A DNA stretch of 64,000 nucleotides from Oscillospiraceae bacterium (GTDB lineage: Bacteria > Bacillota > Clostridia > Oscillospirales > CAG-272), in contig SVTS01000001.1 in NCBI GenBank assembly GCA_015063645.1, positions 23,578-87,577 of the forward strand, written 5' to 3'. Both the position numbers and the translations under genes were made by a program. Positions 1 to 64,000 of the stretch are shown here, piece by piece (positions within the stretch are counted from its first letter, which is position 1; the number at the start of each line of letters is the position of its first letter). The notes under the pieces were generated by a model. It saw nothing but the letters and a program-made list of their open reading frames with translations. It ran no database searches and was not told the origin of the DNA.

Positions 1-1204
1 TCAGTTTATCAATGTTTTCATGATTTTCTGCATGGGCATCGGCATGGGTGCTTCCGTCCTTACCTCCCGTTTCTGGGGCATGAAGGATCTTGGATCACTG
101 AAAAAAGCGGTTACAATCATGCTGCGCTTCTGCTTTATTTTCAGTACAGTATTCACCGCAGCCACGATTATCTGTCCCTCACTGATCATGCAGATCTATT
201 CATCTGAGGCGGACATTATTGATTACGGAGTAACCTATCTGCGCTGGATCATTCCCACGTATTTCTGTATGGGATTTTCACTGACATGCACGATCGTGCT
301 CCGCAGTGTTGGGCAGGTGAAAATTCCGCTTACCAGTTCAATCATTGCATTTTTTGTAAATGTATTTTTTAACTGGGTATTCATTTTCGGTAAACTCGGT
401 GCGCCGCGCATGGAAATCGGCGGCGCAGCTCTCGGCACTCTGATCGCACGTATTTTTGAGCTTCTTTTTATCTGCGGTTATTTCTTTCTATTTGACAAAC
501 GAATCACTTACCGCTTCCGTGATCTTTTCACAAAGTGCCGGGACCTGCTCCGCGAATACATACGCATCAGCATCCCTGTACTGATTTCCGACGGACTGCT
601 CGCCCTCGGCAACAATGCCGTTGCCATGGTTATGGGAAGAATCGGCAAGGCATTTGTGGCAGCCAACTCAGTGACTGTTGTGGTACAGCAGCTCAGTTCC
701 GTTCTGACGCAGGGTATTTCCAATGCCAGCGGAATCATCACAGGTCACACCATGGGAGAAGGTGACTACAAAAAAGCGCAGCGTCAGGGATACACATTCC
801 TCATCATGGGATTCATTATCGGTGTTTTCGCCGCGCTTGTTATTCTTCTTCTGCGCAATCCCATTGTCAATTACTATGATGTATCTCCCGAGGCAAGGGA
901 GATTGCCTTCCAGCTGATGGATGCTATTTTGATTATTGTGATTTTCCAGTCCATGAACTCCATTCTCACCAAAGGTGTTCTCCGGGCGGGAGGCGATACA
1001 AAATTCCTGATGGCAGGCGATATTCTTTTCCTCTGGGTTGCGTCCGTTCCGCTCGGTGCGCTGGCAGGTCTTGTATTCCATTGGCCGGCATTCTGGGTAT
1101 ACACGTTCCTTAAGATCGACCAGATCATCAAATGTATTTGGTGTTATTTCCGTTTGAGAAGCGGAAAATGGCTGAAGAAAATCCATTCGGCAGGCAGTAA
1201 ATAA
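1..1204 (+). CDS. MATE family efflux transporter, 5'-truncated by window edge
   Basis: Frame of ORF 20..1204 stays open to base 2. Polytopic hydrophobic protein with MATE-like half-repeat motifs (SRFWGMKD, VLRAGGDTKF). A hairpin terminator follows. Confidence 0.75.
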   Translation, partial: QFINVFMIFCMGIGMGASVLTSRFWGMKDLGSLKKAVTIMLRFCFIFSTVFTAATIICPSLIMQIYSSEADIIDYGVTYLRWIIPTYFCMGFSLTCTIVLRSVGQVKIPLTSSIIAFFVNVFFNWVFIFGKLGAPRMEIGGAALGTLIARIFELLFICGYFFLFDKRITYRFRDLFTKCRDLLREYIRISIPVLISDGLLALGNNAVAMVMGRIGKAFVAANSVTVVVQQLSSVLTQGISNASGIITGHTMGEGDYKKAQRQGYTFLIMGFIIGVFAALVILLLRNPIVNYYDVSPEAREIAFQLMDAILIIVIFQSMNSILTKGVLRAGGDTKFLMAGDILFLWVASVPLGALAGLVFHWPAFWVYTFLKIDQIIKCIWCYFRLRSGKWLKKIHSAGSK

Positions 1205-1207
1205 AAC

Positions 1208-1241
1208 GGAGCCGCACTTCAAAAAGTGCGGCTCTTTCTTT
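1208..1241. terminator. Rho-independent terminator between convergent genes
   Basis: ggagccgcac / gtgcggctc stem with an 8-nt loop, followed by tttcttt. Lies between the stop of the MATE gene (+) and the stop of the ligase gene (-). Confidence 0.6.
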
Positions 1242-1249
1242 AATCATCT

Positions 1250-2944
1250 TTACTCGATCGTTGTGTCCAGCTTAAAACGCATGATTTTTCTCAGCGTATT
1301 TTTGGGGAATTCCGTCTTTCTGACTTTGATTACCGTGATTTTCTTATACGGCACGGTGTTTTTATTGTACTCCTCCACGTATTTGCGGAAGTGCTCTTTC
1401 ATATCTTCGACACCGTTTTTCTCCATATACTCCTTATCGGGATATATTTCTGCAACGATGGCATTGTGAGCGATTCCGCGTCTGCTCTGACCTTCATAAA
1501 CGATTATATCCTGGATACCGGGTGCAGCGATGAGGATATTCTCAATTTCCTCCGGATATACATTCTTACCGTTGGAAAGAATGATCAGGTTTTTCTTTCT
1601 GCCGGTGATCGTCAGAATATTATCGTCCAGTCTGCCGTAATCACCGGTGCGGAAAAATCCATCCTCGCCGATTGCTTCCGCGGTAGCGGCGGGATCGCGG
1701 TAATACCCCAGCATCACGTTCGGGCCTTTGACGCAGATCTCTCCCTCCCCGTCTTCATTGGGATCATCGATACGCACTGTATCGGAATCAATCACCGCAC
1801 CGACAGTTCCGGGAATATTACGGCGGCTGTGATTCACAGCAATAACGGGAGCACACTCTGTGATACCGTAACCGTTCAGCGTGGAGATACCGATCGCTTC
1901 AAAGAATTCGATAATTTCAGGATTGATCGGTGCACCGCCGGAAATAATCATACGAAGTTCTCCGCCGAATGCAGCACGGATGCTGGCAAACAGTTTTTTC
2001 CGCAGATCAATTCCGGCTTTGCGCATGGAATTGCTGAAACGGATCAGCTTGGCAAGGGCTTGTTCTTTCCCCTGATCTTTCACATTGGCAAGAATCTTTC
2101 TGTAGAAGGTTTCCAAATACAGGGGCACAAGGATCATATGACCTGGTTTCTGTTCTTTCAGTTCTTTCTGTACATAACGCAGTCCGGCAGAAATATACAC
2201 TTCGCATCCGATGCTTACATGTCCGAGAAGCATAACGGAAGAGCCGAAAGTATGATGAAGCGGAAGAACGCCGACAGTTTTTTCACTGAAATCCATATAG
2301 GGAATTACATCGGCGACATCACAGAGAACAGCATGCTGGGAAAGCATAACGCCTTTTCCCTTGCCGGTGGTGCCGGATGTAAATACAAGAAGAGACATAG
2401 CTTCCGGATCAACGGGCGCATTATTATACGCATCCGGATTCTCCCCGTACTTCACCCGACCGTTCTCAAGCCATGCGAACAAAGTGTTATCGGCTTCACG
2501 GTTCTGCATGTACACAGGCGGACACATAAGATTCACCGCATCTGCGATAGAAGCTGCTTTGTCCGCCAGATCCTTATCGCAGAACAAAAAATCAGCGTTC
2601 GCCGAATGGGCAGTATCGGCAAGATCTCCGGCAAGCCAGTCTCCGTCCAGCGGAACGATTACTGCGCCAACAGACAGACCTGCAAAATATGTCAAAACCC
2701 AATCATAGGAGAATTTTCCGATCACAACGCAGTGTTTTCCATCACATCCTCTGGCAAGCATTTCCGAGGCAAGGGCACGCACATCATCACGGAAACGGGT
2801 AAAGGGGATACGGATCACCTCACCGCTCATCGGTTTTTCTCGGAAAGAATAGGCAGTTCTGTCCGCATATTTCTCGCCTGCCCATTCCACAAGATCGCGC
2901 ACGCGGGGAAATTCGATTCTTTCATGCAGAACTTCTTTTTTCAT
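1250..2944 (-). CDS. AMP-dependent acyl-CoA synthetase (long-chain fatty acid-CoA ligase-like)
   Basis: 564 aa. AMP-binding signature VFTSGTTGKGKGVMLS, plus GYGITE, TGD and GRKKNLI motifs typical of the ANL superfamily. Confidence 0.85.
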   Translation of the reverse strand: MKKEVLHERIEFPRVRDLVEWAGEKYADRTAYSFREKPMSGEVIRIPFTRFRDDVRALASEMLARGCDGKHCVVIGKFSYDWVLTYFAGLSVGAVIVPLDGDWLAGDLADTAHSANADFLFCDKDLADKAASIADAVNLMCPPVYMQNREADNTLFAWLENGRVKYGENPDAYNNAPVDPEAMSLLVFTSGTTGKGKGVMLSQHAVLCDVADVIPYMDFSEKTVGVLPLHHTFGSSVMLLGHVSIGCEVYISAGLRYVQKELKEQKPGHMILVPLYLETFYRKILANVKDQGKEQALAKLIRFSNSMRKAGIDLRKKLFASIRAAFGGELRMIISGGAPINPEIIEFFEAIGISTLNGYGITECAPVIAVNHSRRNIPGTVGAVIDSDTVRIDDPNEDGEGEICVKGPNVMLGYYRDPAATAEAIGEDGFFRTGDYGRLDDNILTITGRKKNLIILSNGKNVYPEEIENILIAAPGIQDIIVYEGQSRRGIAHNAIVAEIYPDKEYMEKNGVEDMKEHFRKYVEEYNKNTVPYKKITVIKVRKTEFPKNTLRKIMRFKLDTTIE

Positions 2945-3004
2945 GGGGGGATTTTTCCTTTCAAATCATGTATTTACTGTATAATTTATTCCTGCAGTCC
3001 CATT

Positions 3005-3023
3005 GCAGCACACCGTGTGCTGC
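3005..3023. promoter_or_regulatory. Perfect 9+1+9 palindrome GCAGCACAC-c-GTGTGCTGC upstream of ligase gene (candidate TetR operator)
   Basis: Read directly from the sequence. A near-identical copy lies at 3654..3670, upstream of the TetR gene. Confidence 0.4.
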
Positions 3024-3031
3024 TTTAATTC

Positions 3032-3055
3032 AATCGGGAATTAACATTCCCGATT
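3032..3055 (-). terminator. Hairpin immediately after TetR stop (weak terminator candidate)
   Basis: aatcgggaat-taac-attcccgatt, a perfect 10-bp stem starting 3 nt after the stop codon. The U-run on the minus strand is poor. Confidence 0.35.
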
Positions 3056-3057
3056 AT

Positions 3058-3639
3058 TTATATTCTCATTCCGTCAAGAAGAATTCCGAAACTGTAGCGG
3101 AAATTCCTGACGGCTTCTTCCTTCGGTAAATTGCGTCCTACGGCATCTGCGTTATAACCGCGGCAGAAGCACCAGATCGCATAACTCATCACATCGGAAT
3201 CCACATCCCGTATATAACGCTGTTCTTTGGCGTAATCGATCAGTTTTTTGATCTCAGCCACCCACCATTCAAAATTTCCCGAGGAATTGGAATCGCTCTC
3301 AAATATGTACTGTGTAAAGTGCATTTTTGTATCGTAGGATATTTCAAGGGAACTGACAACAACGTCCTTCACGTATTCAAAGAAATCCTGCGATGTATCA
3401 AACTCACGCATGATACTCTGACGGACTTTCATGGAAATATTCTTATACACAATATCCAGCACTTCTTCAATATTGTGGAACCGGTTATAAAACACCCGGT
3501 TTGTTATTTCCATTTCTTTCAGAATCTGACGAACAGTCAGCATATGCGCTCCGTGGGTCAGAACAAGGTTTTCCGCTGTTTCAATAATTTTCTGCGACAT
3601 CTCATCGATGATCAGTTCTATATCTGCCTGTGCCACCAC
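3058..3639 (-). CDS. TetR/AcrR family transcriptional regulator
   Basis: 193 aa. N-terminal HTH region (LTVRQILKEMEITNRVFYNRFHNIEEVL) fits the TetR_N pattern, and the C-terminal part is a helical ligand-type domain. Confidence 0.8.
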   Translation of the reverse strand: MVAQADIELIIDEMSQKIIETAENLVLTHGAHMLTVRQILKEMEITNRVFYNRFHNIEEVLDIVYKNISMKVRQSIMREFDTSQDFFEYVKDVVVSSLEISYDTKMHFTQYIFESDSNSSGNFEWWVAEIKKLIDYAKEQRYIRDVDSDVMSYAIWCFCRGYNADAVGRNLPKEEAVRNFRYSFGILLDGMRI

Positions 3640-3653
3640 TGCACCTCCCGTTC

Positions 3654-3670
3654 CAGCACACTGTGTGCTG
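3654..3670. promoter_or_regulatory. 8+1+8 palindrome CAGCACAC-t-GTGTGCTG upstream of TetR start (candidate autoregulatory operator)
   Basis: Lies 15 nt upstream of the TetR start codon (3639, minus strand). Same core as 3005..3023. Confidence 0.4.
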
Positions 3671-3863
3671 CTATTATATCATACTATATGTGCTCTGTCA
3701 AGCCTCCTGCACCACATTATCTGAAAACCTTTTCAATAAATTTGCCTGCATCTATTGATTTCATGTAAATTATATGATATCATTAATGTAACTATGGCAT
3801 TCTGTTATATAATCGTATTATTTAATGCGATATACGGATGTTCTCAAGAAAGGATAAGTATCA

Positions 3864-4751
3864 ATGCAGAATTATGTTCTCAGCTGCTGCTCGACAGCGG
3901 ATCTCAGCCATGAGCATTTTGCTTCCCGCGATATTCAGTATATTTGTTTCCACTACACCATGGACGGTGTTGAGCGGCTGGATGACCTTGGACAGTCTCT
4001 GTCCTTCGAAAAATTCTATGCTGCCATGCAGGCAGGGGCTGACACCAAGACATCTCAGGTAAGCGCGGGCGAATACATAGCTCATTTTGAGAAGTTTCTA
4101 TCTCAGGGCAAGGATGTTCTCCATGTAACGCTTTCTTCCGGTCTTTCCGGCACGCACATGTCTGCCCGCGCAGCGGCACAGATGCTTGCGGAAAAATATC
4201 CGGAAAGAAAAATCCGTATTGTGGATTCCCTTGGCGCTTCTTCCGGTTTCGGTCTCATCATGGAAACGCTGGCAGATCTTCGCGACGGCGGAATGGAGAT
4301 GGATGCTCTTGCTGACTGGATTGAGGAAAACAAACTCAGAATGCATCACTGGTTCTTCTCCTCTGATCTGACGTTCTTCGTCAAGGGCGGCCGCGTATCC
4401 AAAACTGCAGGCGCTATCGGCGGTATGCTCGGTATCTGCCCGCTTCTGAACATGGATTTTGAAGGACATCTTATTCCCCGCGAAAAGATCCGTCCCAAAA
4501 AGAAAGTTATCAACCGGATCGTTGAAATGATGAAAGAACATGCGGAAAACGGGACGGATTACAGCGGAAAATGCTTCATCTGTCATTCAGCCTGCTTTGA
4601 AGATGCACGTGCTGTTGCCGATCTTGTTGAAGCAAATTTCCCCAAGCTGAACGGAAAGGTTGTTATCAACAACATTGGAACAACCATCGGAAGTCACACC
4701 GGTCCCGGTACTGTGGCACTCTTCTTCTGGGGCGATAAGAGAATAGACTGA
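3864..4751 (+). CDS. fakB: DegV family fatty-acid-binding protein (FakB-like)
   Basis: 295 aa, with DegV-like length and motifs (STADL..., VDSLGASSGFG, HTGPG). Immediately upstream of a DAK2/FakA-like gene. Confidence 0.7.
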   Translation: MQNYVLSCCSTADLSHEHFASRDIQYICFHYTMDGVERLDDLGQSLSFEKFYAAMQAGADTKTSQVSAGEYIAHFEKFLSQGKDVLHVTLSSGLSGTHMSARAAAQMLAEKYPERKIRIVDSLGASSGFGLIMETLADLRDGGMEMDALADWIEENKLRMHHWFFSSDLTFFVKGGRVSKTAGAIGGMLGICPLLNMDFEGHLIPREKIRPKKKVINRIVEMMKEHAENGTDYSGKCFICHSACFEDARAVADLVEANFPKLNGKVVINNIGTTIGSHTGPGTVALFFWGDKRID

Positions 4752-4775
4752 CTTTATAAGAGGTATGGGAACATC

Positions 4776-6503
4776 ATGAAGGAAACTGATAATAATGTAT
4801 CCCGCGATGCATCTGTACAGAATATGCCGGCAAATACCCATCCGGATGAATTTCTGGATGGAGAAATGTTCTCCAATATGGTACGGGGCGGAGCTGCACA
4901 GCTCCGTGCAAACGCGGAAGAAGTAAATAACCTCAATGTATTCCCTGTTCCGGACGGTGATACAGGCGATAATATGCGCATGACCATCGAGGGCGGCGTT
5001 GCCGCTCTGGATGGTGTGCATTCCAAGGATCTCGCGGCGGTTACGCAGAAGCTTTCAAAAGGCATGCTGCTCGGTGCACGCGGCAATTCCGGTGTTATTC
5101 TCTCCCAGTTTTTTGCCGGAATGACGAAAGGATTTGCCAAGCATCAGCGGGCTAATGCTGAGGTAGTCGGTGTTGCCATGCAGGAGGGCGTCAAGCAGGC
5201 ATATGCTTCCGTAATCACACCGACTGAGGGTACGATTCTCACCGTTGCCAGAGAAGCAGTGGAATATGCGGTCGGACGCATCACAGCGGCGAGCACCATC
5301 ACTTCTCTTTTCTCAGATCTTATCAAGGAGATGTACAATTCCCTGCAGCGAACCCCGGAGCTTCTCTCCGCACTGAAGGAAGCCAATGTCATCGACAGCG
5401 GCGGCGCAGGATTGTTTTACATCATGCAGGGTGCATACAAGATCCTGGTAGGGGAGGAGATCAAGAATCAGGACGATCTGCCGCTTGTACAGTCTCCCAC
5501 GGTAGATTTCTCCTCATTCGGTGCTGACAGCGAAATGACATTCGGTTACTGCACGGAGCTTCTGCTGCAGCTGATGAACGCTAAAGTGAATCCGGATACG
5601 TTTGATGAAAAGATCATCACCGAATATTTGCAGACCATCGGTGATTCCATTGTGGCTTTCAAAACGGACTCCATTATCAAGGTGCACGTACACACCCAGA
5701 CTCCGGAGAAGGTACTGGAATTCTGTCGGCGGTACGGTGAATTTTTGACAATCAAAATCGAAAACATGAGTGTTCAGCACTCTCAGGTTCTGACCGAAGA
5801 AAAATCCGACGAGCAGCGGGAGGTTCCTTCTGCTCCTTCCAAGGATTTCGGAACTGTAGCGGTTGCAAGCGGTGCAGGAATTGCCGATCTGTTCAAGCAG
5901 CTCGGTGTGGATGAGATCGTACACGGTGGTCAGACGCAGAATCCTTCTGCGCAGGATTTCCTGGCTGCATTTAAAAAAGTCAACGCAAAAAATATTTTCG
6001 TATTCCCCAACAACGGAAATATTGTCATGGCAGCCAAGCAGGCAGCGCAAATCTATGATGCAGGTACTGTTTACGTAATTGAAAGCAAGAATCTCGGTCA
6101 GGGTTATGCGGCAATTTCTTCACTGAATTTCCAGTCCGGTGATCCTGCGCAGATTACGGAAATGCTGACAGAAGCCATGTCCCTCGTGACGACCGGATGT
6201 ATTTCCACAGCTGTCCGCAGCGCAGATCTGAACGGTGTACACATTGAGTGCGGCGACTATATCGGATTTGTCGGAAAAGAAATGTTGGTCTCCGAGAAGG
6301 ACAAGCTTACTGCCGCGAAAGCTCTGATTGAGAAAATGGGCGGAGATGAGATGTATCTGATCACGGCATTTACCGGCAGTGAAGCCGCTCCTGAGGAAAC
6401 CGAAGCACTGAGTGATTGGCTTGCCGAAAAGTATCCCGATGTGGAATTCTACACGGTTGACGGCGGTCAGGATGTTTATCCGTTTATCTTTGTTGTCGAA
6501 TAA
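4776..6503 (+). CDS. fakA: DAK2 domain protein (fatty acid kinase FakA / YloV-like)
   Basis: 575 aa. DhaL-type motif FPVPDGDTGDNM near the N-terminus, followed by a YloV-like C-terminal extension. Starts 24 nt after the DegV gene. Confidence 0.7.
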   Translation: MKETDNNVSRDASVQNMPANTHPDEFLDGEMFSNMVRGGAAQLRANAEEVNNLNVFPVPDGDTGDNMRMTIEGGVAALDGVHSKDLAAVTQKLSKGMLLGARGNSGVILSQFFAGMTKGFAKHQRANAEVVGVAMQEGVKQAYASVITPTEGTILTVAREAVEYAVGRITAASTITSLFSDLIKEMYNSLQRTPELLSALKEANVIDSGGAGLFYIMQGAYKILVGEEIKNQDDLPLVQSPTVDFSSFGADSEMTFGYCTELLLQLMNAKVNPDTFDEKIITEYLQTIGDSIVAFKTDSIIKVHVHTQTPEKVLEFCRRYGEFLTIKIENMSVQHSQVLTEEKSDEQREVPSAPSKDFGTVAVASGAGIADLFKQLGVDEIVHGGQTQNPSAQDFLAAFKKVNAKNIFVFPNNGNIVMAAKQAAQIYDAGTVYVIESKNLGQGYAAISSLNFQSGDPAQITEMLTEAMSLVTTGCISTAVRSADLNGVHIECGDYIGFVGKEMLVSEKDKLTAAKALIEKMGGDEMYLITAFTGSEAAPEETEALSDWLAEKYPDVEFYTVDGGQDVYPFIFVVE

Positions 6504-6511
6504 AATATACA

Positions 6512-6546
6512 AAAAGGATTGCCGAATTGCGGCAATCCTTTTTGCA
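6512..6546. terminator. Rho-independent terminator between convergent genes
   Basis: aaaaggattgccg / cggcaatcctttt stem with a T-run. Lies between the fakA-like (+) and MATE (-) stops. Confidence 0.65.
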
Positions 6547-6580
6547 TTTTATCGAATTCCATTTGATTTCCGGTACAGCT

Positions 6581-7993
6581 TCATGCGTTATTTTCGTGCT
6601 TACTTACAATATTCTTTGCCCAGAATCCGGATGCCAGCAGGGGGATGGCGATACCCATTTTGATCAGGTCGGTAGCCTGCACAATTGCATAGCATGCAAC
6701 GACGGGCAAAACAGTAAAACGACAGAGCACTAAAGAAACTACAACAGGAACACACCATGTATAGAGACAGTCGAACAAAAACGTAACCACAGTTTTACCG
6801 CCGGATCGGATTGTAAAGTATGCTACATGCACATAGGAATGGACCGGAAGCACAAATCCCTGTACACGAAGCATGGCAGCGGCTATATCGCTTGTGCTGC
6901 GCTCCACGTCGTACAGCATGGGAATCAGATCTGCGGTAAGCAGAAGAACGATTCCGATACAAATGTGGATGACTTCCGTGACGAATATCAGCTTTTTATC
7001 GATTGCTTTTGCTTCATCAATTTTTCCGGCACCGAGTTTCTGACCGACCATGATGGACACGACGGAACCCATCGCAAACATGATGACGCAGAAAAGATTC
7101 CAGGCCGTAGCGGCAATATTCGAAGCTGCAACAACCGCCAGACCGCGGCTGGCGTAGTTTCCGTTGATTACGGTCATACCAAGCGACCAGAGAAGCTCAT
7201 TCAGCATCAGCGGTGTACCGGTTATGATGATCTGTTTACACAGTGATGCAGGAATACCGAATTTTCTGTATGCACCTTTGATAAACGGATACGCCTCTGC
7301 ATGACGGTGCGTATAAATAATCAAATAACCGGCTTCCAGAACACGCGCAGTCACTGTTGCGAGAGCCGCACCGGCGACTCCCATTTCCGGGAAGAAAAAT
7401 GCGCCGTAGATCAGGCAGTAATTCAGCACAAGATTGACAAAGATCGCAATAACGGAGGCGATCATGGGGTGAACGGTTTCCCCTGTTTTCCTGAGCAGAC
7501 CGGCATAAATCTGTGTAAACACAAAAGGAAGCAAGCCCCATACGGCGATACGCAGGTAGGATTCTGCACATTGCAGTGTAGCCGCCACCGCTTCGGGGGA
7601 ATTATTCTCATTTTCCAGGAACAGAAGAGCCAGCGAATCGCCCCACAGAAGAAACAGACTGACAGCAGCTGCGGTAGTGAAAATACCAAAATACATGCGG
7701 AATCGGAATGTATGCCGCATGCCCTGCCAGTCCCGTGTTCCGAAGAACTGCGCACCGAATATGGATGCACCGGAAAGACCGCCGAATATGGTCAGGTTAT
7801 ATACATTGACAAGCTGATTGATAATGGATACGCCGCTGAGTGGTTCTTCTCCCAGTGCCCCCACCATAAGATTATCCAGAAGGGTAACAAAACTTGTAAT
7901 GCCCTGCTGGATTACAAGGGGAATCGCAATTGCAAGTACCATGCGGTAAAATGCACGGTCACCGATATACTTCTGTCTGAACAAAGCGAGCAT
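6581..7993 (-). CDS. MATE family efflux transporter
   Basis: 470 aa polytopic protein. N-terminus (AIPLVIQQGITSFVTLLDNLMVG) and the second-half motif are typical of MATE/NorM-like exporters. Confidence 0.85.
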   Translation of the reverse strand: MLALFRQKYIGDRAFYRMVLAIAIPLVIQQGITSFVTLLDNLMVGALGEEPLSGVSIINQLVNVYNLTIFGGLSGASIFGAQFFGTRDWQGMRHTFRFRMYFGIFTTAAAVSLFLLWGDSLALLFLENENNSPEAVAATLQCAESYLRIAVWGLLPFVFTQIYAGLLRKTGETVHPMIASVIAIFVNLVLNYCLIYGAFFFPEMGVAGAALATVTARVLEAGYLIIYTHRHAEAYPFIKGAYRKFGIPASLCKQIIITGTPLMLNELLWSLGMTVINGNYASRGLAVVAASNIAATAWNLFCVIMFAMGSVVSIMVGQKLGAGKIDEAKAIDKKLIFVTEVIHICIGIVLLLTADLIPMLYDVERSTSDIAAAMLRVQGFVLPVHSYVHVAYFTIRSGGKTVVTFLFDCLYTWCVPVVVSLVLCRFTVLPVVACYAIVQATDLIKMGIAIPLLASGFWAKNIVSKHENNA

Positions 7994-8076
7994 AATAAAC
8001 CGTCCTTTTCTGAAAAAGCCGCACTGCGGCTGTGAGGGGTATTATACCATATTTATGCTGTAAAAGCAATAGAAAT

Positions 8077-8112
8077 TAAAATGCTGTTTCCTCCTGCGAG
8101 GAAACAGCATTT
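8077..8112 (-). terminator. Rho-independent terminator after GH78-like gene
   Basis: Stem gctgtttcctc-ctgc-gaggaaacagc with T-runs in both orientations. Starts 4 nt past the stop at 8116. Confidence 0.6.
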
Positions 8113-8115
8113 TTG

Positions 8116-10236
8116 TCAGTCAATATAACCGAGATAATCCATCCAAACCAGGACGTGTGAGGCAAACCCATGATTACAGCTCGCATAAGGCGTGATGTTC
8201 TCCCAGATTGTTCCCGTCATCAGTGCCATGTAGTCAAAATAGCCGCGAATATTTTCGTCCAGTTTTTCTTTCTCTCCTGTCATCCGCAGAAGATCGCAGC
8301 GCAGATAGTTTCCGATAAATGCATTGGAGGGATGGATTTCTTTCCACTTACCGCTTTCCGCTCTGTCCGGTCCAAAATCGTTCAGAAGGATATTCCAGAG
8401 TGTTTTGTCCTCCTCCGGTGTGGCAACGCCGGTAAAGAATGCGTAATACTGACAGGTTTCCGTGCGCTCACCGGAGAGGACTGCCTTTCCGTCCTCTCCG
8501 TACACGGAGTTATCGCAGAAGAAATCCCCCAACAGGCTCTTTGCGCGGATTACCTTTTTCAGCGCATCTGCCTCTCTGCCGAGTCCTTCATCCCCGTACA
8601 ACTCGCTCAGAACTCGCTTGAACTTACAGTAAAGCATATTGGTGGGATAATTGATATCCTGCACCAGATGATTGCATTCGGACCATTCAACAAAGACCCA
8701 TTTTTCCAGTTTTTCCAGAAGTCCGTCCGCATTTTCAAAGCCGCGGAAGTATGCGAGAAGATCGTACATACGTCCCTTTACTTCATCAATAAACTCACGG
8801 TCCCCGGTACGCTCCAGATATTCACCGAGTTCGATGCAGTACCACATCGCCCAGTTGGGAATGAAGTTGCCGTTGGGGTGATCGGAAGGATAGCACATGG
8901 GCAGCATGCCATTCGGCAGATCAGCATAGCTTTCCTCCATCATGAAGTTGGCAAGGAAAGCGTGCTCTACCGTACTCTTGCCGGTAAGCATATACTCAAC
9001 TCTGGAGGTAAAGAAGCTGTCGCACAGCCAGCCTGCCCTCTCTCTGGACGGGCAATCCATATAGATATCCAGTGTGTTCTGGCGGAAGGTCTGCACTGCG
9101 GCATCATAAATTCTGCGGATCTGTTCATCCGCTTTGCTGTTCGGTTTACGGATGATTTCAGACTCATTGAAATCCAGACGGATAATACCGGCATACCGAA
9201 TCTCTGCCGTACCGCCGACGGATGCGATATTGATATATTTATATGTATAGGGCTCCGCTGTGATCAGCGTATACTGCTTTCCGGCTTTCAGACGGTACAG
9301 AACAACGTTCCGGCAGGACATCCGGGTATGATCCACTTTGCCGTCCCTGAGTATTTCATCGAATGTCACGCGAAGCATGGTATCAGCAATGCACTTCACT
9401 TTCAGCTTAATGAATCCGCTCACATCGGTTTTCATCTCTGCTTCCACAAAGCTGCGGTCAAGCAGAACGGATTTGCCCTGAGGCACTTCTCCGCCGTATG
9501 TCAGAATGGTTCTGGCAGCTTCAAACTCGGTAATCACTTCCATTTCATTCATGAGAAAACCGGGATACTTCACGCCGTCGGATTTGAGCGCATGGCTGGG
9601 TTCGCATACCATTCCGGCATCATACTCCGCTTTTCCGGCGGAAACAAACCGAACGATTTCTTCCTCGGGAAGTGCCGGAAGACTTATTTCACGTTCGATA
9701 TAATTCCGGGGCTCCAGAACAGCCAGCGCAGTTTCATCCTTTCCGCTTGAGGATACGGGATCCCAACAGGTAAAATCGTACACCTCAGTAAAGATTCGCT
9801 GGAACGAATACCGCTGTACTTTCCGGACACGCTGATCGTATATATACGCCTTCCACGCATCCGAACCTGTCGGAGAAAAGACGGATGAACCGTCGACGAA
9901 CTCCGCACACAGAAAAGCCTGTTCATCGATCAGATAATAATTACTGCAGTGATATCCGCTGACGAGCACGGATACTTTGTTTTCGGTTTCCGTAAGATAC
10001 TTGCCGATGGGCAGTTTATCTACACGGTAATAACCTCTGCCTGCACGTGCAGGACCGAAGAAAATAAATGCTCCGTTAATATATACCTGATAGCAGGAAT
10101 GACCGGCAAGATGCATTTCCGTATGCTCTCCTGCAGATACAGTACATTCAAAAAGGACTGTACGGTTCATTTCACGCATACCGTCCCGAAGCCAGACAGC
10201 TTCTGCTTTATGGAATGAAACAGATTTATAGTACAT
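8116..10236 (-). CDS. Alpha-L-rhamnosidase-related (GH78-like, six-hairpin) glycosidase, cytoplasmic
   Basis: 706 aa with no signal peptide. The MDCPSRERAGWLCDSFF motif resembles the DCPxRE(R/K)xGWxGD signature at the start of the GH78 catalytic (alpha/alpha)6 domain. Confidence 0.6.
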   Translation of the reverse strand: MYYKSVSFHKAEAVWLRDGMREMNRTVLFECTVSAGEHTEMHLAGHSCYQVYINGAFIFFGPARAGRGYYRVDKLPIGKYLTETENKVSVLVSGYHCSNYYLIDEQAFLCAEFVDGSSVFSPTGSDAWKAYIYDQRVRKVQRYSFQRIFTEVYDFTCWDPVSSSGKDETALAVLEPRNYIEREISLPALPEEEIVRFVSAGKAEYDAGMVCEPSHALKSDGVKYPGFLMNEMEVITEFEAARTILTYGGEVPQGKSVLLDRSFVEAEMKTDVSGFIKLKVKCIADTMLRVTFDEILRDGKVDHTRMSCRNVVLYRLKAGKQYTLITAEPYTYKYINIASVGGTAEIRYAGIIRLDFNESEIIRKPNSKADEQIRRIYDAAVQTFRQNTLDIYMDCPSRERAGWLCDSFFTSRVEYMLTGKSTVEHAFLANFMMEESYADLPNGMLPMCYPSDHPNGNFIPNWAMWYCIELGEYLERTGDREFIDEVKGRMYDLLAYFRGFENADGLLEKLEKWVFVEWSECNHLVQDINYPTNMLYCKFKRVLSELYGDEGLGREADALKKVIRAKSLLGDFFCDNSVYGEDGKAVLSGERTETCQYYAFFTGVATPEEDKTLWNILLNDFGPDRAESGKWKEIHPSNAFIGNYLRCDLLRMTGEKEKLDENIRGYFDYMALMTGTIWENITPYASCNHGFASHVLVWMDYLGYID

Positions 10237-10294
10237 AAAACACCTCGCAAAAATATCCGGCAGTTTATTTCTTCCCGCCGCTTATTATGTACAT

Positions 10295-10323
10295 ATGGTA
10301 TCATGTCATCGGAAACTTGTCAA
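10295..10323 (-). promoter_or_regulatory. Sigma-70-type promoter for GH78-like gene
   Basis: Minus strand reads TTGACA-17 nt-TACCAT with TG at -15/-14. Located between the upstream terminator and the gene start. Confidence 0.4.
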
Positions 10324-10349
10324 TAGTTTTGGTTAAACAATATCCGGAA

Positions 10350-10387
10350 TAAAAATCCCGCTCTGTCATTGCAGGCAGAGCGGGATT
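10350..10387 (-). terminator. Rho-independent terminator after 831-aa gene
   Basis: aatcccgctctg / cagagcgggatt stem followed on the minus strand by TTTTTATT. Confidence 0.65.
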
Positions 10388-10395
10388 CCGAATGA

Positions 10396-12891
10396 TTATT
10401 TTTCCCAGAGGAAATCAAGTTTTTCATGTTCGCCGAAATGCTCTTTCTCCTGCCAGCCGATGTGCAGGACACCGGTTGCATGATGAGCAACGAAGCAATC
10501 ACGCTTTTCATCGTATTCCCAAGCCACATTGGAGCCCATATACATGGGAGCATTGGATCCGTGTTTTTCTGTGAGATAGAAGCACACCGAGCCGCCTTCA
10601 GTAGGATACACAGTAACTTCCGCATCATCCAGTCCTTCCAGAACGATCTTTTCATCGATATTATGATATGACTGGATATTTTCCTGGAAGCAGCGGACTC
10701 TTGTACGGTTCTTCTGCCTGACATAGATCCGGCAGTCGGTATGCATGGCTTTTTCCATAGGATAAGTACCGACACTGTCGCTTACGATGAAATCCATTCC
10801 CTTGGGCGCAGGAGCACCGTCGGGAGTTGTCATATGCATACGGACCGTGGTATCTTTGGCAAAGCTGTTCAGCCACAGGGCCCCACGGCAGCGGGAGAAG
10901 AGGATCAGCGGAAGCTTTGTGGTGATATCGAAGCAGTCAAAGCGCATCAAATAGCCGAATTTCGACATGGAAGCACGAAGAAGTATGGAGGGAACAAAAT
11001 TCTCTGCAGGATTGCGGTATGCCGGCTTGGAACTCTTGGAGGGAATATGCGGGAACGAGCCGCGCACCCATACGATCTGTCCGTCAGCACTGCATACTGC
11101 ATAGGTACGTTTCACACCGTTCTGCGATACTTCCGCGCATATATCTGCACCGGGCAATGCGCATTCCTTTACAGCACCGCCGGACAGCAGAGACTGATGA
11201 ATCAGTTTATTGCTGTAACCGTTGATTTCAGCGGTATCAAGAGGAAGCGAGGTGGTGATTTCCAGATCCCCCTCAATACCGTCTGCAAGTGTCACGCCGA
11301 TACGCGCACGCATTTCCGCAGAGGCAAATTCCGTGCTGCCGTATAAAATCACCCGTGCACCATGCTCCAGTGCATCCATCAGTGCTTTTTCCAGAGCAGT
11401 ACCGGCTTCCGGAACAGGCGTTACCAGAATTGTCTTCAAAAGCTTATTCTTATCCGCTGCGATGAAGTTTCTGTCAGAAATGACGGAGTTTACGGGGAAA
11501 CCGAAATCAACGGCACTCTCAATAAACCAGTCATCCATCATCAGCCTCTCCATCTTTCCCTCACGCAGACCGATGCGGCAGTATTCATCGAAAGGATACA
11601 CCCATGTCACAAGTCCGGGAGCATCCGGATAATCATTGAACGCACTCAGCAGATGCGGAATGACTTCCATATTACATCTATCGGGCATTTTCCCGAAGGA
11701 ATCATCGACGGACAGGAAATCCATTGCCCACGGCTTTGTTACGCCGCAGTTCTCATCCAGACGGGCGATGGACAATGGGAGATAAATATCGTGAGGGGAA
11801 CGTCCGTAGCGGTCAAACCAGGGAGAATTGTGCCACCAGGGATCGTGGATATAATAACGGAACGCATAACCCTTCTCCGGGATTTCCGCAATATGGGACA
11901 TATATCCCACAAGTTCCAGACCGAAACGGTGATCCAGCGCCGCCCAGGGAGAGTTGGGCGGGGACACCAGATTCTTTACTGCGTAGATATCGTCAATCGG
12001 ACAGCCGTGCGCGGCGATATCCATACCGGTGGACAGGTTGCTTCCGCGGGTCTCCACGCGTGTATCGCCAATCTCCCGGGTGAAATATTCCCAGAATTCA
12101 CGGATGCTTTCACGAACCTTTGCCGCGCCCTCAAAATCGTATTTTTCTCCGTCGAAAAGCTCACCTGTCCAGTTCCAGGACTGCAGGGAGAAGCCGAATC
12201 CGTTGGAAAGCCAGATATAATCAAAGCCAAGATCCCGTTTCATCGCCATGAACTGGCGTCCGAGAAATTCTCCCAGATGGGTTCCCTCGGGAATACCGTC
12301 CGGATATGCGGCATATGCTCTCTTTTCCGCATGCATGCGGGAAGCACAGTGCACCCATCTTTTCTTTCCCATGATCGTTCCGGAGGCAATTTCCGGATGA
12401 CGTTCGTACTTAAACCAGGAATAGGCGAATTCCGGTCCGGGATCAAACGTTTCCCCCACTTCGATATCCAGTCCGGTCTCTTCATGACCGACTTTCTTCA
12501 GGGCGGCGATTATATTCTTCAGATCACCGTAGGTCATCTCCGGCGGATTCTCCATATAGAGAAGCGGGAATTTATGAAGGTTGTAATCTGCCTTATTCTC
12601 ATCGGGGTTCTTCTTGAGAGAACGATCCCAGTTGCCGATGCCGATGTAGCGGCACCATTCAAACGCATCCTCCATGTTGCCGGTGTATTCGAGTATTTCA
12701 CTTCCGTCACTTGTCCACAGAAGAATTGCGCATCCGCTGGCATAACGGAGCAGAGGTTTCCATTTTTCAAACAACTCTCGCGCCACAGCTTCACATCCGA
12801 CGGGAGATTTATCGTATCCGAAAGGCTTTAGACTCAACTCAAAACAGACACGACCTACGTTTGTTTCCACACGGTAATCGTAATGATGCAT
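10396..12891 (-). CDS. Large cytoplasmic protein of unknown family (putative glycoside-active enzyme by context only)
   Basis: 831-aa uninterrupted ORF. GGAGG RBS 7 nt upstream of its ATG, and the gene starts 21 nt after the isomerase-like gene. No signal peptide and no motif I can assign. Confidence 0.65.
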   Translation of the reverse strand: MHHYDYRVETNVGRVCFELSLKPFGYDKSPVGCEAVARELFEKWKPLLRYASGCAILLWTSDGSEILEYTGNMEDAFEWCRYIGIGNWDRSLKKNPDENKADYNLHKFPLLYMENPPEMTYGDLKNIIAALKKVGHEETGLDIEVGETFDPGPEFAYSWFKYERHPEIASGTIMGKKRWVHCASRMHAEKRAYAAYPDGIPEGTHLGEFLGRQFMAMKRDLGFDYIWLSNGFGFSLQSWNWTGELFDGEKYDFEGAAKVRESIREFWEYFTREIGDTRVETRGSNLSTGMDIAAHGCPIDDIYAVKNLVSPPNSPWAALDHRFGLELVGYMSHIAEIPEKGYAFRYYIHDPWWHNSPWFDRYGRSPHDIYLPLSIARLDENCGVTKPWAMDFLSVDDSFGKMPDRCNMEVIPHLLSAFNDYPDAPGLVTWVYPFDEYCRIGLREGKMERLMMDDWFIESAVDFGFPVNSVISDRNFIAADKNKLLKTILVTPVPEAGTALEKALMDALEHGARVILYGSTEFASAEMRARIGVTLADGIEGDLEITTSLPLDTAEINGYSNKLIHQSLLSGGAVKECALPGADICAEVSQNGVKRTYAVCSADGQIVWVRGSFPHIPSKSSKPAYRNPAENFVPSILLRASMSKFGYLMRFDCFDITTKLPLILFSRCRGALWLNSFAKDTTVRMHMTTPDGAPAPKGMDFIVSDSVGTYPMEKAMHTDCRIYVRQKNRTRVRCFQENIQSYHNIDEKIVLEGLDDAEVTVYPTEGGSVCFYLTEKHGSNAPMYMGSNVAWEYDEKRDCFVAHHATGVLHIGWQEKEHFGEHEKLDFLWEK

Positions 12892-12912
12892 ACCATTTCC
12901 TCCGTTTAAAAA

Positions 12913-14346
12913 TTACAGAACTTTTATATGGCTGATCTGTGCCATGCGGGTAAAGATTTCAATCTCGCGGGAACGGTCACCGATTCCGAGGGCAAGATGA
13001 TGCGTTGGACCGGCTTCGCACCATTTTTCAACGAACTCCGTTACGGGAACTTTGAAGCGGCACTTCGTATTGGTATTTCCGGTCTGAGGAATCGCACCGG
13101 GGATGGACTCACCGGATGCGGAGATCAGCTTAAGACTGCCGTCACGAGCCACGGAACAGGAGAGGAGTGAAATCGGTCCGGTTTTCAGATTGAATTCCAC
13201 GGAAACGCCGGAACCGGATTTGCCGTGGAAACGCTTCAGCTTTCTGAGAATCGGTTTATTATCGCTGATATTGATATTATGCGGTCCGTCATGACCGATC
13301 AGAACGATATCATCGCAAACGTCAAACGGATGCAGTTCAGCAAAAGATCCGCCCCCGCCGATACGGTTCATGATCATCATAGCCGCAGCAGTTTTCAGAT
13401 CTGCCTCACCGGCGAGAGGGATTCCCCGGCTGGTCAGCAGCGAATTGCCGATGATCAGATTGGCAGCCACAGTTTCGTATTCGTTTCCTCCCTCACCTTT
13501 ATAGAAATACGCAAGTGCGCTGAGTCCGTTATTCTCCACCAGTTTATCCAGTGCCACGGAACAGCGAGCGGCAAGCAGGAGATCATTATCGTGTACATAA
13601 TCCGTCAGAGGATCGTTGGAGGGATCACATATACGGAAGGTGGATTTGATTTCGTCAATACGTGTTTTTACTTCCGCATCGGTTGCGGCATGAACGTAAT
13701 CAACCAGTTCACACATTTCCAGCATTTTCACATGAGCACCGAATGTACCCGCGAAAGCGGTTGCATCAGTGTTCATATCGTACATGCCGTCATAGGTGTG
13801 TCCGAGATAGCCGAATTTTGCATATTTGAAAGCTGCAAGGGCTGCAATTGCACGTTCATACACACCTACGCGTTCGGCGATTGCTTCTGTATGGGACGCG
13901 GTTTCCACAAGATAAAACGGCTTCGCTGCGCCGAGGCGTTCATATACACCGGCAAACTCGGGCATCGAGCAAATATCGTCGTTGCAGAGCTGCATATAGG
14001 TAGTGGTTTTGCCGTAATTCAGCTGATCCAGCGGCTGAATGCCAACAAGGATCTGGGGAACATGCAGATATTTTGCAAACGGGAACAGAACGGCAGATGT
14101 AATATAGGTTGCCATCAGGATGAACAGTGCATCCAGATCTTCCTTCTGAGCGCGTTTCAGGCAGATCGTGGATGAATCAATATCGTCAGCAAAGCCGAGA
14201 TCTATCACCTCACTGTCTGCGGAAAAGAACCTTGCAAAGTCTTTTTGTTTCTGCATCAGTTCCTCTTTCAGTCCGTCAAACTGAGGCCAGTATATGAAGT
14301 GCCCCATTCCGATCAGTCCGATACGCGGTTTTCTTGTATGTCGCAT
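12913..14346 (-). CDS. L-arabinose isomerase (AraA)-like / L-fucose isomerase superfamily protein
   Basis: 477 aa. Blocks GEADLKTAAAMMIM, IGHDGPHN and GPTHHLALG parallel E. coli AraA blocks GEGDWKTAA, GSHMLE and GGAHHTVFS. Confidence 0.65.
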   Translation of the reverse strand: MRHTRKPRIGLIGMGHFIYWPQFDGLKEELMQKQKDFARFFSADSEVIDLGFADDIDSSTICLKRAQKEDLDALFILMATYITSAVLFPFAKYLHVPQILVGIQPLDQLNYGKTTTYMQLCNDDICSMPEFAGVYERLGAAKPFYLVETASHTEAIAERVGVYERAIAALAAFKYAKFGYLGHTYDGMYDMNTDATAFAGTFGAHVKMLEMCELVDYVHAATDAEVKTRIDEIKSTFRICDPSNDPLTDYVHDNDLLLAARCSVALDKLVENNGLSALAYFYKGEGGNEYETVAANLIIGNSLLTSRGIPLAGEADLKTAAAMMIMNRIGGGGSFAELHPFDVCDDIVLIGHDGPHNINISDNKPILRKLKRFHGKSGSGVSVEFNLKTGPISLLSCSVARDGSLKLISASGESIPGAIPQTGNTNTKCRFKVPVTEFVEKWCEAGPTHHLALGIGDRSREIEIFTRMAQISHIKVL

Positions 14347-14462
14347 AGGAATCCTCCTGTTTTTTTCTTTATGGTATCACATTCTCGGCGAATGTGTAAA
14401 TGGAGGAATCAACCATCACGGTACTTTTCGACCATCTTTCCTCGTTTTTTCGCTCCGATCTA

Positions 14463-14491
14463 TTGACAGTATCCGGATTTGCCTGTATAAT
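14463..14491 (+). promoter_or_regulatory. Consensus sigma-70 promoter (TTGACA-17-TATAAT) for AraC gene
   Basis: TTGACA at 14463..14468, a 17-nt spacer, and TATAAT at 14486..14491. Confidence 0.55.
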
Positions 14492-14527
14492 GGCATCATG
14501 AAGGTATTGGGCAAGGAGGGGATACGG

Positions 14528-15343
14528 ATGCAGTTTTCTGATGTTGATTTTCAGATAGATGAGATTCTGCTGGTACACAAGAACTCCCTTGTTCCCCAAT
14601 TCAGATGGACCGGCTACCGCGGCGGCCGCAAGATGGACGGTCTGGTTTTCTCCGTCAGCGGAGAAGCACTTTTCGACTTTGGTGAAGAGAGATTCACTCT
14701 TCTGCCGGGCAACATGATTTTCCTTCCTTCAAACAGCAATTACACGGTGAAATGCGCAGGACAGGAATCTTTTCAGCATTACACGGTCAACTTCCGTCTC
14801 AGAGATATTCATGCCGAGGAAAATGCCTTTTCGGCGGAAATTCTCCGCGGAAACCTGCGTCATATAACGGATGCTTCCCTTTTCTCCCGCTACAGCGGTC
14901 ATTTTGAGCAGCTGCTTTCCGTATGGCAGGGGAAAAACGCTGGATACATGCTTATGGCAAAAGCGTACCTGTACGAGCTTCTGTATCTGTATCTGACAGA
15001 TGCGAACCGTTCTCTGCGTTCCCAGAACGGATATGCCCGGCTGCAGCCGGCACTGAAAATTCTGGATACAGCGTACACGGAAAACCAGAGTATCAACGAT
15101 CTGGCTGAGATCTGCGGAATGAGCGAGACGCATTTCAGACGGATGTTCCACCGGCTGTTCGGTCAGAGTCCGGCAGAATACCGGATTTCAAAACGCATTC
15201 TTCACGCAAAGGATCTGCTGACTGCCGGTCAGTACTCGGTGTCAGAGATCGCCCGTGCAACGGGATTTTCCGACCCCAGCTATTTCAGCCGCGTATTCCG
15301 CGCACACACGGGCATGTCGCCGGTTGAATTCATGCAGAGATGA
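14528..15343 (+). CDS. AraC family transcriptional regulator (cupin + HTH)
   Basis: Start chosen at ATG 14528, preceded by AAGGAGGGG. The ORF-track start at 14294 would overlap the divergent gene and the promoter. C-terminal AraC HTH (DLAEICGMSETHFRRMF..., GFSDPSYFSRVFRAHTGMSP). Confidence 0.85.
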   Translation: MQFSDVDFQIDEILLVHKNSLVPQFRWTGYRGGRKMDGLVFSVSGEALFDFGEERFTLLPGNMIFLPSNSNYTVKCAGQESFQHYTVNFRLRDIHAEENAFSAEILRGNLRHITDASLFSRYSGHFEQLLSVWQGKNAGYMLMAKAYLYELLYLYLTDANRSLRSQNGYARLQPALKILDTAYTENQSINDLAEICGMSETHFRRMFHRLFGQSPAEYRISKRILHAKDLLTAGQYSVSEIARATGFSDPSYFSRVFRAHTGMSPVEFMQR

Positions 15344-15379
15344 TATTAATAAATCAAATTTAATTTTATGGAGGCAATT

Positions 15380-16708
15380 ATGCAGGACATTATTCAGGCA
15401 GTGGAAAAACACAGAGAGCGGATTCTTGCCGCTGAGCGTTTTATCTGGAAACATCCGGAAACCGGATACAAAGAAGTAGAAACTTCCCGCTTCATGGAGG
15501 AATCTTTTATTGAGCTGGGCTATGAGATTGTCAAGCCGGAAAACATTACCGGATTTACCGCCACACTCGATACCGGACGTCCCGGTCCTACGGTGCTGAT
15601 TCTCGGTGAGCTGGACTCCATCATCTGCCCTACCCATCCTGAGGCAGATCCGGTGACAGGCGCGGTTCATTCCTGCGGCCATAATGCACAGTGTGCGGCG
15701 CTTCTCGGTGTTGCGGCTGCGCTGAAAGAACCCGGTATTCTGGACAAGTACTGCGGAAAGATTATGCTCTGCGCCGTACCGGCTGAGGAGCTTCTGGAGA
15801 TCGGTTACCGACGCAAGCTGAAGGAAGAAGGCATTATCCGTTACTTCGGCGGAAAGAGCGAATTCCTCTCCCGCGGTCTTTTTGACGGTGTGGATATGGC
15901 ATTCATGGTACACACATCAAGCAGTTATGCCGTGCGCGGCGGCTCCGTCGGATGCATTGCCAAGAATATCATCTATAAGGGACGCGCAGCACACGCCGGC
16001 GGAAGTCCCTGGGATGGAAAGAATGCGCTTTACGCGGCAACCTGCGGCATGAATGCCTGCAATGCACTCCGTGAAACGTTCCGCGAAGCAGATCTTATCC
16101 GTTTCCATCCGATCATCACCAATGGCGGTGAGATGGTAAATGCGATTCCCGAAGACGTTTATATGGAAAGTTATGTCCGCGGACGCACCTTTAAGGCAAT
16201 TGCAGAAGCCAACAGCAAAATGAACCGCGCGCTTACCGGTGCCGCTCTCTCCATTGGGACAAACATTGAGATCATCGACATTCCCGGCTATGCTCCGCTT
16301 GAAAATGACCGTAACATGATGGAAGTGTCCCGAGAGGCATATGCGCTGCTTTGTCCCGATAAGGAATTCTCTTTATCCAATGCTGTCGGTACGGGAAGTA
16401 CGGACATGGGCGACCTTTCCTGCATTATGCCGGTTGTTCATCCTTACGCAGGCGGCGGCAGGGGTACCGGTCACGGCAATGATTATTACATTGCTGATCC
16501 TGTTGCGGCATGTGTGGACTGTGCCAAGTGGCAGCTTGCCATGCTTCTGATTCTGCTCCGCGACGATGCAGCACGCGCCAAGCAAATCATTGCGGACTTC
16601 AAGCCGAAATTTGAAAGTGCTGCTGCGTATCTCGCTTATGTGGACACTCTTGCCACAGACGGAAACCGTATTGAATACAAAGACGGCGAAGCTGTTGTAA
16701 GACTGTAA
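15380..16708 (+). CDS. M20 family amidohydrolase/aminoacylase-like metallohydrolase
   Basis: The second ATG (15380) has a GGAGG 5 nt upstream. Motifs HPETGYKE, HSCGHNAQ and the overall size fit the M20D amidohydrolase pattern. Confidence 0.7.
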   Translation: MQDIIQAVEKHRERILAAERFIWKHPETGYKEVETSRFMEESFIELGYEIVKPENITGFTATLDTGRPGPTVLILGELDSIICPTHPEADPVTGAVHSCGHNAQCAALLGVAAALKEPGILDKYCGKIMLCAVPAEELLEIGYRRKLKEEGIIRYFGGKSEFLSRGLFDGVDMAFMVHTSSSYAVRGGSVGCIAKNIIYKGRAAHAGGSPWDGKNALYAATCGMNACNALRETFREADLIRFHPIITNGGEMVNAIPEDVYMESYVRGRTFKAIAEANSKMNRALTGAALSIGTNIEIIDIPGYAPLENDRNMMEVSREAYALLCPDKEFSLSNAVGTGSTDMGDLSCIMPVVHPYAGGGRGTGHGNDYYIADPVAACVDCAKWQLAMLLILLRDDAARAKQIIADFKPKFESAAAYLAYVDTLATDGNRIEYKDGEAVVRL

Positions 16709-16746
16709 AGTATCCTATCCGAGGATGGATTGAAAGGACATTTTTT

Positions 16747-18828
16747 ATGGAAAATATTGTATTCGGTCCGCTGACATTTCAGATAAGTGATCAACGGACA
16801 ATCGCTCTCATGCGCTGTTTCTCTCATGATTATTCGGAACGCAGCGGCGATTCCGCTGAATTTTCGCTCTGTGAGTTTGATATTGCCGGCGGCATTACCT
16901 CCGGAACGAACCGTATGCGCGGATCTGCGGAGGTCAGGAAGCTGCTTTATGCAGGTCATGAGCAGACCGGCAATGTTCTGCGCATAACGCAGCGTTCCGA
17001 TATCGTCGAAGTGATTTCAGAATACACAATTTATGACGACACCAATGCGGTACGGGTTATCCAGACGATCCGCAATATTTCCGATGGGGAAATCTGTCTG
17101 GAAATGGCAAACACCTTTGGTCTTCGTTTCGGTCACGATATGATTGCCGATCACAAAAAGTATTATTTTCACAAGTTCACCAATGCCCGTTATACGGAAG
17201 CGATGCCCGATGTACGCTCCCTCTACGATTTCGGCATGTACTGGCAGAATTCTGTTTTCCGCGTGGAAAACGTAGGCAACATGTCCTCGCCCGAGCATCT
17301 TCCCCAGGGAATTCTGGAAAACAGAGAGGAAAGCGATTTCCTCATGTTCCAGATCGAATCCTATTACGACTGGTTTTATGAGATTTCCTTTGTCAGGAAC
17401 CGTTTCCACCTGCAGATCGGCGGTCCTACGGCACGCCGCCACAGCTGGAACAAAATTCTGCAGCCGGGTGAGGCATACACCACTGTACCGGCAGCGCTTG
17501 CCGGAGGAAAATCGCTGAACGGTGTTCTGGCTGAGATGACACGGTACCGCCGGCATATCAAGCCGGACGGATGTGCTGCTGAGAAGCATCTTCCTTCCAT
17601 TTACAACGAGTACATGCATTATTCCTGGGACGATCCCTTTGAGGAGCGCGTACGCGAGACAGCTCCGTATATTGCAAAGAGCGGCTGTGAATATTATGTT
17701 GTTGACTGCGGATGGCACGATGCACGGGAAGTACATTCTACGGACAGCATGTACAAGCTGTTCGGCACGTGGTATGAAGATCGCGGACGCTTCCCGGATG
17801 GAATCCGTGCCACAACGGAATATGTACGCTCTCTCGGTATGAAATTCGGTCTGTGGATCGCGCCGGAGGCTGTGGGACATAAAAACAAGAAAATGCTGGA
17901 ATATTACGGGGACGAATGTTTCTTCCAGCGGAACGGTAAAAAGATCGCCCACGGTACGGAATATCTGCTGGATTACCGGCATCCCAAGGTACGGGATTAC
18001 ATGACCCGTACGCTGGACCGCATGATCGACGAATACGGCTGTGATTACATCAAATTTGACGGATGTCCCAATCCCGGTCCCGGTACGGATCTGAACGCCA
18101 CTTCCCTCGGTGACGGTCTGGAGAAACAGTCTGCTGCATTCCTGGACTGGGTCAAGGAGATGATGGCGAAGCATCCGGACGTTATATTCGAAGACTGTGC
18201 CGGCGGCGGACAGCGCATGGACTACAGTGCGCTCTCCATCTTCCATCTGATCTCCACTTCCGATCAGACGGAATACAACCGTTATCCCTACATTACGGCA
18301 AATATTTTCGCATCCGTTCTTCCGGAGCAGGCGGCTGTATGGAGTTATCCCGTTTCCAGGACTGTTTACAATGCCGCAGAAAATGATCAGGCGGTAAACG
18401 GACTCGTTTCCCGCGAACTTGTTGTTATCAACATGGTCAATGCGGTTCTCGGGCGTATTCATCTTGCCTCCCGCATTCATCTGCTGGATGAAGAAAAGCA
18501 GGGACTGATCCGCGAGGGAATTGATTTCTACAATCGGATTACGCCGGAGAAGATCACTGCAGTTCCCTATCTGCCTAGGGGATATGCACGGTTCGGTGAT
18601 ACTTTTGCGGCTGCCGGGCTGAAAACGGACAAGAAGGTCTATCTTGCTGTCTGGAATCTCGGCGGAGAGCGCCATGTCAAGCTGGAGCTTCCCGAAATTG
18701 ATGCGGCAGATATCTGTGTGGCATATCCGCGCAATCTTGACACGCATTACTCCTTTGACCGCACATCTGTCACGGTCGATTTCAGTGAGGATGAACAGGC
18801 AAGAATTTTTGAAATTACCCTGGCATAA
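16747..18828 (+). CDS. GH36-like alpha-galactosidase family protein, cytoplasmic
   Basis: 693 aa. YVVDCGWH, FGLWIAPE and YIKFDGC mirror the GH36 blocks (xDDGWF, GLWxEPE, KWDMN). No signal peptide. Confidence 0.6.
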   Translation: MENIVFGPLTFQISDQRTIALMRCFSHDYSERSGDSAEFSLCEFDIAGGITSGTNRMRGSAEVRKLLYAGHEQTGNVLRITQRSDIVEVISEYTIYDDTNAVRVIQTIRNISDGEICLEMANTFGLRFGHDMIADHKKYYFHKFTNARYTEAMPDVRSLYDFGMYWQNSVFRVENVGNMSSPEHLPQGILENREESDFLMFQIESYYDWFYEISFVRNRFHLQIGGPTARRHSWNKILQPGEAYTTVPAALAGGKSLNGVLAEMTRYRRHIKPDGCAAEKHLPSIYNEYMHYSWDDPFEERVRETAPYIAKSGCEYYVVDCGWHDAREVHSTDSMYKLFGTWYEDRGRFPDGIRATTEYVRSLGMKFGLWIAPEAVGHKNKKMLEYYGDECFFQRNGKKIAHGTEYLLDYRHPKVRDYMTRTLDRMIDEYGCDYIKFDGCPNPGPGTDLNATSLGDGLEKQSAAFLDWVKEMMAKHPDVIFEDCAGGGQRMDYSALSIFHLISTSDQTEYNRYPYITANIFASVLPEQAAVWSYPVSRTVYNAAENDQAVNGLVSRELVVINMVNAVLGRIHLASRIHLLDEEKQGLIREGIDFYNRITPEKITAVPYLPRGYARFGDTFAAAGLKTDKKVYLAVWNLGGERHVKLELPEIDAADICVAYPRNLDTHYSFDRTSVTVDFSEDEQARIFEITLA

Positions 18829-18837
18829 AACATGCGA

Positions 18838-18864
18838 AACCTCCCCGGAAGTTCCGGGGAGGTT
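18838..18864. terminator. Hairpin terminator between convergent genes
   Basis: aacctccccgga / tccggggaggtt stem between the GH36-like stop (+) and the AraC stop (-). The U-run is modest. Confidence 0.5.
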
Positions 18865-18869
18865 CAAAT

Positions 18870-19820
18870 TTATGTTTCATTTTTTCTTTCATCTGCCAGG
18901 TACCGTGTAATGCGCTGGCGGTAGGCGGACGGAGATTCTCCTGTGATTTTGGAAAATGCCCGGGAGAAATAGTGCGGATCGTCAAAGCCCACTGCCGCGC
19001 AGACATTTTTCAGAGACATATCCGGTGCATTCAGCATAATTTCCCGTGCGCGGTTGATACGGAATTCTATGATATACTGTGCGGGCGTTTTATCGAATTC
19101 GCTCCGGAAGAGGCGGATCAACTGGGATTTTGACAGATTGCTCACGCGGCACAACTCGTCAAGGGCGATCCGACGGGCATAATTCTGCCGCACATACCAG
19201 ACTGCTTTTTTCAGCGCGGCCGGGACACGGCGAAACTCCGTATAAGTTTCCCGATCGCGCAGCATACGGCAGCTTGCACGGGAGACGATCGAAAGGATCT
19301 GGCAGAAATACAGCATCAGCGGCAAAGCGTTATCCGCGCTGAGTCCGTTCAGCAAAGTCTCCATGCTGGCAGCCACATTACGCAGTTCCCCATTCGTATC
19401 TGTATAAAGCGGCATCAGGTACAGAGGATTTACGGAAAACAGAGAATCCGTTCTGTTCTTCATCAGCGCCGCTTCCGTCTCAGCACGCAGGCGGCTCACT
19501 TCATGTTCTGCTTCTTCAATTTCCAGTTCTCTGATTTTTTCCGATGGAGTGAAATGGATATACATCATTTTGCACATTCCGTCTCCTGCCGGAAAACGGC
19601 GGTAGGATTGCGCTGCCGGAATGAGCAAAGCACTTCCCGGGCTCAGTTCATACTGTTCAGAACCCATTTCCACGGAGCATTCTCCCTCCAGGACTACAAG
19701 GAGAATGGTATACGGATCCGCCACCTGCCAGACAGTACGGCGGACGACGATATACGCTTCCTCAATCTGCGGGAGTGTTTTTATAGAAAAACTGCTGATC
19801 ATTACACGCCTCCATGACAA
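18870..19820 (-). CDS. AraC family transcriptional regulator, divergent from GRE operon
   Basis: 316 aa. N-terminal cupin-like part and C-terminal AraC HTH (ELCRVSNLSKSQLIRLF..., GFDDPHYFSRAFSKITGESP). Confidence 0.85.
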   Translation of the reverse strand: MSWRRVMISSFSIKTLPQIEEAYIVVRRTVWQVADPYTILLVVLEGECSVEMGSEQYELSPGSALLIPAAQSYRRFPAGDGMCKMMYIHFTPSEKIRELEIEEAEHEVSRLRAETEAALMKNRTDSLFSVNPLYLMPLYTDTNGELRNVAASMETLLNGLSADNALPLMLYFCQILSIVSRASCRMLRDRETYTEFRRVPAALKKAVWYVRQNYARRIALDELCRVSNLSKSQLIRLFRSEFDKTPAQYIIEFRINRAREIMLNAPDMSLKNVCAAVGFDDPHYFSRAFSKITGESPSAYRQRITRYLADERKNET

Positions 19821-19850
19821 TTTTGTCCACCACTTCGCGCATTCTGTGTA

Positions 19851-19885
19851 TTTACAATTCTAACATAAAACTGTATAATTGTAAA
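19851..19885 (+). promoter_or_regulatory. Promoter TTTACA-17-TATAAT embedded in a perfect 9-bp inverted repeat (TTTACAATT...AATTGTAAA)
   Basis: -35 at 19851..19856 and -10 at 19874..19879. IR arms at 19851..19859 and 19877..19885. Confidence 0.5.
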
Positions 19886-19980
19886 TAGGAACTGCGGTAT
19901 TTTCTTTTTGATGTTTTTCCGTAAAAAAACATACTGCATAGTATTATCCGTCAATTTATACTGTCAAGGAGAATAGAATT

Positions 19981-21102
19981 ATGAGCAAACTGAGAGTCGC
20001 CGTTATCGGCACAGGTATGATTGCCAACAGTGCACATTTCCCGATTCTGAACATTCTGCGCGAGGAGGGACTTGTTGAAGTTATCGGCGTTGCCGATATT
20101 CGTCCAGAAGCTGCGGCAGAGACCGCCAAGCGCCATGCTGTTCCCAACTGGTATACGGATCCGCAGAAAATGCTGGATGAGCTGCACCCTGATTTTGTTG
20201 CGGTCTGTACGCCGAACATGTATCACAAAGAATGGACGATCAAGGCACTCCGTGCCGGCGCCCATGTTGCCTGCGAAAAGCCTCTGGCACTGACCGTTGC
20301 CGATGCTGCTGAAATGTGGCAGACCGCACGCGACTGCGGAAAGATGCTCTTCCCCTGCCAGTGCATGCGCTGGCGCAACTACATGCAGCAGTCCAAGATT
20401 CTGGTGGACAGCGGTGAGCTTGGTGACGTATATTTCTCTGACATCGCTTTTGTCCGCCGCATAGGCGTTCCTACGTGGGGCATGTTCCACATGAAAGAGC
20501 ACAACTACGGCGGTCCTTTCTGCGATCTGGGTGTTCATCTGATCGATTCTCTGCTCTGGATCGTCGGTGACAAAAAAGTGGAAGCTGTTTCAGGCAGCAC
20601 CTACACGAAGATAGCCAATCAGGGTGAGGACATTCTTCTCAGCATTGCGGAAAGCGGCGCCTACAGCGGCACTTTCACGCCCCGTCCGTACGATTACCGC
20701 GAATTCAACGTGGAGGATTTTTCCACCGGCTTCATGCGCCTTGAAGGCGGCATGAGTGTCAACTTCAAGTTCTCCTGGGCAATCAATCTGCCTACGACCA
20801 ATCTGGACATGGTGATCTGCGGTGACAAGGGTGGTCTGTCTGTAAACGGCGAAACGCTGTACAAGAATATCGGACGTTATCAGACAGAATGCCGGATGAA
20901 ATGGTTTGACAACGGTCAGTACAAAGGCGTTCCCTTTGAGCAGCACCGTTACATGTACCGTCATATTCTTGACGTTCTCGCGGGACGCGATGAATATCTG
21001 ATCCGCGAAGCACAGAATATGGAAGTTACCAAGGCAATTGAATGCTTCTACCGCTCTGCTGAGCTTGGACGCGAAGTCCGTGCCTCCGAGCTGAAAGGAT
21101 AA
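19981..21102 (+). CDS. Gfo/Idh/MocA family NAD(P)-dependent oxidoreductase
   Basis: 373 aa. Rossmann start KLRVAVIGTGMIANSAH and family EKP motif (ACEKPLALT). AAGGAG RBS. Confidence 0.85.
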   Translation: MSKLRVAVIGTGMIANSAHFPILNILREEGLVEVIGVADIRPEAAAETAKRHAVPNWYTDPQKMLDELHPDFVAVCTPNMYHKEWTIKALRAGAHVACEKPLALTVADAAEMWQTARDCGKMLFPCQCMRWRNYMQQSKILVDSGELGDVYFSDIAFVRRIGVPTWGMFHMKEHNYGGPFCDLGVHLIDSLLWIVGDKKVEAVSGSTYTKIANQGEDILLSIAESGAYSGTFTPRPYDYREFNVEDFSTGFMRLEGGMSVNFKFSWAINLPTTNLDMVICGDKGGLSVNGETLYKNIGRYQTECRMKWFDNGQYKGVPFEQHRYMYRHILDVLAGRDEYLIREAQNMEVTKAIECFYRSAELGREVRASELKG

Positions 21103-21110
21103 GGTGGATT

Positions 21111-22205
21111 ATGATTAAAGCTGTTATAATCGGATTCTCCCACATGCATGTGAATGAGATCGCGCAGTACATCAGCGAGCAGCCCGATTTTACTCTGTCG
21201 GCAATCGCTGAGGTCGCCGGAAGCGGTGAGGGGATTCCTCCGCTCCGCTACACGCCTGCATGGAATCTGGCAAATGTAAAAGAAAAATACTGCCGGAACG
21301 AATATGCGGATTACCGCGAGATGCTGGATCGCGAGAAGCCGGACATCGCATTCATTCTGACGGAAAACTGCCAGAAGCCCGATGTTGTGGAAGAATGTGC
21401 GAAGCGCGGTGTCAACGTCTGCATTGAAAAGCCGATGGCTGTTTCCTATGCGGAAGCGAAACGGATTGAAGCCGCTGTAAAGGCACACGGCATCACTGCC
21501 GTTGTGAACTGGCCGGTAATCTGGCGTCCGTATCTGCACAAGCTCTGTGCCGCTGTAGAAAGCGGTATCGTGGGCAAGCCGATCAAGATGCGGTACATAA
21601 ACGGTCACACCGGACCTCTTGGCAAGGGTGCCCGCCACCGCGGCGTTGCTGAAAGCGCGGAGGAAATGACGGATGAGATTCGGGGACGCACCTGGTGGCA
21701 CAATGCCTCCCACGGCGGCGGCGTATTCCTCGACATCAGCTGTTACGGCTGTCTGTTCACGCAGTGGCTCATGGGGGACGGTGCGGAAAGTGTACTGGCA
21801 TATGGCGCTGATCTGAACACTCCCTTCGGTGACACGGCAGACAATGCCGCTGCTATTGTCCGTTTTGCGGATAAGATGTCCGTTATCGAAGGAACCTGGA
21901 CTACGCCCCGCGCACTGATTCCCTCCGGTCCGATGGTCAACTGCACAGACGGTGTGGTCACCTGCACCGGCGGTGCAGAGGACACTCCCGACGTCAAAGC
22001 ATACGATATGTTCGGCAAGGAAGTTGCTCTGCCCGAATATCAGCCGCAGGACAGCATGCGCAACATGCCCTGGCATTGGGCTGCTCACGTACAGGAAGGC
22101 AAACCGTTTTGCCGTATGGTTACGCTGGAGGAGAATCTGCGCGTAATGGCGATTCTTGACGCTGTAATCCGTGCATCCGCCAGCGGAAAAGCAGAAAAAG
22201 TATGA
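21111..22205 (+). CDS. Gfo/Idh/MocA family oxidoreductase (divergent N-terminus)
   Basis: 364 aa. IKAVIIGFSHMH and CIEKPMAVS motifs. Starts 8 nt after the previous gene, with an AAGGTGG RBS. Confidence 0.8.
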   Translation: MIKAVIIGFSHMHVNEIAQYISEQPDFTLSAIAEVAGSGEGIPPLRYTPAWNLANVKEKYCRNEYADYREMLDREKPDIAFILTENCQKPDVVEECAKRGVNVCIEKPMAVSYAEAKRIEAAVKAHGITAVVNWPVIWRPYLHKLCAAVESGIVGKPIKMRYINGHTGPLGKGARHRGVAESAEEMTDEIRGRTWWHNASHGGGVFLDISCYGCLFTQWLMGDGAESVLAYGADLNTPFGDTADNAAAIVRFADKMSVIEGTWTTPRALIPSGPMVNCTDGVVTCTGGAEDTPDVKAYDMFGKEVALPEYQPQDSMRNMPWHWAAHVQEGKPFCRMVTLEENLRVMAILDAVIRASASGKAEKV

Positions 22206-22966
22206 CGGGAATTATTGCGGATATTCAGCGTGCATCCGTCCATGACGGTCCCGGACTGCGCACGACGGTGTTTTTCAAAGGCTGTCCTCTGCGCTGCAGT
22301 TGGTGCCACAATCCGGAATGCATCTCCCCGAAGCCTCAGACACTGTTTTATCCGGACAAATGCATTCACTGCGGCGGATGTGCACAGGGATGCTTTTCCG
22401 GGGCACGTGTTCTCTGCGGGAAGATCATGGACACAGATACGGTTCTCGGCGAGATTCTCGCGGACAAAGATTACTATGGGACGGAAGGCGGTGTTACGTT
22501 CTCCGGCGGCGAACCGCTTCTGCAGGCGGATTTCCTGGCAGAGCTGACTGACGCATGTATTGCCTCCGGAATCCGGTGTGCGATGGAAACGTCGCTCTGG
22601 TTCTTCCGGGAGGATATTTTCACCCGCATGCAGCTTATAATGGCGGATCTGAAAATCTGGGACGGCGAAACCCATCGCCGATACACGGGTGTGTCCAATG
22701 AGCGCATCAGGGAGAATTTCCGTCGTTTGAATGAGCTTGGTATTCCGATTATTGCCCGTACGCCGGTGATTCCGGAGATCAGCCAGGGAATTCCGGAGAT
22801 TTCAGAATTTCTCAGAGGACTTGAGAACGTGAAAAAGTATGAGCTTCTTCCCTATCATCCGCTGGGCAATGCAAAGCTGACGGCACTGGGAATGGGATCT
22901 CCCTCTTTCACCGTACCGGATAAGGAACTTATGAAGGAGTTAAATCAACATGTATTCATACGCTGA
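22202..22966 (+). CDS. Glycyl-radical enzyme activating protein (radical SAM)
   Basis: 254 aa. SVHDGPGLRTTVFFKGCPLRCSWCHNPE (CX3CX2C) and GGVTFSGGEPLLQ. One extra Cys cluster, CIHCGGCAQGC. Its start overlaps the upstream stop (ATGA). Confidence 0.9.
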   Translation: MTGIIADIQRASVHDGPGLRTTVFFKGCPLRCSWCHNPECISPKPQTLFYPDKCIHCGGCAQGCFSGARVLCGKIMDTDTVLGEILADKDYYGTEGGVTFSGGEPLLQADFLAELTDACIASGIRCAMETSLWFFREDIFTRMQLIMADLKIWDGETHRRYTGVSNERIRENFRRLNELGIPIIARTPVIPEISQGIPEISEFLRGLENVKKYELLPYHPLGNAKLTALGMGSPSFTVPDKELMKELNQHVFIR

Positions 22967-25166
22967 CAGACTGCGCGCCATGCGTGAGACGAAGATCCGT
23001 CACACGCTGGAAAAGCGCAAGCAGAACGGATGCACGGATCTGGACGATTTCGGCACGGTGCCGCTCTCGCCCGGTTACTGTGTCATTCCGTGGTACAACA
23101 GTGAAAACGGCAGTTTTTACGGGCTGGACGGCATGGCGGAGAATTTTGTCCGCGTTATCGGTGCACATGAGCCGTATATTGACAAGAATGAAATGCTCTG
23201 CGGACGCTGGCGTGACATGCTGGTCAACTATCGCGGCGATCTGCATTACATGCCTGACTGGCTGAAGAATAATCTGAAGAATCTGGAATTTATCCAGAAA
23301 GGTGCCACCAATCAGTGGAGCAAGCGCTGGGACGAACAGCGTTTCCCCTACGATCATCTGAAGCCGTGGCATGTGAAATACAATATCACCAGCGGTATTG
23401 ACAGTGATGCGCATTTCGCATGCGATTACCGGATCGGTTTTGCGCTCGGCTTCGGCGGTATGCTGGAGAAGATCCGGAAGTACCGTGCGGTAAATCCCGA
23501 CAAAGCTGCTTTTTATGATGCAGAAGAACGCTGCGTCAACGCAATTGTGGACTTTATCCAGCGGCACATTGACCGACTTCACACTATGATCGCTGAGGAA
23601 ACAGACCCCGCTGTTCGCGAAAATCTGAAAACAATGTGCGAGACCTGCGAAAATGTAAAACTCGGGGCTCCGGGCACTTTCCGGGAAGTCTGCCAGTGGA
23701 CTGCATTCTTCAACTGTGCTGCACGCATTTACACCCGTGACGGTGCGGGATTCCAGCTGGATACGCTTCTGCTTCCCTATTATGAGAAAGATGTCAAAGA
23801 CGGAATTCTGGATGATGAAACGGCGAAATTCCTCATTGCCAATCTTCTGCTGATCGATCCGCATTACTATCAGATCTCCGGTGTGGATGAAAATGACCGT
23901 GATGTCACAAACCACCTCTCCTATCTGATTCTCGACGCGGCGGATTCCATCAACATCTCCTGCAATCTGACTGTACGCGTCCATGACAACTGCGATCCGG
24001 CGTTTATCCGCAAAGCGGTCTATTATCTGTTCAAGAACAAGAACGGCTGGCCCCGTTTTGCCAATGATGAAGCCCTCTGCAGCGGATACATGCGCACGGG
24101 TGCCGACAAAAAGACAGCCCGGGAGCGCATTGCCGTAGGCTGCCATTGGATGTGCGTACCGGGCCGGGAATTCCCCATGAACGACACGGTGAAAATCAAC
24201 GTTGCCAAGGTTCTGGAAGAAGCTCTGAAGGATATGCGCGGTGAAAGCGATAAATCCACAGAAAAGCTGTTTGCGCTTTACGAGGCGCATCTGACAAAAG
24301 CTGTGGAAATCACTGCGGCGGGCATCAATCATCATCTGGATCACATCGCGGATGTTACTCCGGAGCTGATTATGAATCTGATGATGCACGGGACTCTGGA
24401 AAAGGGAGAAGACATTTCCCGCTGTGCGGAGCTTTATACGGTCGGTATTGACGGCGCCGGTCTTGCGGTTGTTGCCGATTCATTCGGCGCACTGCAGGCG
24501 CGCATTGAAAATGAACATCTGCTGTCCTGGGAGGATATGTACGCCGCGCTGGACGATAATTTCGCCAATGAGCGTACGCGCGCTATGATGCAGTCTGCCC
24601 CCCGTTACTGCGGCGGAAACACTGTTTCGGATGCTTGGGCGAAGCGTCTGACCGAAAGCTGGGTACGCATTGTCCGCGCACAGGCGATGCCGGAGGGACG
24701 CCAGATGGTTCCCGGCTGGTTCAGCTGGTCCAGAACGATCGAATACGGTTCCAAGGTTGGTGCTACGCCCAACGGACGCCGTGCCGGTGAGCCGATCTCC
24801 CACGGTGCGAATCCGAATCCGCATTTCCGGCAGGATGGTGCTGTCACAGCGCTCGCCGGCGGTATTGCGGCAGTTCAGTGCGGCTGGGGCAACACGGCTC
24901 CGCTGCAGCTTGAGTTTGATCCCCAAATCACAGTAGAAGAAGGCGGCGTTGAGCGCGTCACGGAGCTGCTTCTCTCTCATTTCCGGCAGGGCGGAACGTT
25001 GATCAACATCAACATTCTGGATGGTGAAAAGCTGCTTGCGGCGCACAGGGATCCCGATCTGTATCCGGATCTGGTAGTCCGCGTTACGGGATTCACGGCA
25101 TATTTCGCCAGCCTTTCCCCCGCATTCCGTCAACTGGTTGTCAACCGTTTTCTGGAAGGAATCTGA
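22950..25166 (+). CDS. Glycyl radical enzyme (PFL-like fold), function unknown, non-canonical Cys loop
   Basis: 738 aa. C-terminal fingerprint VVRVTGFTAYF (Gly714 codon at 25089..25091). Cys loop AVGCHWMCVPG (Cys398 codon at 24141..24143). AAGGAG RBS, and a 17-nt overlap with the activase gene. Confidence 0.9.
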   Translation: MYSYADRLRAMRETKIRHTLEKRKQNGCTDLDDFGTVPLSPGYCVIPWYNSENGSFYGLDGMAENFVRVIGAHEPYIDKNEMLCGRWRDMLVNYRGDLHYMPDWLKNNLKNLEFIQKGATNQWSKRWDEQRFPYDHLKPWHVKYNITSGIDSDAHFACDYRIGFALGFGGMLEKIRKYRAVNPDKAAFYDAEERCVNAIVDFIQRHIDRLHTMIAEETDPAVRENLKTMCETCENVKLGAPGTFREVCQWTAFFNCAARIYTRDGAGFQLDTLLLPYYEKDVKDGILDDETAKFLIANLLLIDPHYYQISGVDENDRDVTNHLSYLILDAADSINISCNLTVRVHDNCDPAFIRKAVYYLFKNKNGWPRFANDEALCSGYMRTGADKKTARERIAVGCHWMCVPGREFPMNDTVKINVAKVLEEALKDMRGESDKSTEKLFALYEAHLTKAVEITAAGINHHLDHIADVTPELIMNLMMHGTLEKGEDISRCAELYTVGIDGAGLAVVADSFGALQARIENEHLLSWEDMYAALDDNFANERTRAMMQSAPRYCGGNTVSDAWAKRLTESWVRIVRAQAMPEGRQMVPGWFSWSRTIEYGSKVGATPNGRRAGEPISHGANPNPHFRQDGAVTALAGGIAAVQCGWGNTAPLQLEFDPQITVEEGGVERVTELLLSHFRQGGTLININILDGEKLLAAHRDPDLYPDLVVRVTGFTAYFASLSPAFRQLVVNRFLEGI

Positions 25167-25177
25167 TGGATATACAA

Positions 25178-25207
25178 AAACGCGCTTGCAAAGCAAGTGC
25201 GTTTTTT
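25178..25207. terminator. Rho-independent terminator after GRE operon
   Basis: acgcgcttgc-aaa-gcaagtgcgt stem (one mismatch) followed by TTTTTT. Confidence 0.55.
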
Positions 25208-25217
25208 CATACTTTTA

Positions 25218-26036
25218 TTAAACATATCTGCCGTTTTCAAGGTCACGGATCACTTGGGCTATCGCATGTTCTTCATTACTTACGGTTACATAATCGGCTG
25301 CCTCACGGGCTTCAGGACATGCATTGGCGACGGCTATACCGAGTCCGGCTGATTTAAACATGGAAATGTCGTTATTGTAATCGCCTATGGCGACGGTTTT
25401 ACTCATATCCACATGCAGATACTGTGCAAGTTTTTCGATTACCGTTCCTTTACCGATTCCTTTCGGCAGAATCTCAAACAGCGTTCTCTCAGAGCGGATA
25501 AAGTCAAACTGATCTGCCAGCGGATGTGCGCCCAGCGTCCGGGCAATCTCTCCGATCGTCTCCCCGCTTTCGCTTCCGAAGACAATTTTAGCAATCGGCT
25601 CTTTTACCTCGCGGTATGGACAGACGAGATTCGGCAGACGTGTCACTTCTCTGAAATGCTGCATGGTCTTATTTTCCCGACAGAAATATGTTTTATAAAA
25701 CGTATTGACCTGAATACCCACGTCGGAAAAAGCATCATCTATGCACTGTATCAGCTCTGTAACCGCCTCCGGCATGGTGCTTGTCCATATATATTTCTGA
25801 TTAGCATAGTCGTACAGACCGCCTCCGTTCACACATCCGATAGGCGCGTTCGGGTGTATTCTGTCATGAATCTTCGAGACAAAAAACGGCATACGTCCTG
25901 TAACGAATGTGAAATAACCGCCTTCGCTTTTGAAGTAGTCGATTGCGTACAGATTCTCGTCGGAAATGGTTTTATCTTTTCGCAGAAGCGTTCCGTCCAG
26001 ATCTGTGCAAAACAAAAAACCGTCAAAAATCCCCAT
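25218..26036 (-). CDS. Cof-type HAD-IIB family phosphatase
   Basis: 272 aa. Motif I FCTDLDGTLL and motif IV GDYNNDISMF. Overlaps the upstream AraC gene by 14 nt. Confidence 0.8.
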   Translation of the reverse strand: MGIFDGFLFCTDLDGTLLRKDKTISDENLYAIDYFKSEGGYFTFVTGRMPFFVSKIHDRIHPNAPIGCVNGGGLYDYANQKYIWTSTMPEAVTELIQCIDDAFSDVGIQVNTFYKTYFCRENKTMQHFREVTRLPNLVCPYREVKEPIAKIVFGSESGETIGEIARTLGAHPLADQFDFIRSERTLFEILPKGIGKGTVIEKLAQYLHVDMSKTVAIGDYNNDISMFKSAGLGIAVANACPEAREAADYVTVSNEEHAIAQVIRDLENGRYV

Positions 26037-26856
26037 ATGTATCTGTTTCCTTTTTATTATCTGATTCTTTATCGGTCAGTGTTTTTTTGAATTCTCTGGG
26101 TGACACGCCGATGCATTTTCTGAACACGGATGAAAAATACAGCGGATCGGTAAAGCCAGAAAGGAACGCTACATTTTTCACAGAATCGATCCCGCGTTCA
26201 AACAGAGCCACCGCATATTTGATACGCAGAGTACGGATATAATCCGAATAGTTCATCCCCATTTTCTGTTTGAAGAGATGGGAAAGATATTTTGAATTAT
26301 ACGAAAGTTCCTGAGCAACGGACGTGATCGTCAGCATGGGATCGGAGAAATTCTCCTCGGAAATCTCCACGATCCGAGTAAGCAGATCATTCTGCAGCGG
26401 ATTTTTCACACTGAGACGGGAGAATGTATACAAAAGCATACTCTCGGCGGCAAGATCCACATTCTGTCCGGAGGCACTTGCCAGGCTCTCATTCCACATG
26501 GGAATGAGTCCTGCAAATCCGGTAAAGACGCGGTTTTGCGGCGTGATACCGAATCTCCTGAACAACTCCCCGCTTCTGACTCCGCTGAAATCAATATACA
26601 TATAGGCAGTTTCCTGCTGTGTCTGCGCACGGCAGCTCTCGCACTCAAATCCGAACACCAATGTGCCGGGAGAATACGGTACAGTTCTGCTCTCCAGCAG
26701 AAATTCCCCATCGCCCTGTGTCACCAGAATCATGCGGTGTTTCTTCAGTGTCCAGGTATTCCGGATTATTTCCTGATTCGATTCAAGTACGAAGCAGGAA
26801 ACCGTCAGCACATCTTCAGCGCGGGCATCTATGAATTTGCATATATTTCTGTCCAT
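26023..26856 (-). CDS. AraC family transcriptional regulator
   Basis: 277 aa. C-terminal HTH (VAQELSYNSKYLSHLFKQKMG..., GFTDPLYFSSVFRKCIGVSP). Confidence 0.8.
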   Translation of the reverse strand: MDRNICKFIDARAEDVLTVSCFVLESNQEIIRNTWTLKKHRMILVTQGDGEFLLESRTVPYSPGTLVFGFECESCRAQTQQETAYMYIDFSGVRSGELFRRFGITPQNRVFTGFAGLIPMWNESLASASGQNVDLAAESMLLYTFSRLSVKNPLQNDLLTRIVEISEENFSDPMLTITSVAQELSYNSKYLSHLFKQKMGMNYSDYIRTLRIKYAVALFERGIDSVKNVAFLSGFTDPLYFSSVFRKCIGVSPREFKKTLTDKESDNKKETDTYGDF

Positions 26857-27081
26857 GTTCGCAGTGCCTCCCGTTTATTCCTTTATACTATACATCATTT
26901 CACCGGCAAAAGCAAGTGATTGCGGTTTTTTTCGATATTTTCATGGGAATTATCTATTATACGATATGTACAGCGATTGATTTTAAGGAAATTTTCAAAA
27001 AAATATCACTAATATAATGACAAAAAGGCGGATATCTGATATAATTAATTTATACACACATCAATCTCCAAGGAGTGCATC

Positions 27082-28554
27082 ATGTATCTGAAAGACACAC
27101 ATAAAATATGGCTTGCCACCGGTGAAAACCGCGTTTATCTGGAACCGTCCATGGCAAACCGGCACGGACTTATTGCAGGAGCAACCGGTACAGGTAAGAC
27201 GGTCACACTGAAAGTATTGGCTGAATCATTCAGCGATATGGGTGTTCCGGTATTTATTGCCGACATCAAGGGCGATCTTTCCGGTATGTGCACACCCGGA
27301 AAGGAAAACAAACACATCCGCCGCAGTATCGACACGATGGGGCTTGACGGATTTGACTACTGCAAATATCCGGTACAGTTCTGGGATGTGTACGGCAAAC
27401 AGGGACTGCCTGTACGGACAACAATCTCCGAAATGGGCCCGGAGCTTCTGTCCCGGCTTCTGGGGCTGAATGATACGCAGAGCGGTATTATGCGTATTGT
27501 CTTCCGCATTGCGGACGACAAGGGGCTTCTGCTGATCGACCTGAAGGATCTTCGGTCCATGGTGCAGTATGTAGGCGATAATGCCAAGGAATACAAGCTG
27601 ACATACGGCAATATTGCGCCGCAGTCTGTCGGTGCGATCCAGCGTGCTCTTCTGGCACTTGAGGATGAGGGCGGCAATATCTTCTTCGGTGAGCCGTCTC
27701 TGGATCTGTCCGACTGGGTAGACTGGGATGCCGATGGACGCGGCATGATGAATATTCTGGAATGTGCTGAATTGTTCCAGCATCCGCTGCTTTACGGAAC
27801 GTTTCTTCTCTGGATGCTCTCAGAGCTGTATGACATGCTGCCTGAGGCAGGCGATCTGGATAAGCCGAAGCTTGCATTCTTCTTTGATGAAGCGCATCTT
27901 CTCTTTGACGATGCACCGAAGGCGTTGATTGAGAAAGTAGAACAGGTTGTGCGTCTGATCCGCTCCAAGGGTGTCAGCGTATGGTTCATCACGCAGAATC
28001 CCACCGATATTCCCGACAGTGTTCTGGGACAGATCGGCAACCGTGTACAGCATGCGCTGCGTGCCTACACCCCAAACGATCAGAAAGCGCTGAATGCGGC
28101 TGCACGCTCTTTCCGTGTGAATCCTGCGTTCAATACGGCGGATGCTATTCAGGCGCTTGGAGTCGGCGAAGCGCTGGTCTCCGTTCTGGACGGTGACGGT
28201 GTTCCATCCATCGTAGAACGAGCCAATATTCTGCCGCCGCGAAGCAGTATGTCTGCTGTGGATCCGGTTCTGCTGCAGAGTGTGGTTCTTGCCAGTTCCC
28301 TGCGTGACAAGTATTCCAGGGAAGAGGATCGTGAATCCGCTTACGAACAGCTGAGTGAGGAGCAGGAAAAGAAAGAGAAACAGGAAGAGCTTGACAAAGT
28401 AATCCGGGAAAAAGAAGCTGCTCAGAAGAAATCGTCGTCCACGCGCCGCAAATCCACCATACTGGAGAAGACCCTTTCCAGCACTGCCAACACCATCGGA
28501 CGGGAAATCGGCAAGAAGATTGTCCGCGGATTCTTTGATACATTTCTGAAATGA
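27082..28554 (+). CDS. HerA-like / DUF853 (YjgR-type) P-loop ATPase
   Basis: 490 aa. Walker A GATGTGKT, Walker B-like FFFDEAHLLF, and a lysine/glutamate-rich C-terminal tail. Confidence 0.7.
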   Translation: MYLKDTHKIWLATGENRVYLEPSMANRHGLIAGATGTGKTVTLKVLAESFSDMGVPVFIADIKGDLSGMCTPGKENKHIRRSIDTMGLDGFDYCKYPVQFWDVYGKQGLPVRTTISEMGPELLSRLLGLNDTQSGIMRIVFRIADDKGLLLIDLKDLRSMVQYVGDNAKEYKLTYGNIAPQSVGAIQRALLALEDEGGNIFFGEPSLDLSDWVDWDADGRGMMNILECAELFQHPLLYGTFLLWMLSELYDMLPEAGDLDKPKLAFFFDEAHLLFDDAPKALIEKVEQVVRLIRSKGVSVWFITQNPTDIPDSVLGQIGNRVQHALRAYTPNDQKALNAAARSFRVNPAFNTADAIQALGVGEALVSVLDGDGVPSIVERANILPPRSSMSAVDPVLLQSVVLASSLRDKYSREEDRESAYEQLSEEQEKKEKQEELDKVIREKEAAQKKSSSTRRKSTILEKTLSSTANTIGREIGKKIVRGFFDTFLK

Positions 28555-28604
28555 TCTTTTACGCAGGTGATATCAGGTGCCTGTCTCAGATTGAAGCTAA
28601 TATA

Positions 28605-28637
28605 AAAACGCACAGCTGTCGGAGCTGTGCGTTTTTT
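28605..28637. terminator. Rho-independent terminator between convergent genes
   Basis: aaaacgcacagct-gtcgg-agctgtgcgtttt stem followed by a T-run. Confidence 0.65.
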
Positions 28638-28640
28638 CTG

Positions 28641-29705
28641 TTATGCGTTACTCAATCCAAGTCCACGGAGATCTGCCAGTTTATTATTCTCCTCCGCATC
28701 ATACAGCGCCCAGATTACGCGCAGCCCCTGCAGGGCTGCTCTGCCGCTGGTGAGAGGTGTTTTATCCTGCAGAACGCATTCTACGAAGTGCTTTATCTCA
28801 TGCTGTGTTTCCTTGGATGTAGCGCCGTCCCGTTTCCAGACAACATTATAGGACTGCTTCTCCGTTGCACCGCCGGGTTTATGCTCACCGCTGCCGCTGT
28901 ACACACGGACTTCACCGGTATTATGCTCATATTCAAGCATGGCTTTTTCCGTCTGGATCTGGAAATCATAGGCAAGCCGGGTACCTCTTGCGCCCCAGGT
29001 TGCTCCGTGATAACCAACTGAGCCGTTGGCGAATTTGATTGTCACGGCACTGGTACCCTCGCGGAGCATCCACGGTGTACCGTTACGCGTTCCGAAATGC
29101 GCACCGTTTACGGGATCCCCCAGGAACCAGAGCATCAGATCGATATAGTGACAGCCATGGCTGAACAACTGTCCGCCGCCCAGTCTTCCGGTGAGAAGCC
29201 AGTTGGATTCCTTATCATCATATTGGAACTGTGCACCGGTAAGCTGTTCCGTCCATACGGACATCTGGATAATCTCCCCGTATTCACCGCTGTCCATAAG
29301 TTCTTTCAGTTTCTCAATGCCCTTCCAGAACCGCACGGGATAGGCGCACATGAGTTTCAGTTTACGGCTCTCGCAGGTTTCTATCAGACGCAGGCATTCC
29401 TCTTCTGTATTGCAGAGCGGTTTTTCCATGAGGATATGCTTATTGTGCATCGCAAAGAACATACCGCACTCAAAGTGCAGATCATGAGGCAACGCGATCA
29501 TAACAGCATCCACATAGTCTGTCATTTCGCGGAAATTGGTGAACACGGTGGGATTATTGCCCAACTCCTGTGCGACCCTGCGTGCTTTTTCTTCGATAAT
29601 ATCGCACACTGCCACAATTTCCACGTTATCTACATATTTGACGCCCTTCACGTGAGTTCCCATCATTTTGCCGCATCCAATAAGTCCAAGTCTGATAGTA
29701 TCCAT
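28641..29705 (-). CDS. Gfo/Idh/MocA family oxidoreductase
   Basis: 354 aa. IRLGLIGCGKMMGTH Rossmann start and LMEKPLCNT motif. Confidence 0.85.
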   Translation of the reverse strand: MDTIRLGLIGCGKMMGTHVKGVKYVDNVEIVAVCDIIEEKARRVAQELGNNPTVFTNFREMTDYVDAVMIALPHDLHFECGMFFAMHNKHILMEKPLCNTEEECLRLIETCESRKLKLMCAYPVRFWKGIEKLKELMDSGEYGEIIQMSVWTEQLTGAQFQYDDKESNWLLTGRLGGGQLFSHGCHYIDLMLWFLGDPVNGAHFGTRNGTPWMLREGTSAVTIKFANGSVGYHGATWGARGTRLAYDFQIQTEKAMLEYEHNTGEVRVYSGSGEHKPGGATEKQSYNVVWKRDGATSKETQHEIKHFVECVLQDKTPLTSGRAALQGLRVIWALYDAEENNKLADLRGLGLSNA

Positions 29706-29755
29706 ACTGTATCCTTTCCGCTGCGCTGCAGCTGAACGGCAGTGATCTGCTGTTC

Positions 29756-29784
29756 TTGACTTTTTTCGTTAAATGGATTATAAT
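29756..29784 (+). promoter_or_regulatory. Promoter TTGACT-17-TATAAT for AraC gene
   Basis: -35 at 29756..29761 and -10 at 29779..29784. It would give a leader of about 130 nt. Confidence 0.45.
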
Positions 29785-29919
29785 AATGCTGACTGCCAGC
29801 CGTCCGCATCACTGTCACTATTGTAGCACAGTCATGCGTCGGTGTCTATAGACAATCAGGCAAAAATTTGCACAATCGGGTTAAATTCATCGGATTTTAT
29901 GTGCAGGAGGCGGAAGAAG

Positions 29920-30762
29920 ATGTATATCAGCAGCGATTTTCCGGCAACTTTTACCGTTGAGGGAATCTTTTCCGTTCTGCTCCACACGTTCGACAGGCTT
30001 CCACGTTCAGGTGGGGAAGCCCACGATTTTCCCGAAATAATCTACATACTGCGCGGCAGGCATACTCTGTATGTGGACGGAAAGGAATACGCTCTGTCCG
30101 CGGGACAGATGATGATATATGCGCCCGGGGCGTTCCACGAGGGAAAAGACATCACCGGGGCTCAGGCTTATATTCTCAGCTTCAAAGTCGGGGCCGGCTT
30201 TCTTGATCCGCTGTACAATCGTGTGATCACACTGAACGAGGCACACAGGCAGCTGTTCTGCCGCATCATGGAGGACGGTCAGCGCTGTTTCATGCGCACT
30301 TCTCCGGGGCTTATGATCAGAGAAGGAACGGATACCTCCGTTCTGCAGAGGATGAAGAAACAGCTGGAATTTTTTCTCGCAGATATTCTTGTTGAATATG
30401 CAAGGCAGATAAACCGGGAGATTCCCGCCGGATGGGATGCTGATTTTGAAAAAGCTGTCCGATATCTGCATGAACATATCTGTCAGCCGCTCTCGCTGGA
30501 GGAGATTGCGTCAGGATGTTCCATGAGTGTTTCCAAGCTGAAAATGCTGTTCCGTGAGATGAGCGGATGCGGACCTGTCCATTACAGCAACGGACTGAAA
30601 ATTGAGTATGCAAAACAGCTCATTGCGGAAGGTGATTTGAATTTTACGGAGATTGCCGAAGCGCTTGGATTTTCCTCGCTGCATTATTTTTCCCGACTGT
30701 TCAGAAAGACAGCCGGAATATCCCCTTCAGAATATGCACGCACATGCCAGAGCAGTAAATAA
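29920..30762 (+). CDS. AraC family transcriptional regulator (cupin + HTH)
   Basis: Start moved to ATG 29920, with AGGAGG 9 nt upstream. C-terminal HTH (EIASGCSMSVSKLKMLF..., GFSSLHYFSRLFRKTAGISP). Confidence 0.85.
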   Translation: MYISSDFPATFTVEGIFSVLLHTFDRLPRSGGEAHDFPEIIYILRGRHTLYVDGKEYALSAGQMMIYAPGAFHEGKDITGAQAYILSFKVGAGFLDPLYNRVITLNEAHRQLFCRIMEDGQRCFMRTSPGLMIREGTDTSVLQRMKKQLEFFLADILVEYARQINREIPAGWDADFEKAVRYLHEHICQPLSLEEIASGCSMSVSKLKMLFREMSGCGPVHYSNGLKIEYAKQLIAEGDLNFTEIAEALGFSSLHYFSRLFRKTAGISPSEYARTCQSSK

Positions 30763-30800
30763 CAGAAACCGCAGGAAAATTCATTCCTGCGGTTTGCTGT
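30761..30800. terminator. Hairpin terminator between convergent genes
   Basis: aacagaaaccgcagga / tcctgcggtttgctgtt long stem with one mismatch. Confidence 0.55.
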
Positions 30801-30802
30801 TA

Positions 30803-33505
30803 TCACTGAACAGGCGGGATCATCCAGCCGTATTCGCCGATAAGTACCTGGCTGAGACCAAGGGAAATAAATGCATCCGGATCTTTTATCCATCCGGCAC
30901 TGCCGGCTGTAATGCGCATTTTGAACGGGCGGGCTTTTTCAAGTCCGAAGTTTCGCAGATCAATATGGAGTCGCCAACCGTTCGCAAGTTTCTCCTTATT
31001 GGCATACTTTTGCAGTTCTGCATTCCACTTATCGCCGAAGATGGAATTATATAATTTTGTGTCCTGTTCGCTTCCGAATTTCACGGTTCCGTCCGGATGA
31101 ATTGCGATTGCCGGATTCGGAGTAAAGAGCTGATACTCCGGACAGATTCGGAACACGGTTGGTGTCTGTGCACACAAATCCAGAGTCAGTTCCGTTCCAC
31201 TGACTGCACCGCGGAACTGTGCACCGGTACCGATCATCTCCCAGGGGGCGGTTTCGATATCGCTGCTCAATTCATAGCGGGCACCGTCCCCCTCTCCGAG
31301 GTAATAGGCAAGCGGTGCTTTTCCATCAGCAATGCGTGCGCGGACACGGGGGAATTCCTCTGCAAGCAGTTTTTCAAGCTGGGCAATGCGATCGAGAATT
31401 TTTTCCGTGAAGAATTTGTAGCCCTCTCCCTCGGAATGATAGCCGAGACGCCCGTCCTCTTCGCAGAGCGGGATCATGGCACGGCTGTTTTCTATTTCTG
31501 CGTATACCAGCGTTTCCATGGACTTCAAGATTTCCCAAGGATTTCGCTGCTGTGTACCGAGTTCATCACGGAGTTTATAGAATGCAAGAATATTCCGACC
31601 ACCGCTGAAGAGAATGCCGATGGCTTTCGCTACAGAGATCTGTTCGGTCATATCTTCCCCTGATGCGGAAAGGGATGTCAGGGCGGCAAGTCCTTCCGCC
31701 CATGCTTCACACATACCGTTCAGGAGCGTAAGGGCTTCATCCAGTGTATGTCCCTGCAGCAGGCTCTCGCCGATTCTGTCGCCGTCGATAGGATCCAGCG
31801 TCTGCCAGGTACGGGGGAGTTTATTATTCTTCGGTTCCAGATACAGCTTCCAGACAACGCTGTCATGCATGGGTCCGTAATAGCTGAACATGATGTTCAT
31901 AGGGTACATACGGTAGGATTTTTCAAAAAGCTTCCAGGCGAGTACAACCTGCGAGGCTCTGGAACGTCCCCAATAGATAGCCGCAAGCGAGGTGAGGAAT
32001 GCATCCTCATCTTCGTATTTCTCCACAAACGCCAATTCTCCGGCAGCTTTACTCATCATGGAGGGATAATTGCCGAAGTACCAGCACTGCATTACACCCT
32101 CCACACCGTATGCACGGGCTGCTGCATATTTCTTATAGATAATTCCGGGCACGGGGATATAGGGCACGCTGGCGATCTCGTGAGAACAGCACACCTGCAT
32201 TTTGGCAAACATATGCTTGCCGCACTGCTGTGCTTTTTCTGCGGTAACGGTAAACAATTCAGACGGTCCGACATAGGAAAGCCAGTAATCCACGCACTGA
32301 CGCATGACACCAAGCTGCTCCTCGTAGCCCATATCATCAAAATTCTGCATCAGCATAACATCCACGGGAGCACGCTCCACATAATCAAGGATATCGCTAT
32401 ACTCCCATACGCGGTGTCCATATGTCCAGCTGATCACTTCACAGGCGGGATTTACGCTGTGCATGCCGGAGCGCAGTGCTTCCACGTCATCGGCAAGCAG
32501 CTGACCGCTGCATGCGGCAGGACAAGTGCCCTTCGGGCATTGACGATTCTTGACAGATGCGCAGGAAGTCGGGCGTTCGCCCATGGTGATACTGATAAAT
32601 CCACGGATTCCGGGAGCGTTCTCCAACAGCCGTCTGCCGGCTTCATAGACAAACTTCTTTCCTTCTTCGGATTCCACGCAGATACAGTGATGCTTTACCG
32701 GCTCTGCATCGCGGGCAACAAGCGGTTTATATGTTCCGGTGGATACGCCCTGAATTTCCGGGCAGTTTGCAAAATCATTTTCCGGCATGGATGTCGGTTC
32801 GATAGCAAATACATACACACCGATACCGTACCGGGCGCATTTCTCCACGACACGGTTCAGTTTTGCGACGCGGGCATCTTTGCCCTTGCCCCACGACGGA
32901 ACAAAAGAGGAGTCAACAAGATCGGAGAAACGGGTATAGATCCACACGCCGTTGACGCCGTCGTGCATGAGACGGTTCAGATATTCGTCAGGGTAGTAAT
33001 CGATTTCATCGGACAATTCGTCGCCGTATTTGGGGGCGCGATTGATGGGACTGAAGAAACAGCGTGTAATCCTGGAACGGATCACTGCATGGCGTTCTGT
33101 AACGCCGGGCATAAGATACGGCGCTTCCGCACGGCGGAGTTCATCCTCCAGCCACACAAGCGCGCGGCGGATTCCTTCGGTATCACCGCTGATCCGGATT
33201 CCATCCGAGGATATTTCCGCTTTCCAGGATTCAGTGCGCTCTGTTGCTGTCAGGGTAACGAATACGGGATATCGACTGCCCTGTATATGATAAATCTGCA
33301 GAAAGCGGTTCAGGGATTCCCAGGAAGTCTTCAGAATGTCATCCGGACATTCTGTCGCCAGATACATGCCGGAGGCATCGATTTCACCTGGCTCCACCGG
33401 GCGTTTGCCCCAATCCGTCGGAGCGTTCCGGTACATGGGGATTTTTAATTCTTCGATAAAGGTAAAAGGCGGCTGTTTGTCAAAAAAAGGATCCAAGCGG
33501 GGCAT
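30803..33505 (-). CDS. Large cytoplasmic protein of unknown family (900 aa)
   Basis: Uninterrupted 900-aa ORF starting 18 nt after the upstream gene. No signal peptide. Contains a Cys-rich stretch CASVKNRQCPKGTCPAAC. I cannot assign a family. Confidence 0.65.
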   Translation of the reverse strand: MPRLDPFFDKQPPFTFIEELKIPMYRNAPTDWGKRPVEPGEIDASGMYLATECPDDILKTSWESLNRFLQIYHIQGSRYPVFVTLTATERTESWKAEISSDGIRISGDTEGIRRALVWLEDELRRAEAPYLMPGVTERHAVIRSRITRCFFSPINRAPKYGDELSDEIDYYPDEYLNRLMHDGVNGVWIYTRFSDLVDSSFVPSWGKGKDARVAKLNRVVEKCARYGIGVYVFAIEPTSMPENDFANCPEIQGVSTGTYKPLVARDAEPVKHHCICVESEEGKKFVYEAGRRLLENAPGIRGFISITMGERPTSCASVKNRQCPKGTCPAACSGQLLADDVEALRSGMHSVNPACEVISWTYGHRVWEYSDILDYVERAPVDVMLMQNFDDMGYEEQLGVMRQCVDYWLSYVGPSELFTVTAEKAQQCGKHMFAKMQVCCSHEIASVPYIPVPGIIYKKYAAARAYGVEGVMQCWYFGNYPSMMSKAAGELAFVEKYEDEDAFLTSLAAIYWGRSRASQVVLAWKLFEKSYRMYPMNIMFSYYGPMHDSVVWKLYLEPKNNKLPRTWQTLDPIDGDRIGESLLQGHTLDEALTLLNGMCEAWAEGLAALTSLSASGEDMTEQISVAKAIGILFSGGRNILAFYKLRDELGTQQRNPWEILKSMETLVYAEIENSRAMIPLCEEDGRLGYHSEGEGYKFFTEKILDRIAQLEKLLAEEFPRVRARIADGKAPLAYYLGEGDGARYELSSDIETAPWEMIGTGAQFRGAVSGTELTLDLCAQTPTVFRICPEYQLFTPNPAIAIHPDGTVKFGSEQDTKLYNSIFGDKWNAELQKYANKEKLANGWRLHIDLRNFGLEKARPFKMRITAGSAGWIKDPDAFISLGLSQVLIGEYGWMIPPVQ

Positions 33506-33523
33506 TATGCTATTCCTCCCTAA

Positions 33524-34645
33524 TCAGTATCTTCCGTAATTCTGGATTGCTGCCATAACGGTACGCATACTTGTCAGAAGCGAGCCGTTATTGATGGAAC
33601 CTGCGGTGCTCAGATTCAGACCGCGGGCATCGTTTTCCCGCGCCATTTCACAGTCGCGCTTTACTTCTGCGATAATATCTGCTTCGTTATTGCGCATGAA
33701 GGTGAACGGTGCCAGTTGTCCGTCAATACGTGTATGCGGCATATATTTCCGGATATGGGAAACGGTTACGGTTGGACCGAAATTGCAGCCTGTCAGATGC
33801 AGGCGGGCAAGGATCGGCACAAGGTGACCCATCGCAGAATCGGAATGCTGGAAACGGTTATCATCCGGATTCGGAGAAACACGCTCAAAGACGGATTTCA
33901 GAATGGGATAGCCGAACGCTTCATACATTTCGGGAGTCATCAGGTTGCTGTCATCGTCATAAAAACTGAATCCGTGGGAGAAATTCTCTTCACTATGCCC
34001 GGATTCCTCGATGAAGATACTGATGTATTCATGCACAACGCGAAGGATCGTCTCGGAGAAACGACGGAAAAGATCAGGATTATCATAGTAAAGGAACAGA
34101 AGATTTTCGGTACCGTATACAGAGGATGCCAGTGTTACGGGACCGCGGATACTTTTGAATTGCCCGGGACGTTTTCCATACTTCTCATAGAGACGCTTCT
34201 TTTCAGACTCCCAGTTAGCAGGCAGAATGAAGGAGCGCAGATCCAAATGATCGATCTCATCCAGTTTCTTTGCGAGGGATTCTTCATCGGTAAGCGTTCC
34301 CTTCAGCCATGTTGTCTTTCCGTCAAACACATACTGACCGCCGAAAACTTCGCCGATCTGGCGGAACGCCGGGAAAAAGCTGTCTGCGGGAGCAGGAGGA
34401 TTTTCACGCAGGAGTTTGCGTCCCACTATCTTCAGCGCTTTTTCGTTGTAACGCTTATTCAGCTCCAGTCTGCGCTCGGGCGGTGTATAGCCCCATGGTT
34501 CGCCCTCTTCTCCAAGTTCGGCGAAGACGCATTCATCACTCATACGGATGCCCAGCGCGACCTGCGGGGCCTCTTTGGAAAAACAGTTTTCCCTATGTGC
34601 CAGTTCATCATCTTTCCAGAACTGTTCGATATCCAGATCCAGCAT
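33524..34645 (-). CDS. Cytoplasmic protein of unknown function (373 aa)
   Basis: Uninterrupted ORF apparently co-transcribed with the 900-aa gene. No reliable motif recognised. Confidence 0.6.
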   Translation of the reverse strand: MLDLDIEQFWKDDELAHRENCFSKEAPQVALGIRMSDECVFAELGEEGEPWGYTPPERRLELNKRYNEKALKIVGRKLLRENPPAPADSFFPAFRQIGEVFGGQYVFDGKTTWLKGTLTDEESLAKKLDEIDHLDLRSFILPANWESEKKRLYEKYGKRPGQFKSIRGPVTLASSVYGTENLLFLYYDNPDLFRRFSETILRVVHEYISIFIEESGHSEENFSHGFSFYDDDSNLMTPEMYEAFGYPILKSVFERVSPNPDDNRFQHSDSAMGHLVPILARLHLTGCNFGPTVTVSHIRKYMPHTRIDGQLAPFTFMRNNEADIIAEVKRDCEMARENDARGLNLSTAGSINNGSLLTSMRTVMAAIQNYGRY

Positions 34646-34802
34646 AACAACCTCTCACAACCTGTATTTTTTATATTATATCATTTCCGTATTGCAAAAG
34701 CAATGTCTTTCGGAGGATTCTGGATGTTTTCAGCTAAAAATCTCTTCTGCAGTGCAGCCTATATATGGAAAGTGAGAGGAATCAAACCTCTCACTTTCGT
34801 TT

Positions 34803-36146
34803 TTACTTGATTTTCACAGTTACCTTACCGGTGTAAGCATAAAGTACAAGATCTCCCTCTGCAATATCCTCCTCAATCAGATATGCTACCTTCCACTGGT
34901 TATTACCGAGATATTCACGGTATATGATCTCGCTGCTGTCGGCACGAGATTCCGGCTTTCTGTCAACTACGGTATCAGGCGGGGAGATAAAATCGATTAT
35001 GCCATCTGTAACCGTGTAGCTGTAAATATCGTACCCGTTTACACAGGCCTGAAGCATTCCCTCACGGTCTTCTTCGTCGAAGCTCTCAAAATTGAGTTCC
35101 GACATCGTCATCGTAACAACGACCAGCTTTTTCTGCGACAGGACGGTGTCACCAAACTGCAGGTTCCAATGATTGCCTTCCCGAACGATAAGCTTCTCCG
35201 TGCGATTGTATGGAATAAGATTTCCCGCATCATCGACAAATTTGTTGACAAAATCCTTCCGGAGGATGCATCCTGGTTTCAGTACATTGATGTTATCGAA
35301 AAATTCGGCTTTATTTACAGTAATAGTGTACAAGTCGGTGGCGGCACGCCTCGACTCACCGATTTCGATAAGATCTGTCTCATAAACCGGATCTACTTCA
35401 TAATAGTACACCTTCTGTTCATCATTGCCTGAAGTATCGCCCACCTCATTTATAATCGGAAGTGCAAGAAGAACGTCGGTCGTTTCTTCAACGGTCATCG
35501 TAGAAACAAGCGTGGTCAATTCGTCATCTGTGATACCGTAGCTGACCCACAGCTTCAGAACAAGTTCTTCTTTTTCAAACAGAATAAAAGCAGTACGGTT
35601 ATAGTACGCGGCATCACTGTTTGAACCAATCACAAACATGGTTTTTCCGCCAACATCGATCTGTTTTGCTTCATCTCCACCGCCAATAATCTGATCAAGG
35701 TCGCTCCGGCGCAGATCGATGCCGTTGATGGTCATGGAACGGGAGCTGTCTTCGCTGTAATACTTACCGTTTGTGTTTTCTCTTTCGCGCATATCGGAGG
35801 GCAAATCGGGGATATTCAGGCGGATACTGATTTCGCCTTCTTTTGCATTCCAGCTTCTGACAGGCTTTTCCTCAGCATCATCATTCTCACCGGTTTCATT
35901 CAGACTTGCGTGAATACGAACTTCATCACCGTTCTGCTCCATGCGGAAGTCGATCCATTGTACTGCAGCATATACGCTGACTGTCAGCACAGACAAAATA
36001 GCGACAGAAGCTATAATTTTGATTGGGATACGGGTATAGAAGCAGTTTTTTTTCTCCGCTTTGAGAGTTTCTTCACGCCGCAGAGCATGGAGTACCGTTT
36101 CTTTACGTTCAGTGTAAGATTTTGAAAAGATATGTTTATCTCTCAT
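34803..36146 (-). CDS. Single-pass membrane protein, anti-sigma-factor-like partner
   Basis: 447 aa. Short cytoplasmic N-terminus, one TM helix (IKIIASVAILSVLTVSVYAAV) and a large external domain. Overlaps the sigma-factor gene by 11 nt. Confidence 0.55.
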   Translation of the reverse strand: MRDKHIFSKSYTERKETVLHALRREETLKAEKKNCFYTRIPIKIIASVAILSVLTVSVYAAVQWIDFRMEQNGDEVRIHASLNETGENDDAEEKPVRSWNAKEGEISIRLNIPDLPSDMRERENTNGKYYSEDSSRSMTINGIDLRRSDLDQIIGGGDEAKQIDVGGKTMFVIGSNSDAAYYNRTAFILFEKEELVLKLWVSYGITDDELTTLVSTMTVEETTDVLLALPIINEVGDTSGNDEQKVYYYEVDPVYETDLIEIGESRRAATDLYTITVNKAEFFDNINVLKPGCILRKDFVNKFVDDAGNLIPYNRTEKLIVREGNHWNLQFGDTVLSQKKLVVVTMTMSELNFESFDEEDREGMLQACVNGYDIYSYTVTDGIIDFISPPDTVVDRKPESRADSSEIIYREYLGNNQWKVAYLIEEDIAEGDLVLYAYTGKVTVKIK

Positions 36147-36657
36147 GGTGTCTCTCCTTTTTCAGATTTATCGGTGTCGACTTCAAGAATTTACGAGCAC
36201 GCTCACACCGTTTTCTTACAAGATCTTCGCTGATCTTCAGTACGGCTGCTGTTTCCCTGATATTTAGCCCGTCAAGAAACAGACACCGCATAACGGAGGC
36301 GTACTTGGGTGGAAGATCAGATATCAAGGACAACGGCAGGTTCACAAGTGTTTCTTCTTCCGATATAATCGTATTTTCGATAGCTTCATCCATCTCCACA
36401 CAGTGCTCCCGCTGCTTCTTTTGTCGGCGATATATATCCAGAGCAGTACTGTTTACTGTTTTGTAGACATATCTCCGAACTGCAGCAGAATTGGGATCCA
36501 CAATCTTTTTTCGATTTCGTATCAACCTCAGAAATGCTTCATGTACTGCATCTTCCGCAAGATATTCGTCATGCAATATCTTGTATGCTTCGAAATACAT
36601 CGGCTGTTCGTAAAGCCTGTACAGCACGTCAATTATATCCTCGTTTGTATATGGCAT
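36136..36657 (-). CDS. Sigma-70 family (ECF-like) RNA polymerase sigma factor
   Basis: Start set at ATG 36657 (AAGGAG 6 nt upstream) rather than 36750. Region 2-like AEDAVHEAFLRL and region 4 HTH ETAAVLKISEDLVRKRCERARKFL. Confidence 0.75.
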   Translation of the reverse strand: MPYTNEDIIDVLYRLYEQPMYFEAYKILHDEYLAEDAVHEAFLRLIRNRKKIVDPNSAAVRRYVYKTVNSTALDIYRRQKKQREHCVEMDEAIENTIISEEETLVNLPLSLISDLPPKYASVMRCLFLDGLNIRETAAVLKISEDLVRKRCERARKFLKSTPINLKKERHHER

Positions 36658-36767
36658 ACTATACTCCTTTCCCTGTTTTTTCGTCCGGACATTAACCATA
36701 ACGATAAAATAGGTGGATTTGTGACAAAGCCGCAAGAGTTTTTTCCGCATATTCTTTTGGGTATATT

Positions 36768-36800
36768 ATAAAAAGCCGCAAATCGCGTGATTTGCGGCTT
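36768..36800 (-). terminator. Rho-independent terminator after second GRE gene
   Basis: aagccgcaaatc-gcgt-gatttgcggctt stem followed on the minus strand by TTTTTA. Confidence 0.65.
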
Positions 36801-36837
36801 AAGTAAATGATATTGGCAGCGCAGCGGGGATTATTCT

Positions 36838-39024
36838 TTACAATTCAATTTCAGTACGGGCGATAATATTATCCTGCAGTCCTTCTGAAAGGGCTGTGAA
36901 ATAATCGCTGTAGCCGCCTACGCGGACGATGAGATTTCCGTGGTTTTCCGGATGGATTTTTGCATCGAGAAGTTCTTCATGGGAGATCGCGTTGATCGAA
37001 AGCTGCTGACCGCCGCCGGCAAAATAGGTTTTTGCCAATGCGATAAATGCCTGCTGACCGCGCTCTGTACCGAGAATGCTCTTTGAGAACTTCATCTGCA
37101 TGACGTTGCCGCTCTTGGCAAGCGACTGATCTGCGATAAGCACGGAATTGAGCAGAGCTGTAGGACCGTTTTTGTCACAGCCGGGTACTGCACCGATACT
37201 GTCAGCGAGGAGAGATTCGCCTCTCTTTTTTCCGTTGGGCAATGCGCCGATCGCTCCGCCGTATGTGGCAGCGCGGGAGAAGGTACTGCATCCACCGCCG
37301 AACTGACCACCGCGATACGGATGCTTGGTCAGCAGATATCCGTAGAAATGATCGGTGACATTCCGGTAGATTTCATCCACATAGGCACAGTCGTTGCCGA
37401 ATTTATCAAAACTCCTGAAGTCGCGGTACATCCCGTCCCAGCCCTCGAAGTTATTATCCAGCGCATCCATCAGATCCGTCATGGAATATTTATGGGTATC
37501 AAAAACAAAATGACGTACTGCTGCCAGAGAGTCCACAGCATCTGCAAGTCCCTCTGCCAGAATCTGCGCACCGGCATACAGGGGACCGCGGTTTTTCATA
37601 TCAGCACCGCGCTCGATACATCCGAGGATCAGGTTGGAACGGTGGGGATTGGGGGCAATGCGGGACATGATCTCCTGAGTACGGCTTGCCACATCTGTAA
37701 CGGAATCAGTTACATATTCCACCTGCCGGCAATATGCTGCATAAAGGGCTTCATAATCCGCAAACTGTCTCGGATCTCCTGTATCAACGCCAACCTGTTT
37801 GCCACTAAGGGGACATTTACCGCGGTAGAGCGCCATCTCCAGACATTTGGCAAGGCACACTTCCCCGTCTTCCAGTCCCATATGGGATTTGCCGAAAATA
37901 TCGATCTGATTACAGCCGTTCATACAGTAATCGTGGGCATCTTCCGACGGGATCCCAAGTGCTTCCAGCGCGGGACAAACGCATTCGTCATTATACAGAG
38001 CGGGCATGCCGCATCCGGTTGCTATTGCCGCAGCAGCGCTTTTCCAGAGAGCCTCAGGCGTCCCTTTATGGACACGCATGGTTACGTTGGGAGCATCACA
38101 GGCGAATTCACGCACAAGATCCAATACTGCATAGGATACTTCATTGGTCTCGTCATTACCGGCTGCGTCGGAGCCGCTGATGCACAGATTCCACGCTCTT
38201 GTTTTCTTGAACAGATGCCACAGGGCACGCAGGCATTCGCGCCGGTCTTTTTCCTCGGATTTCCGCCAGTACGGGATCATAAACTGATCAAAACGTCCGG
38301 GTGAATCAATTCCGTCTGTACAGAATACAAGCCAGAACATCTGGCATGCTTCAAAGAAATCCTTCGGCGGATTCTGCGGAACACGGGTAAGGGCATCGGC
38401 AATACGTGCAAGACGTGCGCGGTCAGCATCACTCGTGCTCTTCTCCTCCATTTCGGCGGCAAGAGCCTGATAACGTGCAGCGATTGTATCTACGGCATCC
38501 AGCGCGAGCAGAAGTCCGTCGTAGAATACATCTTTTCCGTTATTGACCGTACGGTAATGTGCAATCTTTTTACGCAGACCGTCTGTTCCGTTTTCAAGGA
38601 GAATATCGTATCCTGGATTGGAATGTCCGCCGGTCCAGGCACGCAAGCCGCCTCCCCAACCTGCCTCACACCGGGAAATATTCCATTCTGCCTCGGTTAT
38701 ATGCTCACGCACAGAGGCAACTGTATCTATATTGGCACATTTATCCAGAATCTCTGCCAGTTCTTCGGCGTATTCCGGGTACTGTTCCATATTGCGGCGG
38801 AGTTTATCCTGCTTCACAACAATGCCAATACCGTATTCGAACTTTACGCCGCACGGGTCATTTTCATTGTACCAGCCGGCAAACATATGATCATCCGGGA
38901 TACTGATGGGCATATGCTGGGCGCGGCGGAGAAGTCCGGAAGCGATACGATAGCCAACATCGTCCTTTTCCGCTTCCAGATAGCCGACAGCAAAAGGTTC
39001 TATGGTATTCATATACTTTTTCAT
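36838..39024 (-). CDS. Glycyl radical enzyme (PFL-like fold), second divergent copy, function unknown
   Basis: 728 aa. C-terminal fingerprint LIVRVGGYSDYF (Gly704 codon at 36913..36915). Cys loop CMNGCNQIDIFGK (Cys371 codon at 37912..37914). AAAGGAG RBS. Confidence 0.9.
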   Translation of the reverse strand: MKKYMNTIEPFAVGYLEAEKDDVGYRIASGLLRRAQHMPISIPDDHMFAGWYNENDPCGVKFEYGIGIVVKQDKLRRNMEQYPEYAEELAEILDKCANIDTVASVREHITEAEWNISRCEAGWGGGLRAWTGGHSNPGYDILLENGTDGLRKKIAHYRTVNNGKDVFYDGLLLALDAVDTIAARYQALAAEMEEKSTSDADRARLARIADALTRVPQNPPKDFFEACQMFWLVFCTDGIDSPGRFDQFMIPYWRKSEEKDRRECLRALWHLFKKTRAWNLCISGSDAAGNDETNEVSYAVLDLVREFACDAPNVTMRVHKGTPEALWKSAAAAIATGCGMPALYNDECVCPALEALGIPSEDAHDYCMNGCNQIDIFGKSHMGLEDGEVCLAKCLEMALYRGKCPLSGKQVGVDTGDPRQFADYEALYAAYCRQVEYVTDSVTDVASRTQEIMSRIAPNPHRSNLILGCIERGADMKNRGPLYAGAQILAEGLADAVDSLAAVRHFVFDTHKYSMTDLMDALDNNFEGWDGMYRDFRSFDKFGNDCAYVDEIYRNVTDHFYGYLLTKHPYRGGQFGGGCSTFSRAATYGGAIGALPNGKKRGESLLADSIGAVPGCDKNGPTALLNSVLIADQSLAKSGNVMQMKFSKSILGTERGQQAFIALAKTYFAGGGQQLSINAISHEELLDAKIHPENHGNLIVRVGGYSDYFTALSEGLQDNIIARTEIEL

Positions 39025-39057
39025 AGGCGCTCCTTTTGATTCTGCAGTATTTTTATA

Positions 39058-39111
39058 ATAGACAAATTCTCTTACTGTCTATATTATAGCAGGTACTTCT
39101 TTATTTGTAAA
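39058..39111 (-). promoter_or_regulatory. Promoter TTTACA-17-TATAAT followed by 7-bp inverted repeat ATAGACA-n11-TGTCTAT
   Basis: On the minus strand, -35 is at 39106..39111 and -10 at 39083..39088. The IR at 39058..39082 covers the predicted transcription start. Confidence 0.45.
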
Positions 39112-39159
39112 CTGAAAATAATGTATTTTGTCATTATTTTTACCATTAATTGCACACAT

Positions 39160-39205
39160 GCAAATAAATCCCGCTGAAGACCGTTTTACGGTGTCAGCGG
39201 GATTT
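39160..39205 (-). terminator. Rho-independent terminator after oxidoreductase gene
   Basis: aaatcccgctga ... tcagcgggattt long hairpin followed on the minus strand by TTTATTT. It separates the oxidoreductase from the GRE gene. Confidence 0.6.
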
Positions 39206-39211
39206 GAAATT

Positions 39212-40222
39212 TTATTCGGCTGCAGCCTGGATGGTAAGGACTTCGCGGGAAGTACGGATCACTTCTGCCGTATCGATAAGCAGATCGGTTTCGCCGTTGA
39301 TCTCACGGACAAATTCCCCGAGACCGGTGACATTATAGGATTTCAGTTCTACGGGAGCAAATCCGCTGCTGCCCTCAAGGGCAACCTGAAGAAGGACTGC
39401 CGTATCGGAATCGATACCTGCCTTGCCGGCACCTTTCATCTTATATTCAGCAACGCCCTTGGTACCCCAGAAGGTCATACGCCAATAGGTTTCCAGGGAG
39501 AATCCGCAGCTGGCGGGAGCAGCATAGGAAACGTCAGCTGTAAAGCCTGCACCGTTCTCCAATTCTGCCATAAACTGTCCGCAGTCACGGAAATCCGGTT
39601 CTTCCTTGGCAAAGTGGTTCCATGTACGGGCTGCGGTTACGTTTTTCACGCCCATACCGGTAACAAAACGGACAAGATCCACGCCGTGGATTGCGATATC
39701 ATTGATCGTGCCGCCGTGCTTGCCTTCTTCAAAATACCACATGGGGCGGGAGCCGTACTGCAGGGGATGCTGTGCGGTCATATTGATACAGCCGATTTCA
39801 CCAAGCATACCGTCGGCGATCATCTCGCGGAGGTTACGGATACCTGCGGAGAAGCGCAGCGTCAGATAGCAGCCGACTTTGAGATTCTTCTCTTTTGCCA
39901 GCTTCTCGATCTCATCAATTTCGGCAAGGGATGTGCAGACAGGCTTATCCGCATACACATGTTTGCCGGCACGCAGAGCGGCAATTGCCTCTCCGCCCCG
40001 CTCACCGAAGGAGCCGCCCAGGCAGATGGCATCTACTTTTTCATCTGCGAGAACGGATTCGAGCGTAGGATAATTGAATTCCAGTCCGAGACCGTCTGCC
40101 AGTGCCTTACCGTCATCGGTATCTTCCCATGCACCAAGAACGGTGATGTTGGGGTCTTTCATTGCTTCCTGATAAATTGCTCCGGTATGTCTGTGTTTGA
40201 AGCCGACAAATGCCAAATTCAT
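39212..40222 (-). CDS. Gfo/Idh/MocA family oxidoreductase
   Basis: 336 aa. MNLAFVGFKHRH start and YADKPVCTS (an EKP-motif variant). A TTGCAT-17-TATAAT promoter lies upstream. Confidence 0.8.
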   Translation of the reverse strand: MNLAFVGFKHRHTGAIYQEAMKDPNITVLGAWEDTDDGKALADGLGLEFNYPTLESVLADEKVDAICLGGSFGERGGEAIAALRAGKHVYADKPVCTSLAEIDEIEKLAKEKNLKVGCYLTLRFSAGIRNLREMIADGMLGEIGCINMTAQHPLQYGSRPMWYFEEGKHGGTINDIAIHGVDLVRFVTGMGVKNVTAARTWNHFAKEEPDFRDCGQFMAELENGAGFTADVSYAAPASCGFSLETYWRMTFWGTKGVAEYKMKGAGKAGIDSDTAVLLQVALEGSSGFAPVELKSYNVTGLGEFVREINGETDLLIDTAEVIRTSREVLTIQAAAE

Positions 40223-40341
40223 AAGTAAATCTCCTGTTCTGATTCCAATTCCGGGAAACCTGCGGCGTCCCGTGATACGGGTATATTATAACACACTTCC
40301 CTGTATTATGCAAGCAAAAATACGGTTTAAGCGGTACAGTC

Positions 40342-41196
40342 TCAGAATATATACATATATTTTTTCCGGTATTCTTTTGGGGTCATGCCTGTTCTCGCTT
40401 TGAACAGGCGACGCATTTGAGCGGAATCGGAAAAACCTGTTTTGTTGATGATTTCCTCAACGGTACTGTCCGTACTTCGCAGATATTCACATACTTTCCC
40501 GATTTTGATCGCGTTGATATACTGTTTGGGAGTCATTCCCTTCTGTTGAGTGAAAACACGGATCAGATGCTCCACGGACACATGACACTGCTCTGCAACA
40601 TCATTTACGGTCAGATACGGATTGAATGCATCCGCCTCTATGATCCCTATAGCTTCAAGCAGAAAGGACGGGGGTTTCTGCTGCACCATTTTACTTTGCT
40701 GTTCGCGACTCTCCGCATAGGCATGGATAAACATCCAGATCAGCGAGAGCGTGCGGCTTCTCATGTTCACCTTCCAACCGGGATCTTTCCGCATGAAGAT
40801 GCCATATGCCTCTTTTATTTTCCTTTCTGCCTCCGGGTAATCCTCCGGCGCTGCCAGAAGAGAGGTATTCAGGGAAAAATCCAGTGGAAGCGGATCCCGT
40901 GTGAAGAATCCAACAAGATAGTACCGAAATGGAAGCATGTCTGAGGTATGTTCAAAAAAATCATCCGTCAGTTTTTTCAGAACAAACGTGCCAGCGGGTG
41001 CTGTCAAGGGCTTGCAGTCCCGGAAATGGATGATAAAACTCCCCTCCGTCACCAGCATAAGCGTGTACTTATGCAATCCCTTCGGTAATTGTCCCTGCCG
41101 GGCAATTCCGCAATCCCATGGATACGCACGGTAAACCGTATGACATTTGGGTATATGTTCCAGAACAACATCCATTTCACTTAGCACTTTATCCAT
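40342..41196 (-). CDS. AraC family transcriptional regulator
   Basis: 284 aa. C-terminal HTH (DVAEQCHVSVEHLIRVF..., GFSDSAQMRRLFKARTGMTP). Confidence 0.85.
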   Translation of the reverse strand: MDKVLSEMDVVLEHIPKCHTVYRAYPWDCGIARQGQLPKGLHKYTLMLVTEGSFIIHFRDCKPLTAPAGTFVLKKLTDDFFEHTSDMLPFRYYLVGFFTRDPLPLDFSLNTSLLAAPEDYPEAERKIKEAYGIFMRKDPGWKVNMRSRTLSLIWMFIHAYAESREQQSKMVQQKPPSFLLEAIGIIEADAFNPYLTVNDVAEQCHVSVEHLIRVFTQQKGMTPKQYINAIKIGKVCEYLRSTDSTVEEIINKTGFSDSAQMRRLFKARTGMTPKEYRKKYMYIF

Positions 41197-41400
41197 GAGC
41201 TCTCTTATCCTCTTTCAATCTTTGTATGAGTATTATACTCGATTCTTCTCGCTATGTCAATGATGTTCCCCTTTATTCAAGATAATTCTTTGTTTTTTTT
41301 TGCAGTATATCAATTACATCCTCTTTTCCATCAATTTCCCACCTGTTGTATCATACCAAGAGATGATATACTAAAATAAAAAATATTGAGGAGAATCGAC

Positions 41401-42906
41401 ATGAAACACACAAAACGTACTGCCCTGCTTCTCAGCATCCTTATGCTGTCTTCCGCACTGCTTGCTTCCTGTTCATCGGAAGAACATCCGTCGGATGACA
41501 CCTCCGTATCCGCCGAAACGACATCCGCACCCATTGCAGAAACCACCGCCGCACCGGAACCGGAAATTCCCTATGACTACATCGAAAAAACCTACGACGG
41601 ACGCACATACACGATGGCAACGCCGGCGGACGGCAGCCGCAGCATCCCCGGTATCTTCATCATGGAGGAAGAAACGGGCGATGTTGTCAATGATGCCGTC
41701 TACCGCCGCAATCTGACAGTCAAAGATAAGCTGGATGTGAAGCTGGCACACGTTATGCCCGCTCCGAAGTCCGGTTTCGCTGCCGCTATCCGCAGCGAAA
41801 TCCAGGCAATGAACACCAATTACGATCACACCACCAGCTTCTTCACCACTGTAGTCCCTCTGGTGACAGAAAGACTATTCACCCCCAGCACAGAACTTCC
41901 CTATCAGAAAAATATTTCCGGCAAGAGCTGGTACGGTGATAAACTGAACGATCCACTGAAAGTGAACGGTATGCAATACATGTTTCTCTCTGATATGGTT
42001 GCAATGCCCAATGCTATGTACGGCATGTTCTTTAATGTATCCCTCGGTGAGCGCAACGGTATCAAGGGGGTGGAGCAGGTGGTTTTTGATGGCAAATGGA
42101 CGCTGGATAAACTCTTTGAATACACAAATGACTTCACCAAGGATCTGAACGGCAACGGAACGATTTATGCAGACGATCTGCATGCACTCGGTCACTACGG
42201 AAATCTAAAGTCTGCAAAAAATGACACAGCCATGACTTACCAGTACGGGTTCGGTCAGATGACCGCCGTATTGAATAATCAAGGTGAAGTGGAACTGACA
42301 CTGAACAGCGATAAAATGCAGAGCATTGTTGAACGCTTGAACGATCTGTTTTTCACCGGTACTCGTACCGCCAATGTAATTACTGGTGCTACCTCCGCCG
42401 AGACCTTCGCTGAGGGCAGAATTCTGTTCTGGAATGCGATTCTCTTCCACGCAAGCAATTACATGCGCGAAATGGAAGACATTTATTATGCCCTCCCTAT
42501 GCCCAAGTGGGATGAGACGCAGGAGGAATATTACACTGCGTTGACTAATAGTTCTACGTTTATCACAGCAATTCCTTCCACTGCAAAAGATAAGGAATTT
42601 GCTTCCGCCGTATTCGATGCACTCTCTTATGAGGGGGAGCAGAACGTATATCCCGCTGTCTTTGAGATCACGATGAAATCCAAACTCTCCGCTGACAGCA
42701 CGGCATCCAAGCTGTTTGATCTGATCTGCTCGAATGCAGTCATTGATTTCGGTATGATGTATGACGGAGACTGCGGTATGTATACGCTGATCGCAAAGCT
42801 GATGTCGCAAAAATCCACTAATTTCGCCTCTGAATTTGCTGCAATCAAGGACAAAACCACCGCGCATTACAAAGAAGTTCTTGATATGTTTGCAAAACTC
42901 AGCTGA
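41401..42906 (+). CDS. Extracellular solute-binding lipoprotein (ABC-type, family-1-like), no adjacent permeases
   Basis: Start at ATG 41401 with a GAGGAG RBS. Signal peptide with lipobox LLASC. About 500 aa, the size and composition of sugar-binding lipoproteins. Confidence 0.7.
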   Translation: MKHTKRTALLLSILMLSSALLASCSSEEHPSDDTSVSAETTSAPIAETTAAPEPEIPYDYIEKTYDGRTYTMATPADGSRSIPGIFIMEEETGDVVNDAVYRRNLTVKDKLDVKLAHVMPAPKSGFAAAIRSEIQAMNTNYDHTTSFFTTVVPLVTERLFTPSTELPYQKNISGKSWYGDKLNDPLKVNGMQYMFLSDMVAMPNAMYGMFFNVSLGERNGIKGVEQVVFDGKWTLDKLFEYTNDFTKDLNGNGTIYADDLHALGHYGNLKSAKNDTAMTYQYGFGQMTAVLNNQGEVELTLNSDKMQSIVERLNDLFFTGTRTANVITGATSAETFAEGRILFWNAILFHASNYMREMEDIYYALPMPKWDETQEEYYTALTNSSTFITAIPSTAKDKEFASAVFDALSYEGEQNVYPAVFEITMKSKLSADSTASKLFDLICSNAVIDFGMMYDGDCGMYTLIAKLMSQKSTNFASEFAAIKDKTTAHYKEVLDMFAKLS

Positions 42907-42914
42907 CAATATCC

Positions 42915-42947
42915 AACCGGCAGTATTTCATACTGCCGGTTTTATTT
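42915..42947 (+). terminator. Rho-independent terminator
   Basis: aaccggcagta-tttca-tactgccggtt stem followed by TTTATTT. Confidence 0.65.
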
Positions 42948-43028
42948 ATCTGTGCCCTTCTGTTGACAAATCCGGAATTCTGTGATACCATATTACAGGT
43001 ATTCAGAGACAAAACGAGGTACAAAAAT

Positions 43029-43664
43029 ATGAAGAATTTTATAATTTTCGGTGACAGTTATTCCACGTTCCGCGGATACATTCCGAAGGGTTACGGTCCC
43101 TATTATTCCGAGGATGAAACGGAGCGGACCGACGTACGCCATGTGGAAGAGACATGGTGGCATCAGCTGATGACGGAAAGCGGTGCGAATCTGGTACTGA
43201 ACGACAGTTGGTCTGGTTCCACCATCTGCTATACCGGGTATGAAAACAGAGACTGTTCTACTTCTTCGTCGTTCATTTACCGTCTGAACAAGCTGATTGA
43301 CAGCGGATTCTTCAATGAAAACGAAATCGACACCGTTCTGGTTTTCGGCGGGACAAACGACAGCTGGGCAGGTGCGCCTGTCGGTACTCTGCAGTATTCC
43401 GCGTGGAAAAAGGAAGATCTGCATGCGGTTCTGCCCGCCGTTTGCTGTTTTATTGACAAGCTGAAAGAAACGCTCCCGCAGGCGCGTATCATTGTGATCA
43501 TCAACAGCGGACTGAAGGGGGAAATCACTGAGGGCATGAAGGAAGCCTGCGAGCATTACGGGGTGGAGTCCCTGCAGCTTGTCAATGTGGACAAAAGTCA
43601 CTCGCATCCTACCGTTCAGGGCATGAAGGATATCAGGGAACAGGTTGCGGCTAAAATCGGCTGA
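43029..43664 (+). CDS. SGNH/GDSL family hydrolase (esterase)
   Basis: Start at ATG 43029. Block I IIFGDSYS, block II SWSGST, block III FGGTNDSW, block V DKSH. No signal peptide. Confidence 0.7.
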   Translation: MKNFIIFGDSYSTFRGYIPKGYGPYYSEDETERTDVRHVEETWWHQLMTESGANLVLNDSWSGSTICYTGYENRDCSTSSSFIYRLNKLIDSGFFNENEIDTVLVFGGTNDSWAGAPVGTLQYSAWKKEDLHAVLPAVCCFIDKLKETLPQARIIVIINSGLKGEITEGMKEACEHYGVESLQLVNVDKSHSHPTVQGMKDIREQVAAKIG

Positions 43665-43691
43665 AATATGCAGTGACTGAAAGGATACGCC

Positions 43692-44750
43692 ATGCTGAAC
43701 GAACTTATTACGGAACGAAAGCTTCCCGCGCTTCCCTCTTTGCCGGCAGAACGGCAGGAGGTACTGCATCTGCTTGCAGAAAATGAATACGGATTCACGC
43801 CCTCCTTTGAGGGGGAGGTATCCGGCTTTACGGAATCTCACGAAATAACGTACGGCGGAAAAGCGCTGAGCGAGCGGATTCTGCTCAGCTTTCCCACACC
43901 TCACGGTACTTTTTCTTTCCGCGTCCGTGTATTATTGCCTGTCGAAGTAAAACCGGCGCCGGTATTTCTGCACATTTCTTTCCACACGGAGGAAAACAAA
44001 GCAGTAAACGATCACCGGATCGTGGAACACGTTCCGGAAGAGGAAATTCTGGATCACGGGTACGGAATTGTCTCCTTCTGCTATGAAGATGTGACCAGCG
44101 ACAGCGGAAGATGGGACGGATTGGCGCTTGCGTATCCCTCTGGCGGAGACAGCGGATGGGGCAAGATCGGCATGTGGGCTTTTGCGGCAAGCCGGGTTAT
44201 GGATTATCTCCTCACCCGGGAGGATGTGGATTCCACCCGCATTTCCGTCAGCGGATGGTCCCGGCTGGGCAAAACGGCACTCTGGTGCGCCGCGCAGGAT
44301 GAACGTTTCTCCCTCGCCATTTCCACGGAATCCGGATGCAGCGGTGCTGCGCTTCAGCGCGGCAAAGGCGGAGAGACGGTTCGCGACATCACAAGCCGTT
44401 TTCCCTATTGGTTCTGCCGGAAATACGCTTCTTTTGCCGGATGCGAGGACAAGCTTCCCTTTGACCAGCATTATCTGCTGGCGCTGATTGCTCCCCGGAC
44501 AGTTTTTGTCGGTTCGGCGGAAAAGGATCTCTGGGCGGATCCGGTATCGGAATTCCTCTGTGCAAAAGCGGCATCTTCTGCTTTTGAGCAAATAGGAGTT
44601 CCGGGGCTTATCACACCGGATGTACTTCCCTCTGCGGAATGTGATCTGTATGACGGACGCATCGGCTATCTTCTGCGCCGCGGTGAACACTGGCTAATGC
44701 GCCGCGACTGGCTTGCACATATCCGTTTCCGTGATCTGCATCATGTATAA
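43692..44750 (+). CDS. CE15-like (glucuronoyl esterase-like) alpha/beta hydrolase
   Basis: 352 aa. SVSGWSRLGKTALW resembles the CE15 nucleophile motif G-C-S-R-x-G-K, and the C-terminal RRGEHWLMRRDW resembles the CE15 His block. No signal peptide. Confidence 0.5.
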   Translation: MLNELITERKLPALPSLPAERQEVLHLLAENEYGFTPSFEGEVSGFTESHEITYGGKALSERILLSFPTPHGTFSFRVRVLLPVEVKPAPVFLHISFHTEENKAVNDHRIVEHVPEEEILDHGYGIVSFCYEDVTSDSGRWDGLALAYPSGGDSGWGKIGMWAFAASRVMDYLLTREDVDSTRISVSGWSRLGKTALWCAAQDERFSLAISTESGCSGAALQRGKGGETVRDITSRFPYWFCRKYASFAGCEDKLPFDQHYLLALIAPRTVFVGSAEKDLWADPVSEFLCAKAASSAFEQIGVPGLITPDVLPSAECDLYDGRIGYLLRRGEHWLMRRDWLAHIRFRDLHHV

Positions 44751-44844
44751 GTACAATGTCTGTTCTGATGTGACATCCGGTTGGTCTGTCTCCGCGGGAA
44801 ACCTCCGCTCACCGGGACAGTATTACAGATTCTGAACAAGCGAA

Positions 44845-44890
44845 ACACCGGTATATCCGCCTTAGCGGATATACCGGTGTGTTTTTTTTA
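44845..44890. terminator. Strong hairpin terminator between convergent genes
   Basis: Perfect 16-bp stem acaccggtatatccgc-ctta-gcggatataccggtgt followed by G + T8. Confidence 0.7.
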
Positions 44891-44918
44891 TTGGGATATT
44901 GATTAATTTATCTTTGCA

Positions 44919-45536
44919 TTATCCGGGGAACGCGGAAAGCCATGCATCGGCTATAATCTGGTGACCCGCAATGGAGGGATGCACGCCGTCCGGTGTAATC
45001 AGTTCAGGATGCTCTCCTGCTGCCTCTGTCAGACGTTTCTGAAGAGGAATCCAGACAGCATTATATTTTTCAGCCAAACGCGCAGCAATGGCGGCACGCA
45101 GAGCGGTTTCCTTTTCGAACTCCTCCCAGTGAGCGGTTGTTGCCGTTCCGGGGAGAACGAAAGGCTCCATAATCATAAAACGGACATCCGGCAGTATTTC
45201 TTTTGTATCGGAAAGAAGAGTATCATACATACGTTCAAAACGGTCTGCTTCCACACCATTCTGGTGGTTTATATCGTGCCACACATCGTTTACGCCGATA
45301 AGAATACTGATCAGATCCGGATTATAATTCCAGCAGTCCCGTTTGATACGTGCATACAGATCCACGATACGGTTTCCGCTGATGCCCTGGTTTACAAATT
45401 CATACTTTCCCGGATTGTCTGCGGCAAGACGGGCTGCTGTCAGCATAACATAGCTTTGACCGATTGCAAGCATGCTTCCGGCACTGGTATTCTTTCCGCA
45501 ATCAGTAATGGAATCGCCAAGATACAGAATTTTCAT
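44919..45536 (-). CDS. SGNH/GDSL family hydrolase (esterase)
   Basis: 205 aa. KILYLGDSITDCG (block I), GISGN, GVNDVWH, and DGVHPS (block V). Confidence 0.8.
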   Translation of the reverse strand: MKILYLGDSITDCGKNTSAGSMLAIGQSYVMLTAARLAADNPGKYEFVNQGISGNRIVDLYARIKRDCWNYNPDLISILIGVNDVWHDINHQNGVEADRFERMYDTLLSDTKEILPDVRFMIMEPFVLPGTATTAHWEEFEKETALRAAIAARLAEKYNAVWIPLQKRLTEAAGEHPELITPDGVHPSIAGHQIIADAWLSAFPG

Positions 45537-45599
45537 ATATATTCACCTTTACTGTTATTCTGCCGCCTGACGGCGGGCTTGCTCAATGGTACGTGCCGA

Positions 45600-46262
45600 T
45601 CAGATGGAATACATCAGGAATGCGGCGATCTTATCCGCAAGGATGGAATGACCGGCATTATTGGGATGGAGTCCATCGTTCATGTACTTTTCCTTGATAA
45701 TCGGCACGGCAGGCTGGAGACCGCTGGTTGCATACAGATCCAGAAGCGGCAGACCGTAGTATTCTGCTGTCTGACGGATCAGATTTACGTAATCCTTAAA
45801 CACAGCGGTACCGTCCGGCTTTCTGCCAGCCACGGTAGGATCGTCTTCCGCTCTGCGGTGGAGAGGCGTTGCAACAACAATCTTTGCTGACGGGTATTTT
45901 TCGATAAGTTTCAGGCAGAGAACGTGAAGAGAACCTGCAAAGGTATCCGCTGTTCTGTCGGAGAATTCGCCAAGCGGTGCATCACCGTGACCGAAGTCAT
46001 TGGTGCCGCCGAACACAACGACGATATCGGCATCCGGATCCATTTCATCCACACGGCCGATGAAATCTCTGTCCCAGCGGGGTTCTTTGGAAGGTTCTTT
46101 CTGGGGGGCGATTCTGGTACCGCCGATGCCGTAGTTGCGGCAGACCGCGCCGTAGCGGCTTGCAATCAGTCCGACAAAACCGAGCACATCGCGATCTGTT
46201 GCGGCATAGCCCTGCGTGATACTGTCACCGAGAAAATTGATTTTCAGTCCTTTGAGTTCCAT
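45600..46262 (-). CDS. SGNH/GDSL family hydrolase (esterase)
   Basis: 220 aa. INFLGDSITQGY, GIGGT, FGGTNDFGH, and NDGLHPN blocks. Confidence 0.8.
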   Translation of the reverse strand: MELKGLKINFLGDSITQGYAATDRDVLGFVGLIASRYGAVCRNYGIGGTRIAPQKEPSKEPRWDRDFIGRVDEMDPDADIVVVFGGTNDFGHGDAPLGEFSDRTADTFAGSLHVLCLKLIEKYPSAKIVVATPLHRRAEDDPTVAGRKPDGTAVFKDYVNLIRQTAEYYGLPLLDLYATSGLQPAVPIIKEKYMNDGLHPNNAGHSILADKIAAFLMYSI

Positions 46263-46294
46263 GATAATTTATCCTTTCTAAAACAGCTGTTTTT

Positions 46295-47905
46295 TTACTG
46301 CATCCAGCTGAGCTGGGAACGGGATCCGTCATAGACGGCTGTCCAATCGAATTCACGGCGTTCACCGTTTCCTTCAAAAATCTCCGGCAGGGAGGTTTTC
46401 TCAAAGTTAACAATGCCGTAATGCTTCTCGTTCTGATCGGCGATCTGATAAATCTGCCGGATACGTTTCATCTGTTCCGGTGTCAGAATACCGGGAGTTA
46501 CGGACGCAAGTGTTGTCACACCGGTAATGGCGCACATTTCAAGGAAGTCCAGATTAGCTTCGGGGGATACTTTTTCCGTGAATGCGGCGCAGTCGGGGTC
46601 GATCATGAAGAAATTACCGTTCTGCGGCAGGCGCATCATGGCGTTTACGCCGTTACGTACTGTATGCTCATAGCTTCGTCCGCTGGTATCACCGCCTACG
46701 CGCTGCATGGAGTGGATTCCGGCAGAAAGATGACCGATAACATTACACCCGATGATATCTGTATCGCCCGCGCCTGTCTGGATGGCTTTATACAGATTTT
46801 TGATGATCGTTGCCATGGTTTTTGTCTTGTCATAAAACTTCCGACCGCCGCCCATGAGATTGACGCCATGGGTTGATGCCAGAACGGAAGACTCAAAAAG
46901 GTCATGGGATGTAAAGTCATGCTTGATCAGTTCATATCCCCAGCCGCTGATGCGCGCGGCATCTGTCTGCACGCGTTCCAGTGTATACGGATGGGAGGGA
47001 TCCATGATCTGACCGCCGGCGTTCAGCCACAAGCGTGCTTCATCGGGAATTCTGCCAAGAGTCAGAAGCGGACGGAACCAGATACCTGCTTTTGCCCCTT
47101 TTTCGTGAATGGAAGCTGCTGTCTTTTCCATATCGCCGAAATGCTCGCCTGCATACCAGGGACCTCCGATATATGCGGGACTGCTGGTGGTGCGGTTAAA
47201 CTGCCAGCCATCATCGATGATCATATACGGACGGTTCTTTGTGTCTCCGACCATCTCCATAAGATAATCTGTTTCCACCATAACACTGTCATGGGTAATT
47301 CTTCCGTATGCCCAGTACCAGTTATTCACGCCGTACACGGGCGCCTTGGGCAGAACAGGATGCTCACACATTACGCCGGCAAAAGCGGCGGCAGCTTCAT
47401 ACGGTGTCTCACCTTCCGGGGCAATCCGCTCCACCACTTCGCATGCAACCAACCCGGACTGCAGATCCGTGCCGGAGTTTCCGTTCATCAGATTCAGAAA
47501 CAGTGTCAGTCCGTGGGTATCTGCCTGCCAGAATGCAAAACAGTCTGCGCCGGTTTTAACGCCGTAGCAGCCAAGCTGCTGTCCGCTTCTCAGATAGCAG
47601 AACCAGGGCAGACGGCGATGATTCATCATGGAACGCCATTCGATCGGACCGCCGGAACCGCATCTTTCCCATTCGTCGCCGCAAACGGCTTCCACGAAGG
47701 AAAGATCCGCCCGGAAACGGAGTTTCAGAAATTTCACCGGTGCGCCGGAGGGATACACGATCACTTTGGCGGAGTTCTTTTCCACACGGTACTCATACTG
47801 CACAGGGCATTCAGCCTGCAGATCTTCCTCAAAACGGTACGGGCTTTCATCCGTTGCGCCCATAACGCGATCCGGCTGTCTCAGCACGGTAGGAAACATT
47901 GCCAT
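46295..47905 (-). CDS. Clan GH-D (alpha-galactosidase/melibiase-like) glycosidase, cytoplasmic
   Basis: 536 aa. YMIIDDGWQ, GIWFRPL and YELIKHDF blocks parallel the GH27/GH36 catalytic barrel blocks. No signal peptide. Confidence 0.5.
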   Translation of the reverse strand: MAMFPTVLRQPDRVMGATDESPYRFEEDLQAECPVQYEYRVEKNSAKVIVYPSGAPVKFLKLRFRADLSFVEAVCGDEWERCGSGGPIEWRSMMNHRRLPWFCYLRSGQQLGCYGVKTGADCFAFWQADTHGLTLFLNLMNGNSGTDLQSGLVACEVVERIAPEGETPYEAAAAFAGVMCEHPVLPKAPVYGVNNWYWAYGRITHDSVMVETDYLMEMVGDTKNRPYMIIDDGWQFNRTTSSPAYIGGPWYAGEHFGDMEKTAASIHEKGAKAGIWFRPLLTLGRIPDEARLWLNAGGQIMDPSHPYTLERVQTDAARISGWGYELIKHDFTSHDLFESSVLASTHGVNLMGGGRKFYDKTKTMATIIKNLYKAIQTGAGDTDIIGCNVIGHLSAGIHSMQRVGGDTSGRSYEHTVRNGVNAMMRLPQNGNFFMIDPDCAAFTEKVSPEANLDFLEMCAITGVTTLASVTPGILTPEQMKRIRQIYQIADQNEKHYGIVNFEKTSLPEIFEGNGERREFDWTAVYDGSRSQLSWMQ

Positions 47906-48007
47906 AACTAATCTCCTTATATTTGGAATATTCCTCTGCTTTGTACATTATATCACAGCTTTTCCAGCTTGTAAATATAAATATTTTATTTTCTTTTCCC
48001 TAAGGAC

Positions 48008-48036
48008 TTGACACCATCTCGACCCTGATTTATAAT
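48008..48036 (+). promoter_or_regulatory. Consensus sigma-70 promoter (TTGACA-17-TATAAT)
   Basis: TTGACA at 48008..48013 and TATAAT at 48031..48036. GGAGG RBS at 48057..48061 ahead of ATG 48069. Confidence 0.55.
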
Positions 48037-48068
48037 GAATTCAGTCAAAAAATGTTGGAGGAATCGCT

Positions 48069-48926
48069 ATGGAACTGTCTGTCAATGCCAAATACCTGAT
48101 GAAATCCCTGCCCCAGGACGAGAAGCGCACGCACTACGAATGCATGAAAATCTTTGCTGATGCAGGCTTCCGTTATCTGGATTATACACCGAACACCGCC
48201 GGAGAGGACTGGGAAGCCCAGACTGATGCGGTCATGGATGCGGCAGCGCGCTGCGGCATGACGCTGGAGCAATCACATGCCCCGTACAACCGGTACACCA
48301 AGCGTCCCATTGAGGAGTATTCGAAACATATCAGCCGTGCGCTGCAGGCTGCCGCGAAGATGGGCAACAAACAGATCGCGGTGCATGCGGACGACTACAA
48401 CATGGAACCGGATGGCTCCTACAATGCGGAGCACGCCATGGCACAGATGTATGAATTCTGGGCACCGTTTGCGGAGCAGGCTGCATCCCTCGGTGTAAAT
48501 CTCGCCATGGAAACCGTATTTGAAGACCGCAACGGTGTGCCGAAATCCCGTTTCACTTCCCGCATTGAAGAGTTGATGGGGATCATTGACCGCTTCCATT
48601 CTTCGCACGTTGTCTGCTGCTGGGATTCCGGTCACGCTTATCTTGCATTCAAAAACGGCATGCTGGATGCAATGAAGACGCTGGGCAGCCGTATTACCTG
48701 CACGCACATTCACGACAATTATTACGGTAAAGATCTGCATCTGATGCCGTATGAAGGAGAGATTGACTGGACAGCGCACATGCGCACGATGAAGGAGATC
48801 GGATACAAGGGCAATCTGACCTATGAATTTGTCTACGGATGCCGTCCTGCCTGTCTGATTGAGGATTTTGCCGCTATGGCGTACAAGACCGGCATGTATC
48901 TGAAGAACATTTTTGACGAGGAATGA
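48069..48926 (+). CDS. Sugar phosphate isomerase/epimerase (xylose-isomerase-like TIM barrel)
   Basis: 285 aa. Metal-site blocks typical of the family are present: SHAPY, IAVHADD, LAMETVFE, WDSGHAY, THIHDN, LTYEF. Confidence 0.8.
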   Translation: MELSVNAKYLMKSLPQDEKRTHYECMKIFADAGFRYLDYTPNTAGEDWEAQTDAVMDAAARCGMTLEQSHAPYNRYTKRPIEEYSKHISRALQAAAKMGNKQIAVHADDYNMEPDGSYNAEHAMAQMYEFWAPFAEQAASLGVNLAMETVFEDRNGVPKSRFTSRIEELMGIIDRFHSSHVVCCWDSGHAYLAFKNGMLDAMKTLGSRITCTHIHDNYYGKDLHLMPYEGEIDWTAHMRTMKEIGYKGNLTYEFVYGCRPACLIEDFAAMAYKTGMYLKNIFDEE

Positions 48927-48928
48927 AA

Positions 48929-48952
48929 GAGAGCCGTCCGCAGGACGGCTCT
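48929..48952. terminator. Hairpin terminator between convergent genes
   Basis: gagagccgtcc-gca-ggacggctct stem directly after the stop codon. Confidence 0.5.
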
Positions 48953-48957
48953 TCTCA

Positions 48958-50226
48958 TTATTTCCGATAGCTTGCGGGATTCTTTTCGAAGCGGTAAACA
49001 CCGTGGCAGTCAGCGGCTGCGGAACCTACGGACAGCCACCAAACACGTGTTTTCTTACTCAGATCGATCGTGCAGGAAGCAACGGACATATCTTCGGCTG
49101 TATCAGCAAGAACGATACCGTTGGGATCGATAATACGTGCGGGTTTCCAGCCTTCCCAGGGATACTTTTCATAGGTGGAACTGGAATTATTGCCGGCAAC
49201 GGCTACATAGACACCGCCGAAAATAGCATGAGCAGTAGACTTTTCGCGGGCATCACCTGCGGTGGGAACAAAGATGATCTCAGCACCCTTGCTGATCAGA
49301 TCCATTGCCGGCTCGGGGAAGTACTGGTCGAAGCAGGTCAGCGTACCGATGCGGCCGAAATCCAGATCAAATACGGGATGCTCATGTCCGGGCGTCAGAC
49401 CGTGCTCTATCTCTCCGACGGTCAAATGAGTCTTATGATACGTGCCGATCACGCTGCCGGTGCGGTCGATGATAGCGGAACTGTTATAGTACTCCGTGTC
49501 TTTTCTCTCCACGAAGTTATAGATGATATTTGTATGATGCTCGACAGCCTTGGCGCGTACCTGCATAATGATAGGACCGTCAACGGTTTCGGCACGTTCC
49601 GGATACTTCATAGGCAGACCGCGACCATACATGGATTCACTGAGAACAACGACATCGGGTTTGCACTCCGCACATTTATCGATAATTTCCAGAATACGTT
49701 CCACGTGCGCTTCTTTGGAATCTGCACGGGGGCGGAAATAACCGATGGCAATTGTTACGGGACGGGCTGCCGGTGCTTCACCGGGAGTAAGAACGGGGGC
49801 ATCCCACACAACATCGGCGATATAGCCTTTCAGGTACAGCTCAACTCTGAGTTTTACACCCTCTTCAGCCACGTCAACCTTATCGGTAAAGAGGTATCCG
49901 TCCTCTGTTTTTTCCGCATAGCGGGCATGATCACGGATGATCATATTACCGTTTTCTTTATAAACGGTATAGAGCACCCACAGATCCGTCTCCTCCTGTG
50001 CCGAATGGCACTTTACGGAGAAATCGTACCAGCCGGGTTTAATATCAATGACCGTCTCCCATTTACCGACAGCATACACATCAGGATTATTTACGCTGAT
50101 GGACAGAGTACCGTTCTCTTCACTTGCGGAAAATTCGGCATACTGCTTGAAGGAAGGAGTGTCGGTCGTCCAGGCAGAGGAACCGGGTGCCGGGAAAAGG
50201 TTCTTGGAATTACAGCAACAAGACAT
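48958..50226 (-). CDS. Carbon-nitrogen hydrolase (nitrilase superfamily) with about 150-aa N-terminal extra domain, paralog A
   Basis: 422 aa. Glu/Lys/Cys triad contexts VVVLSESMY, YHKTHLTVGE and GTLTCFDQYFPE. The N-terminal region (GWYDFSVKCH...) is not part of the canonical fold. Confidence 0.75.
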   Translation of the reverse strand: MSCCCNSKNLFPAPGSSAWTTDTPSFKQYAEFSASEENGTLSISVNNPDVYAVGKWETVIDIKPGWYDFSVKCHSAQEETDLWVLYTVYKENGNMIIRDHARYAEKTEDGYLFTDKVDVAEEGVKLRVELYLKGYIADVVWDAPVLTPGEAPAARPVTIAIGYFRPRADSKEAHVERILEIIDKCAECKPDVVVLSESMYGRGLPMKYPERAETVDGPIIMQVRAKAVEHHTNIIYNFVERKDTEYYNSSAIIDRTGSVIGTYHKTHLTVGEIEHGLTPGHEHPVFDLDFGRIGTLTCFDQYFPEPAMDLISKGAEIIFVPTAGDAREKSTAHAIFGGVYVAVAGNNSSSTYEKYPWEGWKPARIIDPNGIVLADTAEDMSVASCTIDLSKKTRVWWLSVGSAAADCHGVYRFEKNPASYRK

Positions 50227-50261
50227 ACAGGTGCACCTGCTTTCATAAAATTGTTGGTTCC

Positions 50262-50290
50262 ATTATACATGACGCGCAAATATTTGTCAA
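50262..50290 (-). promoter_or_regulatory. Consensus sigma-70 promoter (TTGACA-17-TATAAT) for C-N hydrolase paralog A
   Basis: On the minus strand, -35 is at 50285..50290 and -10 at 50262..50267. It lies just outside the foldback element. Confidence 0.5.
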
Positions 50291-50337
50291 CACCGATAAT
50301 TGATTTCCTTGAACCTCTTTTTGACCTCTGTGATACA

Positions 50338-50758
50338 AAAAAGCACCGCATTATGATAATCAATGTCATTAACTTAAGGATGTAGATACATCAAAATAAA
50401 CAAATTCAGCTTTTTCCGCGGCGAATGCCGCGGGCAGGGGAAAGGACCATCTCAGGCGCCGAAGTTCCTTTCCCCTGCACCCCAATCTCCTTGGCTTGAT
50501 AGCCGATTTAGGACAACATGCATAAATTTTCGCCCGAAACTTCACCATAGGTGAAGTTTCGGGCGTATTTTTGTTGAAGATATCCATAGGATTCGGCAGA
50601 GGCAAGGAGACAGGGGTGGCGGGGGAGGAAACTTCGCCGTGTGAGATGGTTCCTCCCCCGCCTCGCCGCGTTAGCGGCGAAAAAAGCTGCACTTGTGCAT
50701 ATTGTATACAGTATGTGCTTAAGTTAATGACATTGATTATGATAATGCGGTGCTTTTT
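50338..50758. repeat. 421-bp foldback (MITE-like) element: 41-bp terminal inverted repeats, imperfect palindrome throughout, perfect central hairpin
   Basis: 50338..50378 is the reverse complement of 50718..50758 with 1 mismatch. The inner arms are also recognisably reverse-complementary. The central 16-bp stem at 50531..50565 is centred at 50548, which is the exact midpoint of the element. Confidence 0.65.
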
Positions 50759-50762
50759 GGGA

Positions 50763-51992
50763 TCAGTAGCTTTTCGGATTCTTTTCGAAACGGTAGACGG
50801 AACGTGCTTCAGTCATATTGGCACCTGTGGAGAGCCAATGGCGGCGTACCTTTCTTGAAAGATCGATCACGGCAAACACAACTGCTTCGTCCTCACCGCT
50901 TTGTGCAAGGATTTCTCCGTCAGGCGCGATGATACGGGACGGTGCCCAGCCGTACGGATTCTCCATATTCATACCGCCGACGCAGAAATAGAATCCGCCG
51001 TCCAGTGCGCGGGCGTGACATTTCTCTCTCGCGTCTCCGGCTGTAGGGATAAAGACGATCTCGGCTCCTTTCTTTGCAAGTTCATTTGCCGGTTCCGGGA
51101 AATACTGATCGTAACAGGTCAGAAGTCCGATTCGACCGAAATCCACGTCAAACACGGGATGCTCCCTGCCGGGTGTCATGCCCATTTCAAGTTCGGCCAC
51201 AGTCAGATGTGTTTTGAAATATCTGCCGGCAATTTTCCCTTCGCGGTCAATCAGCAGAGACGAATTATAGATCTCGCCCTCATATTTTTCGTGGAAGTTG
51301 TAGATCAGGTAGCTGTGATACTGCGCCGCTTTTTCGCACATAGCACGGATCATCACGCCGTCTTCTGCAGATTCCGCCTTTTCATGCAGAGGCAAATCGA
51401 CACCGCGTTCATACATGCCTTCGCTCATGAGGATTACATCGGGGTTATATGCACCGCATTTATCCACAATCCGGGTATACACTTCCCTGTTGGATTCCAG
51501 CGTAGCGGCACGGGGTTTCATATAACCGATTGCCACACGCACCTCTCGGGGCGCGGGTACTACGGCAGGTGTGATCACGGGAAGCTCCCAGATGACCTGA
51601 CCGGTATAGCCTTTAAACCACAATTCGGTTTTGCATTTGTGTGCATTTTCCGGCACTTCGATGCGGTCGGTAAAGCGCCAACCGTCCGGTGTTCTCTCCT
51701 CATGCTCCGCGTGATCCCGGATATCGGTTCTGTTGGAATCGGTGTAAATATCGTGGAGTACATATACGTCATGCATATCCGCATCTGTATGGCAGACGAC
51801 GGAGAAATCGTACCAGCCGGGAGCAAGCGTATATTCTGCTTCCCAACGACCTACGCCGTAATGGATGGGATCACTGACAGTAATGGAAAACGTACCGGCA
51901 GCGGAATCAAGAGTTCCGACGGCATAGTTTCTGCATTCAGGTGTAACAAAGCGCCATGCGCCGCTGTCTGCGGCAGGGATCAAATTTTTCAT
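50763..51992 (-). CDS. Carbon-nitrogen hydrolase (nitrilase superfamily) with N-terminal extra domain, paralog B
   Basis: 409 aa, colinear with paralog A. Triad contexts VILMSEGMY, YFKTHLTVAE and GLLTCYDQYFPE. N-terminal GWYDFSVVCH. Confidence 0.75.
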   Translation of the reverse strand: MKNLIPAADSGAWRFVTPECRNYAVGTLDSAAGTFSITVSDPIHYGVGRWEAEYTLAPGWYDFSVVCHTDADMHDVYVLHDIYTDSNRTDIRDHAEHEERTPDGWRFTDRIEVPENAHKCKTELWFKGYTGQVIWELPVITPAVVPAPREVRVAIGYMKPRAATLESNREVYTRIVDKCGAYNPDVILMSEGMYERGVDLPLHEKAESAEDGVMIRAMCEKAAQYHSYLIYNFHEKYEGEIYNSSLLIDREGKIAGRYFKTHLTVAELEMGMTPGREHPVFDVDFGRIGLLTCYDQYFPEPANELAKKGAEIVFIPTAGDAREKCHARALDGGFYFCVGGMNMENPYGWAPSRIIAPDGEILAQSGEDEAVVFAVIDLSRKVRRHWLSTGANMTEARSVYRFEKNPKSY

Positions 51993-52053
51993 AGTTCTTT
52001 CCTCTTTTTATGAAAACCGGAGGATTTCAATAGTTGGAATCCTCCGGTTATTT

Positions 52054-53523
52054 TTACGGCATTGCTTTTACTTTTTCAACAAAGTCCTTGATGATCTTGT
52101 TGACGGAAGAGGTCAGGGAGGTCAGCGTGGAGACGAGATTATCGCCCTGGTTCTGGTATACTTCGTTGATGGGGTTATTGATCTCGAGTTCCCAGCACAC
52201 ACGACCTGCGTCAAATGCAACGGAGCGGAATACGTAATCCAGCATATCGGAGGATTCGTTATCGCGTGCGAGACGGGCTTTCAGAAGAACTTCCTTATAA
52301 GCGGGAAGCAGATTCCACTGAGAATCAAAGCTCAGAGCCTCAAGAAGGATACCGACGTTTTCATAGTGCTTTGCATCTGCGGAACGGGGCAGCGTTGCAA
52401 TCTCACCGATGGAGGAACGGGTCAGATACTGGGATTGTTCTTCGTTCAGTTTCGGTGTGGGCAGGATAGCGAAATCAACGTCCTTATCACGGTAGTCGGC
52501 AATATTGATCAGGTAAATCTCGCTGAAGAGGCAGTCGCCCTCGGCGAAATCGATACCGGTATCGCCTCCATGGATGGACTGACCGTTGGAGGAATAGATC
52601 GTGGGCTCGCTCTTATACAGTTCCAGAAGATCCTGCATATAGTTTATCAGGCTTTCATTCTTCAGAACTTCGAAAACAGGATAGCCTTCTTTATCTTTAG
52701 TAACCAGCGTGTAGCCGGCGCCCTGCGTCAGTGCACCGACATATGCCTTCAGAGAAGATGCGCCGGTACCGATACGGTCGGTCTTACCGTCACCGTCCAG
52801 ATCAGCTACTGCCTTGCGGCAGATCTCGAAGAACTTATCCTGCGTCCATTTTCCGTCCTTGACAAGCTGGTACACATCATCCTTCAGCTGGAGGTTCTTA
52901 TAAATATCCTTATTCATCATCCATGCGGAGGTACCGGAGATGTAGCTGAGAGAAAGGTTGCCGGCTATGGCGATCTGTTTGTCACCCACACGGAAAACAT
53001 CCGTTGCAGGAGGGTTCCACCATTCCTTATCCAGGGAGAGATGCGGAATTGAATCCATATCGGCAAGGTAATCCACGTTGCCGAAGGTGTTTACGCCGTA
53101 CAGATAGATAATATCATACGTTGCGTCGCCCGACTGCACGATACTGGCAACCATACCGGAGGGAGTTTTTTCTCCGGTCACCTTGATCTTTGCGTTGAAG
53201 CGGTTCTGGATCTTATCGTTGCGGGTATAGATCGCGTCGTTGATCAGATCGGAAGTCATTTCCTCGGCATCAAGCTGGGTCACGGTCCACGTGAGCCATT
53301 CTGTATTATGGTGCAGAATGTTCATGGTGAAACCGTCCATATTGACGTCGCCCAGTCCGTCTGTGAGTTCTGTTTCCGCTGCGGTGGTTTCCTCAGCTGT
53401 AGTGGTATCTGCAGCAGCTGAGGTATCGTCAGCAGGTGCGGGAGCGTCCGAGCATGCAGCCATGGACGGAAGAACCATCATTGCTGCCAGCAAAAGGGAT
53501 AGGATTGAGTTTCTGCGTTTCAT
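52054..53523 (-). CDS. Extracellular solute-binding lipoprotein (ABC-type), no adjacent permeases
   Basis: 489 aa. Signal peptide with lipobox SMAAC followed by an Ala/Thr/Glu-rich linker. AAGGAG RBS. Confidence 0.7.
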   Translation of the reverse strand: MKRRNSILSLLLAAMMVLPSMAACSDAPAPADDTSAAADTTTAEETTAAETELTDGLGDVNMDGFTMNILHHNTEWLTWTVTQLDAEEMTSDLINDAIYTRNDKIQNRFNAKIKVTGEKTPSGMVASIVQSGDATYDIIYLYGVNTFGNVDYLADMDSIPHLSLDKEWWNPPATDVFRVGDKQIAIAGNLSLSYISGTSAWMMNKDIYKNLQLKDDVYQLVKDGKWTQDKFFEICRKAVADLDGDGKTDRIGTGASSLKAYVGALTQGAGYTLVTKDKEGYPVFEVLKNESLINYMQDLLELYKSEPTIYSSNGQSIHGGDTGIDFAEGDCLFSEIYLINIADYRDKDVDFAILPTPKLNEEQSQYLTRSSIGEIATLPRSADAKHYENVGILLEALSFDSQWNLLPAYKEVLLKARLARDNESSDMLDYVFRSVAFDAGRVCWELEINNPINEVYQNQGDNLVSTLTSLTSSVNKIIKDFVEKVKAMP

Positions 53524-53580
53524 GTTTATTCTCCTTTTCTACATGCATACATGTTCATATAGGGGTCAATTAACGATTTT

Positions 53581-53610
53581 ATTATACAACTCCATATAAG
53601 TTTTTGTCAA
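53581..53610 (-). promoter_or_regulatory. Promoter TTGACA-18-TATAAT for SBP gene
   Basis: On the minus strand, -35 is at 53605..53610 and -10 at 53581..53586. Confidence 0.45.
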
Positions 53611-53654
53611 CACAAAATAATAATATTTTGGGGATTTTATGCCTAATATTCATA

Positions 53655-53683
53655 TTGACATAGGTTTTTCGATCGTGTATAAT
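53655..53683 (+). promoter_or_regulatory. Consensus sigma-70 promoter (TTGACA-17-TATAAT) for regulator gene
   Basis: TTGACA at 53655..53660 and TATAAT at 53678..53683. A 12-bp palindrome TATACATGTATA at 53683..53694 overlaps the predicted start site. Confidence 0.55.
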
Positions 53684-53714
53684 ATACATGTATACCACAT
53701 CATGGGAGGATAAC

Positions 53715-54830
53715 ATGGAACATCACAACGGTTACAGGCAGATTTATGAAGAATTACGCCGGAGAATTGAAAACGGTACATACAAGCCGGGAGATCTTCT
53801 GCCTCCGGAACGGCTTCTGCAGGAAGAATGGAATGTGGAGAGGACAACCATACGGCGCGCGCTGACTCTCCTTGTGAGGGACGGACTGATCCTGAAACGA
53901 GCAGGCATCGGTTCTGTGGTTACCTCATCCATGCCGTTTTCACACAGCGAGCAGGCAGTCCCCCAGCATGATAATTCCTCCCAGCTTCTCGGAATGGTTG
54001 TTGCCAACGGCGGAGGAAGATCCGCAAAAGCACTGCGCACCCACAATTTTATCGGTCCCGTCAGCAATGCGTTCTCATATCTCGGACTTGAGCAGGGATT
54101 TCAGGTTTTCACTACAGTCACCACCTATCCGACAGCGGACATAGGACTGCTGGATCTTCTGAAAGCGTGCCGGGGGATCATCTGGGCGGACAATGTTCCG
54201 CAGAAAATGCTGGAGGAAGCGAGAAGACGGCAAATCCCCTCCGTTCTGATGTCCCAGCGCCTGCGCGGATTCCGCAGTGTGGTCATTGACAACGAGGACG
54301 GAATGCGGCAGATTGTTGCTCATCTGCACGGACTCGGTCACCGGAATATCGCATACATCGGCGGTGACTCCATGTTTTACAACAGTATCGAGCGGCGCAA
54401 AGCGTTTATTGCGGCGATGAATGCCTGCGGACTGCCCGCGCGGGAAGAATTGATCAGCACGTTCGGCTGGTCTGAGCAGGAAGCAGCCAGAATGGCGGAA
54501 ATCATTCTGATGAAACATCCGGAGGTAACTGCTATCTGTGCGGCAAACGACAGAATGGCGGATGCAGTTATCCGCACTCTGCGGGCACGGGGAACACGGA
54601 TTCCTGAGGATATTTCCGTAACCGGCTTCGGTGCTGCGGACTTCTCTGCCCTGCTTCCCATTCCGCCTACAACAATAAAAACGGATTATATGCATTTCGC
54701 ACGCGAACTCTTCAATGCGCTTCTGCTTGAAATGGAAAATCCTTGGCAGAATCCGTCCACTGTTTTCGTGGAGACAGAATTGCTTCCCCGCGCATCTACC
54801 GGAAGCGTTTCTCCGTATGCACTGCGCTGA
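53715..54830 (+). CDS. GntR-type HTH fused to LacI/PBP1-type sugar-binding domain regulator
   Basis: Start at ATG 53715 with a GGGAGGA RBS. N-terminal GntR winged helix (YRQIYEELRRRIENGTYKPGDLLPPERLLQEEWNVERTTIRRAL). The C-terminal part resembles a periplasmic-binding-protein fold. Confidence 0.75.
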   Translation: MEHHNGYRQIYEELRRRIENGTYKPGDLLPPERLLQEEWNVERTTIRRALTLLVRDGLILKRAGIGSVVTSSMPFSHSEQAVPQHDNSSQLLGMVVANGGGRSAKALRTHNFIGPVSNAFSYLGLEQGFQVFTTVTTYPTADIGLLDLLKACRGIIWADNVPQKMLEEARRRQIPSVLMSQRLRGFRSVVIDNEDGMRQIVAHLHGLGHRNIAYIGGDSMFYNSIERRKAFIAAMNACGLPAREELISTFGWSEQEAARMAEIILMKHPEVTAICAANDRMADAVIRTLRARGTRIPEDISVTGFGAADFSALLPIPPTTIKTDYMHFARELFNALLLEMENPWQNPSTVFVETELLPRASTGSVSPYALR

Positions 54831-54944
54831 AGGAGGATTCGAATTGTGCACATTGTACAATTTATATAATTTTCCATATTTTTTTATTCAACCTATTTCC
54901 TTTTTTATTAAGATATGATACAATGAATAAAGTATTATCTGCAT

Positions 54945-57308
54945 TTGAATTCGGGGGTGGACTCTATAAAAAGAAAGTATTTATCCTGTTTATTTGTCAT
55001 CTGTTTTCTTCTTTGCATGCTTTGTGCGTGCGGCAGAGATTCAAAATCCGATCAGGCAAAGGACGGTACTGTCCGCGTGATGGTTGCAGTCGATGAAGGA
55101 ATCACTGTGATGCCGGATGCGGTTCTGGATCTGAATCCCGGTGAGGATGCTGTGTTCACGCTGCAATTCGCCGAGGGATTTGCCTTTGAGTCGGCAACGT
55201 GCGGTGAGTTCGATGCTGAAAGCGGCACACTGACGCTGCGCGCGGTGGAAAAAGCAACGCTTATCACGGTGAAATCTCAGACAGCTAAAATTCCTGAGGA
55301 AGCAGATATCCGTTTTCTGCTGAAAAGCACCAGCGATGATGACAAGGCTTCGGTTTCCGGGTACGGTTTTGTCCGGGACGGTGAGCAGATCCGCGTATAT
55401 GCCGGCAACAACCGGCGGAAGTTCGAGGGATGGTCCTTTGGATCAGACGGTGAAATTGTTTCCACCGATCGGAAATTCATTTTCAAAGTTGACCGTGACC
55501 TGGCAGAAGACGGTGTGTTCATTGTCCGTCCTCACTACAGCAGTGTAAGCAAGTTTTATTATGATGCCAACGGCGGCGTAATTGACAAAACCACTGACAA
55601 TGCCAAAGGCAACAATTATACCAGAGCCATTGTCAGCGGAAACCGGATAGAAATTACGCTGACTTCCTCGTATCTTGAGAAGATGAGTTGTGCCACGGCG
55701 TTCTGGAACGACGGAACGTTTTCCAGAGAAGGATATATATTAAAGGAATACAACACGTCTCCCGACGGCAAGGGGGAAGCATATCAGCCCGGTTCCAAGG
55801 TATATGCCTACACCGGTGATGACAGCGATTTCGTTCTCTACTGCATCTGGGAAAAAGTTTCGGAAGCGGATTTTACCTATGAACCGTATTCCATGCCACT
55901 TCCCTCCGGCGTCAAGAAACAGCATGCGCCTGACTGGCGTACCGACGGTGTGATCATAACGGAATACAAGGGAAATGCCGATACGCTGATTATTCCGGAA
56001 TATCTGGAAGGCAAGCCCGTCATTGCCATCCGCAGCGGTGCGGTGAGCAACAAGAAATTCACCACGCTCTATCTCTCCCGTACTCTGCAGGAAGTACAGG
56101 ACGGTGCGTTCAGCGGTTGTTCCTCTTTGAAAACGCTGTACTTCCCCGGCGGAATCTGGAATATGGGCAACGATGCATTTGACGCTGCCACCTACAAAAA
56201 CTGGACGAAGTTCTACGTATACGCCAGCATTGCGCCGCGGTATTCCACAGCGGAGGCGGGAGCGTTCGGCATCCGGCTCTCCAGAATTATTTCCACAGCA
56301 GACGAGAACCGCCTGGTGGCTATCGCCGGTTCTTCCATGTATCAGAGTCTCGGATCCGCCTATCTGGAGGCGCTTCTGGATTACGATTATGCGGTCATCA
56401 ATTTCGGAACGATCCGCATGACGCACGGTCCATTGTATATGGAAGCCATGCAGCATTATCTGGGAGACGGGGACATTGTTCTCTTCGCTCCGGAAAACAG
56501 CATTTACATGATGGGTGACAACGGACTGCGCACCAGCACGATCCGGGATATGGAATGCATGTATGAGCTGTTCCAGCATGTGGATATTTCCAAGTACACC
56601 AACGTATTCGGTGCGTTCCGGGATCAGAATCAGGAGAATTCCTACAAGCGCGCTCCCGGTTTTTATGACAATGTTGCCGGGTATGCGGGCATGAATGCCC
56701 ACGGTGACGATGTCAAGAAGGCAAAAGCCGGTTATGTGGGCACCACAGGCGTCACATACAATGAAGCATATTACATCCTGTTCAGCAGCCGGTACAAATC
56801 CACCGGCGAGGGAACGTGGAAAAATGCCAAGGATCAGCTGGACTACACGGACGACCGTTACTGGGTGGATATCAATACTTCCCCCTATATGGATATGATG
56901 AACCGTATCATCCGTACGGTACAGGCTGACGGCACCAAGGTCTTCTTCGGATTTGCTCCTTCGGATGAATACCGTACTTTTGATGTGGCGAAAAACAGAG
57001 ACTGGCTCGCCGCTTATGACAAGCTGATGAAGGAAACGTACTGTTTTGACGGTATTCTCGGTTCCTGCCACGAGTACATTTACAACCATCAGTACTTCTA
57101 TGACTGTGCTTATCACACGAACAATTACGGCAGAACCTGGCACACATACAATTTCTACACCGATCTCTGTCCGCTGCTCGGTCGTGAAATTCTGTATCAG
57201 AACGGCGAAGTCGGCACTTATTTCGAGGGTTGTCTCTTCGAAAAGGACGCGGACGGAAATCTGCTTACTTCCCCAAAATTCCCCGTGGAATTTTTAAGCG
57301 GCAAGTAA
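54945..57308 (+). CDS. Surface lipoprotein P1: B-repeat (Listeria/Bacteroides-repeat-like) + LRR-like segment + SGNH/DltD-like domain
   Basis: 787 aa. The start is uncertain (TTG 54945 or GTG 54957, no good RBS). Lipobox MLCAC. B-repeat-like GYILKEYNTSPDGKGEAY...LYCIWEK. Conserved GSS (AIAGSSMYQ) and DCAYHTNNYG motifs. Confidence 0.65.
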   Translation: MNSGVDSIKRKYLSCLFVICFLLCMLCACGRDSKSDQAKDGTVRVMVAVDEGITVMPDAVLDLNPGEDAVFTLQFAEGFAFESATCGEFDAESGTLTLRAVEKATLITVKSQTAKIPEEADIRFLLKSTSDDDKASVSGYGFVRDGEQIRVYAGNNRRKFEGWSFGSDGEIVSTDRKFIFKVDRDLAEDGVFIVRPHYSSVSKFYYDANGGVIDKTTDNAKGNNYTRAIVSGNRIEITLTSSYLEKMSCATAFWNDGTFSREGYILKEYNTSPDGKGEAYQPGSKVYAYTGDDSDFVLYCIWEKVSEADFTYEPYSMPLPSGVKKQHAPDWRTDGVIITEYKGNADTLIIPEYLEGKPVIAIRSGAVSNKKFTTLYLSRTLQEVQDGAFSGCSSLKTLYFPGGIWNMGNDAFDAATYKNWTKFYVYASIAPRYSTAEAGAFGIRLSRIISTADENRLVAIAGSSMYQSLGSAYLEALLDYDYAVINFGTIRMTHGPLYMEAMQHYLGDGDIVLFAPENSIYMMGDNGLRTSTIRDMECMYELFQHVDISKYTNVFGAFRDQNQENSYKRAPGFYDNVAGYAGMNAHGDDVKKAKAGYVGTTGVTYNEAYYILFSSRYKSTGEGTWKNAKDQLDYTDDRYWVDINTSPYMDMMNRIIRTVQADGTKVFFGFAPSDEYRTFDVAKNRDWLAAYDKLMKETYCFDGILGSCHEYIYNHQYFYDCAYHTNNYGRTWHTYNFYTDLCPLLGREILYQNGEVGTYFEGCLFEKDADGNLLTSPKFPVEFLSGK

Positions 57309-57363
57309 TCTGTTCCCTTTATATGCAAACGGGTAATCCGTAAAAAGAAAGAGGTAACCGTAC

Positions 57364-59724
57364 ATGAAAAAGCATCGTTTTCTTCCATTTATTGCGATCC
57401 TCGTCCTCTTGTGCATGACATTTTCAGCTTGCAATTCTACCTCTGATACAATCGGTTCTGACGTTCCCGGCGATACTGCTTCCGCAGAAACAGTCCGTGT
57501 TATGGTAAGTGCTTCCGAGGGTATTACGGTTCTGCCCCAGGCAGTACTGGACGTTGCTCCCGGAGAAGATGCAGTCTTTACGCTCCAGTTTGCCGAGAAT
57601 TATGTATTCACCAGCGCGGATGCCGGGGTTTATAATGCCGACAGCGGCACACTTACACTGGCTGATGTAACAAAGGCGACCATGATCACGGTTGTGGCGG
57701 AAAAACTGGAATTCGACACCAGTGTAAAAGTGGATTACGTACTGAAGAGTTCCGCTTCTGCAGATGTATCCTCTGTCCCCAGCGGTTCTCAGGTAAATCT
57801 CGGCACGGTGATCACGGTCACCGCAGGAGATCTGGCAAGACATTTCACAGGATGGTCTCTCGGCACAAGCGACGAGATTGTTTCTACGGACCGTTCCTAC
57901 ACGTTCCGTGTTACGCCTGATATTGTCAAGGATTCCGCGCTGCACATCAAGCCCAACTACACCTCCATGAACGTATTCAGCTACAACGCCAACGGCGGCA
58001 CAATCAACAAGAATACGGTCAACGCCAAGGGTAACAAGCTGTCCACCACAACGATTGCGGGAGACAAGCTCACTGTCAGCCTTGCGACCAATTATCTGGC
58101 GAAGATCAGCTGTGCTACCGCCTTTTGGAATGACGGTACGTTTACCCGCGACGGTTATGTTCTGAAAGAGTACAACACCAAAGCGGACGGAAGCGGCACT
58201 ACGGTTCTTCCCGGCGACAAGTTCTATCAGGTTAATCCCGATGGCGGCGAATATATTCTGTACTGCATCTGGGAAAAAGCCGACACCGCCGGTTTTACCT
58301 TTGACAACTATACCATGGCGCTGCCGAAAGGCATCAAGGCATCCAATGCCCCGGACTGGAAGACAGACGGTGTAATTATCACCGGCTATATCGGATCGGC
58401 TGAAACGCTGGTTATTCCCGAATACATCAACGGAAAGCCTGTTATCGCCATTCAGAAGGGTGCCATCAAGAATCAGAAATTTACAACGCTGTATCTGTCC
58501 CGCACTCTGCAGGAAGTACAGGATGGTGCGATTGTCGGCTGTTCTTCCATGAAGCGTCTCTACTTCCCTTCCGGCATCTGGTCCATGAAAGATGAGGCTT
58601 TTGATGACGGCACATATTCCAAGTGGAGAGAGTTTTATGTATACGCCAGCATCGCCCCCCGCTACTCCAATGCAGAAGCGGGAGCTTACGGTCTGAAGCT
58701 TTCCCGCATTCTCGCCTCCCAGGATCGGAACCGCATTATTGCTATTGCAGGTTCCTCCACGCTTCAGGGTCTCGGAACGGAGTATCTGGAAGCACTGCTG
58801 GATCATGAGTATGTGGTTGTCAACTTCGGCACGACCCGTACGACCCACGGTTCCCTCTATCTGGAAGCCATGCAGAACTTCGCGCACAAGAACGATATCG
58901 TTATCTTTGCACCGGAGAACAGTATCTACATGATGGGTGACACCGCTCTGTACTGGAAGACCATCCGCGACATGGAGTCCCTGTATCAGCTGTTCCGCTA
59001 TGTGGATATTTCCGAATACAGTGATGTTTTTGATGCATTCTGTGAGCAGAATCAGGAATATGCCTACAAACGCGGTCCCCGCAGCTACGAGGACAGTGTC
59101 AATGTCGGCGGCATGAACATGTACGGCGACGATGTGAAAAAGAACAAGAACGGTTATGTCAACTCTTCTTCAACAAAATTCATTGAAGCATACAACCTGA
59201 CGTTCAACAACCGCTTCAAATCCGTCAATGAAGGACAGTGGGAGAACGCCGGTTTCCAGAACGATTACACGCATGACAGCTACTGGGTCAGCATTGATCA
59301 GTCCCCCTATGTGGATCAGATCAACCGCGTGGCGGATCTTGTCAAGAAGACCGGTGCCAAGGTGTACTTCGGTTTCGCGCCGTCCGATGCCAAGGCTGTT
59401 ATTGAGGAAGCGAAGAGCACAACCTGGCTGGATGCCTATGACAAGCTGATCAAAGAAGCATTCACCTTCGACGGTATTGTGGGTTCCTGCAAGAATTACA
59501 TTTATGCACATGAGTATTTCTTTGACTGTGCATTCCACACCAACAACTACGGCAGAAGCTGGCGTACTTACTATCTCTACACCGATCTCTGTGATATTCT
59601 CGGCAAGGAAGTGAAGTACAAGAACGGTGATCTTGGCACGGATTTCGATCAGTGTCTCTTTGAAAAGGGATCCGACGGCAAGGTTCTCACCGAACCCAAG
59701 TACAAAGTGGATTTTGTTAACTGA
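57364..59724 (+). CDS. Surface lipoprotein P2, tandem paralog of P1
   Basis: 786 aa with a GAAAGAGG RBS and lipobox TFSAC. Colinear with P1 (for example TLYLSRTLQEVQDGA and FYVYASIAPRYS are identical in both). AIAGSSTLQ and DCAFHTNNYG motifs. Confidence 0.75.
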   Translation: MKKHRFLPFIAILVLLCMTFSACNSTSDTIGSDVPGDTASAETVRVMVSASEGITVLPQAVLDVAPGEDAVFTLQFAENYVFTSADAGVYNADSGTLTLADVTKATMITVVAEKLEFDTSVKVDYVLKSSASADVSSVPSGSQVNLGTVITVTAGDLARHFTGWSLGTSDEIVSTDRSYTFRVTPDIVKDSALHIKPNYTSMNVFSYNANGGTINKNTVNAKGNKLSTTTIAGDKLTVSLATNYLAKISCATAFWNDGTFTRDGYVLKEYNTKADGSGTTVLPGDKFYQVNPDGGEYILYCIWEKADTAGFTFDNYTMALPKGIKASNAPDWKTDGVIITGYIGSAETLVIPEYINGKPVIAIQKGAIKNQKFTTLYLSRTLQEVQDGAIVGCSSMKRLYFPSGIWSMKDEAFDDGTYSKWREFYVYASIAPRYSNAEAGAYGLKLSRILASQDRNRIIAIAGSSTLQGLGTEYLEALLDHEYVVVNFGTTRTTHGSLYLEAMQNFAHKNDIVIFAPENSIYMMGDTALYWKTIRDMESLYQLFRYVDISEYSDVFDAFCEQNQEYAYKRGPRSYEDSVNVGGMNMYGDDVKKNKNGYVNSSSTKFIEAYNLTFNNRFKSVNEGQWENAGFQNDYTHDSYWVSIDQSPYVDQINRVADLVKKTGAKVYFGFAPSDAKAVIEEAKSTTWLDAYDKLIKEAFTFDGIVGSCKNYIYAHEYFFDCAFHTNNYGRSWRTYYLYTDLCDILGKEVKYKNGDLGTDFDQCLFEKGSDGKVLTEPKYKVDFVN

Positions 59725-59744
59725 TTTGAGGGTATAAACTGCCT

Positions 59745-60020
59745 ATGACTGTACTGCTTACTGTATTACTCATTGCCGTTTCTGCGGCGATCATCGTGCT
59801 GCACGCTCTGTCTGTTTTCGGACAGAGCCGTACGGCACGCATCTCCACGTATTTTTCCCTCGCCATGCACATCATTCTGTTCACGGTGATGCTGCTGATG
59901 GCGCTTCCCATGGATGCGGCTGTACTCATTTTCCTGTCATCCGTACTCATTTATTCCTCGCTGCACGCTTTGCGGTATTTCCGCAAAGAAAGCGGGAAAA
60001 AGGAGGGTGAGGAAGCATGA
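59745..60020 (+). CDS. Small 3-TM membrane protein, translationally coupled to MBOAT gene
   Basis: 91 aa with three hydrophobic helices and a charged C-terminal tail. Its stop overlaps the MBOAT start (ATGA at 60017..60020). Confidence 0.5.
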   Translation: MTVLLTVLLIAVSAAIIVLHALSVFGQSRTARISTYFSLAMHIILFTVMLLMALPMDAAVLIFLSSVLIYSSLHALRYFRKESGKKEGEEA

Positions 60021-61474
60021 CATTCAACTCCTGGGAATTTCTGATTTTCTATCCTCTTGTGGCGCTGCTCTATTTTGTACTTCCCAAAAAACTCGTCTGG
60101 CCGATGCTGCTGGCGGCAAGCTACTACTTCTACATGTGCTATCAGCCGGATCTGGTTTTTCTGATTGTCGGAACAACGCTGATCTCCTGGATCGCCTCCC
60201 ATATTATCACCAGAAGTGCAAATCAGAAAGTCAGAAAAATCTGGCTTGCTCTCACGCTGATTGTATGTCTCGGCGTACTGTTCTTCTACAAGTATTTCAA
60301 TTTCCTCGCCGGCAGTGTGGTGGGCATTATTGAAATGTTCGGCGGAACGCCGTCCCCCATCGCACTGAATCTGATTCTGCCGGTGGGTATTTCGTTCTAC
60401 ACCTTCCAGACGCTTTCTTATGTAATCGATGTATACCGCGGCGACGTACAGCCGGAGAAGAACTTCTTCTTCTATGCACTGTTCGTGTCCTTCTTCCCGC
60501 AGTTGGTTGCAGGTCCGATTGAACGTCCCGATAATCTGATTCCTCAGCTCCGCGAGCGTCATGCGTGGGATAATGACAATGCGGTCAAGGGTGCCAAGCA
60601 CATGATCGTCGGTTTCTTCAAGAAAATCATTGTCGCCGACGGCATTTCGATCTATGTGGATGCGGTTTACAACAATACGGAAAACGCCTCCGCTTTTGCC
60701 GTTATTATCGCAACGATGCTCTTTGCGGTACAGATTTACTGCGATTTCTCCGGCTATACGGACATCGCCATCGGCTGTGCGCGCATCATGGGCATCCGTC
60801 TGATGCAGAACTTTGACCATCCTTACATGGCTACGTCCATCAAGGAATTCTGGTCCAGATGGCACATCTCCCTGTCCTCCTGGTTCAAGGATTATCTGTA
60901 CTTTCCTCTGGGCGGAAGCCGCTGTGCTCTTCCCCGTGCGCTTATGAATCTGATGATCGTGTTCCTCGTCTCCGGTCTGTGGCACGGTGCCGCATGGACC
61001 TATGTGATCTGGGGCGGCATTCACGGCATTTATCAGATCATCGGCAGACTTACATGGAAAAAGCGCAATGCTCTTCTGGCAAAGCGCGGTCTCAGCGAGA
61101 ATTCGCCTGTAATTGCGTGGATCAGACGCTTTAACGTATTCCTGCTTGTTTGCTTTGCATGGATGTTCTTCCGCGCGAACAGCACGGCGGATGCGTTCTA
61201 TCTGGTCGGCAGACTGTTTACCGGCTGGGATGTCGGTCTCGGCGGCGCACTTGCCGCCATGGAGCTTACGCCCGTTGCTGTTCTGACGGTTCTCGTTTCC
61301 ATTCTTACGCTGATCATCATTGACAGACTTCTGACTTATGATGATGCACCGGACGGTTCCGGCATGCTCGTGCAGAACGGTGCATTCATGTACTATGTCT
61401 GGGTGATCCTGTTCTTCTGGGGACTGCTCCTCTCGAAGAATCTGACCAGCACATTTATCTATTTCCAGTTCTGA
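60017..61474 (+). CDS. MBOAT family membrane-bound O-acyltransferase (AlgI/DltB/PatA-like)
   Basis: 485 aa. Typical N-terminus MTFNSWEFLIFYPL, FYTFQTLSYVIDVYRG, and the invariant-His block VSGLWHGAAW (His323 codon at 60983..60985). Confidence 0.9.
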   Translation: MTFNSWEFLIFYPLVALLYFVLPKKLVWPMLLAASYYFYMCYQPDLVFLIVGTTLISWIASHIITRSANQKVRKIWLALTLIVCLGVLFFYKYFNFLAGSVVGIIEMFGGTPSPIALNLILPVGISFYTFQTLSYVIDVYRGDVQPEKNFFFYALFVSFFPQLVAGPIERPDNLIPQLRERHAWDNDNAVKGAKHMIVGFFKKIIVADGISIYVDAVYNNTENASAFAVIIATMLFAVQIYCDFSGYTDIAIGCARIMGIRLMQNFDHPYMATSIKEFWSRWHISLSSWFKDYLYFPLGGSRCALPRALMNLMIVFLVSGLWHGAAWTYVIWGGIHGIYQIIGRLTWKKRNALLAKRGLSENSPVIAWIRRFNVFLLVCFAWMFFRANSTADAFYLVGRLFTGWDVGLGGALAAMELTPVAVLTVLVSILTLIIIDRLLTYDDAPDGSGMLVQNGAFMYYVWVILFFWGLLLSKNLTSTFIYFQF

Positions 61475-61484
61475 GGAGGGCCGC

Positions 61485-62960
61485 ATGAAAAAGAATATTA
61501 TCCGAATCATCGCGGCACTTCTTGTGCTGATTATGCCGCTGGGCATTCTTGTGCTTGCGGCTTACGCGACGCCGTCCGTCTACGATGCCACGTTTGTCGG
61601 AGCGCTGGATGAAAAATTTGACAGACTCACTTCCCTTGAGGGAAAGAAGATCGTCATAGTTGGCGGTTCTTCCGCCGCATTCGGTATCGACAGCGCCATG
61701 ATTGAGAAATACACAGGGTTGCCTGTGGTGAATTTCGGTCTGTATGCCGCGCTGGGTACAAAGATCATGATGGATATCTCACGTCCCGGCATCGGTGCGG
61801 GTGACGTTGTCGTTCTTGCACCTGAAATGGATCCGCAGACTTTATCGCTGTATTTCAACTCCGATTCTGCACTGACGGCGATGGACGGCAATTTCTCCAT
61901 GGCACGCTACATCCGCGGAGACAACAAGCTGTCACTGCTCGGTGCGACCTGGCGATTCGGCGCTGAAAAGCTGCAGTATCTGCTCACGGATACCCGTCCC
62001 GCTGCCAGCGGCGCCTATGATTCATCTTACTTCAATGAATACGGTGATCTGACGTATCCCCGTGCGGAAAACGTAATGGGCATGTATTATGATCCAAACA
62101 CGCCAATCGATCTGCGTGCCGAGACGGTGGATGCAGAATTCATTGACTATGTGAATGAGTACATCCGTTACTGCGAAAAGCAGGGTGCCACGGTCTACTT
62201 CGGATTCTGTCCGATGAATGAGATGGCACTTACTGAGGAAACCACGGCTGAAAGCATCTCTGCATTCGAGAAATTCCTTGCTGATTCGCTCACATGTCCG
62301 ATACTCGGGTCTGCATCCGACCACATCTACACGGCAGAATACTTTTACGACAGCAATTTCCACTGCAATGATGTCGGTGTGAAGCTGCACACCGTTGCGC
62401 TGGTCAAGGAACTTCTCCTTGCTCTGGGAATTCCTGCATTTGTCAAAGAAGAGATTCCGGAAGCCCCTGCTCTGCCGGACATCGACATCCGCTACTTCGG
62501 CGATGCAGATGAGAATGCAGTGTATTTTACCTATGAGATGACGGACTTCGGTTACCGGATCACCGGGCTGACCGAACTGGGCAAACAGCAGAAAACGCTG
62601 ACAATGCCCATCTGTTATGAGGGTTACCGAGTTTCCCTGCTGGGCGCCAATGCGCTGTCGGGCGGTATATGCGAGAAGTTCATTATTCCTGCGGCATTTG
62701 AGCAGTTTATTTCCGAGGTCACATCTTCCATGATGACCATCGAAAATGACGCGTTTATCGGTGCCTCTGCGCTGAAAGAGCTTTGGATTTACAACCGCCA
62801 CGAAGCTACGGTTATGCCTCCGGTTTCCTTTGAAGGCGTACACAAGGATTTCGTTGTTCATGTTCCTGACGGATCCAGTTACGGCGAAGGGTATTTCTGG
62901 GGTGAAAGAAAGCTGAACGGTGTGAATCTTGTCTTTATCCAGGATATCATAATGGAATAA
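61485..62960 (+). CDS. N-terminally membrane-anchored SGNH/DltD-like protein P3 with C-terminal LRR-like segment
   Basis: 491 aa with a GAGGAGGG RBS. One N-terminal TM helix. VIVGGSSAAFG and DSNFHCNDVG motifs align with the C-terminal domains of P1/P2. The C-terminal part is LRR-like (IENDAFIGASALKELWIYN). Confidence 0.7.
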   Translation: MKKNIIRIIAALLVLIMPLGILVLAAYATPSVYDATFVGALDEKFDRLTSLEGKKIVIVGGSSAAFGIDSAMIEKYTGLPVVNFGLYAALGTKIMMDISRPGIGAGDVVVLAPEMDPQTLSLYFNSDSALTAMDGNFSMARYIRGDNKLSLLGATWRFGAEKLQYLLTDTRPAASGAYDSSYFNEYGDLTYPRAENVMGMYYDPNTPIDLRAETVDAEFIDYVNEYIRYCEKQGATVYFGFCPMNEMALTEETTAESISAFEKFLADSLTCPILGSASDHIYTAEYFYDSNFHCNDVGVKLHTVALVKELLLALGIPAFVKEEIPEAPALPDIDIRYFGDADENAVYFTYEMTDFGYRITGLTELGKQQKTLTMPICYEGYRVSLLGANALSGGICEKFIIPAAFEQFISEVTSSMMTIENDAFIGASALKELWIYNRHEATVMPPVSFEGVHKDFVVHVPDGSSYGEGYFWGERKLNGVNLVFIQDIIME

Positions 62961-62965
62961 AAAAG

Positions 62966-62992
62966 CGTGGATCCCTTTCCCGGGGATCCACG
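62966..62992. terminator. Hairpin terminator between convergent genes
   Basis: cgtggatccc / gggatccacg stem followed by TTATTTTA. Confidence 0.6.
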
Positions 62993-62997
62993 TTATT

Positions 62998-64000
62998 TTA
63001 TGCCTCTTCTTTGGGAATATAAACGGCAACGCCGTTGATCTCTACGCCTTCGCTTACAGGGATCATCAGATACTTCCGTCCGTCGATCACGCGGGTTTCT
63101 ACCATATAGCTGGCTTCTGGCGCGACGGAGATTTTCACCTGGGGCATGGTCAGGTTGAATTTTTTCACATCTACGATATTGCCCGGATTCAGCGGTGCGC
63201 CTGCACCGAATGCTTCGGTACATTTCTCCTGGAATTTCTCGATCCGCTCCGCAGGCACTTCCAGCGATCGAAGCATATCGCCCACTTCCCTGCCGCTCAA
63301 TTCCAGCGGATCAGGTTCTTTGGCTTCCTTATGCTGTTCAAGACGCTCACGGATCTGTTCGTGAACAGTCTGCACTACCTCAAAGCTGCAGGATTCTTCC
63401 AGCGTTTCGGTCAGGATACTCTCAAACGTATCCCGCTGAATACCGGCGGACATGGGGGCATCGGTGTGGAAGAAGGATTCAATAAAGCTCTGATGAACAT
63501 CCGCGGTATTCCGGGAGTAATACAGGGCGCTGTAGATATTGGCACGGCGTCCGTCAAATGCGGGAAACATGAATCCCATCTCCGGTGCGCTGACACCCTG
63601 TGCGGATGTACAGTTCTGGAATGTTTTTTCACCTGCTACATAGCCGAGTTCTGTTTTCCCCTCATGCACCGGACAGATGCTGCAGAGAAGATAGGTGAAC
63701 ATCGTATCGGACTGACGATCCGTTTCCTCTCCGTCTTTCGATCTCCATGGAACATCATATGTATCCGCCGCAAGAAGGATCAGATAATTGGTATCTTTCA
63801 GATCCACGCCTGCGATGATACGGCGGAAGAAATCCTTGCGGGCCTCCTCATCCGCACAAAGCGTGGAACGGAGTTTTGTCAGAAGAGCATGCTCTTCGCT
63901 CGTTTCCACCTGTACGGTGGAGAATGGGATATCAAGCAGAGACCGCCCGATACCGCCGGACAGGGATTTTTTGAAAAGAGCCAGGAAACGCTCCACTTCA
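62998..64000 (-). CDS. Hypothetical cytoplasmic protein, 5' end probably outside window
   Basis: The ORF runs to the window edge: the frame is still open upstream of the GTG at 63996. No family recognised. Confidence 0.5.
   Translation of the reverse strand, partial: EVERFLALFKKSLSGGIGRSLLDIPFSTVQVETSEEHALLTKLRSTLCADEEARKDFFRRIIAGVDLKDTNYLILLAADTYDVPWRSKDGEETDRQSDTMFTYLLCSICPVHEGKTELGYVAGEKTFQNCTSAQGVSAPEMGFMFPAFDGRRANIYSALYYSRNTADVHQSFIESFFHTDAPMSAGIQRDTFESILTETLEESCSFEVVQTVHEQIRERLEQHKEAKEPDPLELSGREVGDMLRSLEVPAERIEKFQEKCTEAFGAGAPLNPGNIVDVKKFNLTMPQVKISVAPEASYMVETRVIDGRKYLMIPVSEGVEINGVAVYIPKEEA

What the first reader, a model, noticed from the sequence alone, without database searches (positions are those of the whole stretch)
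19981..25166. Four-gene operon: two Gfo/Idh/MocA dehydrogenases + activase + short glycyl radical enzyme, in a glycoside-catabolic neighbourhood
Seen: the four + strand ORFs are linked by an 8-nt gap, a 4-nt ATGA overlap and a 17-nt overlap. They share one promoter and one terminator, and an AraC gene is divergent. The last ORF carries the Gly-radical fingerprint VVRVTGFTAYF and a Cys loop. The third has the radical-SAM CX3CX2C. Established: characterised GRE loci pair the enzyme with pta/ack/adhE (PFL), with microcompartment shells and aldehyde dehydrogenases (choline, propanediol), or with sulfonate or hydroxyproline genes. Gfo/Idh/MocA enzymes oxidise sugars, cyclitols and glycosides at secondary alcohols. 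None of the usual GRE partners is present here. Inference: this is a radical enzyme acting on a sugar-, cyclitol- or keto-glycoside-derived substrate that the two dehydrogenases make or consume. I do not recognise this combination as described, and I cannot name the substrate.
Basis: partly seen in the sequence, partly recalled or inferred. Interest (0 to 1): 0.85.

Follow-up and report, generated by a model that had tools for sequence, protein, structure and literature searches.

The report
New sugar-linked glycyl radical enzyme operon
A four-gene operon conserved in uncultured gut Clostridia pairs two sugar-ring oxidoreductases with a glycyl radical enzyme from a large uncharacterised branch that lacks the usual catalytic glutamate, which points to an undescribed radical step in anaerobic sugar or glycoside breakdown.

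Summary
Two Gfo/Idh/MocA genes, an activase and a 738-aa glycyl radical enzyme (GRE) form one tightly coupled unit with a promoter-like site, a strong terminator and a divergent AraC gene.

The block is conserved. Of 69 related loci with enough upstream DNA, 59 have the activase directly upstream and 63 have Gfo genes within six genes. All are uncultured gut Clostridia.

The GRE is 18-22% identical to every solved GRE and fails every curated family cut-off. Its Cys loop reads G-C-x-W, where all characterised eliminases and isomerases have C-x-E. This C-x-W motif marks a large clade (677-775 aa, more than 1,300 database proteins) that sits in sugar contexts from gut to sediments.

GfoA is closest by far to DgpA, the gut C3-oxidase of C- and O-glucosides. 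Orthologues of both GfoA and GfoB also flank the sister-clade GRE in environmental metagenomes, so the trio is old.

My best reading is that GfoA oxidises a pyranose ring that cannot be hydrolysed, the GRE cleaves it by a radical route that needs no glutamate base, and GfoB reduces the product. The substrate is unknown.

No paper links a GRE to these partners. A second uncharacterised GRE next to a Gfo gene lies 12 kb away.

The parts
18870..19820 (-). AraC-family regulator, divergent from the operon
   Evidence: It has HTH_18 (85 bits), HTH_AraC and an AraC_binding/cupin domain. Orthologues at 26-44% identity sit in the same divergent position in 29 related loci.
19851..19879 (+). Promoter-like site TTTACA-17-TATAAT in the 160-bp divergent intergenic region
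   Evidence: It matches 11 of 12 consensus positions and is the best site in the 7.3-kb scan. The sequence was read directly. This is a consensus match only.
19981..21102 (+). GfoA: DgpA-like Gfo/Idh/MocA oxidoreductase (373 aa), a putative pyranoside C3-oxidoreductase
   Evidence: Pfam gives GFO_IDH_MocA 97 bits plus both C-terminal domains. The best solved relatives are DgpA 7xr9 (E 4e-51, residues 1-361 against 2-361) and DgpA1 9m3d (E 4e-49); the next hit is at 1e-22. The motifs GTGMIAN, CEKP and GGPfcDlGvH are conserved in 66 homologues. A GfoA-type gene lies within six genes upstream of the GRE in 56 of 69 loci.
21111..22205 (+). GfoB: divergent Gfo/Idh/MocA protein (364 aa) with a degenerate dinucleotide-binding loop
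   Evidence: Pfam gives GFO_IDH_MocA 61 bits. There is no close solved relative; the best E-value is 1e-8. The N-terminal IIGF-x-HMH-x-NE replaces GxGxxG, EKP is kept, and both features hold in 65 orthologues. The same motif occurs in 37-43% identical orthologues next to the sister-clade GRE. GfoB lies within six genes upstream of the GRE in 61 of 69 loci.
22202..22966 (+). GRE-activating radical SAM enzyme (254 aa), a short form
   Evidence: TIGR02494 scores 251 bits against a cut-off of 174. It has C28-x3-C32-x2-C35 and only one ferredoxin-like CX2CX2CX3C (C54, C57, C60, C64) plus C40 and C72; all of these are conserved in 49 orthologues. It lies directly upstream of the GRE in 59 of 69 loci.
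22950..25166 (+). Glycyl radical enzyme (738 aa) of the uncharacterised C-x-W clade
   Evidence: Pfam gives PFL-like 303 bits and Gly_radical 43 bits. Gly714 sits in RVTGF. Alignment to PflD and glycerol dehydratase places G397-C398-H399-W400 on G-C-V-E. Cys398, Trp400, His155, Asp412 and Gly714 are kept in 77 of 77 orthologues. The AlphaFold2 model has pLDDT 88 and pTM 0.89. It matches all eliminase and isomerase GREs with TM 0.76-0.83 at 18-22% identity. It is below every NCBIfam cut-off.
25176..25206 (+). Intrinsic-terminator-like hairpin after the GRE gene
   Evidence: It has a 14-bp stem with 6 G-C pairs, a 3-nt loop and a T-rich tail, and starts 10 nt after the stop codon. This is a consensus match only.

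Best explanation
This is a catabolic module for a pyranose-ring compound, or a close analogue, that ordinary hydrolysis cannot open. Candidates are a 1,5-anhydro-alditol or a C-glycoside-type compound. Three things are shown. The four genes form one conserved transcription unit under an AraC-type regulator. The third gene is a bona fide GRE activase. The fourth is a GRE with the glycine, the cysteine and the fold intact but with Trp in place of the C-x-E glutamate. The mechanism below is inferred. GfoA, a DgpA-like enzyme, oxidises a ring hydroxyl, most likely C3, to a ketone. The activase installs the radical on Gly714, which generates a thiyl radical on Cys398. That radical abstracts a hydrogen from the carbinol carbon next to the new ketone. 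The resulting radical is flanked by OH and C=O, so it loses its proton without a dedicated base, which would explain why the glutamate could be lost. It then expels the beta substituent, most likely the ring oxygen. His155, the counterpart of the acid His164 of glycerol dehydratase, would protonate the leaving group, and Trp400 would stack on the ring. Hydrogen return from Cys398 gives an open-chain deoxy-diketo sugar. GfoB, and the extra Gfo pair or the hydroxypyruvate-isomerase-like TIM barrel present in other genomes, then reduce or isomerise it so that the sequence is redox-neutral overall. My estimates: sugar-type substrate with functional coupling to GfoA and GfoB, about 0.75; a keto-sugar as the actual GRE substrate, about 0.4; ring C-O cleavage as the reaction, about 0.3.
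For: Operon anatomy and junctions. Activase passes TIGR02494. GRE fold and catalytic Gly and Cys. Conservation of the block in 80 genomes of uncultured gut Clostridia. GfoA is closest to DgpA over its full length, well above all other Gfo structures. DgpA oxidises C3 of C- and O-glucosides with bound NAD(H) (PMC9939296 and PMC11239390). GfoA and GfoB orthologues (44-52% and 37-43% identical) lie beside the sister-clade GRE in sediment, freshwater and bioreactor metagenomes. The C-x-W motif replaces C-x-E in every clade member examined, down to about 25% identity, while the His155 and Asp412 counterparts of the glycerol dehydratase substrate-binding residues are kept. The clade sits in sugar contexts throughout, including xylose-isomerase-like TIM barrels, PfkB and FGGY kinases, CUT1-type sugar ABC transporters, DeoC, FSA and DHDPS aldolases, GH31, GH130 and rhamnosidase-like proteins. 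All characterised GRE eliminases and isomerases keep C-x-E with the Glu bonded to the substrate hydroxyl (PMC13450708), so a different activation logic is needed here.
Against: No biochemical datum exists for any member. The order of the steps, oxidation first and radical second, is only an inference from the missing glutamate; another conserved acidic residue (Glu407, Glu472, Glu484 or Asp488) could reach the active site and act as base. GfoA is about 40% identical to DgpA by my estimate from the printed alignment, a level at which substrate and even regiochemistry can differ. GfoB's degenerate nucleotide loop leaves its role open. Six of 69 loci have no Gfo gene nearby and instead have rhamnosidase-like, sialidase-like or heparinase-like neighbours. 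Many sister-clade loci have a URO-D-like protein, an ABC transporter and a kinase but no Gfo gene, so oxidation by a Gfo enzyme may not be obligatory for the clade's chemistry. No transporter is conserved next to the gut operon. The model's coordinates could not be inspected, so the positions of Trp400 and His155 relative to Cys398 are inferred from sequence alignment only.
Confidence: 0.45

Rival explanations
1. The GRE is a variant of 'anhydroglycolysis' for unphosphorylated substrate. It would act like PflD or YbiW, directly on unoxidised 1,5-anhydroglucitol or 1,5-anhydromannitol, opening the ring ether to give 1-deoxyfructose. The Gfo enzymes would act upstream as 1,5-anhydro-fructose reductases or epimerising dehydrogenases, not as makers of a keto substrate.
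For: PflD is the best solved sequence relative, and PflD and glycerol dehydratase are the top structural matches. 1,5-Anhydro-fructose reductase is a Gfo/Idh/MocA enzyme and is among GfoA's hits (2glx, E 4e-17). Clade relatives sit next to FSA-type aldolase, DeoC and sugar kinases, the enzyme types that finish the E. coli pathway (PMC13450708). The counterparts of the glycerol dehydratase acid His164 and of Asp447 are conserved.
Against: The PflD and YbiW mechanism relies on the C-x-E glutamate to deprotonate the C2 hydroxyl, and here that position is an invariant Trp. The PflD model NF007437 scores 207 bits against a cut-off of 1109. GfoA is far closer to DgpA (177 bits) than to the reductase (66 bits). 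The core operon has no kinase or aldolase.
Confidence: 0.2
2. The GRE is a radical dehydratase for a cyclitol or polyol, such as an inositol, a methyl-inositol or a deoxy-inosose. The Gfo proteins would be inositol or inosose dehydrogenases, and the TIM barrel an inosose isomerase or dehydratase analogue.
For: Several Gfo proteins of the locus give their best or near-best NCBIfam hit to inositol 2-dehydrogenase (IolG), below cut-off. Gfo dehydrogenases, AP_endonuc_2 TIM barrels and PfkB kinase are the enzyme types of inositol catabolism. The hosts are herbivore and high-fibre human guts, which I expect to be rich in plant cyclitols (the diet link is my own inference).
Against: All characterised GRE dehydratases keep C-x-E. 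The IolG model scores only 85 bits against a cut-off of 355, and DgpA is a much better match for GfoA. The TIM barrel resembles hydroxypyruvate or 2-oxo-tetronate isomerase more than IolE or IolI. No IolD, IolB, IolJ or IolA analogue is conserved nearby.
Confidence: 0.12
3. The GRE is a radical C-C lyase that cleaves 3-oxo-C-glycosides made by GfoA. It would functionally replace the metal-dependent DgpBC deglycosidase for aglycones that cannot leave heterolytically.
For: GfoA is DgpA-like. DgpB and DgpC counterparts do not appear among the conserved neighbour clusters. The hosts include Lachnospiraceae and Oscillospiraceae of plant-fed guts, the niche of known C-glycoside degraders (PMC11170127). 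DgpA homologues at about 40% identity are common and are often not next to dgpBC. Rhamnosidase-like and GH36-like genes recur nearby.
Against: The same GRE, GfoA and GfoB trio occurs in sediment and bioreactor metagenomes, and the clade extends to Anaerolineae, Poribacteria and Bathyarchaeota. There I would expect flavonoid C-glycosides to be a less obvious substrate. No aglycone-processing gene, such as a flavone reductase, is conserved nearby. No precedent exists for such GRE chemistry.
Confidence: 0.1
4. It is what the databases call it: a formate C-acetyltransferase, that is a pyruvate or 2-ketoacid formate-lyase.
For: Every named homologue is labelled 'formate acetyltransferase' or 'pyruvate formate lyase family protein'. 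The Pfam PFL-like domain is present.
Against: The PFL model TIGR01255 scores 62 bits against a cut-off of 994. The adjacent Cys-Cys pair that defines PFL and TdcE (PMC13450708) is absent; the loop is G-C-H-W. No pta, ack or adhE gene is nearby. The names come from automatic domain-level annotation.
Confidence: 0.02

Closest known systems
PflD and YbiW (GRE isomerases of 1,5-anhydromannitol-6-phosphate and 1,5-anhydroglucitol-6-phosphate, 'anhydroglycolysis')
   Same: They share the GRE fold (TM about 0.8). PflD is the best solved sequence relative (184 bits). They also act on pyranoid rings that have no anomeric leaving group. The His at the start of the barrel (GH..DY) and the Asp after the Cys loop are shared. 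Some clade relatives sit beside FSA-type aldolases and sugar kinases.
   Different: Identity is only 19-22%. C-x-E is replaced by C-x-W. The protein is 30-90 residues shorter. The partners are Gfo/Idh/MocA oxidoreductases rather than PTS, dehydrogenase and aldolase genes. Nothing suggests a phosphorylated substrate.
B12-independent glycerol dehydratase and 1,2-propanediol dehydratase (GRE C-O eliminases)
   Same: These are the top structural matches (1r8w, 5i2g). The counterparts of His164 and Asp447 of glycerol dehydratase are conserved as His155 and Asp412. An activase gene is adjacent.
   Different: The general-base Glu435 is absent. There is no microcompartment shell, aldehyde dehydrogenase or 1,3-propanediol dehydrogenase nearby. 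The activase has one rather than two ferredoxin-like Cys motifs.
DgpA-DgpBC and DfgE-DfgAB (two-step C-/O-glucoside cleavage in gut Lachnospiraceae)
   Same: GfoA aligns end to end with DgpA (E 4e-51). The niche is the same. The logic of oxidising C3 first to activate an otherwise inert glycoside would be shared.
   Different: The second step there is a Mn-dependent acid/base lyase made of a TIM barrel and a small subunit (PMC8563793). Here no DgpB or DgpC counterpart is conserved, and a radical enzyme with its activase takes that place in the operon.
Pyruvate formate-lyase (the database annotation)
   Same: Both belong to the GRE superfamily and have the PFL-like and Gly_radical domains.
   Different: There is no Cys-Cys pair, the equivalog model scores 62 bits against a cut-off of 994, and there are no acetyl-CoA or formate pathway neighbours.

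Membership tests
Glycyl radical enzyme superfamily (PFL-like branch) | C-terminal glycyl radical domain with the fingerprint RVxG[FWY]x6-8[FL]x4Qx2[IV]x2R | tested here: met
   Pfam Gly_radical scores 43.4 bits against a cut-off of 22.2. The sequence reads R711-V-T-G714-F...L722-SPAF-R727-QL-V730-VN-R733. One deviation: the fingerprint Gln is Arg727 in 77 of 77 orthologues. The fingerprint is taken from PMC13450708.
Glycyl radical enzyme superfamily (PFL-like branch) | Catalytic Cys on a Cys loop at the barrel centre, in a 10-stranded barrel fold | tested here: met
   Cys398 aligns with the catalytic Cys of PflD and glycerol dehydratase and is kept in 77 of 77 orthologues. The AlphaFold2 model has pLDDT 88 and matches solved GREs with TM 0.76-0.83. 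The Cys-Gly distance could not be measured.
Glycyl radical enzyme superfamily (PFL-like branch) | Dedicated radical SAM activase | tested here: met
   The adjacent gene passes TIGR02494 (251 bits against 174), has CX3CX2C, and lies directly upstream of the GRE in 59 of 69 loci. Radical formation itself is not testable with these tools.
GRE 1,2-eliminases and isomerases (glycerol and propanediol dehydratases, HypD, CutC, IslA, HpsG, PflD, YbiW, HplG) | C-x-E motif on the Cys loop, with the Glu hydrogen-bonded to the substrate hydroxyl | tested here: not met
   The loop is G-C398-H-W400; Trp is invariant in the family and throughout the clade. The definition comes from PMC13450708.
GRE 1,2-eliminases and isomerases | Score above a curated family model | tested here: not met
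   Scores against cut-offs: TIGR01774 266 against 678, PflD NF007437 207 against 1109, HypD 189 against 1100, HpsG 197 against 1000, CutC 136 against 1050.
Pyruvate formate-lyase / TdcE | Two adjacent cysteines on the Cys loop, and the equivalog model TIGR01255 | tested here: not met
   There is no Cys-Cys pair. The model scores 62 bits against a cut-off of 994.
X-succinate synthases and arylacetate decarboxylases | Close sequence relationship, and small Fe-S subunits where applicable | tested here: not met
   Benzylsuccinate synthase (4pkc) scores 50 bits, MasD (9o8u) 69, HPAD (2y8n) 59 and the hydroxyphenylacetate decarboxylase 7e7l 98. The indoleacetate decarboxylase model scores 110 bits against a cut-off of 1100. 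No small ORF is conserved in the block. ORFs under 90 aa were not examined systematically.
DgpA-type glycoside 3-oxidoreductases (for GfoA) | Gfo/Idh/MocA fold with full-length similarity to DgpA, and C3 oxidation of glucosides | tested here: inconclusive
   The fold and the best-hit relationship are met: 177 bits to 7xr9 and 171 bits to 9m3d, with the next family at 84 bits, and the EKP and GGPxxDxGxH motifs are kept. No curated model exists in the libraries searched. Identity is about 40%, estimated by eye from the printed alignment. Activity and regiochemistry are not testable here.
NAD(P)-dependent Gfo/Idh/MocA dehydrogenases (for GfoB) | Rossmann GxGxxG/A nucleotide loop plus the EKP motif | tested here: inconclusive
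   EKP is present, but the loop reads I-I-G-F-S-H-M-H, and this is conserved in 65 orthologues and in sister-clade orthologues. The Pfam N-terminal domain scores 61 bits. Cofactor binding is unknown.

The most novel reading that the evidence does not exclude
The C-x-W proteins are a new mechanistic class of glycyl radical enzyme that works on keto-sugars rather than alcohols. A DgpA-like enzyme and its GfoB partner would lend and take back a hydride (a 'borrowed hydrogen' cycle) around a base-free radical step. That step would break a ring C-O bond, or a C-glycosidic C-C bond, that no hydrolase or acid/base lyase can break. This would give anaerobes from gut to sediment a general route into non-hydrolysable pyranosides.
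Probability: 0.3. Interest if true: 0.85.

Novelty: new variant of a known kind. Interest (0 to 1): 0.72.

Why it matters
Most recent additions to GRE function came from gut anaerobes and turned out to matter for the host: trimethylamine, hydrogen sulfide, p-cresol, skatole, hydroxyproline and anhydro-sugars. This locus gives a concrete entry point into a whole clade that has never been assayed. That clade holds more than 1,300 proteins in one profile search, from gut Clostridia to Chloroflexi, Poribacteria and Bathyarchaeota. It breaks the one rule that holds for all characterised eliminases and isomerases, the C-x-E motif. The conserved partners narrow the substrate search to pyranoside-like compounds and supply the enzyme (GfoA) needed to make the likely substrate in vitro. 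If the proposal holds, it would add a radical branch to the recently recognised '3-keto-glycoside' routes of glycan and C-glycoside breakdown. It would also correct thousands of 'formate acetyltransferase' annotations.

Tried and rejected
1. E. coli origin or homology: megablast of the operon against 5,426 complete E. coli genomes found nothing.

2. Known-function assignment: NCBIfam, PDB sequence search and Foldseek all place the GRE equidistant from characterised families, so no transfer of function is justified.

3. Literature: 'glycyl radical' was searched together with Gfo Idh MocA, DgpA, C-glycoside, inositol, anhydroglucitol and sugar phosphate isomerase, and all papers on glycyl radical enzymes from 2024 to 2026 were listed. 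None described this pairing.

4. His399 as a replacement base: rejected. Position 399 is Asn in 76 of 77 orthologues and varies (H, N, Q, F) across the clade. My first conservation printout was misleading on this point and was corrected.

5. Cys402 as a second radical-relay cysteine as in PFL: unlikely. It is Ala in 4 of 77 orthologues and absent in most of the wider clade.

6. A conserved transporter, kinase or aldolase in the gut operon: not found in a Pfam census of 120 neighbouring proteins.

7. The HAD phosphatase downstream (25218-26036): not conserved with the block.

8. A metagenome scan with the very diverse alignment A3 failed because it had no conserved stretch, and was repeated with A5.

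9. DfgC and DfgD of Eubacterium cellulosolvens, a two-protein O-glucosidase, could be a precedent for the paired Gfo proteins.

Full report
OBSERVATION

Direct reading of the junctions shows an 8-nt gap (GGTGGATT), an ATGA start/stop overlap and a 17-nt overlap. Shine-Dalgarno-like AAGGAG and AGGAG precede the first and last genes. A TTTACA-17-TATAAT site lies at 19851-19879, in the 160-bp region shared with the divergent AraC gene (18870-19820). A 14-bp hairpin with a T tail starts 10 nt after the GRE stop. Both are consensus matches, not proof. Pfam and NCBIfam confirm two Gfo/Idh/MocA proteins, a GRE activase (TIGR02494, 251 bits against a cut-off of 174) and a protein with PFL-like and Gly_radical domains. 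None of the usual GRE partners (pta/ack/adhE, microcompartment shells, aldehyde dehydrogenase, sulfonate or hydroxyproline genes) turned up among the window ORFs scanned.

WHAT THE GRE IS

The 738-aa protein has Gly714 in RVTGFTAYF. Alignment to PflD and glycerol dehydratase identifies Cys398 as the catalytic cysteine. An AlphaFold2 model built on 62 sequences is confident (pLDDT 88, pTM 0.89; only residues 97-131 are poorly predicted). It superposes on every solved eliminase or isomerase GRE with TM 0.76-0.83, but at only 18-22% identity, and no characterised enzyme stands out. Every curated NCBIfam model is far below its cut-off: TIGR01774 scores 266 against 678, PflD 207 against 1109, and PFL 62 against 994. 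The database label 'formate acetyltransferase' is therefore only a domain-level name.

The key feature is the Cys loop. Where PflD has G-C-V-E, this protein has G397-C398-H399-W400. A June 2026 review states that all six C-O eliminases retain C-x-E, describes the same Glu in CutC and in the C-S lyases, and says that all three isomerases retain the motif, with the Glu hydrogen-bonded to the substrate hydroxyl. It also states that only PFL and TdcE have a Cys-Cys pair (PMC13450708). Here Trp400 is kept in 77 of 77 orthologues, together with Cys398, His155, Asp412 and Gly714. His155 and Asp412 are the counterparts of His164 and Asp447 of glycerol dehydratase. Position 399 is Asn in 76 of 77 orthologues, so the window protein's His is the exception, and it cannot be a conserved base. 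The fingerprint Gln after the Gly loop is Arg727 in 77 of 77.

A CLADE, NOT A ONE-OFF

An exhaustive search of 50%-identity representatives gave nearest relatives at 53, 48, 45, 43, 41, 40 and about 38% identity (all 700-775 aa), and then generic GREs at 27-31%. All the nearer ones, down to about 25% identity, carry G-C-[H/N/Q/F]-W. The generic ones carry G-C-V-E. A profile of distant C-x-W members recovered more than 1,300 proteins from Anaerolineae and other Chloroflexi, Poribacteria, Bathyarchaeota and Firmicutes. Those that carry a name are called formate acetyltransferase, formate C-acetyltransferase or pyruvate formate-lyase; one is labelled hypothetical protein. At least one is a natural activase-GRE fusion (P0324, 1,054 aa).

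CONSERVATION OF THE BLOCK

Eighty genome loci hold an orthologue at 68-82% identity. They are almost all uncultured Clostridia from ruminant, rabbit and human guts (Lachnospiraceae, Oscillospiraceae, Christensenellaceae, Acutalibacteraceae), with one assembly labelled Selenomonadales. Among the 69 loci with at least 3.4 kb upstream, the activase is directly upstream in 59, GfoB lies within six genes in 61, a GfoA-type gene in 56, and some Gfo gene in 63. The 17-nt activase/GRE overlap itself recurs in 29 loci.

Two extended layouts exist.
- Layout I: AraC, divergent, then Gfo, Gfo, GfoA, GfoB, activase, GRE. This amounts to two pairs, each with an A-type and a B-type protein.
- Layout II: AraC, divergent, then a 424-aa Gfo-like protein, a 253-aa xylose-isomerase-like TIM barrel (closest to hydroxypyruvate or 2-oxo-tetronate isomerase, below cut-off), a GfoA paralogue, GfoB, activase, GRE.

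A PF12831 flavoprotein is adjacent in 18 loci. A census of 120 further neighbours adds more Gfo proteins, TIM barrels, PfkB kinases, D-lyxose isomerase, aldose epimerase and rhamnosidase-like proteins, but no conserved transporter. The few loci without Gfo genes have rhamnosidase-like and melibiase-like genes, sialidase-like and DHDPS genes, or heparinase-like genes instead.

THE PARTNERS

GfoA aligns end to end with DgpA of the gut strain PUE (7xr9, E 4e-51) and with DgpA1 (9m3d, E 4e-49). The next structure is at 1e-22. DgpA oxidises C3 of the glucosyl ring of C- and O-glucosides with bound NAD(H) and passes the hydride to a 3-oxo-sugar (PMC9939296, PMC11239390). GfoB has no close solved relative. 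It keeps the EKP motif, but its nucleotide loop reads I-I-G-F-x-H-M-H, and this is conserved in 65 orthologues.

The strongest evidence comes from the sister clade, about 44% identical to the window GRE. In 80 metagenome loci from sediments, freshwater and bioreactors, seven or eight have a Gfo pair beside the GRE. The members of that pair are orthologues of GfoA (44-52% identical) and GfoB (37-43% identical, with the same G-F-[G/A]-H-M-H loop). The GfoA, GfoB and GRE trio is therefore older than the gut family, which argues for a functional unit and not a chance neighbourhood. Other sister-clade loci show activase, GRE, a URO-D-like protein, a CUT1 sugar ABC transporter and a PfkB/HAD kinase (13-17 loci), or enolase-superfamily pairs. 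Single look-ups gave Gfo, TIM barrel and MR_MLE proteins (Anaerolineae); GH130, ROK and MFS proteins (Firmicutes); GH31, sugar ABC, DHDPS and RraA-like proteins; and FGGY kinase, DeoC and FSA-type aldolase (Bathyarchaeota). Carbohydrate metabolism is the common denominator.

MECHANISM (INFERRED)

C-x-E enzymes abstract a hydrogen from a carbinol carbon. The Glu then deprotonates the hydroxyl so that the ketyl radical can expel the neighbouring leaving group. This clade has lost that Glu but kept the acid His and the Asp, and it travels with an enzyme that installs a ring ketone. My proposal has four steps.
1. GfoA makes the 3-keto derivative of a pyranoid ring that has no hydrolysable anomeric substituent, such as an anhydro-alditol or a C-glycoside-like compound.
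2. The Cys398 thiyl radical abstracts the hydrogen from the adjacent carbinol carbon. The resulting radical, flanked by OH and C=O, is acidic enough to need no dedicated base.
3. That radical expels the beta substituent, most plausibly the ring oxygen, with His155 as the acid and Trp400 stacking on the ring.
4. After hydrogen return, GfoB and the other Gfo or TIM proteins reduce or isomerise the open-chain product, so the sequence is redox-neutral.

I put about 0.75 on 'sugar-type substrate, coupled to GfoA and GfoB', about 0.4 on 'the GRE substrate is the keto compound', and about 0.3 on ring C-O cleavage. The rivals are as follows.
- A PflD-like isomerase acting on unoxidised anhydro-alditols (0.2). 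The missing Glu argues against it.
- A cyclitol or polyol dehydratase (0.12).
- A radical C-C lyase for 3-oxo-C-glycosides that replaces DgpBC (0.1). The environmental distribution makes it less general.
- A true PFL (0.02).

Main weaknesses: there is no biochemistry, I could not inspect the model's coordinates, another conserved acidic residue might reach the pocket, and many clade members have no Gfo neighbour.

COMPARISON AND NOVELTY

The protein is a member of the GRE superfamily: all defining features were tested and met, with one fingerprint deviation. It is not a member of the PFL, eliminase/isomerase, decarboxylase or X-succinate synthase families as these are currently defined. It probably works most like PflD and YbiW or the dehydratases, but with a different activation logic and with partners borrowed from the DgpA-type keto-glycoside routes. 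No paper in 8 million full texts links a GRE with Gfo/Idh/MocA or DgpA. I rate it a new variant of a known kind, with interest 0.72. It is a large, conserved, never-assayed GRE clade with an altered catalytic motif and a defined set of partner enzymes that makes the question directly testable.

IN PASSING

The window holds a second GRE at 36838-39024 (minus strand, 728 aa). Its Cys loop is G-C-N-Q, it is about 25% identical to the first GRE, and it is below all family cut-offs. Another Gfo/Idh/MocA gene (39212-40222) and an AraC gene (40342-41196) lie directly upstream, and no activase is adjacent. Of its 120 listed homologues, 103 keep C-N-Q, and three look-ups showed sugar-type but variable contexts. 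Two GREs that both lack the Glu and both sit next to a Gfo gene, in one 64-kb window, fit the idea that pre-oxidised sugars are a recurring class of GRE substrate.

Noticed in passing
window 36838-41196 (minus strand): There is a second, unrelated GRE (36838-39024, 728 aa). Its Gly loop is LIVRVGGYSDYF and its Cys loop is G-C-N-Q, so Gln replaces the usual Glu. It is about 25% identical to the first GRE. Its best solved relatives are CutC and HypD at about 294 bits, and it is below all NCBIfam cut-offs. Directly upstream lie a Gfo/Idh/MocA gene (39212-40222) and an AraC gene (40342-41196). No activase is adjacent. C-N-Q is kept in 103 of its 120 listed homologues. Three other genomes show variable sugar-type contexts: an FSA-type aldolase with a BNR protein; an AraC gene, a beta-propeller protein and GH5/GH2 glycosidases; and an aldo-keto reductase, a KDPG aldolase, a TIM barrel and an activase.
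   Followed up: partly
window 33524-34645 (minus strand); L083, L084, L086; about 17 of loci L088-L167: A URO-D-like protein (PF01208, weakly MtaA/CmuA-like) recurs next to C-x-W GREs. It lies directly after the GRE in 13-17 sister-clade loci, ahead of a sugar ABC transporter and a PfkB/HAD kinase. It is also present in the P0344 and P0378 contexts, and one lies in this window near the second GRE. Its role is unknown.
   Followed up: partly
window 22202-22966: The activase is short (254 aa). After the radical SAM CX3CX2C it has only one ferredoxin-like CX2CX2CX3C motif plus two extra Cys (C40, C72), all conserved in 49 orthologues. From my own knowledge, activases of eliminase-type GREs usually have two such motifs. 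The NCBIfam alignment skips about 30 model positions at this point.
   Followed up: partly
window 21111-21140 (GfoB N-terminus); L091, L108, L117, L123, L149: GfoB's dinucleotide-binding loop is I-I-G-F-x-H-M-H-x-N in place of GxGxxG. This is conserved from gut Clostridia to sediment metagenomes. The B-type Gfo of layout I has a similar G-M-Q-H-I-H. It could mean an altered cofactor or a non-redox role.
   Followed up: partly
window 24144-24146 (codon 399 of the GRE): The window protein has His at the position after the catalytic Cys. 76 of 77 genome orthologues and 108 of its 120 listed homologues have Asn there. His is the usual residue in the 44%-identical sister clade.
   Followed up: yes
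P0324 and P0126 (database proteins, not in the window): P0324 (1,054 aa) is a natural fusion of the activase and a C-x-W GRE in one polypeptide; it carries Radical_SAM, Fer4, PFL-like and Gly_radical domains. P0126 (1,052 aa) is of similar length, with its GRE part starting at about residue 400, but its N-terminal part was not examined.
   Followed up: no
window 30803-33505 (minus strand); L060 and L064 at about 10356: A 900-aa ORF with no Pfam hit has 36-37% identical homologues placed directly downstream of the GRE in two Christensenellaceae loci. An 831-aa ORF at 10396-12891 also has no Pfam hit.
   Followed up: no
window 14294-15343, 18870-19820, 26023-26856, 29842-30762, 40342-41196: There are five AraC-family regulators within 27 kb. 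They are interleaved with glycosidase-like genes (rhamnosidase-like 8116-10236, GH36-like 16747-18828), an arabinose-isomerase-like gene (12913-14346), GDSL esterases and a glucuronyl-esterase-like gene (43692-44750). The region looks like a patchwork of small plant-glycan utilisation units.
   Followed up: partly
L001-L080 (18 loci): A 389-aa FAD-dependent oxidoreductase of family PF12831 sits next to the Gfo-activase-GRE block in 18 loci. Two PF12831 genes also accompany the distant C-x-W GRE P0344.
   Followed up: no

Follow-up and report, generated by a model that had tools for sequence, protein, structure and literature searches.

The window, as we call the whole 64,000-nucleotide stretch of Oscillospiraceae DNA that was analysed, holds two genes, GRE1 and GRE2, whose products resemble glycyl radical enzymes (GREs) and carry Trp or Gln two residues after the loop Cys (Cys+2), where eliminases and isomerases have Glu. 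This raises the question of whether the loop Cys is the catalytic one and, if it is, how the two enzymes handle protons and which chemistry they may perform.

The loop cysteines of GRE1 and GRE2 occupy the catalytic position

Both proteins fall into the PFL-like branch of the glycyl radical superfamily, with a barrel, a radical domain, and a Cys at the loop tip, and for both of them PF02901 and PF01228 scored above the Pfam gathering thresholds. AlphaFold2 models of GRE1 and GRE2 had pLDDT values of 92.3 and 94.9, and the GRE1 model matched the PD, glycerol dehydratase (GD), PflD, and CutC structures with TM scores of 0.80-0.85 (Foldseek). The GRE fingerprint, used in the form RVxG[FWY]x6-8[FL]x4Qx2[IV]x2R as quoted in PMC13450708, was matched in full by GRE2 (RVGGYSDYFTALSEGLQDNIIAR), and by GRE1 (RVTGFTAYFASLSPAFRQLVVNR) save for an Arg at the Gln position (R727, FRQLVVNR). 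The storage residue is Gly in each case (G714 in GRE1, G704 in GRE2), not Ala, Ser, or Thr as in the aminoacyl radical enzymes (AAREs). GRE1 also has PFL-like motifs (GANPNPH...DGAVTA, compared with GANPMHGRDQKGAVAS in PflB), and its pocket appears aromatic-rich in sequence alignments (W400, F591, Y306).

The finger loop of GRE1 reads AVG-C398-H-W400-MCVPG, with H399 at Cys+1 and W400 at Cys+2; bases 24129-24161 translate as IAVGCHWMCVP, with the C398 codon, TGC, at 24141-24143 and that of W400 at 24147-24149. The GRE2 loop reads MNG-C371-N-Q373-IDIFG, with N372 at Cys+1 and Q373 at Cys+2 (codons: C371, TGT, 37912-37914; Q373, 37906-37908; D375, 37900-37902). Translation confirmed the coordinates, codons, and sequences given for both loops in an earlier, sequence-only reading of this DNA, and a recount returned the same Cys-to-Gly distances, 316 residues from C398 to G714 and 333 from C371 to G704.

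Three lines of evidence, namely structure-sequence alignments, a multiple alignment, and AlphaFold2 models, place C398 and C371 at the tip of the catalytic finger loop. In phmmer searches against solved structures, C398 aligned with the Cys of PflD 'VVGCVELSIPGR' and glycerol dehydratase 'IIGCVEPQKPGK', and C371 with the Cys of the CutC and HypD 'GCVE'. Both residues stand in the catalytic Cys column of a MAFFT alignment with E. coli PflD, YbiW, and PflB together with GD, CutC, and HypD, in which W400 and Q373 fill the Glu column of the eliminases and isomerases. In the models, C398 and C371 each form part of the tip of a beta-hairpin, which spans residues 394-402 in GRE1 and 366-376 in GRE2 (strands 366-369 and 373-376). 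C398 is the only Cys invariant across the GRE1 clade, and C371 is invariant in the GRE2 clade. The claim that the canonical Glu or Cys-Cys is missing from both loops is thus borne out by the structure alignments, MAFFT, and AlphaFold2.

The sequence-only reading had named as its refutation an alignment that shifts the Cys to a canonical GCxE or CC site; such a shift was looked for, and the catalytic register did not change. C469 of GRE2 ('GCIE') is part of C[ILM]E[KS]G, a motif found in another part of the chain in canonical eliminases as well, and C492 of GRE1 ('CAE') is kept in only 4 of 13 relatives; both lie off the finger loop. C402 of GRE1, a candidate for a PFL-like second Cys, is kept in just 3/13 across the wider clade. 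A whole-protein scan found no CC dipeptide in GRE1 or GRE2, and no alternative GCxE or CC catalytic site holds up in either protein.

Table 1 Features of the GRE1 and GRE2 loci, with positions counted in the window
Feature	Position	Strand	Basis
AraC-family regulator, divergent from GRE1 operon	18870-19820	-	same arrangement in related loci
Canonical GFO/IDH/MocA oxidoreductase (IGTGMIAN), first gene of GRE1 operon	19981-21102	+	Pfam, sequence
GFO/IDH/MocA-like, degenerate dinucleotide loop (IIGFSHMH), directly upstream of activase	21111-22205	+	Pfam, sequence
Radical-SAM GRE activating enzyme, 254 aa, overlaps GRE1 start	22202-22966	+	TIGR02494 251 bits, cut-off 174
GRE1, 738-aa glycyl radical enzyme, GC[N/H]W / RVTG[F/Y] clade	22950-25166	+	PF02901 5.7e-90 + PF01228
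GRE1 H155, equivalent of GD general-acid H164	23412-23414	+	MAFFT column; 16/16 in family
GRE1 Cys finger loop I394-AVG-C398-H399-W400-M-C402-V-P404	24129-24161	+	translation
GRE1 D412, equivalent of GD D447; candidate substrate-binding or base carboxylate	24183-24185	+	alignment
GRE1 G714, radical glycine in RVTGF	25089-25091	+	sequence fingerprint
Cof-type HAD sugar phosphatase downstream of GRE1	25218-26036	-	profile match
GRE2, 728-aa glycyl radical enzyme, NGCNQ[I/V]D / RVGG[Y/F] clade	36838-39024	-	PF02901 1.1e-115 + PF01228
GRE2 G704, radical glycine in RVGGY	36913-36915	-	sequence fingerprint
GRE2 acidic cluster E385-D386-G-E388, strand after Cys loop; candidate relocated bases	37861-37872	-	alignment
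GRE2 Cys finger loop C367-MNG-C371-N372-Q373-I-D375-IFG378	37891-37926	-	translation
GRE2 H134, equivalent of GD H164	38623-38625	-	alignment column
GFO/IDH/MocA-like, degenerate loop (VGFKHRH), directly upstream of GRE2	39212-40222	-	sequence
AraC-family regulator upstream of GFO-GRE2 pair	40342-41196	-	family assignment

The Cys+2 glutamate was lost separately in two conserved clades

Trp stands at Cys+2 in 120/120 close protein clusters of GRE1, in all 68 full-length relatives from separate species genomes, and in 25 of the 91 nearest representatives at 50% identity, while Cys+1 alternates between Asn (46/68 species) and His. For GRE2, GCNQ was found in at least 115 of 120 close clusters and in 64/68 metagenome loci, and C371, N372, Q373, D375, and the acidic cluster E385-D386-G-E388 are invariant in the clade alignment. 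The Cys and Gly loops covary: of 24 scored representatives with Trp, 22 have Thr at Gly-1, as compared with 6/56 of those with Glu. The Cys+2 substitutions are family hallmarks far beyond chance and not local decay, which is argued against by the strong conservation of the loop residues. Close homologues are 76-81% identical across many clusters, indicating strong purifying selection. For the Trp clade, at least 570 species genomes from many bacterial phyla and Bathyarchaeia encode a relative; one of them is that of Enterocloster lavalensis KCTC 15153, a gut isolate available in culture.

In a neighbour-joining (NJ) tree, the CxW clade (GC-x-W with RVTG[F/Y]) was monophyletic in 60/60 bootstraps and branched deeply, apart from all members of the CXE radiation, whereas the GCNQ-[I/V]-D clade of GRE2 was nested inside that radiation, beside HypD. 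A joint GRE1-GRE2 clade appeared in none of the 60 replicates, and GRE2 matches CutC and HypD (294 bits) better than it matches GRE1 (145 bits), which rejects the two as sister paralogues that share one Glu loss. Loss of the Glu in the CxW and CNQ clades represents two separate events and not one phenomenon.

The sequence-only reading had also described both proteins as short, with the deficit N-terminal to the Cys loop, and alignment to GD confirms the shortness and places most of it there: GRE1 and GRE2 lack 3 residues at GD H281-S282 and a stretch of about 20 that corresponds to GD 318-338, small residues (R-x-G-A-G-x-Q-L-D) replacing the H281-S282 loop in the GRE1 clade. Shortness and Glu loss are separable because many equally short GREs have GCVE; with Glu at Cys+2 in 27 of 56 short representatives, shortness was rejected as a cause or marker of the loss.

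GRE1 and GRE2 compared with characterised GRE classes

The top NCBIfam score of each protein was on TIGR01774 (GRE1, 266 bits; GRE2, 377 bits; cut-off 678), and the scores of both on all named equivalogs (HypD, CutC, HpsG/HpfG, PFL2-3 subfamily) ranged from 135 to 334 bits, where the cut-offs are 1000 or more. The B12-independent glycerol/1,2-propanediol dehydratases (PDB 1R8W, 5I2G) share the fold of GRE1 (Foldseek TM 0.82-0.85) and resemble GRE1 and GRE2 in the Cys at the loop tip, the His (GD H164), the post-loop Asp (GD D447), and the type of activase, but have the CXE Glu in place of Trp or Gln, at 18-23% identity. H155 is invariant in the GRE1-family alignment and H134 in the GRE2-clade alignments; D412 is invariant in the GRE1 family and also retained among the distant GCxW members listed, and E385 of GRE2 shares the column of GD D447 (MAFFT).

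Among solved structures, the best sequence match of GRE1 was PflD (8yjo, 183.7 bits). PflD and YbiW are 1,5-anhydrohexitol-6-phosphate ring-opening isomerases ('anhydroglycolysis') that open the six-membered ring of anhydro-sugar phosphates; they have CXE (Glu433, Glu443), and the Glu deprotonates the C2-OH. They fall inside the CXE radiation, apart from the CxW clade (NJ tree), and are linked to PTS genes, whereas GRE1 and GRE2 are linked to GFO oxidoreductases. The Cof-type phosphatase and fsaA that flank ybiW are echoed by the HAD gene after GRE1 and by a TAL_FSA gene before one GRE2 relative; the HAD phosphatase beside GRE1 parallels E. coli ybiV beside ybiW. HypD and CutC (C-O and C-N eliminases) were the best PDB matches of GRE2 (~294 bits), but they have CXE, GRE2 is ~60-120 residues shorter, and its scores on their models were 323-334 bits against cut-offs of 1050-1100.

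The pyruvate and ketobutyrate formate-lyases have an adjacent Cys pair that GRE1 and GRE2 lack (TIGR01255, 62 and 72 bits, cut-off 994). The X-succinate synthases have Ser at Cys+2 (BssA), beta and gamma Fe-S small subunits, and a hydrocarbon context, as opposed to Trp or Gln and carbohydrate neighbours here, and TutD and MasD were among the weakest PDB matches of both proteins (phmmer). No characterised GRE with CXW was found in the literature, and the only one with CXQ, a feature it has in common with GRE2 and not GRE1, is the phenylacetate decarboxylase PhdB. This 95.6-kDa enzyme acts on an arylacetate, uses H327, W495, and Y691, and has an essential Gln at Cys+2 (C482-x-Q484) that is evidently no acid-base catalyst, the Q484E, Q484A, and Q484L variants being inactive (PMC7079210). 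CXQ is therefore not unprecedented. The dichotomy of 'GCxE or CC' drawn in the sequence-only reading proves incomplete, as PflB and BssA have Ser and PhdB has Gln at Cys+2, and what it said of Glu in the arylacetate decarboxylases does not hold for PhdB (PMC7079210).

Genomic neighbourhood of the two genes

The best NCBIfam matches of the first gene of the GRE1 operon, inositol 2-dehydrogenase, levoglucosan dehydrogenase, and UDP-GlcNAc 3-dehydrogenase, were weak and did not reach the cut-offs. In the close family, the activase/GRE1 pair is joined by a GFO of the IIG[FA][AS]HMH type, which loci L032, L037, and L094 also contain. The activase has a CPLRCSWC motif and one CxxCxxCxxxC auxiliary motif, and activases adjoin GRE1 relatives in most related loci. 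The operon recurs in 16 Clostridia species loci as AraC, two to five GFO genes (with or without a xylose-isomerase-like TIM barrel), activase, and GRE1, often with adjoining alpha-galactosidases, and GFO is the commonest neighbour of GRE1 relatives in distant phyla as well. The Enterocloster lavalensis locus is uninformative, with only a ROK protein near the GRE1 relative. The Cof-type HAD phosphatase may be part of the GRE1 system.

No other activase-like ORF was found within the window, and none is adjacent to GRE2; an activase adjoins GRE2 relatives in ~30 related loci. Other neighbours of GRE2 relatives are aldo-keto reductase, short-chain dehydrogenase, and FSA-type or KDPG-type aldolase genes, together with glycosidase-type genes (GH39, GH88-like, GH36, or sialidase-like). 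Counts of neighbour families gave no constant partner besides the activase for GRE2 relatives or, among distant relatives, for the GRE1 clade outside gut Clostridia. The scanned ORFs gave no sign of microcompartment shell genes, and a search for literature linking GREs to GFO/IDH/MocA, inosose, anhydroglucitol, or the CXW motif found nothing relevant.

A relocated base and alternative readings

The domains, fingerprints, and Cys positions are intact and the GRE1 activase scored above its NCBIfam cut-off, so that GRE1 and GRE2 are most likely catalytically competent GREs of two separate uncharacterised clades. Judged from sequence, the canonical Cys+2 Glu base is unusable by either enzyme, a loss that is conserved across large families. 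We know of no GRE that carries out C-O, C-N, or C-S lyase or isomerase chemistry without this Glu. It is the base in all characterised lyases and isomerases of these kinds (PMC13450708), and since replacing it with Gln inactivates both CutC and HypD (PMC7079210; PMC13450708), a different proton-handling arrangement can soundly be inferred. This part of the proposal made in the sequence-only reading stands; the different chemistry that it also expected is possible, but eliminase-like C-O chemistry with a relocated base fits at least as well.

Our tentative preference, which we put a little short of even, is that GRE1 and GRE2 are active radical C-O lyases or isomerases that act on sugar-derived substrates with a relocated base. 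It draws on the retained dehydratase His and post-loop carboxylate, on signs of a remodelled active site (the shortened H281-S282 loop and the covarying Cys and Gly loops), on the carbohydrate genes around both clades, and on PflD and YbiW as a precedent for GREs that act on sugars. The lone activase (22202-22966), which probably serves both enzymes in this genome, would generate the radical at Gly714 or Gly704, and this would pass to Cys398 or Cys371 as a thiyl radical. In a substrate supplied or used by neighbouring NAD-dependent GFO, aldo-keto-reductase, or short-chain-dehydrogenase enzymes, the C-O bond beta to the substrate radical would then be cleaved, resulting in dehydration or ring-opening isomerisation, with the conserved His (H155 or H134) protonating the leaving group. 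The base role would have shifted from the Cys+2 Glu to D412 in GRE1 or to D375, E385, or E388 in GRE2; in HypD, D278 is a residue other than the Cys-loop Glu that is able to assume this role. The Cys+2 side chain may have been re-used to bind substrate, Trp400 as a stacking platform for a six-membered ring and Gln373 as a hydrogen-bond partner. His399 is unlikely as the relocated base of GRE1 because Asn (46/68 species) and His alternate at Cys+1.

One or both enzymes might instead catalyse a reaction that needs no Cys-loop base and is neither 1,2-elimination nor isomerisation, which would add a reaction class to the GREs; a keto-cyclitol or keto-sugar made by the GFO enzymes might undergo radical C-C ring cleavage, and radical epimerisation and hydroalkylation-like C-C bond formation are further candidates. 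We consider this on the unlikely side, though deserving of weight, given the depth of the CxW lineage outside the CXE radiation with its own Gly-loop signature RVTG, the PFL-like motifs and fingerprint Arg of GRE1, its apparently aromatic-rich pocket, and the fact that the known Glu-less classes (PFL, BSS, PhdB) all perform C-C chemistry (PMC7079210). However, the dehydratase His and post-loop Asp are retained and invariant, a PFL-like second Cys is lacking, nothing recognisable as a BSS-type small subunit was noticed in the neighbouring genes, and the context is one of carbohydrates and not of hydrocarbons or aromatic acids. It is likewise unlikely that the GC[N/H]W / RVTG clade constitutes a sixth or seventh GRE functional class in which a module of paired canonical and degenerate GFO enzymes works with a radical step so far unseen among GREs; in this step a keto-cyclitol, or a keto- or anhydro-sugar, might conceivably undergo C-C ring opening, dehydroxylation, or epimerisation.

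For GRE2, the precedent of PhdB as the sole characterised CXQ enzyme, with its essential Q484, would allow for a decarboxylase of a carboxylic acid such as a sugar acid or an arylacetate in which Gln has a similar role, and some GRE2 relatives lie near uronate-related genes (KDPG-type aldolase, GH88-like, heparinase II/III). This is improbable, as GRE2 scored 334, 323, and 377 bits on the HypD, CutC, and dehydratase models compared with 252 and 177 bits on decarboxylase models, lies beside HypD in the tree, retains the dehydratase His, and has Leu384 at Cys+13, the position of the essential W495 of PhdB, while its acidic loop region (D375, E385, D386, E388) would be unfavourable for an anionic substrate. 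That the two proteins are catalytically dead, or only radical-storage or regulatory paralogues that lost the base, would agree with the loss of CutC and HypD activity on Glu-to-Gln or Glu-to-Ala exchange (PMC7079210; PMC13450708), but is highly improbable given replacement residues that are invariant over very large, old clades, an intact Cys, Gly, and fingerprint, a dedicated co-encoded activase, and the purifying selection seen in close homologues.

Implications

GREs drive health-relevant transformations in the gut, yielding trimethylamine, p-cresol, skatole, and H2S precursors. Whole GRE clades are still without an assigned function according to a 2026 review, and the two enzymes described here, although no novel type of system, are good starting points in the search for new sugar chemistry in anaerobes. 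The motif pair of GCxW and RVTG[F/Y] can be used to annotate enzymes of the Trp clade. If this clade does transform a sugar or cyclitol with conserved GFO partners, it would represent a new anaerobic carbohydrate pathway and an example of GRE proton transfer without the CXE Glu. Were it indeed a sixth or seventh functional class, it would point to a widespread oxygen-independent route by which anaerobes of the gut, the rumen, and sediments, Bathyarchaeia among them, break down cyclitols or unusual sugars.

Identity of the catalytic cysteines

A Pfam search finds the PFL-like barrel and glycyl-radical domains in both glycyl radical enzymes (GREs), GRE1 and GRE2, and no NCBIfam model (June 2026) has a cut-off that either protein reaches. 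The coordinates given in the sequence-only reading were all correct (C398 codon of GRE1, 24141-24143; C371 codon of GRE2, 37912-37914), with 24129-24161 translating to the GRE1 Cys loop IAVGCHWMCVP, and recomputation returned the claimed Cys-to-Gly spacings of 316 (GRE1) and 333 (GRE2). GRE2 matches the published glycyl-radical fingerprint RVxG[FWY]x6-8[FL]x4Qx2[IV]x2R (PMC13450708) in full, and GRE1 matches it except for an Arg at the Gln position (R727, 25128-25130). This Arg in place of the otherwise conserved Gln occurs in GRE1 and its clade (FRQLVVNR versus xxQDDIIxR).

The catalytic Cys is correctly assigned in both proteins on three independent grounds. Phmmer searches of all PDB chains aligned GRE1 C398 to the Cys of PflD (VVGCVELSIPGR) and of glycerol dehydratase (GD; IIGCVEPQKPGK), and GRE2 C371 to the Cys of CutC and HypD. 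In a MAFFT alignment of both families with E. coli PflD, YbiW, and PflB and the GD, CutC, and HypD segments from the phmmer matches, the catalytic column holds both Cys and the Glu column holds Trp400 and Gln373. In confident AlphaFold2 models (pLDDT 92.3 for GRE1 and 94.9 for GRE2; pTM 0.93), both Cys sit at beta-hairpin tips. The register proposed earlier for the Cys loops held in alignment with PflB, GD, CutC, and HypD and in these models; a shift of the Cys to a GCxE or CC context was looked for and not found, and C398 and C371 stand. There is no CC dipeptide in the whole sequence of either protein. Two other candidates were rejected, as C469 of GRE2 (GCIE) belongs to a C[ILM]E[KS]G motif located elsewhere in canonical eliminases and C492 of GRE1 (CAE) is not conserved. 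C398 is the sole Cys invariant across the GRE1 clade.

The alignments and models also confirmed the core observation that the catalytic Glu is absent from both Cys loops. According to a June 2026 review (PMC13450708), this Glu, in the CXE motif, is kept by every characterised eliminase of C-O, C-N, or C-S bonds and by the new isomerases HplG, YbiW, and PflD, is hydrogen-bonded to substrate, and is essential in CutC (Glu491); its replacement by Gln inactivates both HypD and CutC (PMC7079210). A choice between GCxE and CC, as assumed in the sequence-only reading, is nonetheless incomplete, since Cys+2 (two residues after the Cys) is Ser in PflB and BssA and Gln in the phenylacetate decarboxylase PhdB (C482-x-Q484), whose Q484E, Q484A, and Q484L mutants are inactive (PMC7079210). 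PhdB is the one characterised precedent for CXQ, and literature searches turned up no mention of a CXW motif.

Conservation and origin of the substitutions

Trp and Gln at Cys+2 are family hallmarks. In the 90%-identity clusters most similar to GRE1 (76-100% identical), AVGC[N/H]W was present in 120/120. When GTDB was scanned at one genome per species, at least 570 stretches proved to encode a relative, and all 68 full-length proteins from the best 80 loci carry GC[N/H]W (46 Asn and 22 His at Cys+1) and R[VI]TG[FY] at the radical glycine. Hosts include Clostridia, Planctomycetota, Verrucomicrobiota, Lentisphaeria, Kiritimatiellae, Chloroflexota, Latescibacterota, Spirochaetes, and Bathyarchaeia, with one cultured isolate, Enterocloster lavalensis KCTC 15153. 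When 1.84 billion cluster representatives were searched exhaustively with HMMER, the clade reached proteins only 27-33% identical, with loops GC-x-W-x-x-[VI]-P-G (x = N, H, Q, F, P, G). The 91 nearest full-length representatives divide at Cys+2 into 56 with Glu, 25 with Trp, 5 with Gln, and 5 with Gly, Asp, or His. Of those with Trp, 24 were scored, and 22 have Thr just before the radical Gly, versus 6 of 56 with Glu. Since both loops meet in the active site, this covariation points to a remodelled site. The GRE2 family loop, NGCNQ[I/V]DI[F/M/Y/Q/L]G, was found in at least 115 of 120 clusters and 64/68 metagenome loci.

Further non-canonical loops (GCVG, GCWE, GCVQ, GCQH, GCQD, GCWQ, and GCTGP, the last GCGP in one of two alignments) occur in uncharacterised GRE clusters (P0312, P0329, P0332, P0366, P0373, P0375, P0379, P0389). 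One GRE2-family protein (P0187, 1098 aa) is fused to a PF14307 (WbsX-like) domain, and one GCNW-type GRE (P0246, 1052 aa) is homologous from about residue 402, after a large N-terminal extension. Bathyarchaeia MAGs (L048, L049, L050, L062) encode GC[N/H]W GREs, with an adjoining activase (radical-SAM activating enzyme) in L048, L050, and L062; archaeal PFL-like GREs include none with characterised function (PMC13450708).

A neighbour-joining tree with PflB as its root groups all CxW proteins (GRE1 lineage) into a single clade outside the entire CXE radiation and puts the CNQ clade (GRE2 lineage) inside the CXE proteins, beside HypD. Each was monophyletic in 60/60 bootstrap replicates and a joint clade appeared in 0/60. 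CutC and HypD match GRE2 with 294 bits, GRE1 with only 145. The substitutions are two separate phenomena. The two proteins are indeed short, as had been claimed, because both lack about 20 residues matching GD 318-338 and 3 residues at GD H281-S282 (MAFFT), but many other short GREs keep GCVE.

Genomic context

Glycosidases, AraC regulators, and sugar enzymes are abundant in the window, which comes from an Oscillospiraceae/Ruminococcaceae MAG. The GRE1 operon comprises a canonical GFO/IDH/MocA (GFO) gene, a degenerate-loop GFO-like gene (IIGFSHMH), an activase, and GRE1 last, with a divergent AraC gene; a Cof-type phosphatase follows, a parallel to E. coli, in which ybiW has a Cof phosphatase and fsaA as flanking genes. 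In 16 Clostridia species loci the operon core is found again, often enlarged to 4-5 GFO genes with xylose-isomerase-like TIM barrels and an FAD oxidoreductase, and alpha-galactosidases close by. In other phyla, the activase is the sole constant partner; GFO is still the most frequent neighbour (7/120), and next come LacI/GntR regulators, URO-D-like proteins (4/120), TIM barrels, GH38, and ROK. No paper linking GREs to GFO/IDH/MocA enzymes or inososes was found. A second, different GRE (loop GCVE, GCGE, or DGCANP, or a PFL) lies beside the GC[N/H]W enzyme in several genomes (L026, L028, L041, L069, L111), and in L111 GRE1-type and GRE2-type enzymes are about 4 kb apart.

Features of the window around GRE1 and GRE2
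Feature	Position	Strand	Detail
Degenerate GFO-like beside GRE1	21111-22205	+	G-F-S-H-M-H for GxGxxG/A
GRE1	22950-25166	+	ORF, 738 aa
HerA-like ATPase	27082-28554	+	PF05872, E 1.6e-205
ORFs, probably spurious	28551-29021, 29097-29735	opposite to 28641-29705	no Pfam match
Fourth GFO/IDH/MocA-like ORF	28641-29705	-	354 aa; adjoins AraC gene 29842-30762
Three genes directly downstream of GRE2	30803-33505, 34803-36146, 36136-36750	-	same strand as GRE2
URO-D / MtaA-like protein	33524-34645	-	downstream of GRE2
GRE2	36838-39024	-	ORF, 728 aa
Degenerate GFO-like beside GRE2	39212-40222	-	G-F-K-H-R-H for GxGxxG/A
BspA-type leucine-rich repeat protein	54945-57308	+	~787 aa; adjoins next
Protein, no Pfam match	57364-59724	+	~787 aa; adjoins previous

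Upstream of GRE2 lie an AraC gene and another GFO-like gene with a degenerate loop (VGFKHRH). GRE2 has no activase of its own within the window; its relatives usually have one adjoining. Their variable neighbours are an aldo-keto reductase, a short-chain dehydrogenase, FSA or KDPG aldolase, and glycosidase types (GH39, GH88-like, GH36, GH3, sialidase-like). The degenerate GFO-like proteins beside GRE1 and GRE2 are only 19% identical; pairing of degenerate and canonical (IGTGMIAN) forms in the GRE1 family suggests a heteromeric or non-redox partner. The degenerate type beside GRE1 also occurs in loci L015-L031, L032, L037, and L094, and adjoins the GRE in one MAG each of Burkholderiales, Planctomycetales, and Poribacteria. 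Of the trio downstream of GRE2, one gene encodes an ECF-type sigma factor, and the other two encode proteins with no Pfam match: one of 447 aa, overlapping and possibly an anti-sigma factor, and one of 900 aa. The HerA-like ATPase lies between both sugar loci with no obvious connection to them.

Active-site residues and probable chemistry

H155 (GRE1) and H134 (GRE2), invariant in both families, correspond to GD H164, the proton donor to the leaving group, and the invariant D412 (GRE1) and E385 (GRE2) to GD D447, the glycerol-binding Asp. GRE2 D375, at Cys+4, is invariant and two residues past Q373 on one strand, so that the two side chains should face the same way; acidic residues near the loop also include D386 and E388. 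HypD D278, outside the Cys loop, is able to serve as base. In the GRE1 clade, small residues (G-A-G) replace the strand carrying GD H281-S282, and W400, Y306, and F591 would be aromatic residues around the site, consistent with a larger, ring-shaped substrate.

The best-supported reading, which we hold tentatively, is that both are active GREs on sugar-derived substrates. GRE1 and GRE2 would carry out radical C-O cleavage with the help of the retained His, the base role would have shifted away from Cys+2 in both, and the Cys+2 residue may have been put to new use in binding. The main rival, a new reaction type, is less probable though a real possibility, especially for the CxW clade, a deep lineage with some PFL-like motifs as well. 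That GRE2 is a PhdB-like decarboxylase is unlikely, and loss of function is very improbable. The sequence-only interpretation finds partial support: its premise has to be amended in view of PhdB, BssA, and PflB, and the different chemistry that it proposed is unproven. The GRE1 and GRE2 clades are solid, widely distributed targets for enzyme discovery, not a categorically new system.

Follow-up and report, generated by a model that had tools for sequence, protein, structure and literature searches.

The closest described systems are glycerol dehydratase (GD, 1R8W) and 1,2-propanediol dehydratase (PD, 5I2G), two B12-independent 1,2-eliminases among the glycyl radical enzymes (GREs), in which a histidine (GD His164, PD His166) acts as the general acid. 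All known GRE eliminases and isomerases carry a C-x-E Cys loop (PMC13450708), including the YbiW/PflD anhydro-sugar-phosphate isomerases of gut bacteria. One characterised GRE, the phenylacetate decarboxylase (PAD) PhdB, has a glutamine at Cys+2 (C482/Q484); Q484 is essential and the Q484E variant is inactive (PMC7079210). A glutamine in the Cys loop is therefore compatible with catalysis that starts by hydrogen-atom abstraction.

Here we analyze a 64-kb stretch of DNA (the window) that encodes two GREs, GRE1 and GRE2. A preliminary description proposed that both are functionally partnered with Gfo/Idh/MocA-family oxidoreductases (GFOs), giving the organism two specificities of the same pathway type. 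Our analysis points instead to a single true GFO-GRE module in the window, alongside a GRE that lacks a linked activase.

Organization of the GRE2 locus

The AraC, oxidoreductase (GFO2) and GRE2 reading frames lie on the coordinates and strands originally described, and their domains were assigned by Pfam (Table 1). The window has roughly 45–50 genes, four of them Gfo/Idh/MocA and five AraC; with four such oxidoreductases, a GFO would be expected directly beside any given gene, on one side or the other, with a probability of ~15%. The surroundings code for a glucuronyl esterase, GDSL esterases, a rhamnosidase-like protein and solute-binding proteins. Near GRE2 there are no genes for microcompartments, an aldehyde dehydrogenase or an Fe-ADH, and Rfam gave no matches in 36000–41600.

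Table 1. Features of the two GRE loci and the genes downstream of GRE2 (window coordinates).
Feature	Position	Strand	Evidence or description
AraC, first locus	18870		
GFO, first locus (GFO1a/GFO1b)	19981		
Second GFO, first locus (GFO1a/GFO1b)	21111		
Activase, GRE1-cognate	22202-22966	+	TIGR02494, 251 bits, above cutoff
GRE1	22950-25166	+	738 aa; Pfam; activase gene overlaps GRE1
p900	30803-33505	-	900 aa; predicted GH138-like glycoside-hydrolase fold
URO-D/MtaA-like protein	33524-34645	-	Pfam URO-D
447-aa gene	34803-36146	-	
ECF-type sigma factor	36136-36750	-	Pfam Sigma70_r2/r4
Intrinsic terminator 3' of GRE2	36773-36800	-	12-bp stem, 6 GC pairs, then T run
GRE2, glycyl radical enzyme	36838-39024	-	728 aa; Pfam PFL-like 1.1e-115 and Gly_radical 3e-21
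Candidate operator, ATAGACA-N11-TGTCTAT	39058-39082	-	7-bp perfect inverted repeat; read from sequence
GRE2 promoter-like site, TTTACA-17-TATAAT	39083-39111	-	TG-extended -10; scan, 11/12 matches
GFO2 hairpin terminator, between GFO2 and GRE2	39166-39205	-	-27.8 kcal/mol, z = -6.8
GFO2, Gfo/Idh/MocA-family oxidoreductase	39212-40222	-	336 aa; Pfam GFO_IDH_MocA N- and C-terminal domains, above cutoffs
GFO2 promoter-like site, TTGCAT-17-TATAAT	40285-40313	-	Read from sequence
AraC-family regulator	40342-41196	-	284 aa; Pfam HTH_AraC/HTH_18
AraC promoter, TTGACA-17-TATAAT	41232-41260	-	Consensus, 12/12 matches

Both promoters and both terminators of the preliminary description were recovered, although the region shows no overall excess of promoter-like sites (12, with 8.7 ± 2.8 expected). 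The GFO2 site escaped the scan, as only 3/6 positions of its -35 hexamer match. The GRE2 site lies within an AT-rich segment of ~80 nt that is missing from the shorter intergenic regions of two relatives, L082 and L086. Between its -10 hexamer and a good ribosome-binding site sits the inverted repeat that may serve as an operator. The GFO2 terminator stem is kept in L082 and L086, with a compensatory change, and a hairpin terminator follows GFO2 in all five contexts whose downstream DNA was read (the window, L082, L086, L101 and L105), including where its orthologue has no GRE beside it. These signals indicate that GFO2 and GRE2 are transcribed as separate units.

Downstream of GRE2, the sigma factor and the 447-aa gene (34803–36750) are a window-specific insertion ahead of the URO-D-like gene, missing at this place in L082 and L086; a hairpin and the URO-D-like gene's own promoter-like site follow it. 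In both relatives the URO-D-like orthologue (90–92% identical) lies directly 3' of GRE2 after a gap of 35–38 nt, which in L082 contains a ribosome-binding site and no terminator. The p900 gene comes next in the window and in L082, where its orthologue is 75% identical; the gene order in the closest relatives reads GFO2, then GRE2-UROD-p900. The p900 protein has no Pfam or NCBIfam matches; its AF2 model (pLDDT 93.3) is most similar in fold to the GH138 enzyme BP0997 (E = 8e-19, TM about 0.5).

GRE2 is an intact member of an uncharacterised family

The glycyl radical fingerprint RVGGYSDYF noted previously occupies residues 701–709 of GRE2, placing the radical Gly704 at 36913–36915, and the catalytic Cys371 is encoded at 37912–37914. 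When aligned to CutC (C489/E491 and D216), the Cys loop reads C-N-Q, with Gln373 standing where the Cys-loop glutamate is expected. An alignment of 30 family sequences shows no variation at C371, N372, Q373, H134 or R701-V702-G703-G704, and the motif YCMNGCNQ...MGLEDGE around Gln373 is invariant across the family. The AF2 model of GRE2 has a pLDDT of 90.4.

GRE2 falls below the cutoff of every NCBIfam model, including NF007437, an E. coli-derived PFL-like model for formate C-acetyltransferase (276 bits against 1109). NCBIfam placed neither GRE in an already characterised cluster, so the original proposal is not undercut on that count. GRE2-family motifs occur in 443 species genomes, and by its sequence GRE2 belongs to an uncharacterised, compact (~720–730 aa) family of Clostridia from gut, rumen and digester. 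The full-length, intact reading frame has a dN/dS of ~0.09 against relatives whose GRE2 is 77–80% identical, which indicates purifying selection, and non-synonymous change is 2–4x faster than in the flanking genes.

Family neighborhoods link the GRE2 family to an activase and other reductases

Neighborhoods were compared at 79 GRE2-family loci, where 152 adjacent genes were set against a background of 577 genes at least three positions away; these counts are not phylogenetically independent and come from a crude ORF caller. Activases (44/152 adjacent, 3/577 background), aldo-keto reductases (21/152 and 4/577, odds ratio 23) and short-chain dehydrogenases (10/152 and 7/577) are the enriched neighbors of this family. 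In contrast, Gfo/Idh/MocA genes are never adjacent (0/152, against 7/577), and AraC genes are not enriched (2/152, against 12/577). Since the family is tied to NAD(P)-dependent oxidoreductases, a redox partner for GRE2 is plausible, but not one of the Gfo/Idh/MocA type and not through conserved linkage. No aldo-keto reductase, short-chain dehydrogenase or beta-propeller homologue, the usual partners of the family, was detected in the window. Their absence counts against the explanation we favor below, since GFO2 could have assumed the role of these missing reductases.

An activase lies within two genes of the GRE at 47 of the 79 loci, leaving ~40% without one, and the RVGGYSDYF Gly loop is found both in members that adjoin an activase and in members that do not. 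As described before, the GRE2 locus has no activase: the sole one in the window, and the only tblastn match for activases, is the GRE1-cognate gene 14 kb away. It shares 52–66% identity with the activases in GRE1-type modules but only about 42% with those adjoining GRE2-family genes. We consider it a candidate trans-activator of GRE2; the latter identity and the differing Gly loops (RVGGYS vs RVTGFT) weaken the case for such cross-activation. L076 adds to the plausibility of activation in trans: there, a GRE2-type gene without an activase lies 3 kb from a GRE1-type module with one activase.

GFO2 is probably a recent neighbor, and the conserved pair is at the first locus

GFO2 is itself highly conserved (dN/dS 0.037) and has no NCBIfam equivalog. 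Its N-terminal loop is an atypical G-F-K-H-R-H-T in place of the expected GxGxxG, and this motif is kept in orthologues of 64–93% identity. Orthologues at 70–90% identity occur in four differing contexts without a GRE, one of them recorded in 44 contig-collection blocks. The GFO2-GRE2 pair was found again only in L082 and L086 (GFO2 90–93% identical), so the adjacency reported for this locus is not conserved beyond the closest relatives. The reported association with AraC fares no better: AraC shows no enrichment beside family members, and in L082 a GDSL esterase stands upstream of the pair where the window has AraC. The usual companions of the GRE2 family are other reductases and a dedicated activase, so GFO2 is probably a recent neighbor rather than a conserved partner. 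The survival of the adjacency in three lineages with differing flanks is more than chance would give, and counts against a purely accidental neighbor.

The first locus has the composition originally given (AraC, two GFOs, activase and GRE1), and the two GREs, at 26% identity, are indeed old paralogues and not a recent duplication. GRE1 is very strongly conserved (76–81% identity) and has a G-C-H-W Cys loop, within a family pattern of G-C-[N/H]-W that lacks the Cys-loop glutamate and in which C398 and W400 are invariant. An orthologous GFO1a/GFO1b-activase-GRE1 block occurs in an anaerobic-digester Clostridiales MAG, a Tyzzerella MAG and a Lachnospiraceae MAG. Judged from this gene order, the GFO-GFO-activase-GRE1 arrangement is a module conserved in distant Clostridia and the organism's true GFO-GRE partnership. 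The functional partnership put forward in the preliminary description is therefore supported at the first locus but not for GRE2. The four oxidoreductases of the window share 19–28% identity, and GFO2 is 19–26% identical to those of the first locus; an unusual loop, G-F-x-H-x-H, is common to GFO2 and GFO1b, which of the oxidoreductases has the tightest link to GRE1.

Discussion

On balance, and from a view of 64 kb of the genome, we favor a reading of the GRE2 region as three independent transcription units lying side by side, not a dehydrogenase-GRE operon, with the true GFO-GRE pair at the first locus. In most genomes a GRE2-family gene shares a small operon with a dedicated activase, often 3' of an aldo-keto reductase or short-chain dehydrogenase. 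Such operons suggest a radical reaction on a hydroxylated substrate, probably one derived from carbohydrate, with an NAD(P)-dependent reductase that would handle a carbonyl compound formed from the substrate or preceding it. In the lineage of the window, GRE2 would have lost its linked activase and reductase and landed 3' of GFO2, a stand-alone oxidoreductase, and 5' of the URO-D-like and GH138-like genes. There it would be transcribed from its own promoter and probably activated in trans, by the GRE1 activase or by one encoded elsewhere in the genome.

It is rather unlikely that the neighboring AraC controls GFO2 and GRE2 as a functional pair, which would constitute a second dehydrogenase-GRE pathway with a substrate specificity unlike that of the first locus. 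The pair does stay together in the window and two relatives while its flanks are rearranged, the GFO-GRE1 partnership demonstrates that such pairings exist, GFO2 shares its atypical loop with GFO1b, and GFO2 could be a non-orthologous replacement of the NAD(P) oxidoreductases to which the family is generally linked. However, none of the 152 genes adjoining family GREs is a Gfo/Idh/MocA gene, close GFO2 orthologues live without a GRE in four contexts, and a terminator that is conserved divides the two genes, with a promoter for GRE2 alone after it. AraC is not kept beside the pair, GFO2 is only distantly similar to the oxidoreductases of the first locus, and GFO and AraC genes are dense enough in the window for adjacency to arise by chance. 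A similarly doubtful alternative has GRE2 working with the URO-D-like protein and the GH138-like hydrolase in an ancestral GRE2-UROD-p900 operon, part of an island for plant cell-wall side-chain utilisation, that the sigma-factor insertion split in the window. The compact order in L082 and L086, the predicted fold of p900, the esterase, rhamnosidase-like and solute-binding genes nearby, and another family member that is fused to a WbsX-like domain and adjoins a GH78 rhamnosidase are all consistent with this. Yet neither partner occurs close to any of the other 79 family loci, except for a single URO-D orthologue at a distance of 8.5 kb in L065; a strong terminator ends GRE2 in the window, where a separate promoter-like site precedes the URO-D-like gene; and the contrast between flanking genes conserved at 90–93% and GRE2 at 77–80% fits a less constrained or later-arriving passenger.

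We consider it very improbable that GRE2 is a decaying, non-functional paralogue that has lost its activase and catalytic glutamate. The absence of an activase within 14 kb and the elevated non-synonymous rate would agree with decay, as would a glutamine at the site where E-to-Q exchange abolishes activity in CutC and HypD (PMC7079210). Against it stand the low dN/dS of an intact reading frame, the near-consensus promoter, ribosome-binding site and terminator, the invariance of Gln373 and its surrounding motif in a family whose members mostly keep an activase close by, and the precedent of PhdB, a GRE that is active and depends on its Cys-loop glutamine (PMC7079210).

Comparison with known systems

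GRE2 most closely resembles GD and PD in fold (TM 0.90, 27% identity), and shares with them the ten-stranded barrel, the catalytic Cys, the radical Gly and, as His134, the histidine that aligns with their general acid. The operons of GD and PD, like those of GRE2's relatives, combine an activase with enzymes handling a carbonyl product. GRE2 differs in having C-N-Q for C-x-E, in a 6-residue deletion that removes the loop bearing GD His281/Ser282, and in being 60–110 residues shorter, and it reaches 377 bits against the TIGR01774 cutoff of 678. Nothing points to orthology with PhdB, whose remaining essential residues have no counterpart in GRE2: Trp495 (Cys+13) corresponds, by numbering only, to Leu384 of GRE2. 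PhdB is a decarboxylase from a context of aromatic amino-acid fermentation, whereas the best sequence and fold matches of GRE2 are eliminases and its context is carbohydrate-related. The YbiW/PflD isomerases act on sugar-derived substrates (PMC13450708), the class that the context of GRE2 suggests, and match its fold at TM 0.86–0.88; unlike GRE2, they keep C-x-E (Glu443/Glu433) and partner with aldolases. The GRE1 module offers the nearest parallel within the same organism and glycan-utilisation region, as GRE1 is likewise an uncharacterised GRE without a Cys-loop glutamate, but GRE1 alone has an overlapping cognate activase, conserved Gfo/Idh/MocA partners and very strong conservation.

Gene order and transcription signals at locus 2

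Locus 2 consists of three minus-strand genes, which encode an AraC-family regulator, the 336-aa Gfo/Idh/MocA oxidoreductase GFO2 and the 728-aa GRE that we call GRE2. For these genes, ORF listing and Pfam scans agreed exactly with the preliminary description, and the promoters and terminators that it had assigned to GFO2 and GRE2 are present in the sequence. Its view that GRE2 and GRE1, the GRE of locus 1, are highly divergent and no recent duplication fits their 26% identity. GRE2 had also been described as having no activase, and none is adjacent to it; the only activase within the 64-kb window lies in locus 1 and is cognate to GRE1. Searched against Rfam, the interval 36000-41600 yielded neither a riboswitch nor a leader. 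A perfect 7-bp inverted repeat, which may be an operator, sits in the stretch from the GRE2 -10 hexamer to its RBS. The repeat falls within a segment of about 80 nt that is missing from the intergenic regions of both closest relatives, L082 and L086.

Coordinates of features in the window and in loci from other genomes
Feature	Locus	Position	Strand	Basis or detail
AraC-family regulator	window	40342-41196	-	ORF listing and Pfam
Promoter-like sequence upstream of GFO2	window	40313-40285	-	TTGCAT-17-TATAAT
GFO2, Gfo/Idh/MocA oxidoreductase	window	39212-40222	-	ORF listing and Pfam
Hairpin 3' of GFO2	window	39166-39205	-	-27.8 kcal/mol, z = -6.8
GRE2 promoter	window	39111-39083	-	predicted; TTTACA-17-TATAAT, TG-extended -10, 11/12 matches
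Inverted repeat	window	39058-39082	-	ATAGACA-N11-TGTCTAT
GRE2, 728 aa	window	36838-39024	-	ORF listing and Pfam; PFL-like and Gly_radical domains
GRE2 terminator	window	36800-36773	-	predicted
ECF-type sigma factor and overlapping 447-aa gene	window	34803-36750	-	447-aa gene without Pfam match
URO-D/MtaA-like protein	window	33524-34645	-	
p900	window	30803-33505	-	
Locus 1-type module	window	19981-25166		
GFO1b	window	21111-22205		
Activase	window	22202-22966	+	
Locus 1-type module	L076	667-7125		
Locus 1-type module	L087	5918-12214		
Locus 1-type module	L088	4658-14476		
GRE1-type GRE	L076	4978-7125		
GRE2-family GRE	L076	9998-12157		
URO-D/MtaA-like proteins	L082	554-1615, 5883-7004		
URO-D/MtaA-like protein	L101	3115-4362		
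URO-D/MtaA-like protein	L065	14980-16092		
WbsX-GRE fusion (P0067)	L110	927-4223		
Three GREs in a row	L034, L036	1797-12166		
Two GREs, two activases, AKR, SDR	L039	2834-13853		

The pairing of GFO2 with GRE2 is lineage-restricted

The window is a glycan-utilisation region, with rhamnosidase-like and melibiase-like proteins, a glucuronyl esterase, GDSL esterases and solute-binding proteins. Four Gfo/Idh/MocA (GFO) genes, whose products share 19-28% pairwise identity, and five AraC genes occur among its roughly 45-50 genes, so a GFO neighbour would be expected by chance about 15% of the time. We caution annotators that partnership is unsafely read from adjacency where GFO and AraC genes are dense.

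Conservation of the pairing was assessed in 80 loci of the GRE clade to which GRE2 belongs, the C-N-Q family, with 10-kb flanks, by homology-weighted gene calling, clustering and neighbour annotation; a length-greedy choice of ORFs would take an antisense shadow ORF over GFO2. Although the genes counted are not phylogenetically independent, the direction is clear when the 152 immediately adjacent genes are compared with the 577 lying at least three positions away: activases account for 44 and 3, aldo-keto reductases (AKR) for 21 and 4 (odds ratio 23, p = 9e-12), short-chain dehydrogenases (SDR) for 10 and 7 (p = 6e-4), AraC regulators for 2 and 12, and Gfo/Idh/MocA oxidoreductases for 0 and 7. 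Even within two genes, a GFO was found in 1 of 79 loci. The architectures that recur in the family are AKR-GRE-activase; IclR, beta-propeller, SDR, GRE and activase; and a divergent AraC gene followed by a beta-propeller or SDR gene and then the GRE. The GFO2-GRE2 pair is present only in the closest relatives, L082 (GRE 77% and GFO2 93% identical) and L086 (80% and 90%), where GFO2 is followed by GRE2, a URO-D-like gene and p900, which encodes a 900-aa protein. Upstream of GFO2, L082 has no AraC gene; the L086 contig does not extend into that region. The next relative (71%) is without a GFO, and a relative at 61% is arranged as AraC, beta-propeller and GRE.

Seen from the oxidoreductase, the pairing fares no better. 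GFO2 has many orthologues (64-93% identity). The ones examined, which are 90, 82, 76 and 70% identical, occupy four unrelated contexts, all GRE-less. A scan of metagenome contigs gave only 12 loci; none carried a GRE, and most were uninformative because of their shortness or distance. In all five contexts that could be read downstream, a hairpin with terminator features follows GFO2, and the window, L082 and L086 carry the same hairpin with a compensatory change. A conserved predicted terminator after GFO2 and a separate predicted promoter for GRE2 thus argue against co-transcription. Together, the GRE-less contexts and the downstream hairpins indicate that GFO2 stands alone as a highly conserved gene at the end of its transcription unit, and that GRE2 came to lie downstream of it. 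These comparisons show that neither GFO2 nor AraC is a conserved partner of GRE2. The functional dehydrogenase-GRE partnership that had been proposed is accordingly not supported at this locus, as the adjacency is limited to relatives with 77-80% identical GREs, is reciprocally unsupported and, judged by the predicted signals, is transcriptionally interrupted. GFO2 might substitute for the missing AKR or SDR reductase, which we regard as unlikely.

GFO2 itself scores above the Pfam cutoffs for PF01408 (46 bits, cutoff 24), PF22725 (69.5, cutoff 27) and PF02894 (38.1, cutoff 22.9). No named function could be assigned among IolG, levoglucosan DH, glycoside 3-DH and others, the best match, to IolG, reaching 82.6 bits (cutoff 355). 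The canonical dinucleotide-binding loop of Gfo/Idh/MocA oxidoreductases is GxGxxG. It was not found in GFO2, whose N-terminus reads AFVGFKHRHTG and whose Pfam match begins only at residue 27, and this atypical motif is kept in its orthologues. In place of the glycine-rich loop, G-F-x-H-x-H occurs both in GFO2 (residues 1-13) and in GFO1b of locus 1 (residues 1-14, VIIGFSHMHVN), and a group of GFOs in L076 (c48) also keeps the motif as AVIGTAHPHT. GFO2 is nevertheless no close relative of the GRE1-linked GFOs, to which it is 19-21% identical, the N-terminal motif alone being common to them.

Locus 1 carries a conserved Gfo/Idh/MocA-GRE module

In the window, locus 1 runs AraC, GFO, GFO, activase, GRE1. 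The module, in which at least two Gfo/Idh/MocA genes are followed by an overlapping activase and then by GRE1, is shared by distant Clostridia. The block of GFO1a/GFO1b, activase and GRE1 is orthologously kept in three independent genomes (L076, L087 and L088), often with extra GFO genes, and GRE1 homologues that are 76-81% identical occur across Ruminococcaceae, Lachnospiraceae, Monoglobaceae and Tyzzerella. Because of this conservation, the dehydrogenase-GRE partnership attributed to the organism holds for locus 1, whereas at locus 2 it over-read adjacency; the analysis thereby separates a widely conserved module from a look-alike. A new GFO-dependent GRE pathway seems more likely to be found at locus 1 than at locus 2. 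The Cys loop of GRE1, G-C-[N/H]-W, lacks Glu and has an invariant Trp. GRE1 also has a distinctive conserved N-terminus of about 150 aa, and its sole annotation is 'formate acetyltransferase'.

Genes downstream of GRE2

In the closest relatives, GRE2 looks to be co-transcribed with the URO-D/MtaA-like gene and p900. There GRE2 and the URO-D-like gene are 35-38 nt apart; in the window they are separated by a sigma/anti-sigma insertion, comprising the ECF-type sigma factor and its overlapping gene, and by a terminator. Neither URO-D-like genes nor p900 are linked to the wider C-N-Q family.

For p900, searches of Pfam, NCBIfam and PDB sequences returned no match, and Pfam searches with 30 homologues gave two marginal matches only, so that the fold search alone was informative. 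Its model (pLDDT 93) best matches the RG-II alpha-galacturonidase GH138 BP0997, then GH84, GH67, GH115 and GH20. The family comprises about 1,336 representatives at 50% identity, with four conserved cysteines including a CPRC motif, and probably constitutes an unclassified glycoside hydrolase family. A PDB sequence search with the URO-D-like protein gave no homologue. In several genomes, URO-D/MtaA-like proteins recur beside orthologues of GFO2 and in the vicinity of GRE2-family genes. Our guess is that their role in glycan islands could be the demethylation of methylated sugars.

GRE2 belongs to a widespread, unannotated GRE clade

A more interesting result than the pairing is the clade itself, which is widespread and unannotated, has a Cys loop that departs from the canonical form, and shows a clear AKR/SDR-GRE-activase signature. 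GRE2 matches PF02901 over residues 17-589 (1.1e-115) and PF01228 over residues 607-710 (3e-21), and its Gly loop, R701-V-G-G704-Y-S-D-Y-F, conforms to RVxG[FWY]. Invariant in a 30-sequence family alignment are Y-C-M-N-G-C371-N-Q373 with the M-G-L-E-D-G-E that follows, H134, and R701, V702, G703 and G704 of the Gly loop. No NCBIfam GRE model, not even that of the broad PFL2/glycerol-dehydratase subfamily, scores GRE2 above its curated cutoff: TIGR01774 gives 376.9 bits (cutoff 678.2), and HypD, CutC, HpsG, HpfG and other models give 177-334 bits (cutoffs 1000-1150). In its own MAG GRE2 is annotated 'hypothetical protein' (MBE6559523.1, locus tag E7662_00240), the PGAP label also borne by every other named family member listed by the homology search. 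That search places GRE2 in a large, coherent family of 720-730 aa, and a motif-guided scan with one genome per species found relatives in 443 genomes. All 80 loci that were retrieved and listed come from Clostridia, and most of them belong to MAGs of Oscillospiraceae, Acutalibacteraceae and Ruminococcaceae recovered from gut, rumen and digesters. A literature search found no paper on the GRE2 family or the GRE1 family.

Relative to L082 and L086, GRE2 has a dN/dS of about 0.09, compared with 0.037 for GFO2 and 0.025 for the URO-D-like gene, and its non-synonymous change is 2-4 times faster than that of these flanking genes. Its amino acid identity to these relatives is 77-80% (dN 0.14-0.16) and that of both flanks 90-93% (dN 0.04-0.05); residues 1-200 are its most divergent stretch, at 63% identity. 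This lower conservation could reflect relaxed constraint, adaptation or gene replacement via recombination. We rejected the reading of GRE2 as a pseudogene because of the dN/dS and motif invariance. The data show GRE2 to be an intact gene under purifying selection, in a distinct GRE clade and with its own predicted promoter and terminator.

Activation of GRE2

An activase lies within two genes of the GRE in 47 of 79 C-N-Q loci, and about 40% have none nearby. Gly-loop sequence does not divide members with a linked activase from those without, the two groups not being separated. The two GRE types, about 12 kb apart in the window, are co-located in a second, distant genome: L076, a digester Clostridiales MAG, has a single-activase module of the GRE1 type, followed 3 kb downstream by a GRE2-family gene that lacks an activase. 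GDPD, amidohydrolase and EamA transporter genes lie between its two GREs. Of the hints that both GREs might be served by the activase of GRE1, this co-location is the strongest. Caution is called for, since the window activase is 52-66% identical to activases of GRE1 modules and about 42% identical to those adjoining GRE2-family genes, and since the GRE1 and GRE2 Gly loops differ; cross-activation is known mainly among GREs with near-identical Gly loops (PMC13450708).

Among other family members, L034 and L036 each have three GREs in a row, with Cys loops G-C-D-K, G-C-N-E and G-C-N-Q, and one activase. In L039, a C-N-Q GRE is accompanied by a second, divergent GRE in whose sequence no RVxG[FWY] match was found and whose Cys loop is G-C-S-G. 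In L110, as assembled, a 1098-aa protein joins a WbsX-like domain (PF14307, 2.6e-48) at its N-terminus to a C-N-Q GRE, and a GH78 alpha-L-rhamnosidase comes directly after it.

Proposed chemistry and comparison with characterised GREs

GREs carry out gut-anaerobe chemistry with host consequences (e.g., TMA, p-cresol, H2S precursors), and whole clades, known to be numerous, are unassigned. For the C-N-Q family, we propose that a thiyl radical would abstract hydrogen from a hydroxylated, carbohydrate-derived substrate, that an AKR or SDR would handle the carbonyl partner compound, and that GRE2 would be activated in trans in the window's lineage. Such an abstraction from a hydroxylated, carbohydrate-derived substrate is suggested by the dehydratase-like fold and histidine, by three invariant acidic residues just past the Cys loop, by the glycoside hydrolases in many neighbourhoods and by the WbsX fusion beside the rhamnosidase, which may hint at such a substrate or may be an assembly artefact. 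The full reading is that the clade is a new GRE functional class, abstracting hydrogen from a plant-glycan sugar or polyol without a Cys-loop Glu base, normally coupled to an AKR or SDR and here trans-activated by the GRE1 activase; taken whole, it is doubtful. If true, two non-canonical GREs would share one activase within one glycan-utilisation island. The AKR/SDR-GRE-activase signature offers enzymologists a defined three-gene set for expression and screening.

The AF2 model of GRE2 (pLDDT 90.4) best matches glycerol dehydratase (GD) and propanediol dehydratase (PD), with a TM of 0.90 at 27% identity. Residue roles were assigned through sequence alignment to solved enzymes: C371 aligns with the catalytic Cys of CutC (C489), and H134 aligns with CutC D216 and with the general-acid position of PD (H166) and GD (H164). 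By residue numbering, E385 corresponds to GD Asp447 and E388 to CutC Tyr506. Where the GD loop carries H281/S282, GRE2 has a 6-residue deletion. All GRE 1,2-eliminases and isomerases (GD, PD, CutC, HypD, IslA, HplG, YbiW and PflD) retain a C-x-E motif, whose Glu contacts the substrate, hydrogen-bonding to and deprotonating its hydroxyl (2026 review, PMC13450708). In GRE2 the motif is replaced by C371-N372-Q373, with Q373, present in 30/30 family sequences, aligned to CutC E491. The family thus lacks the glutamate regarded as the eliminase/isomerase hallmark, and GRE2 is eliminase-like in fold minus one defining eliminase feature. The sole characterised exception in the superfamily to carry a Cys-loop Gln, comparable to Q373, is the phenylacetate decarboxylase PhdB, in which Gln484 is essential and the Q484E variant is inactive (PMC7079210).
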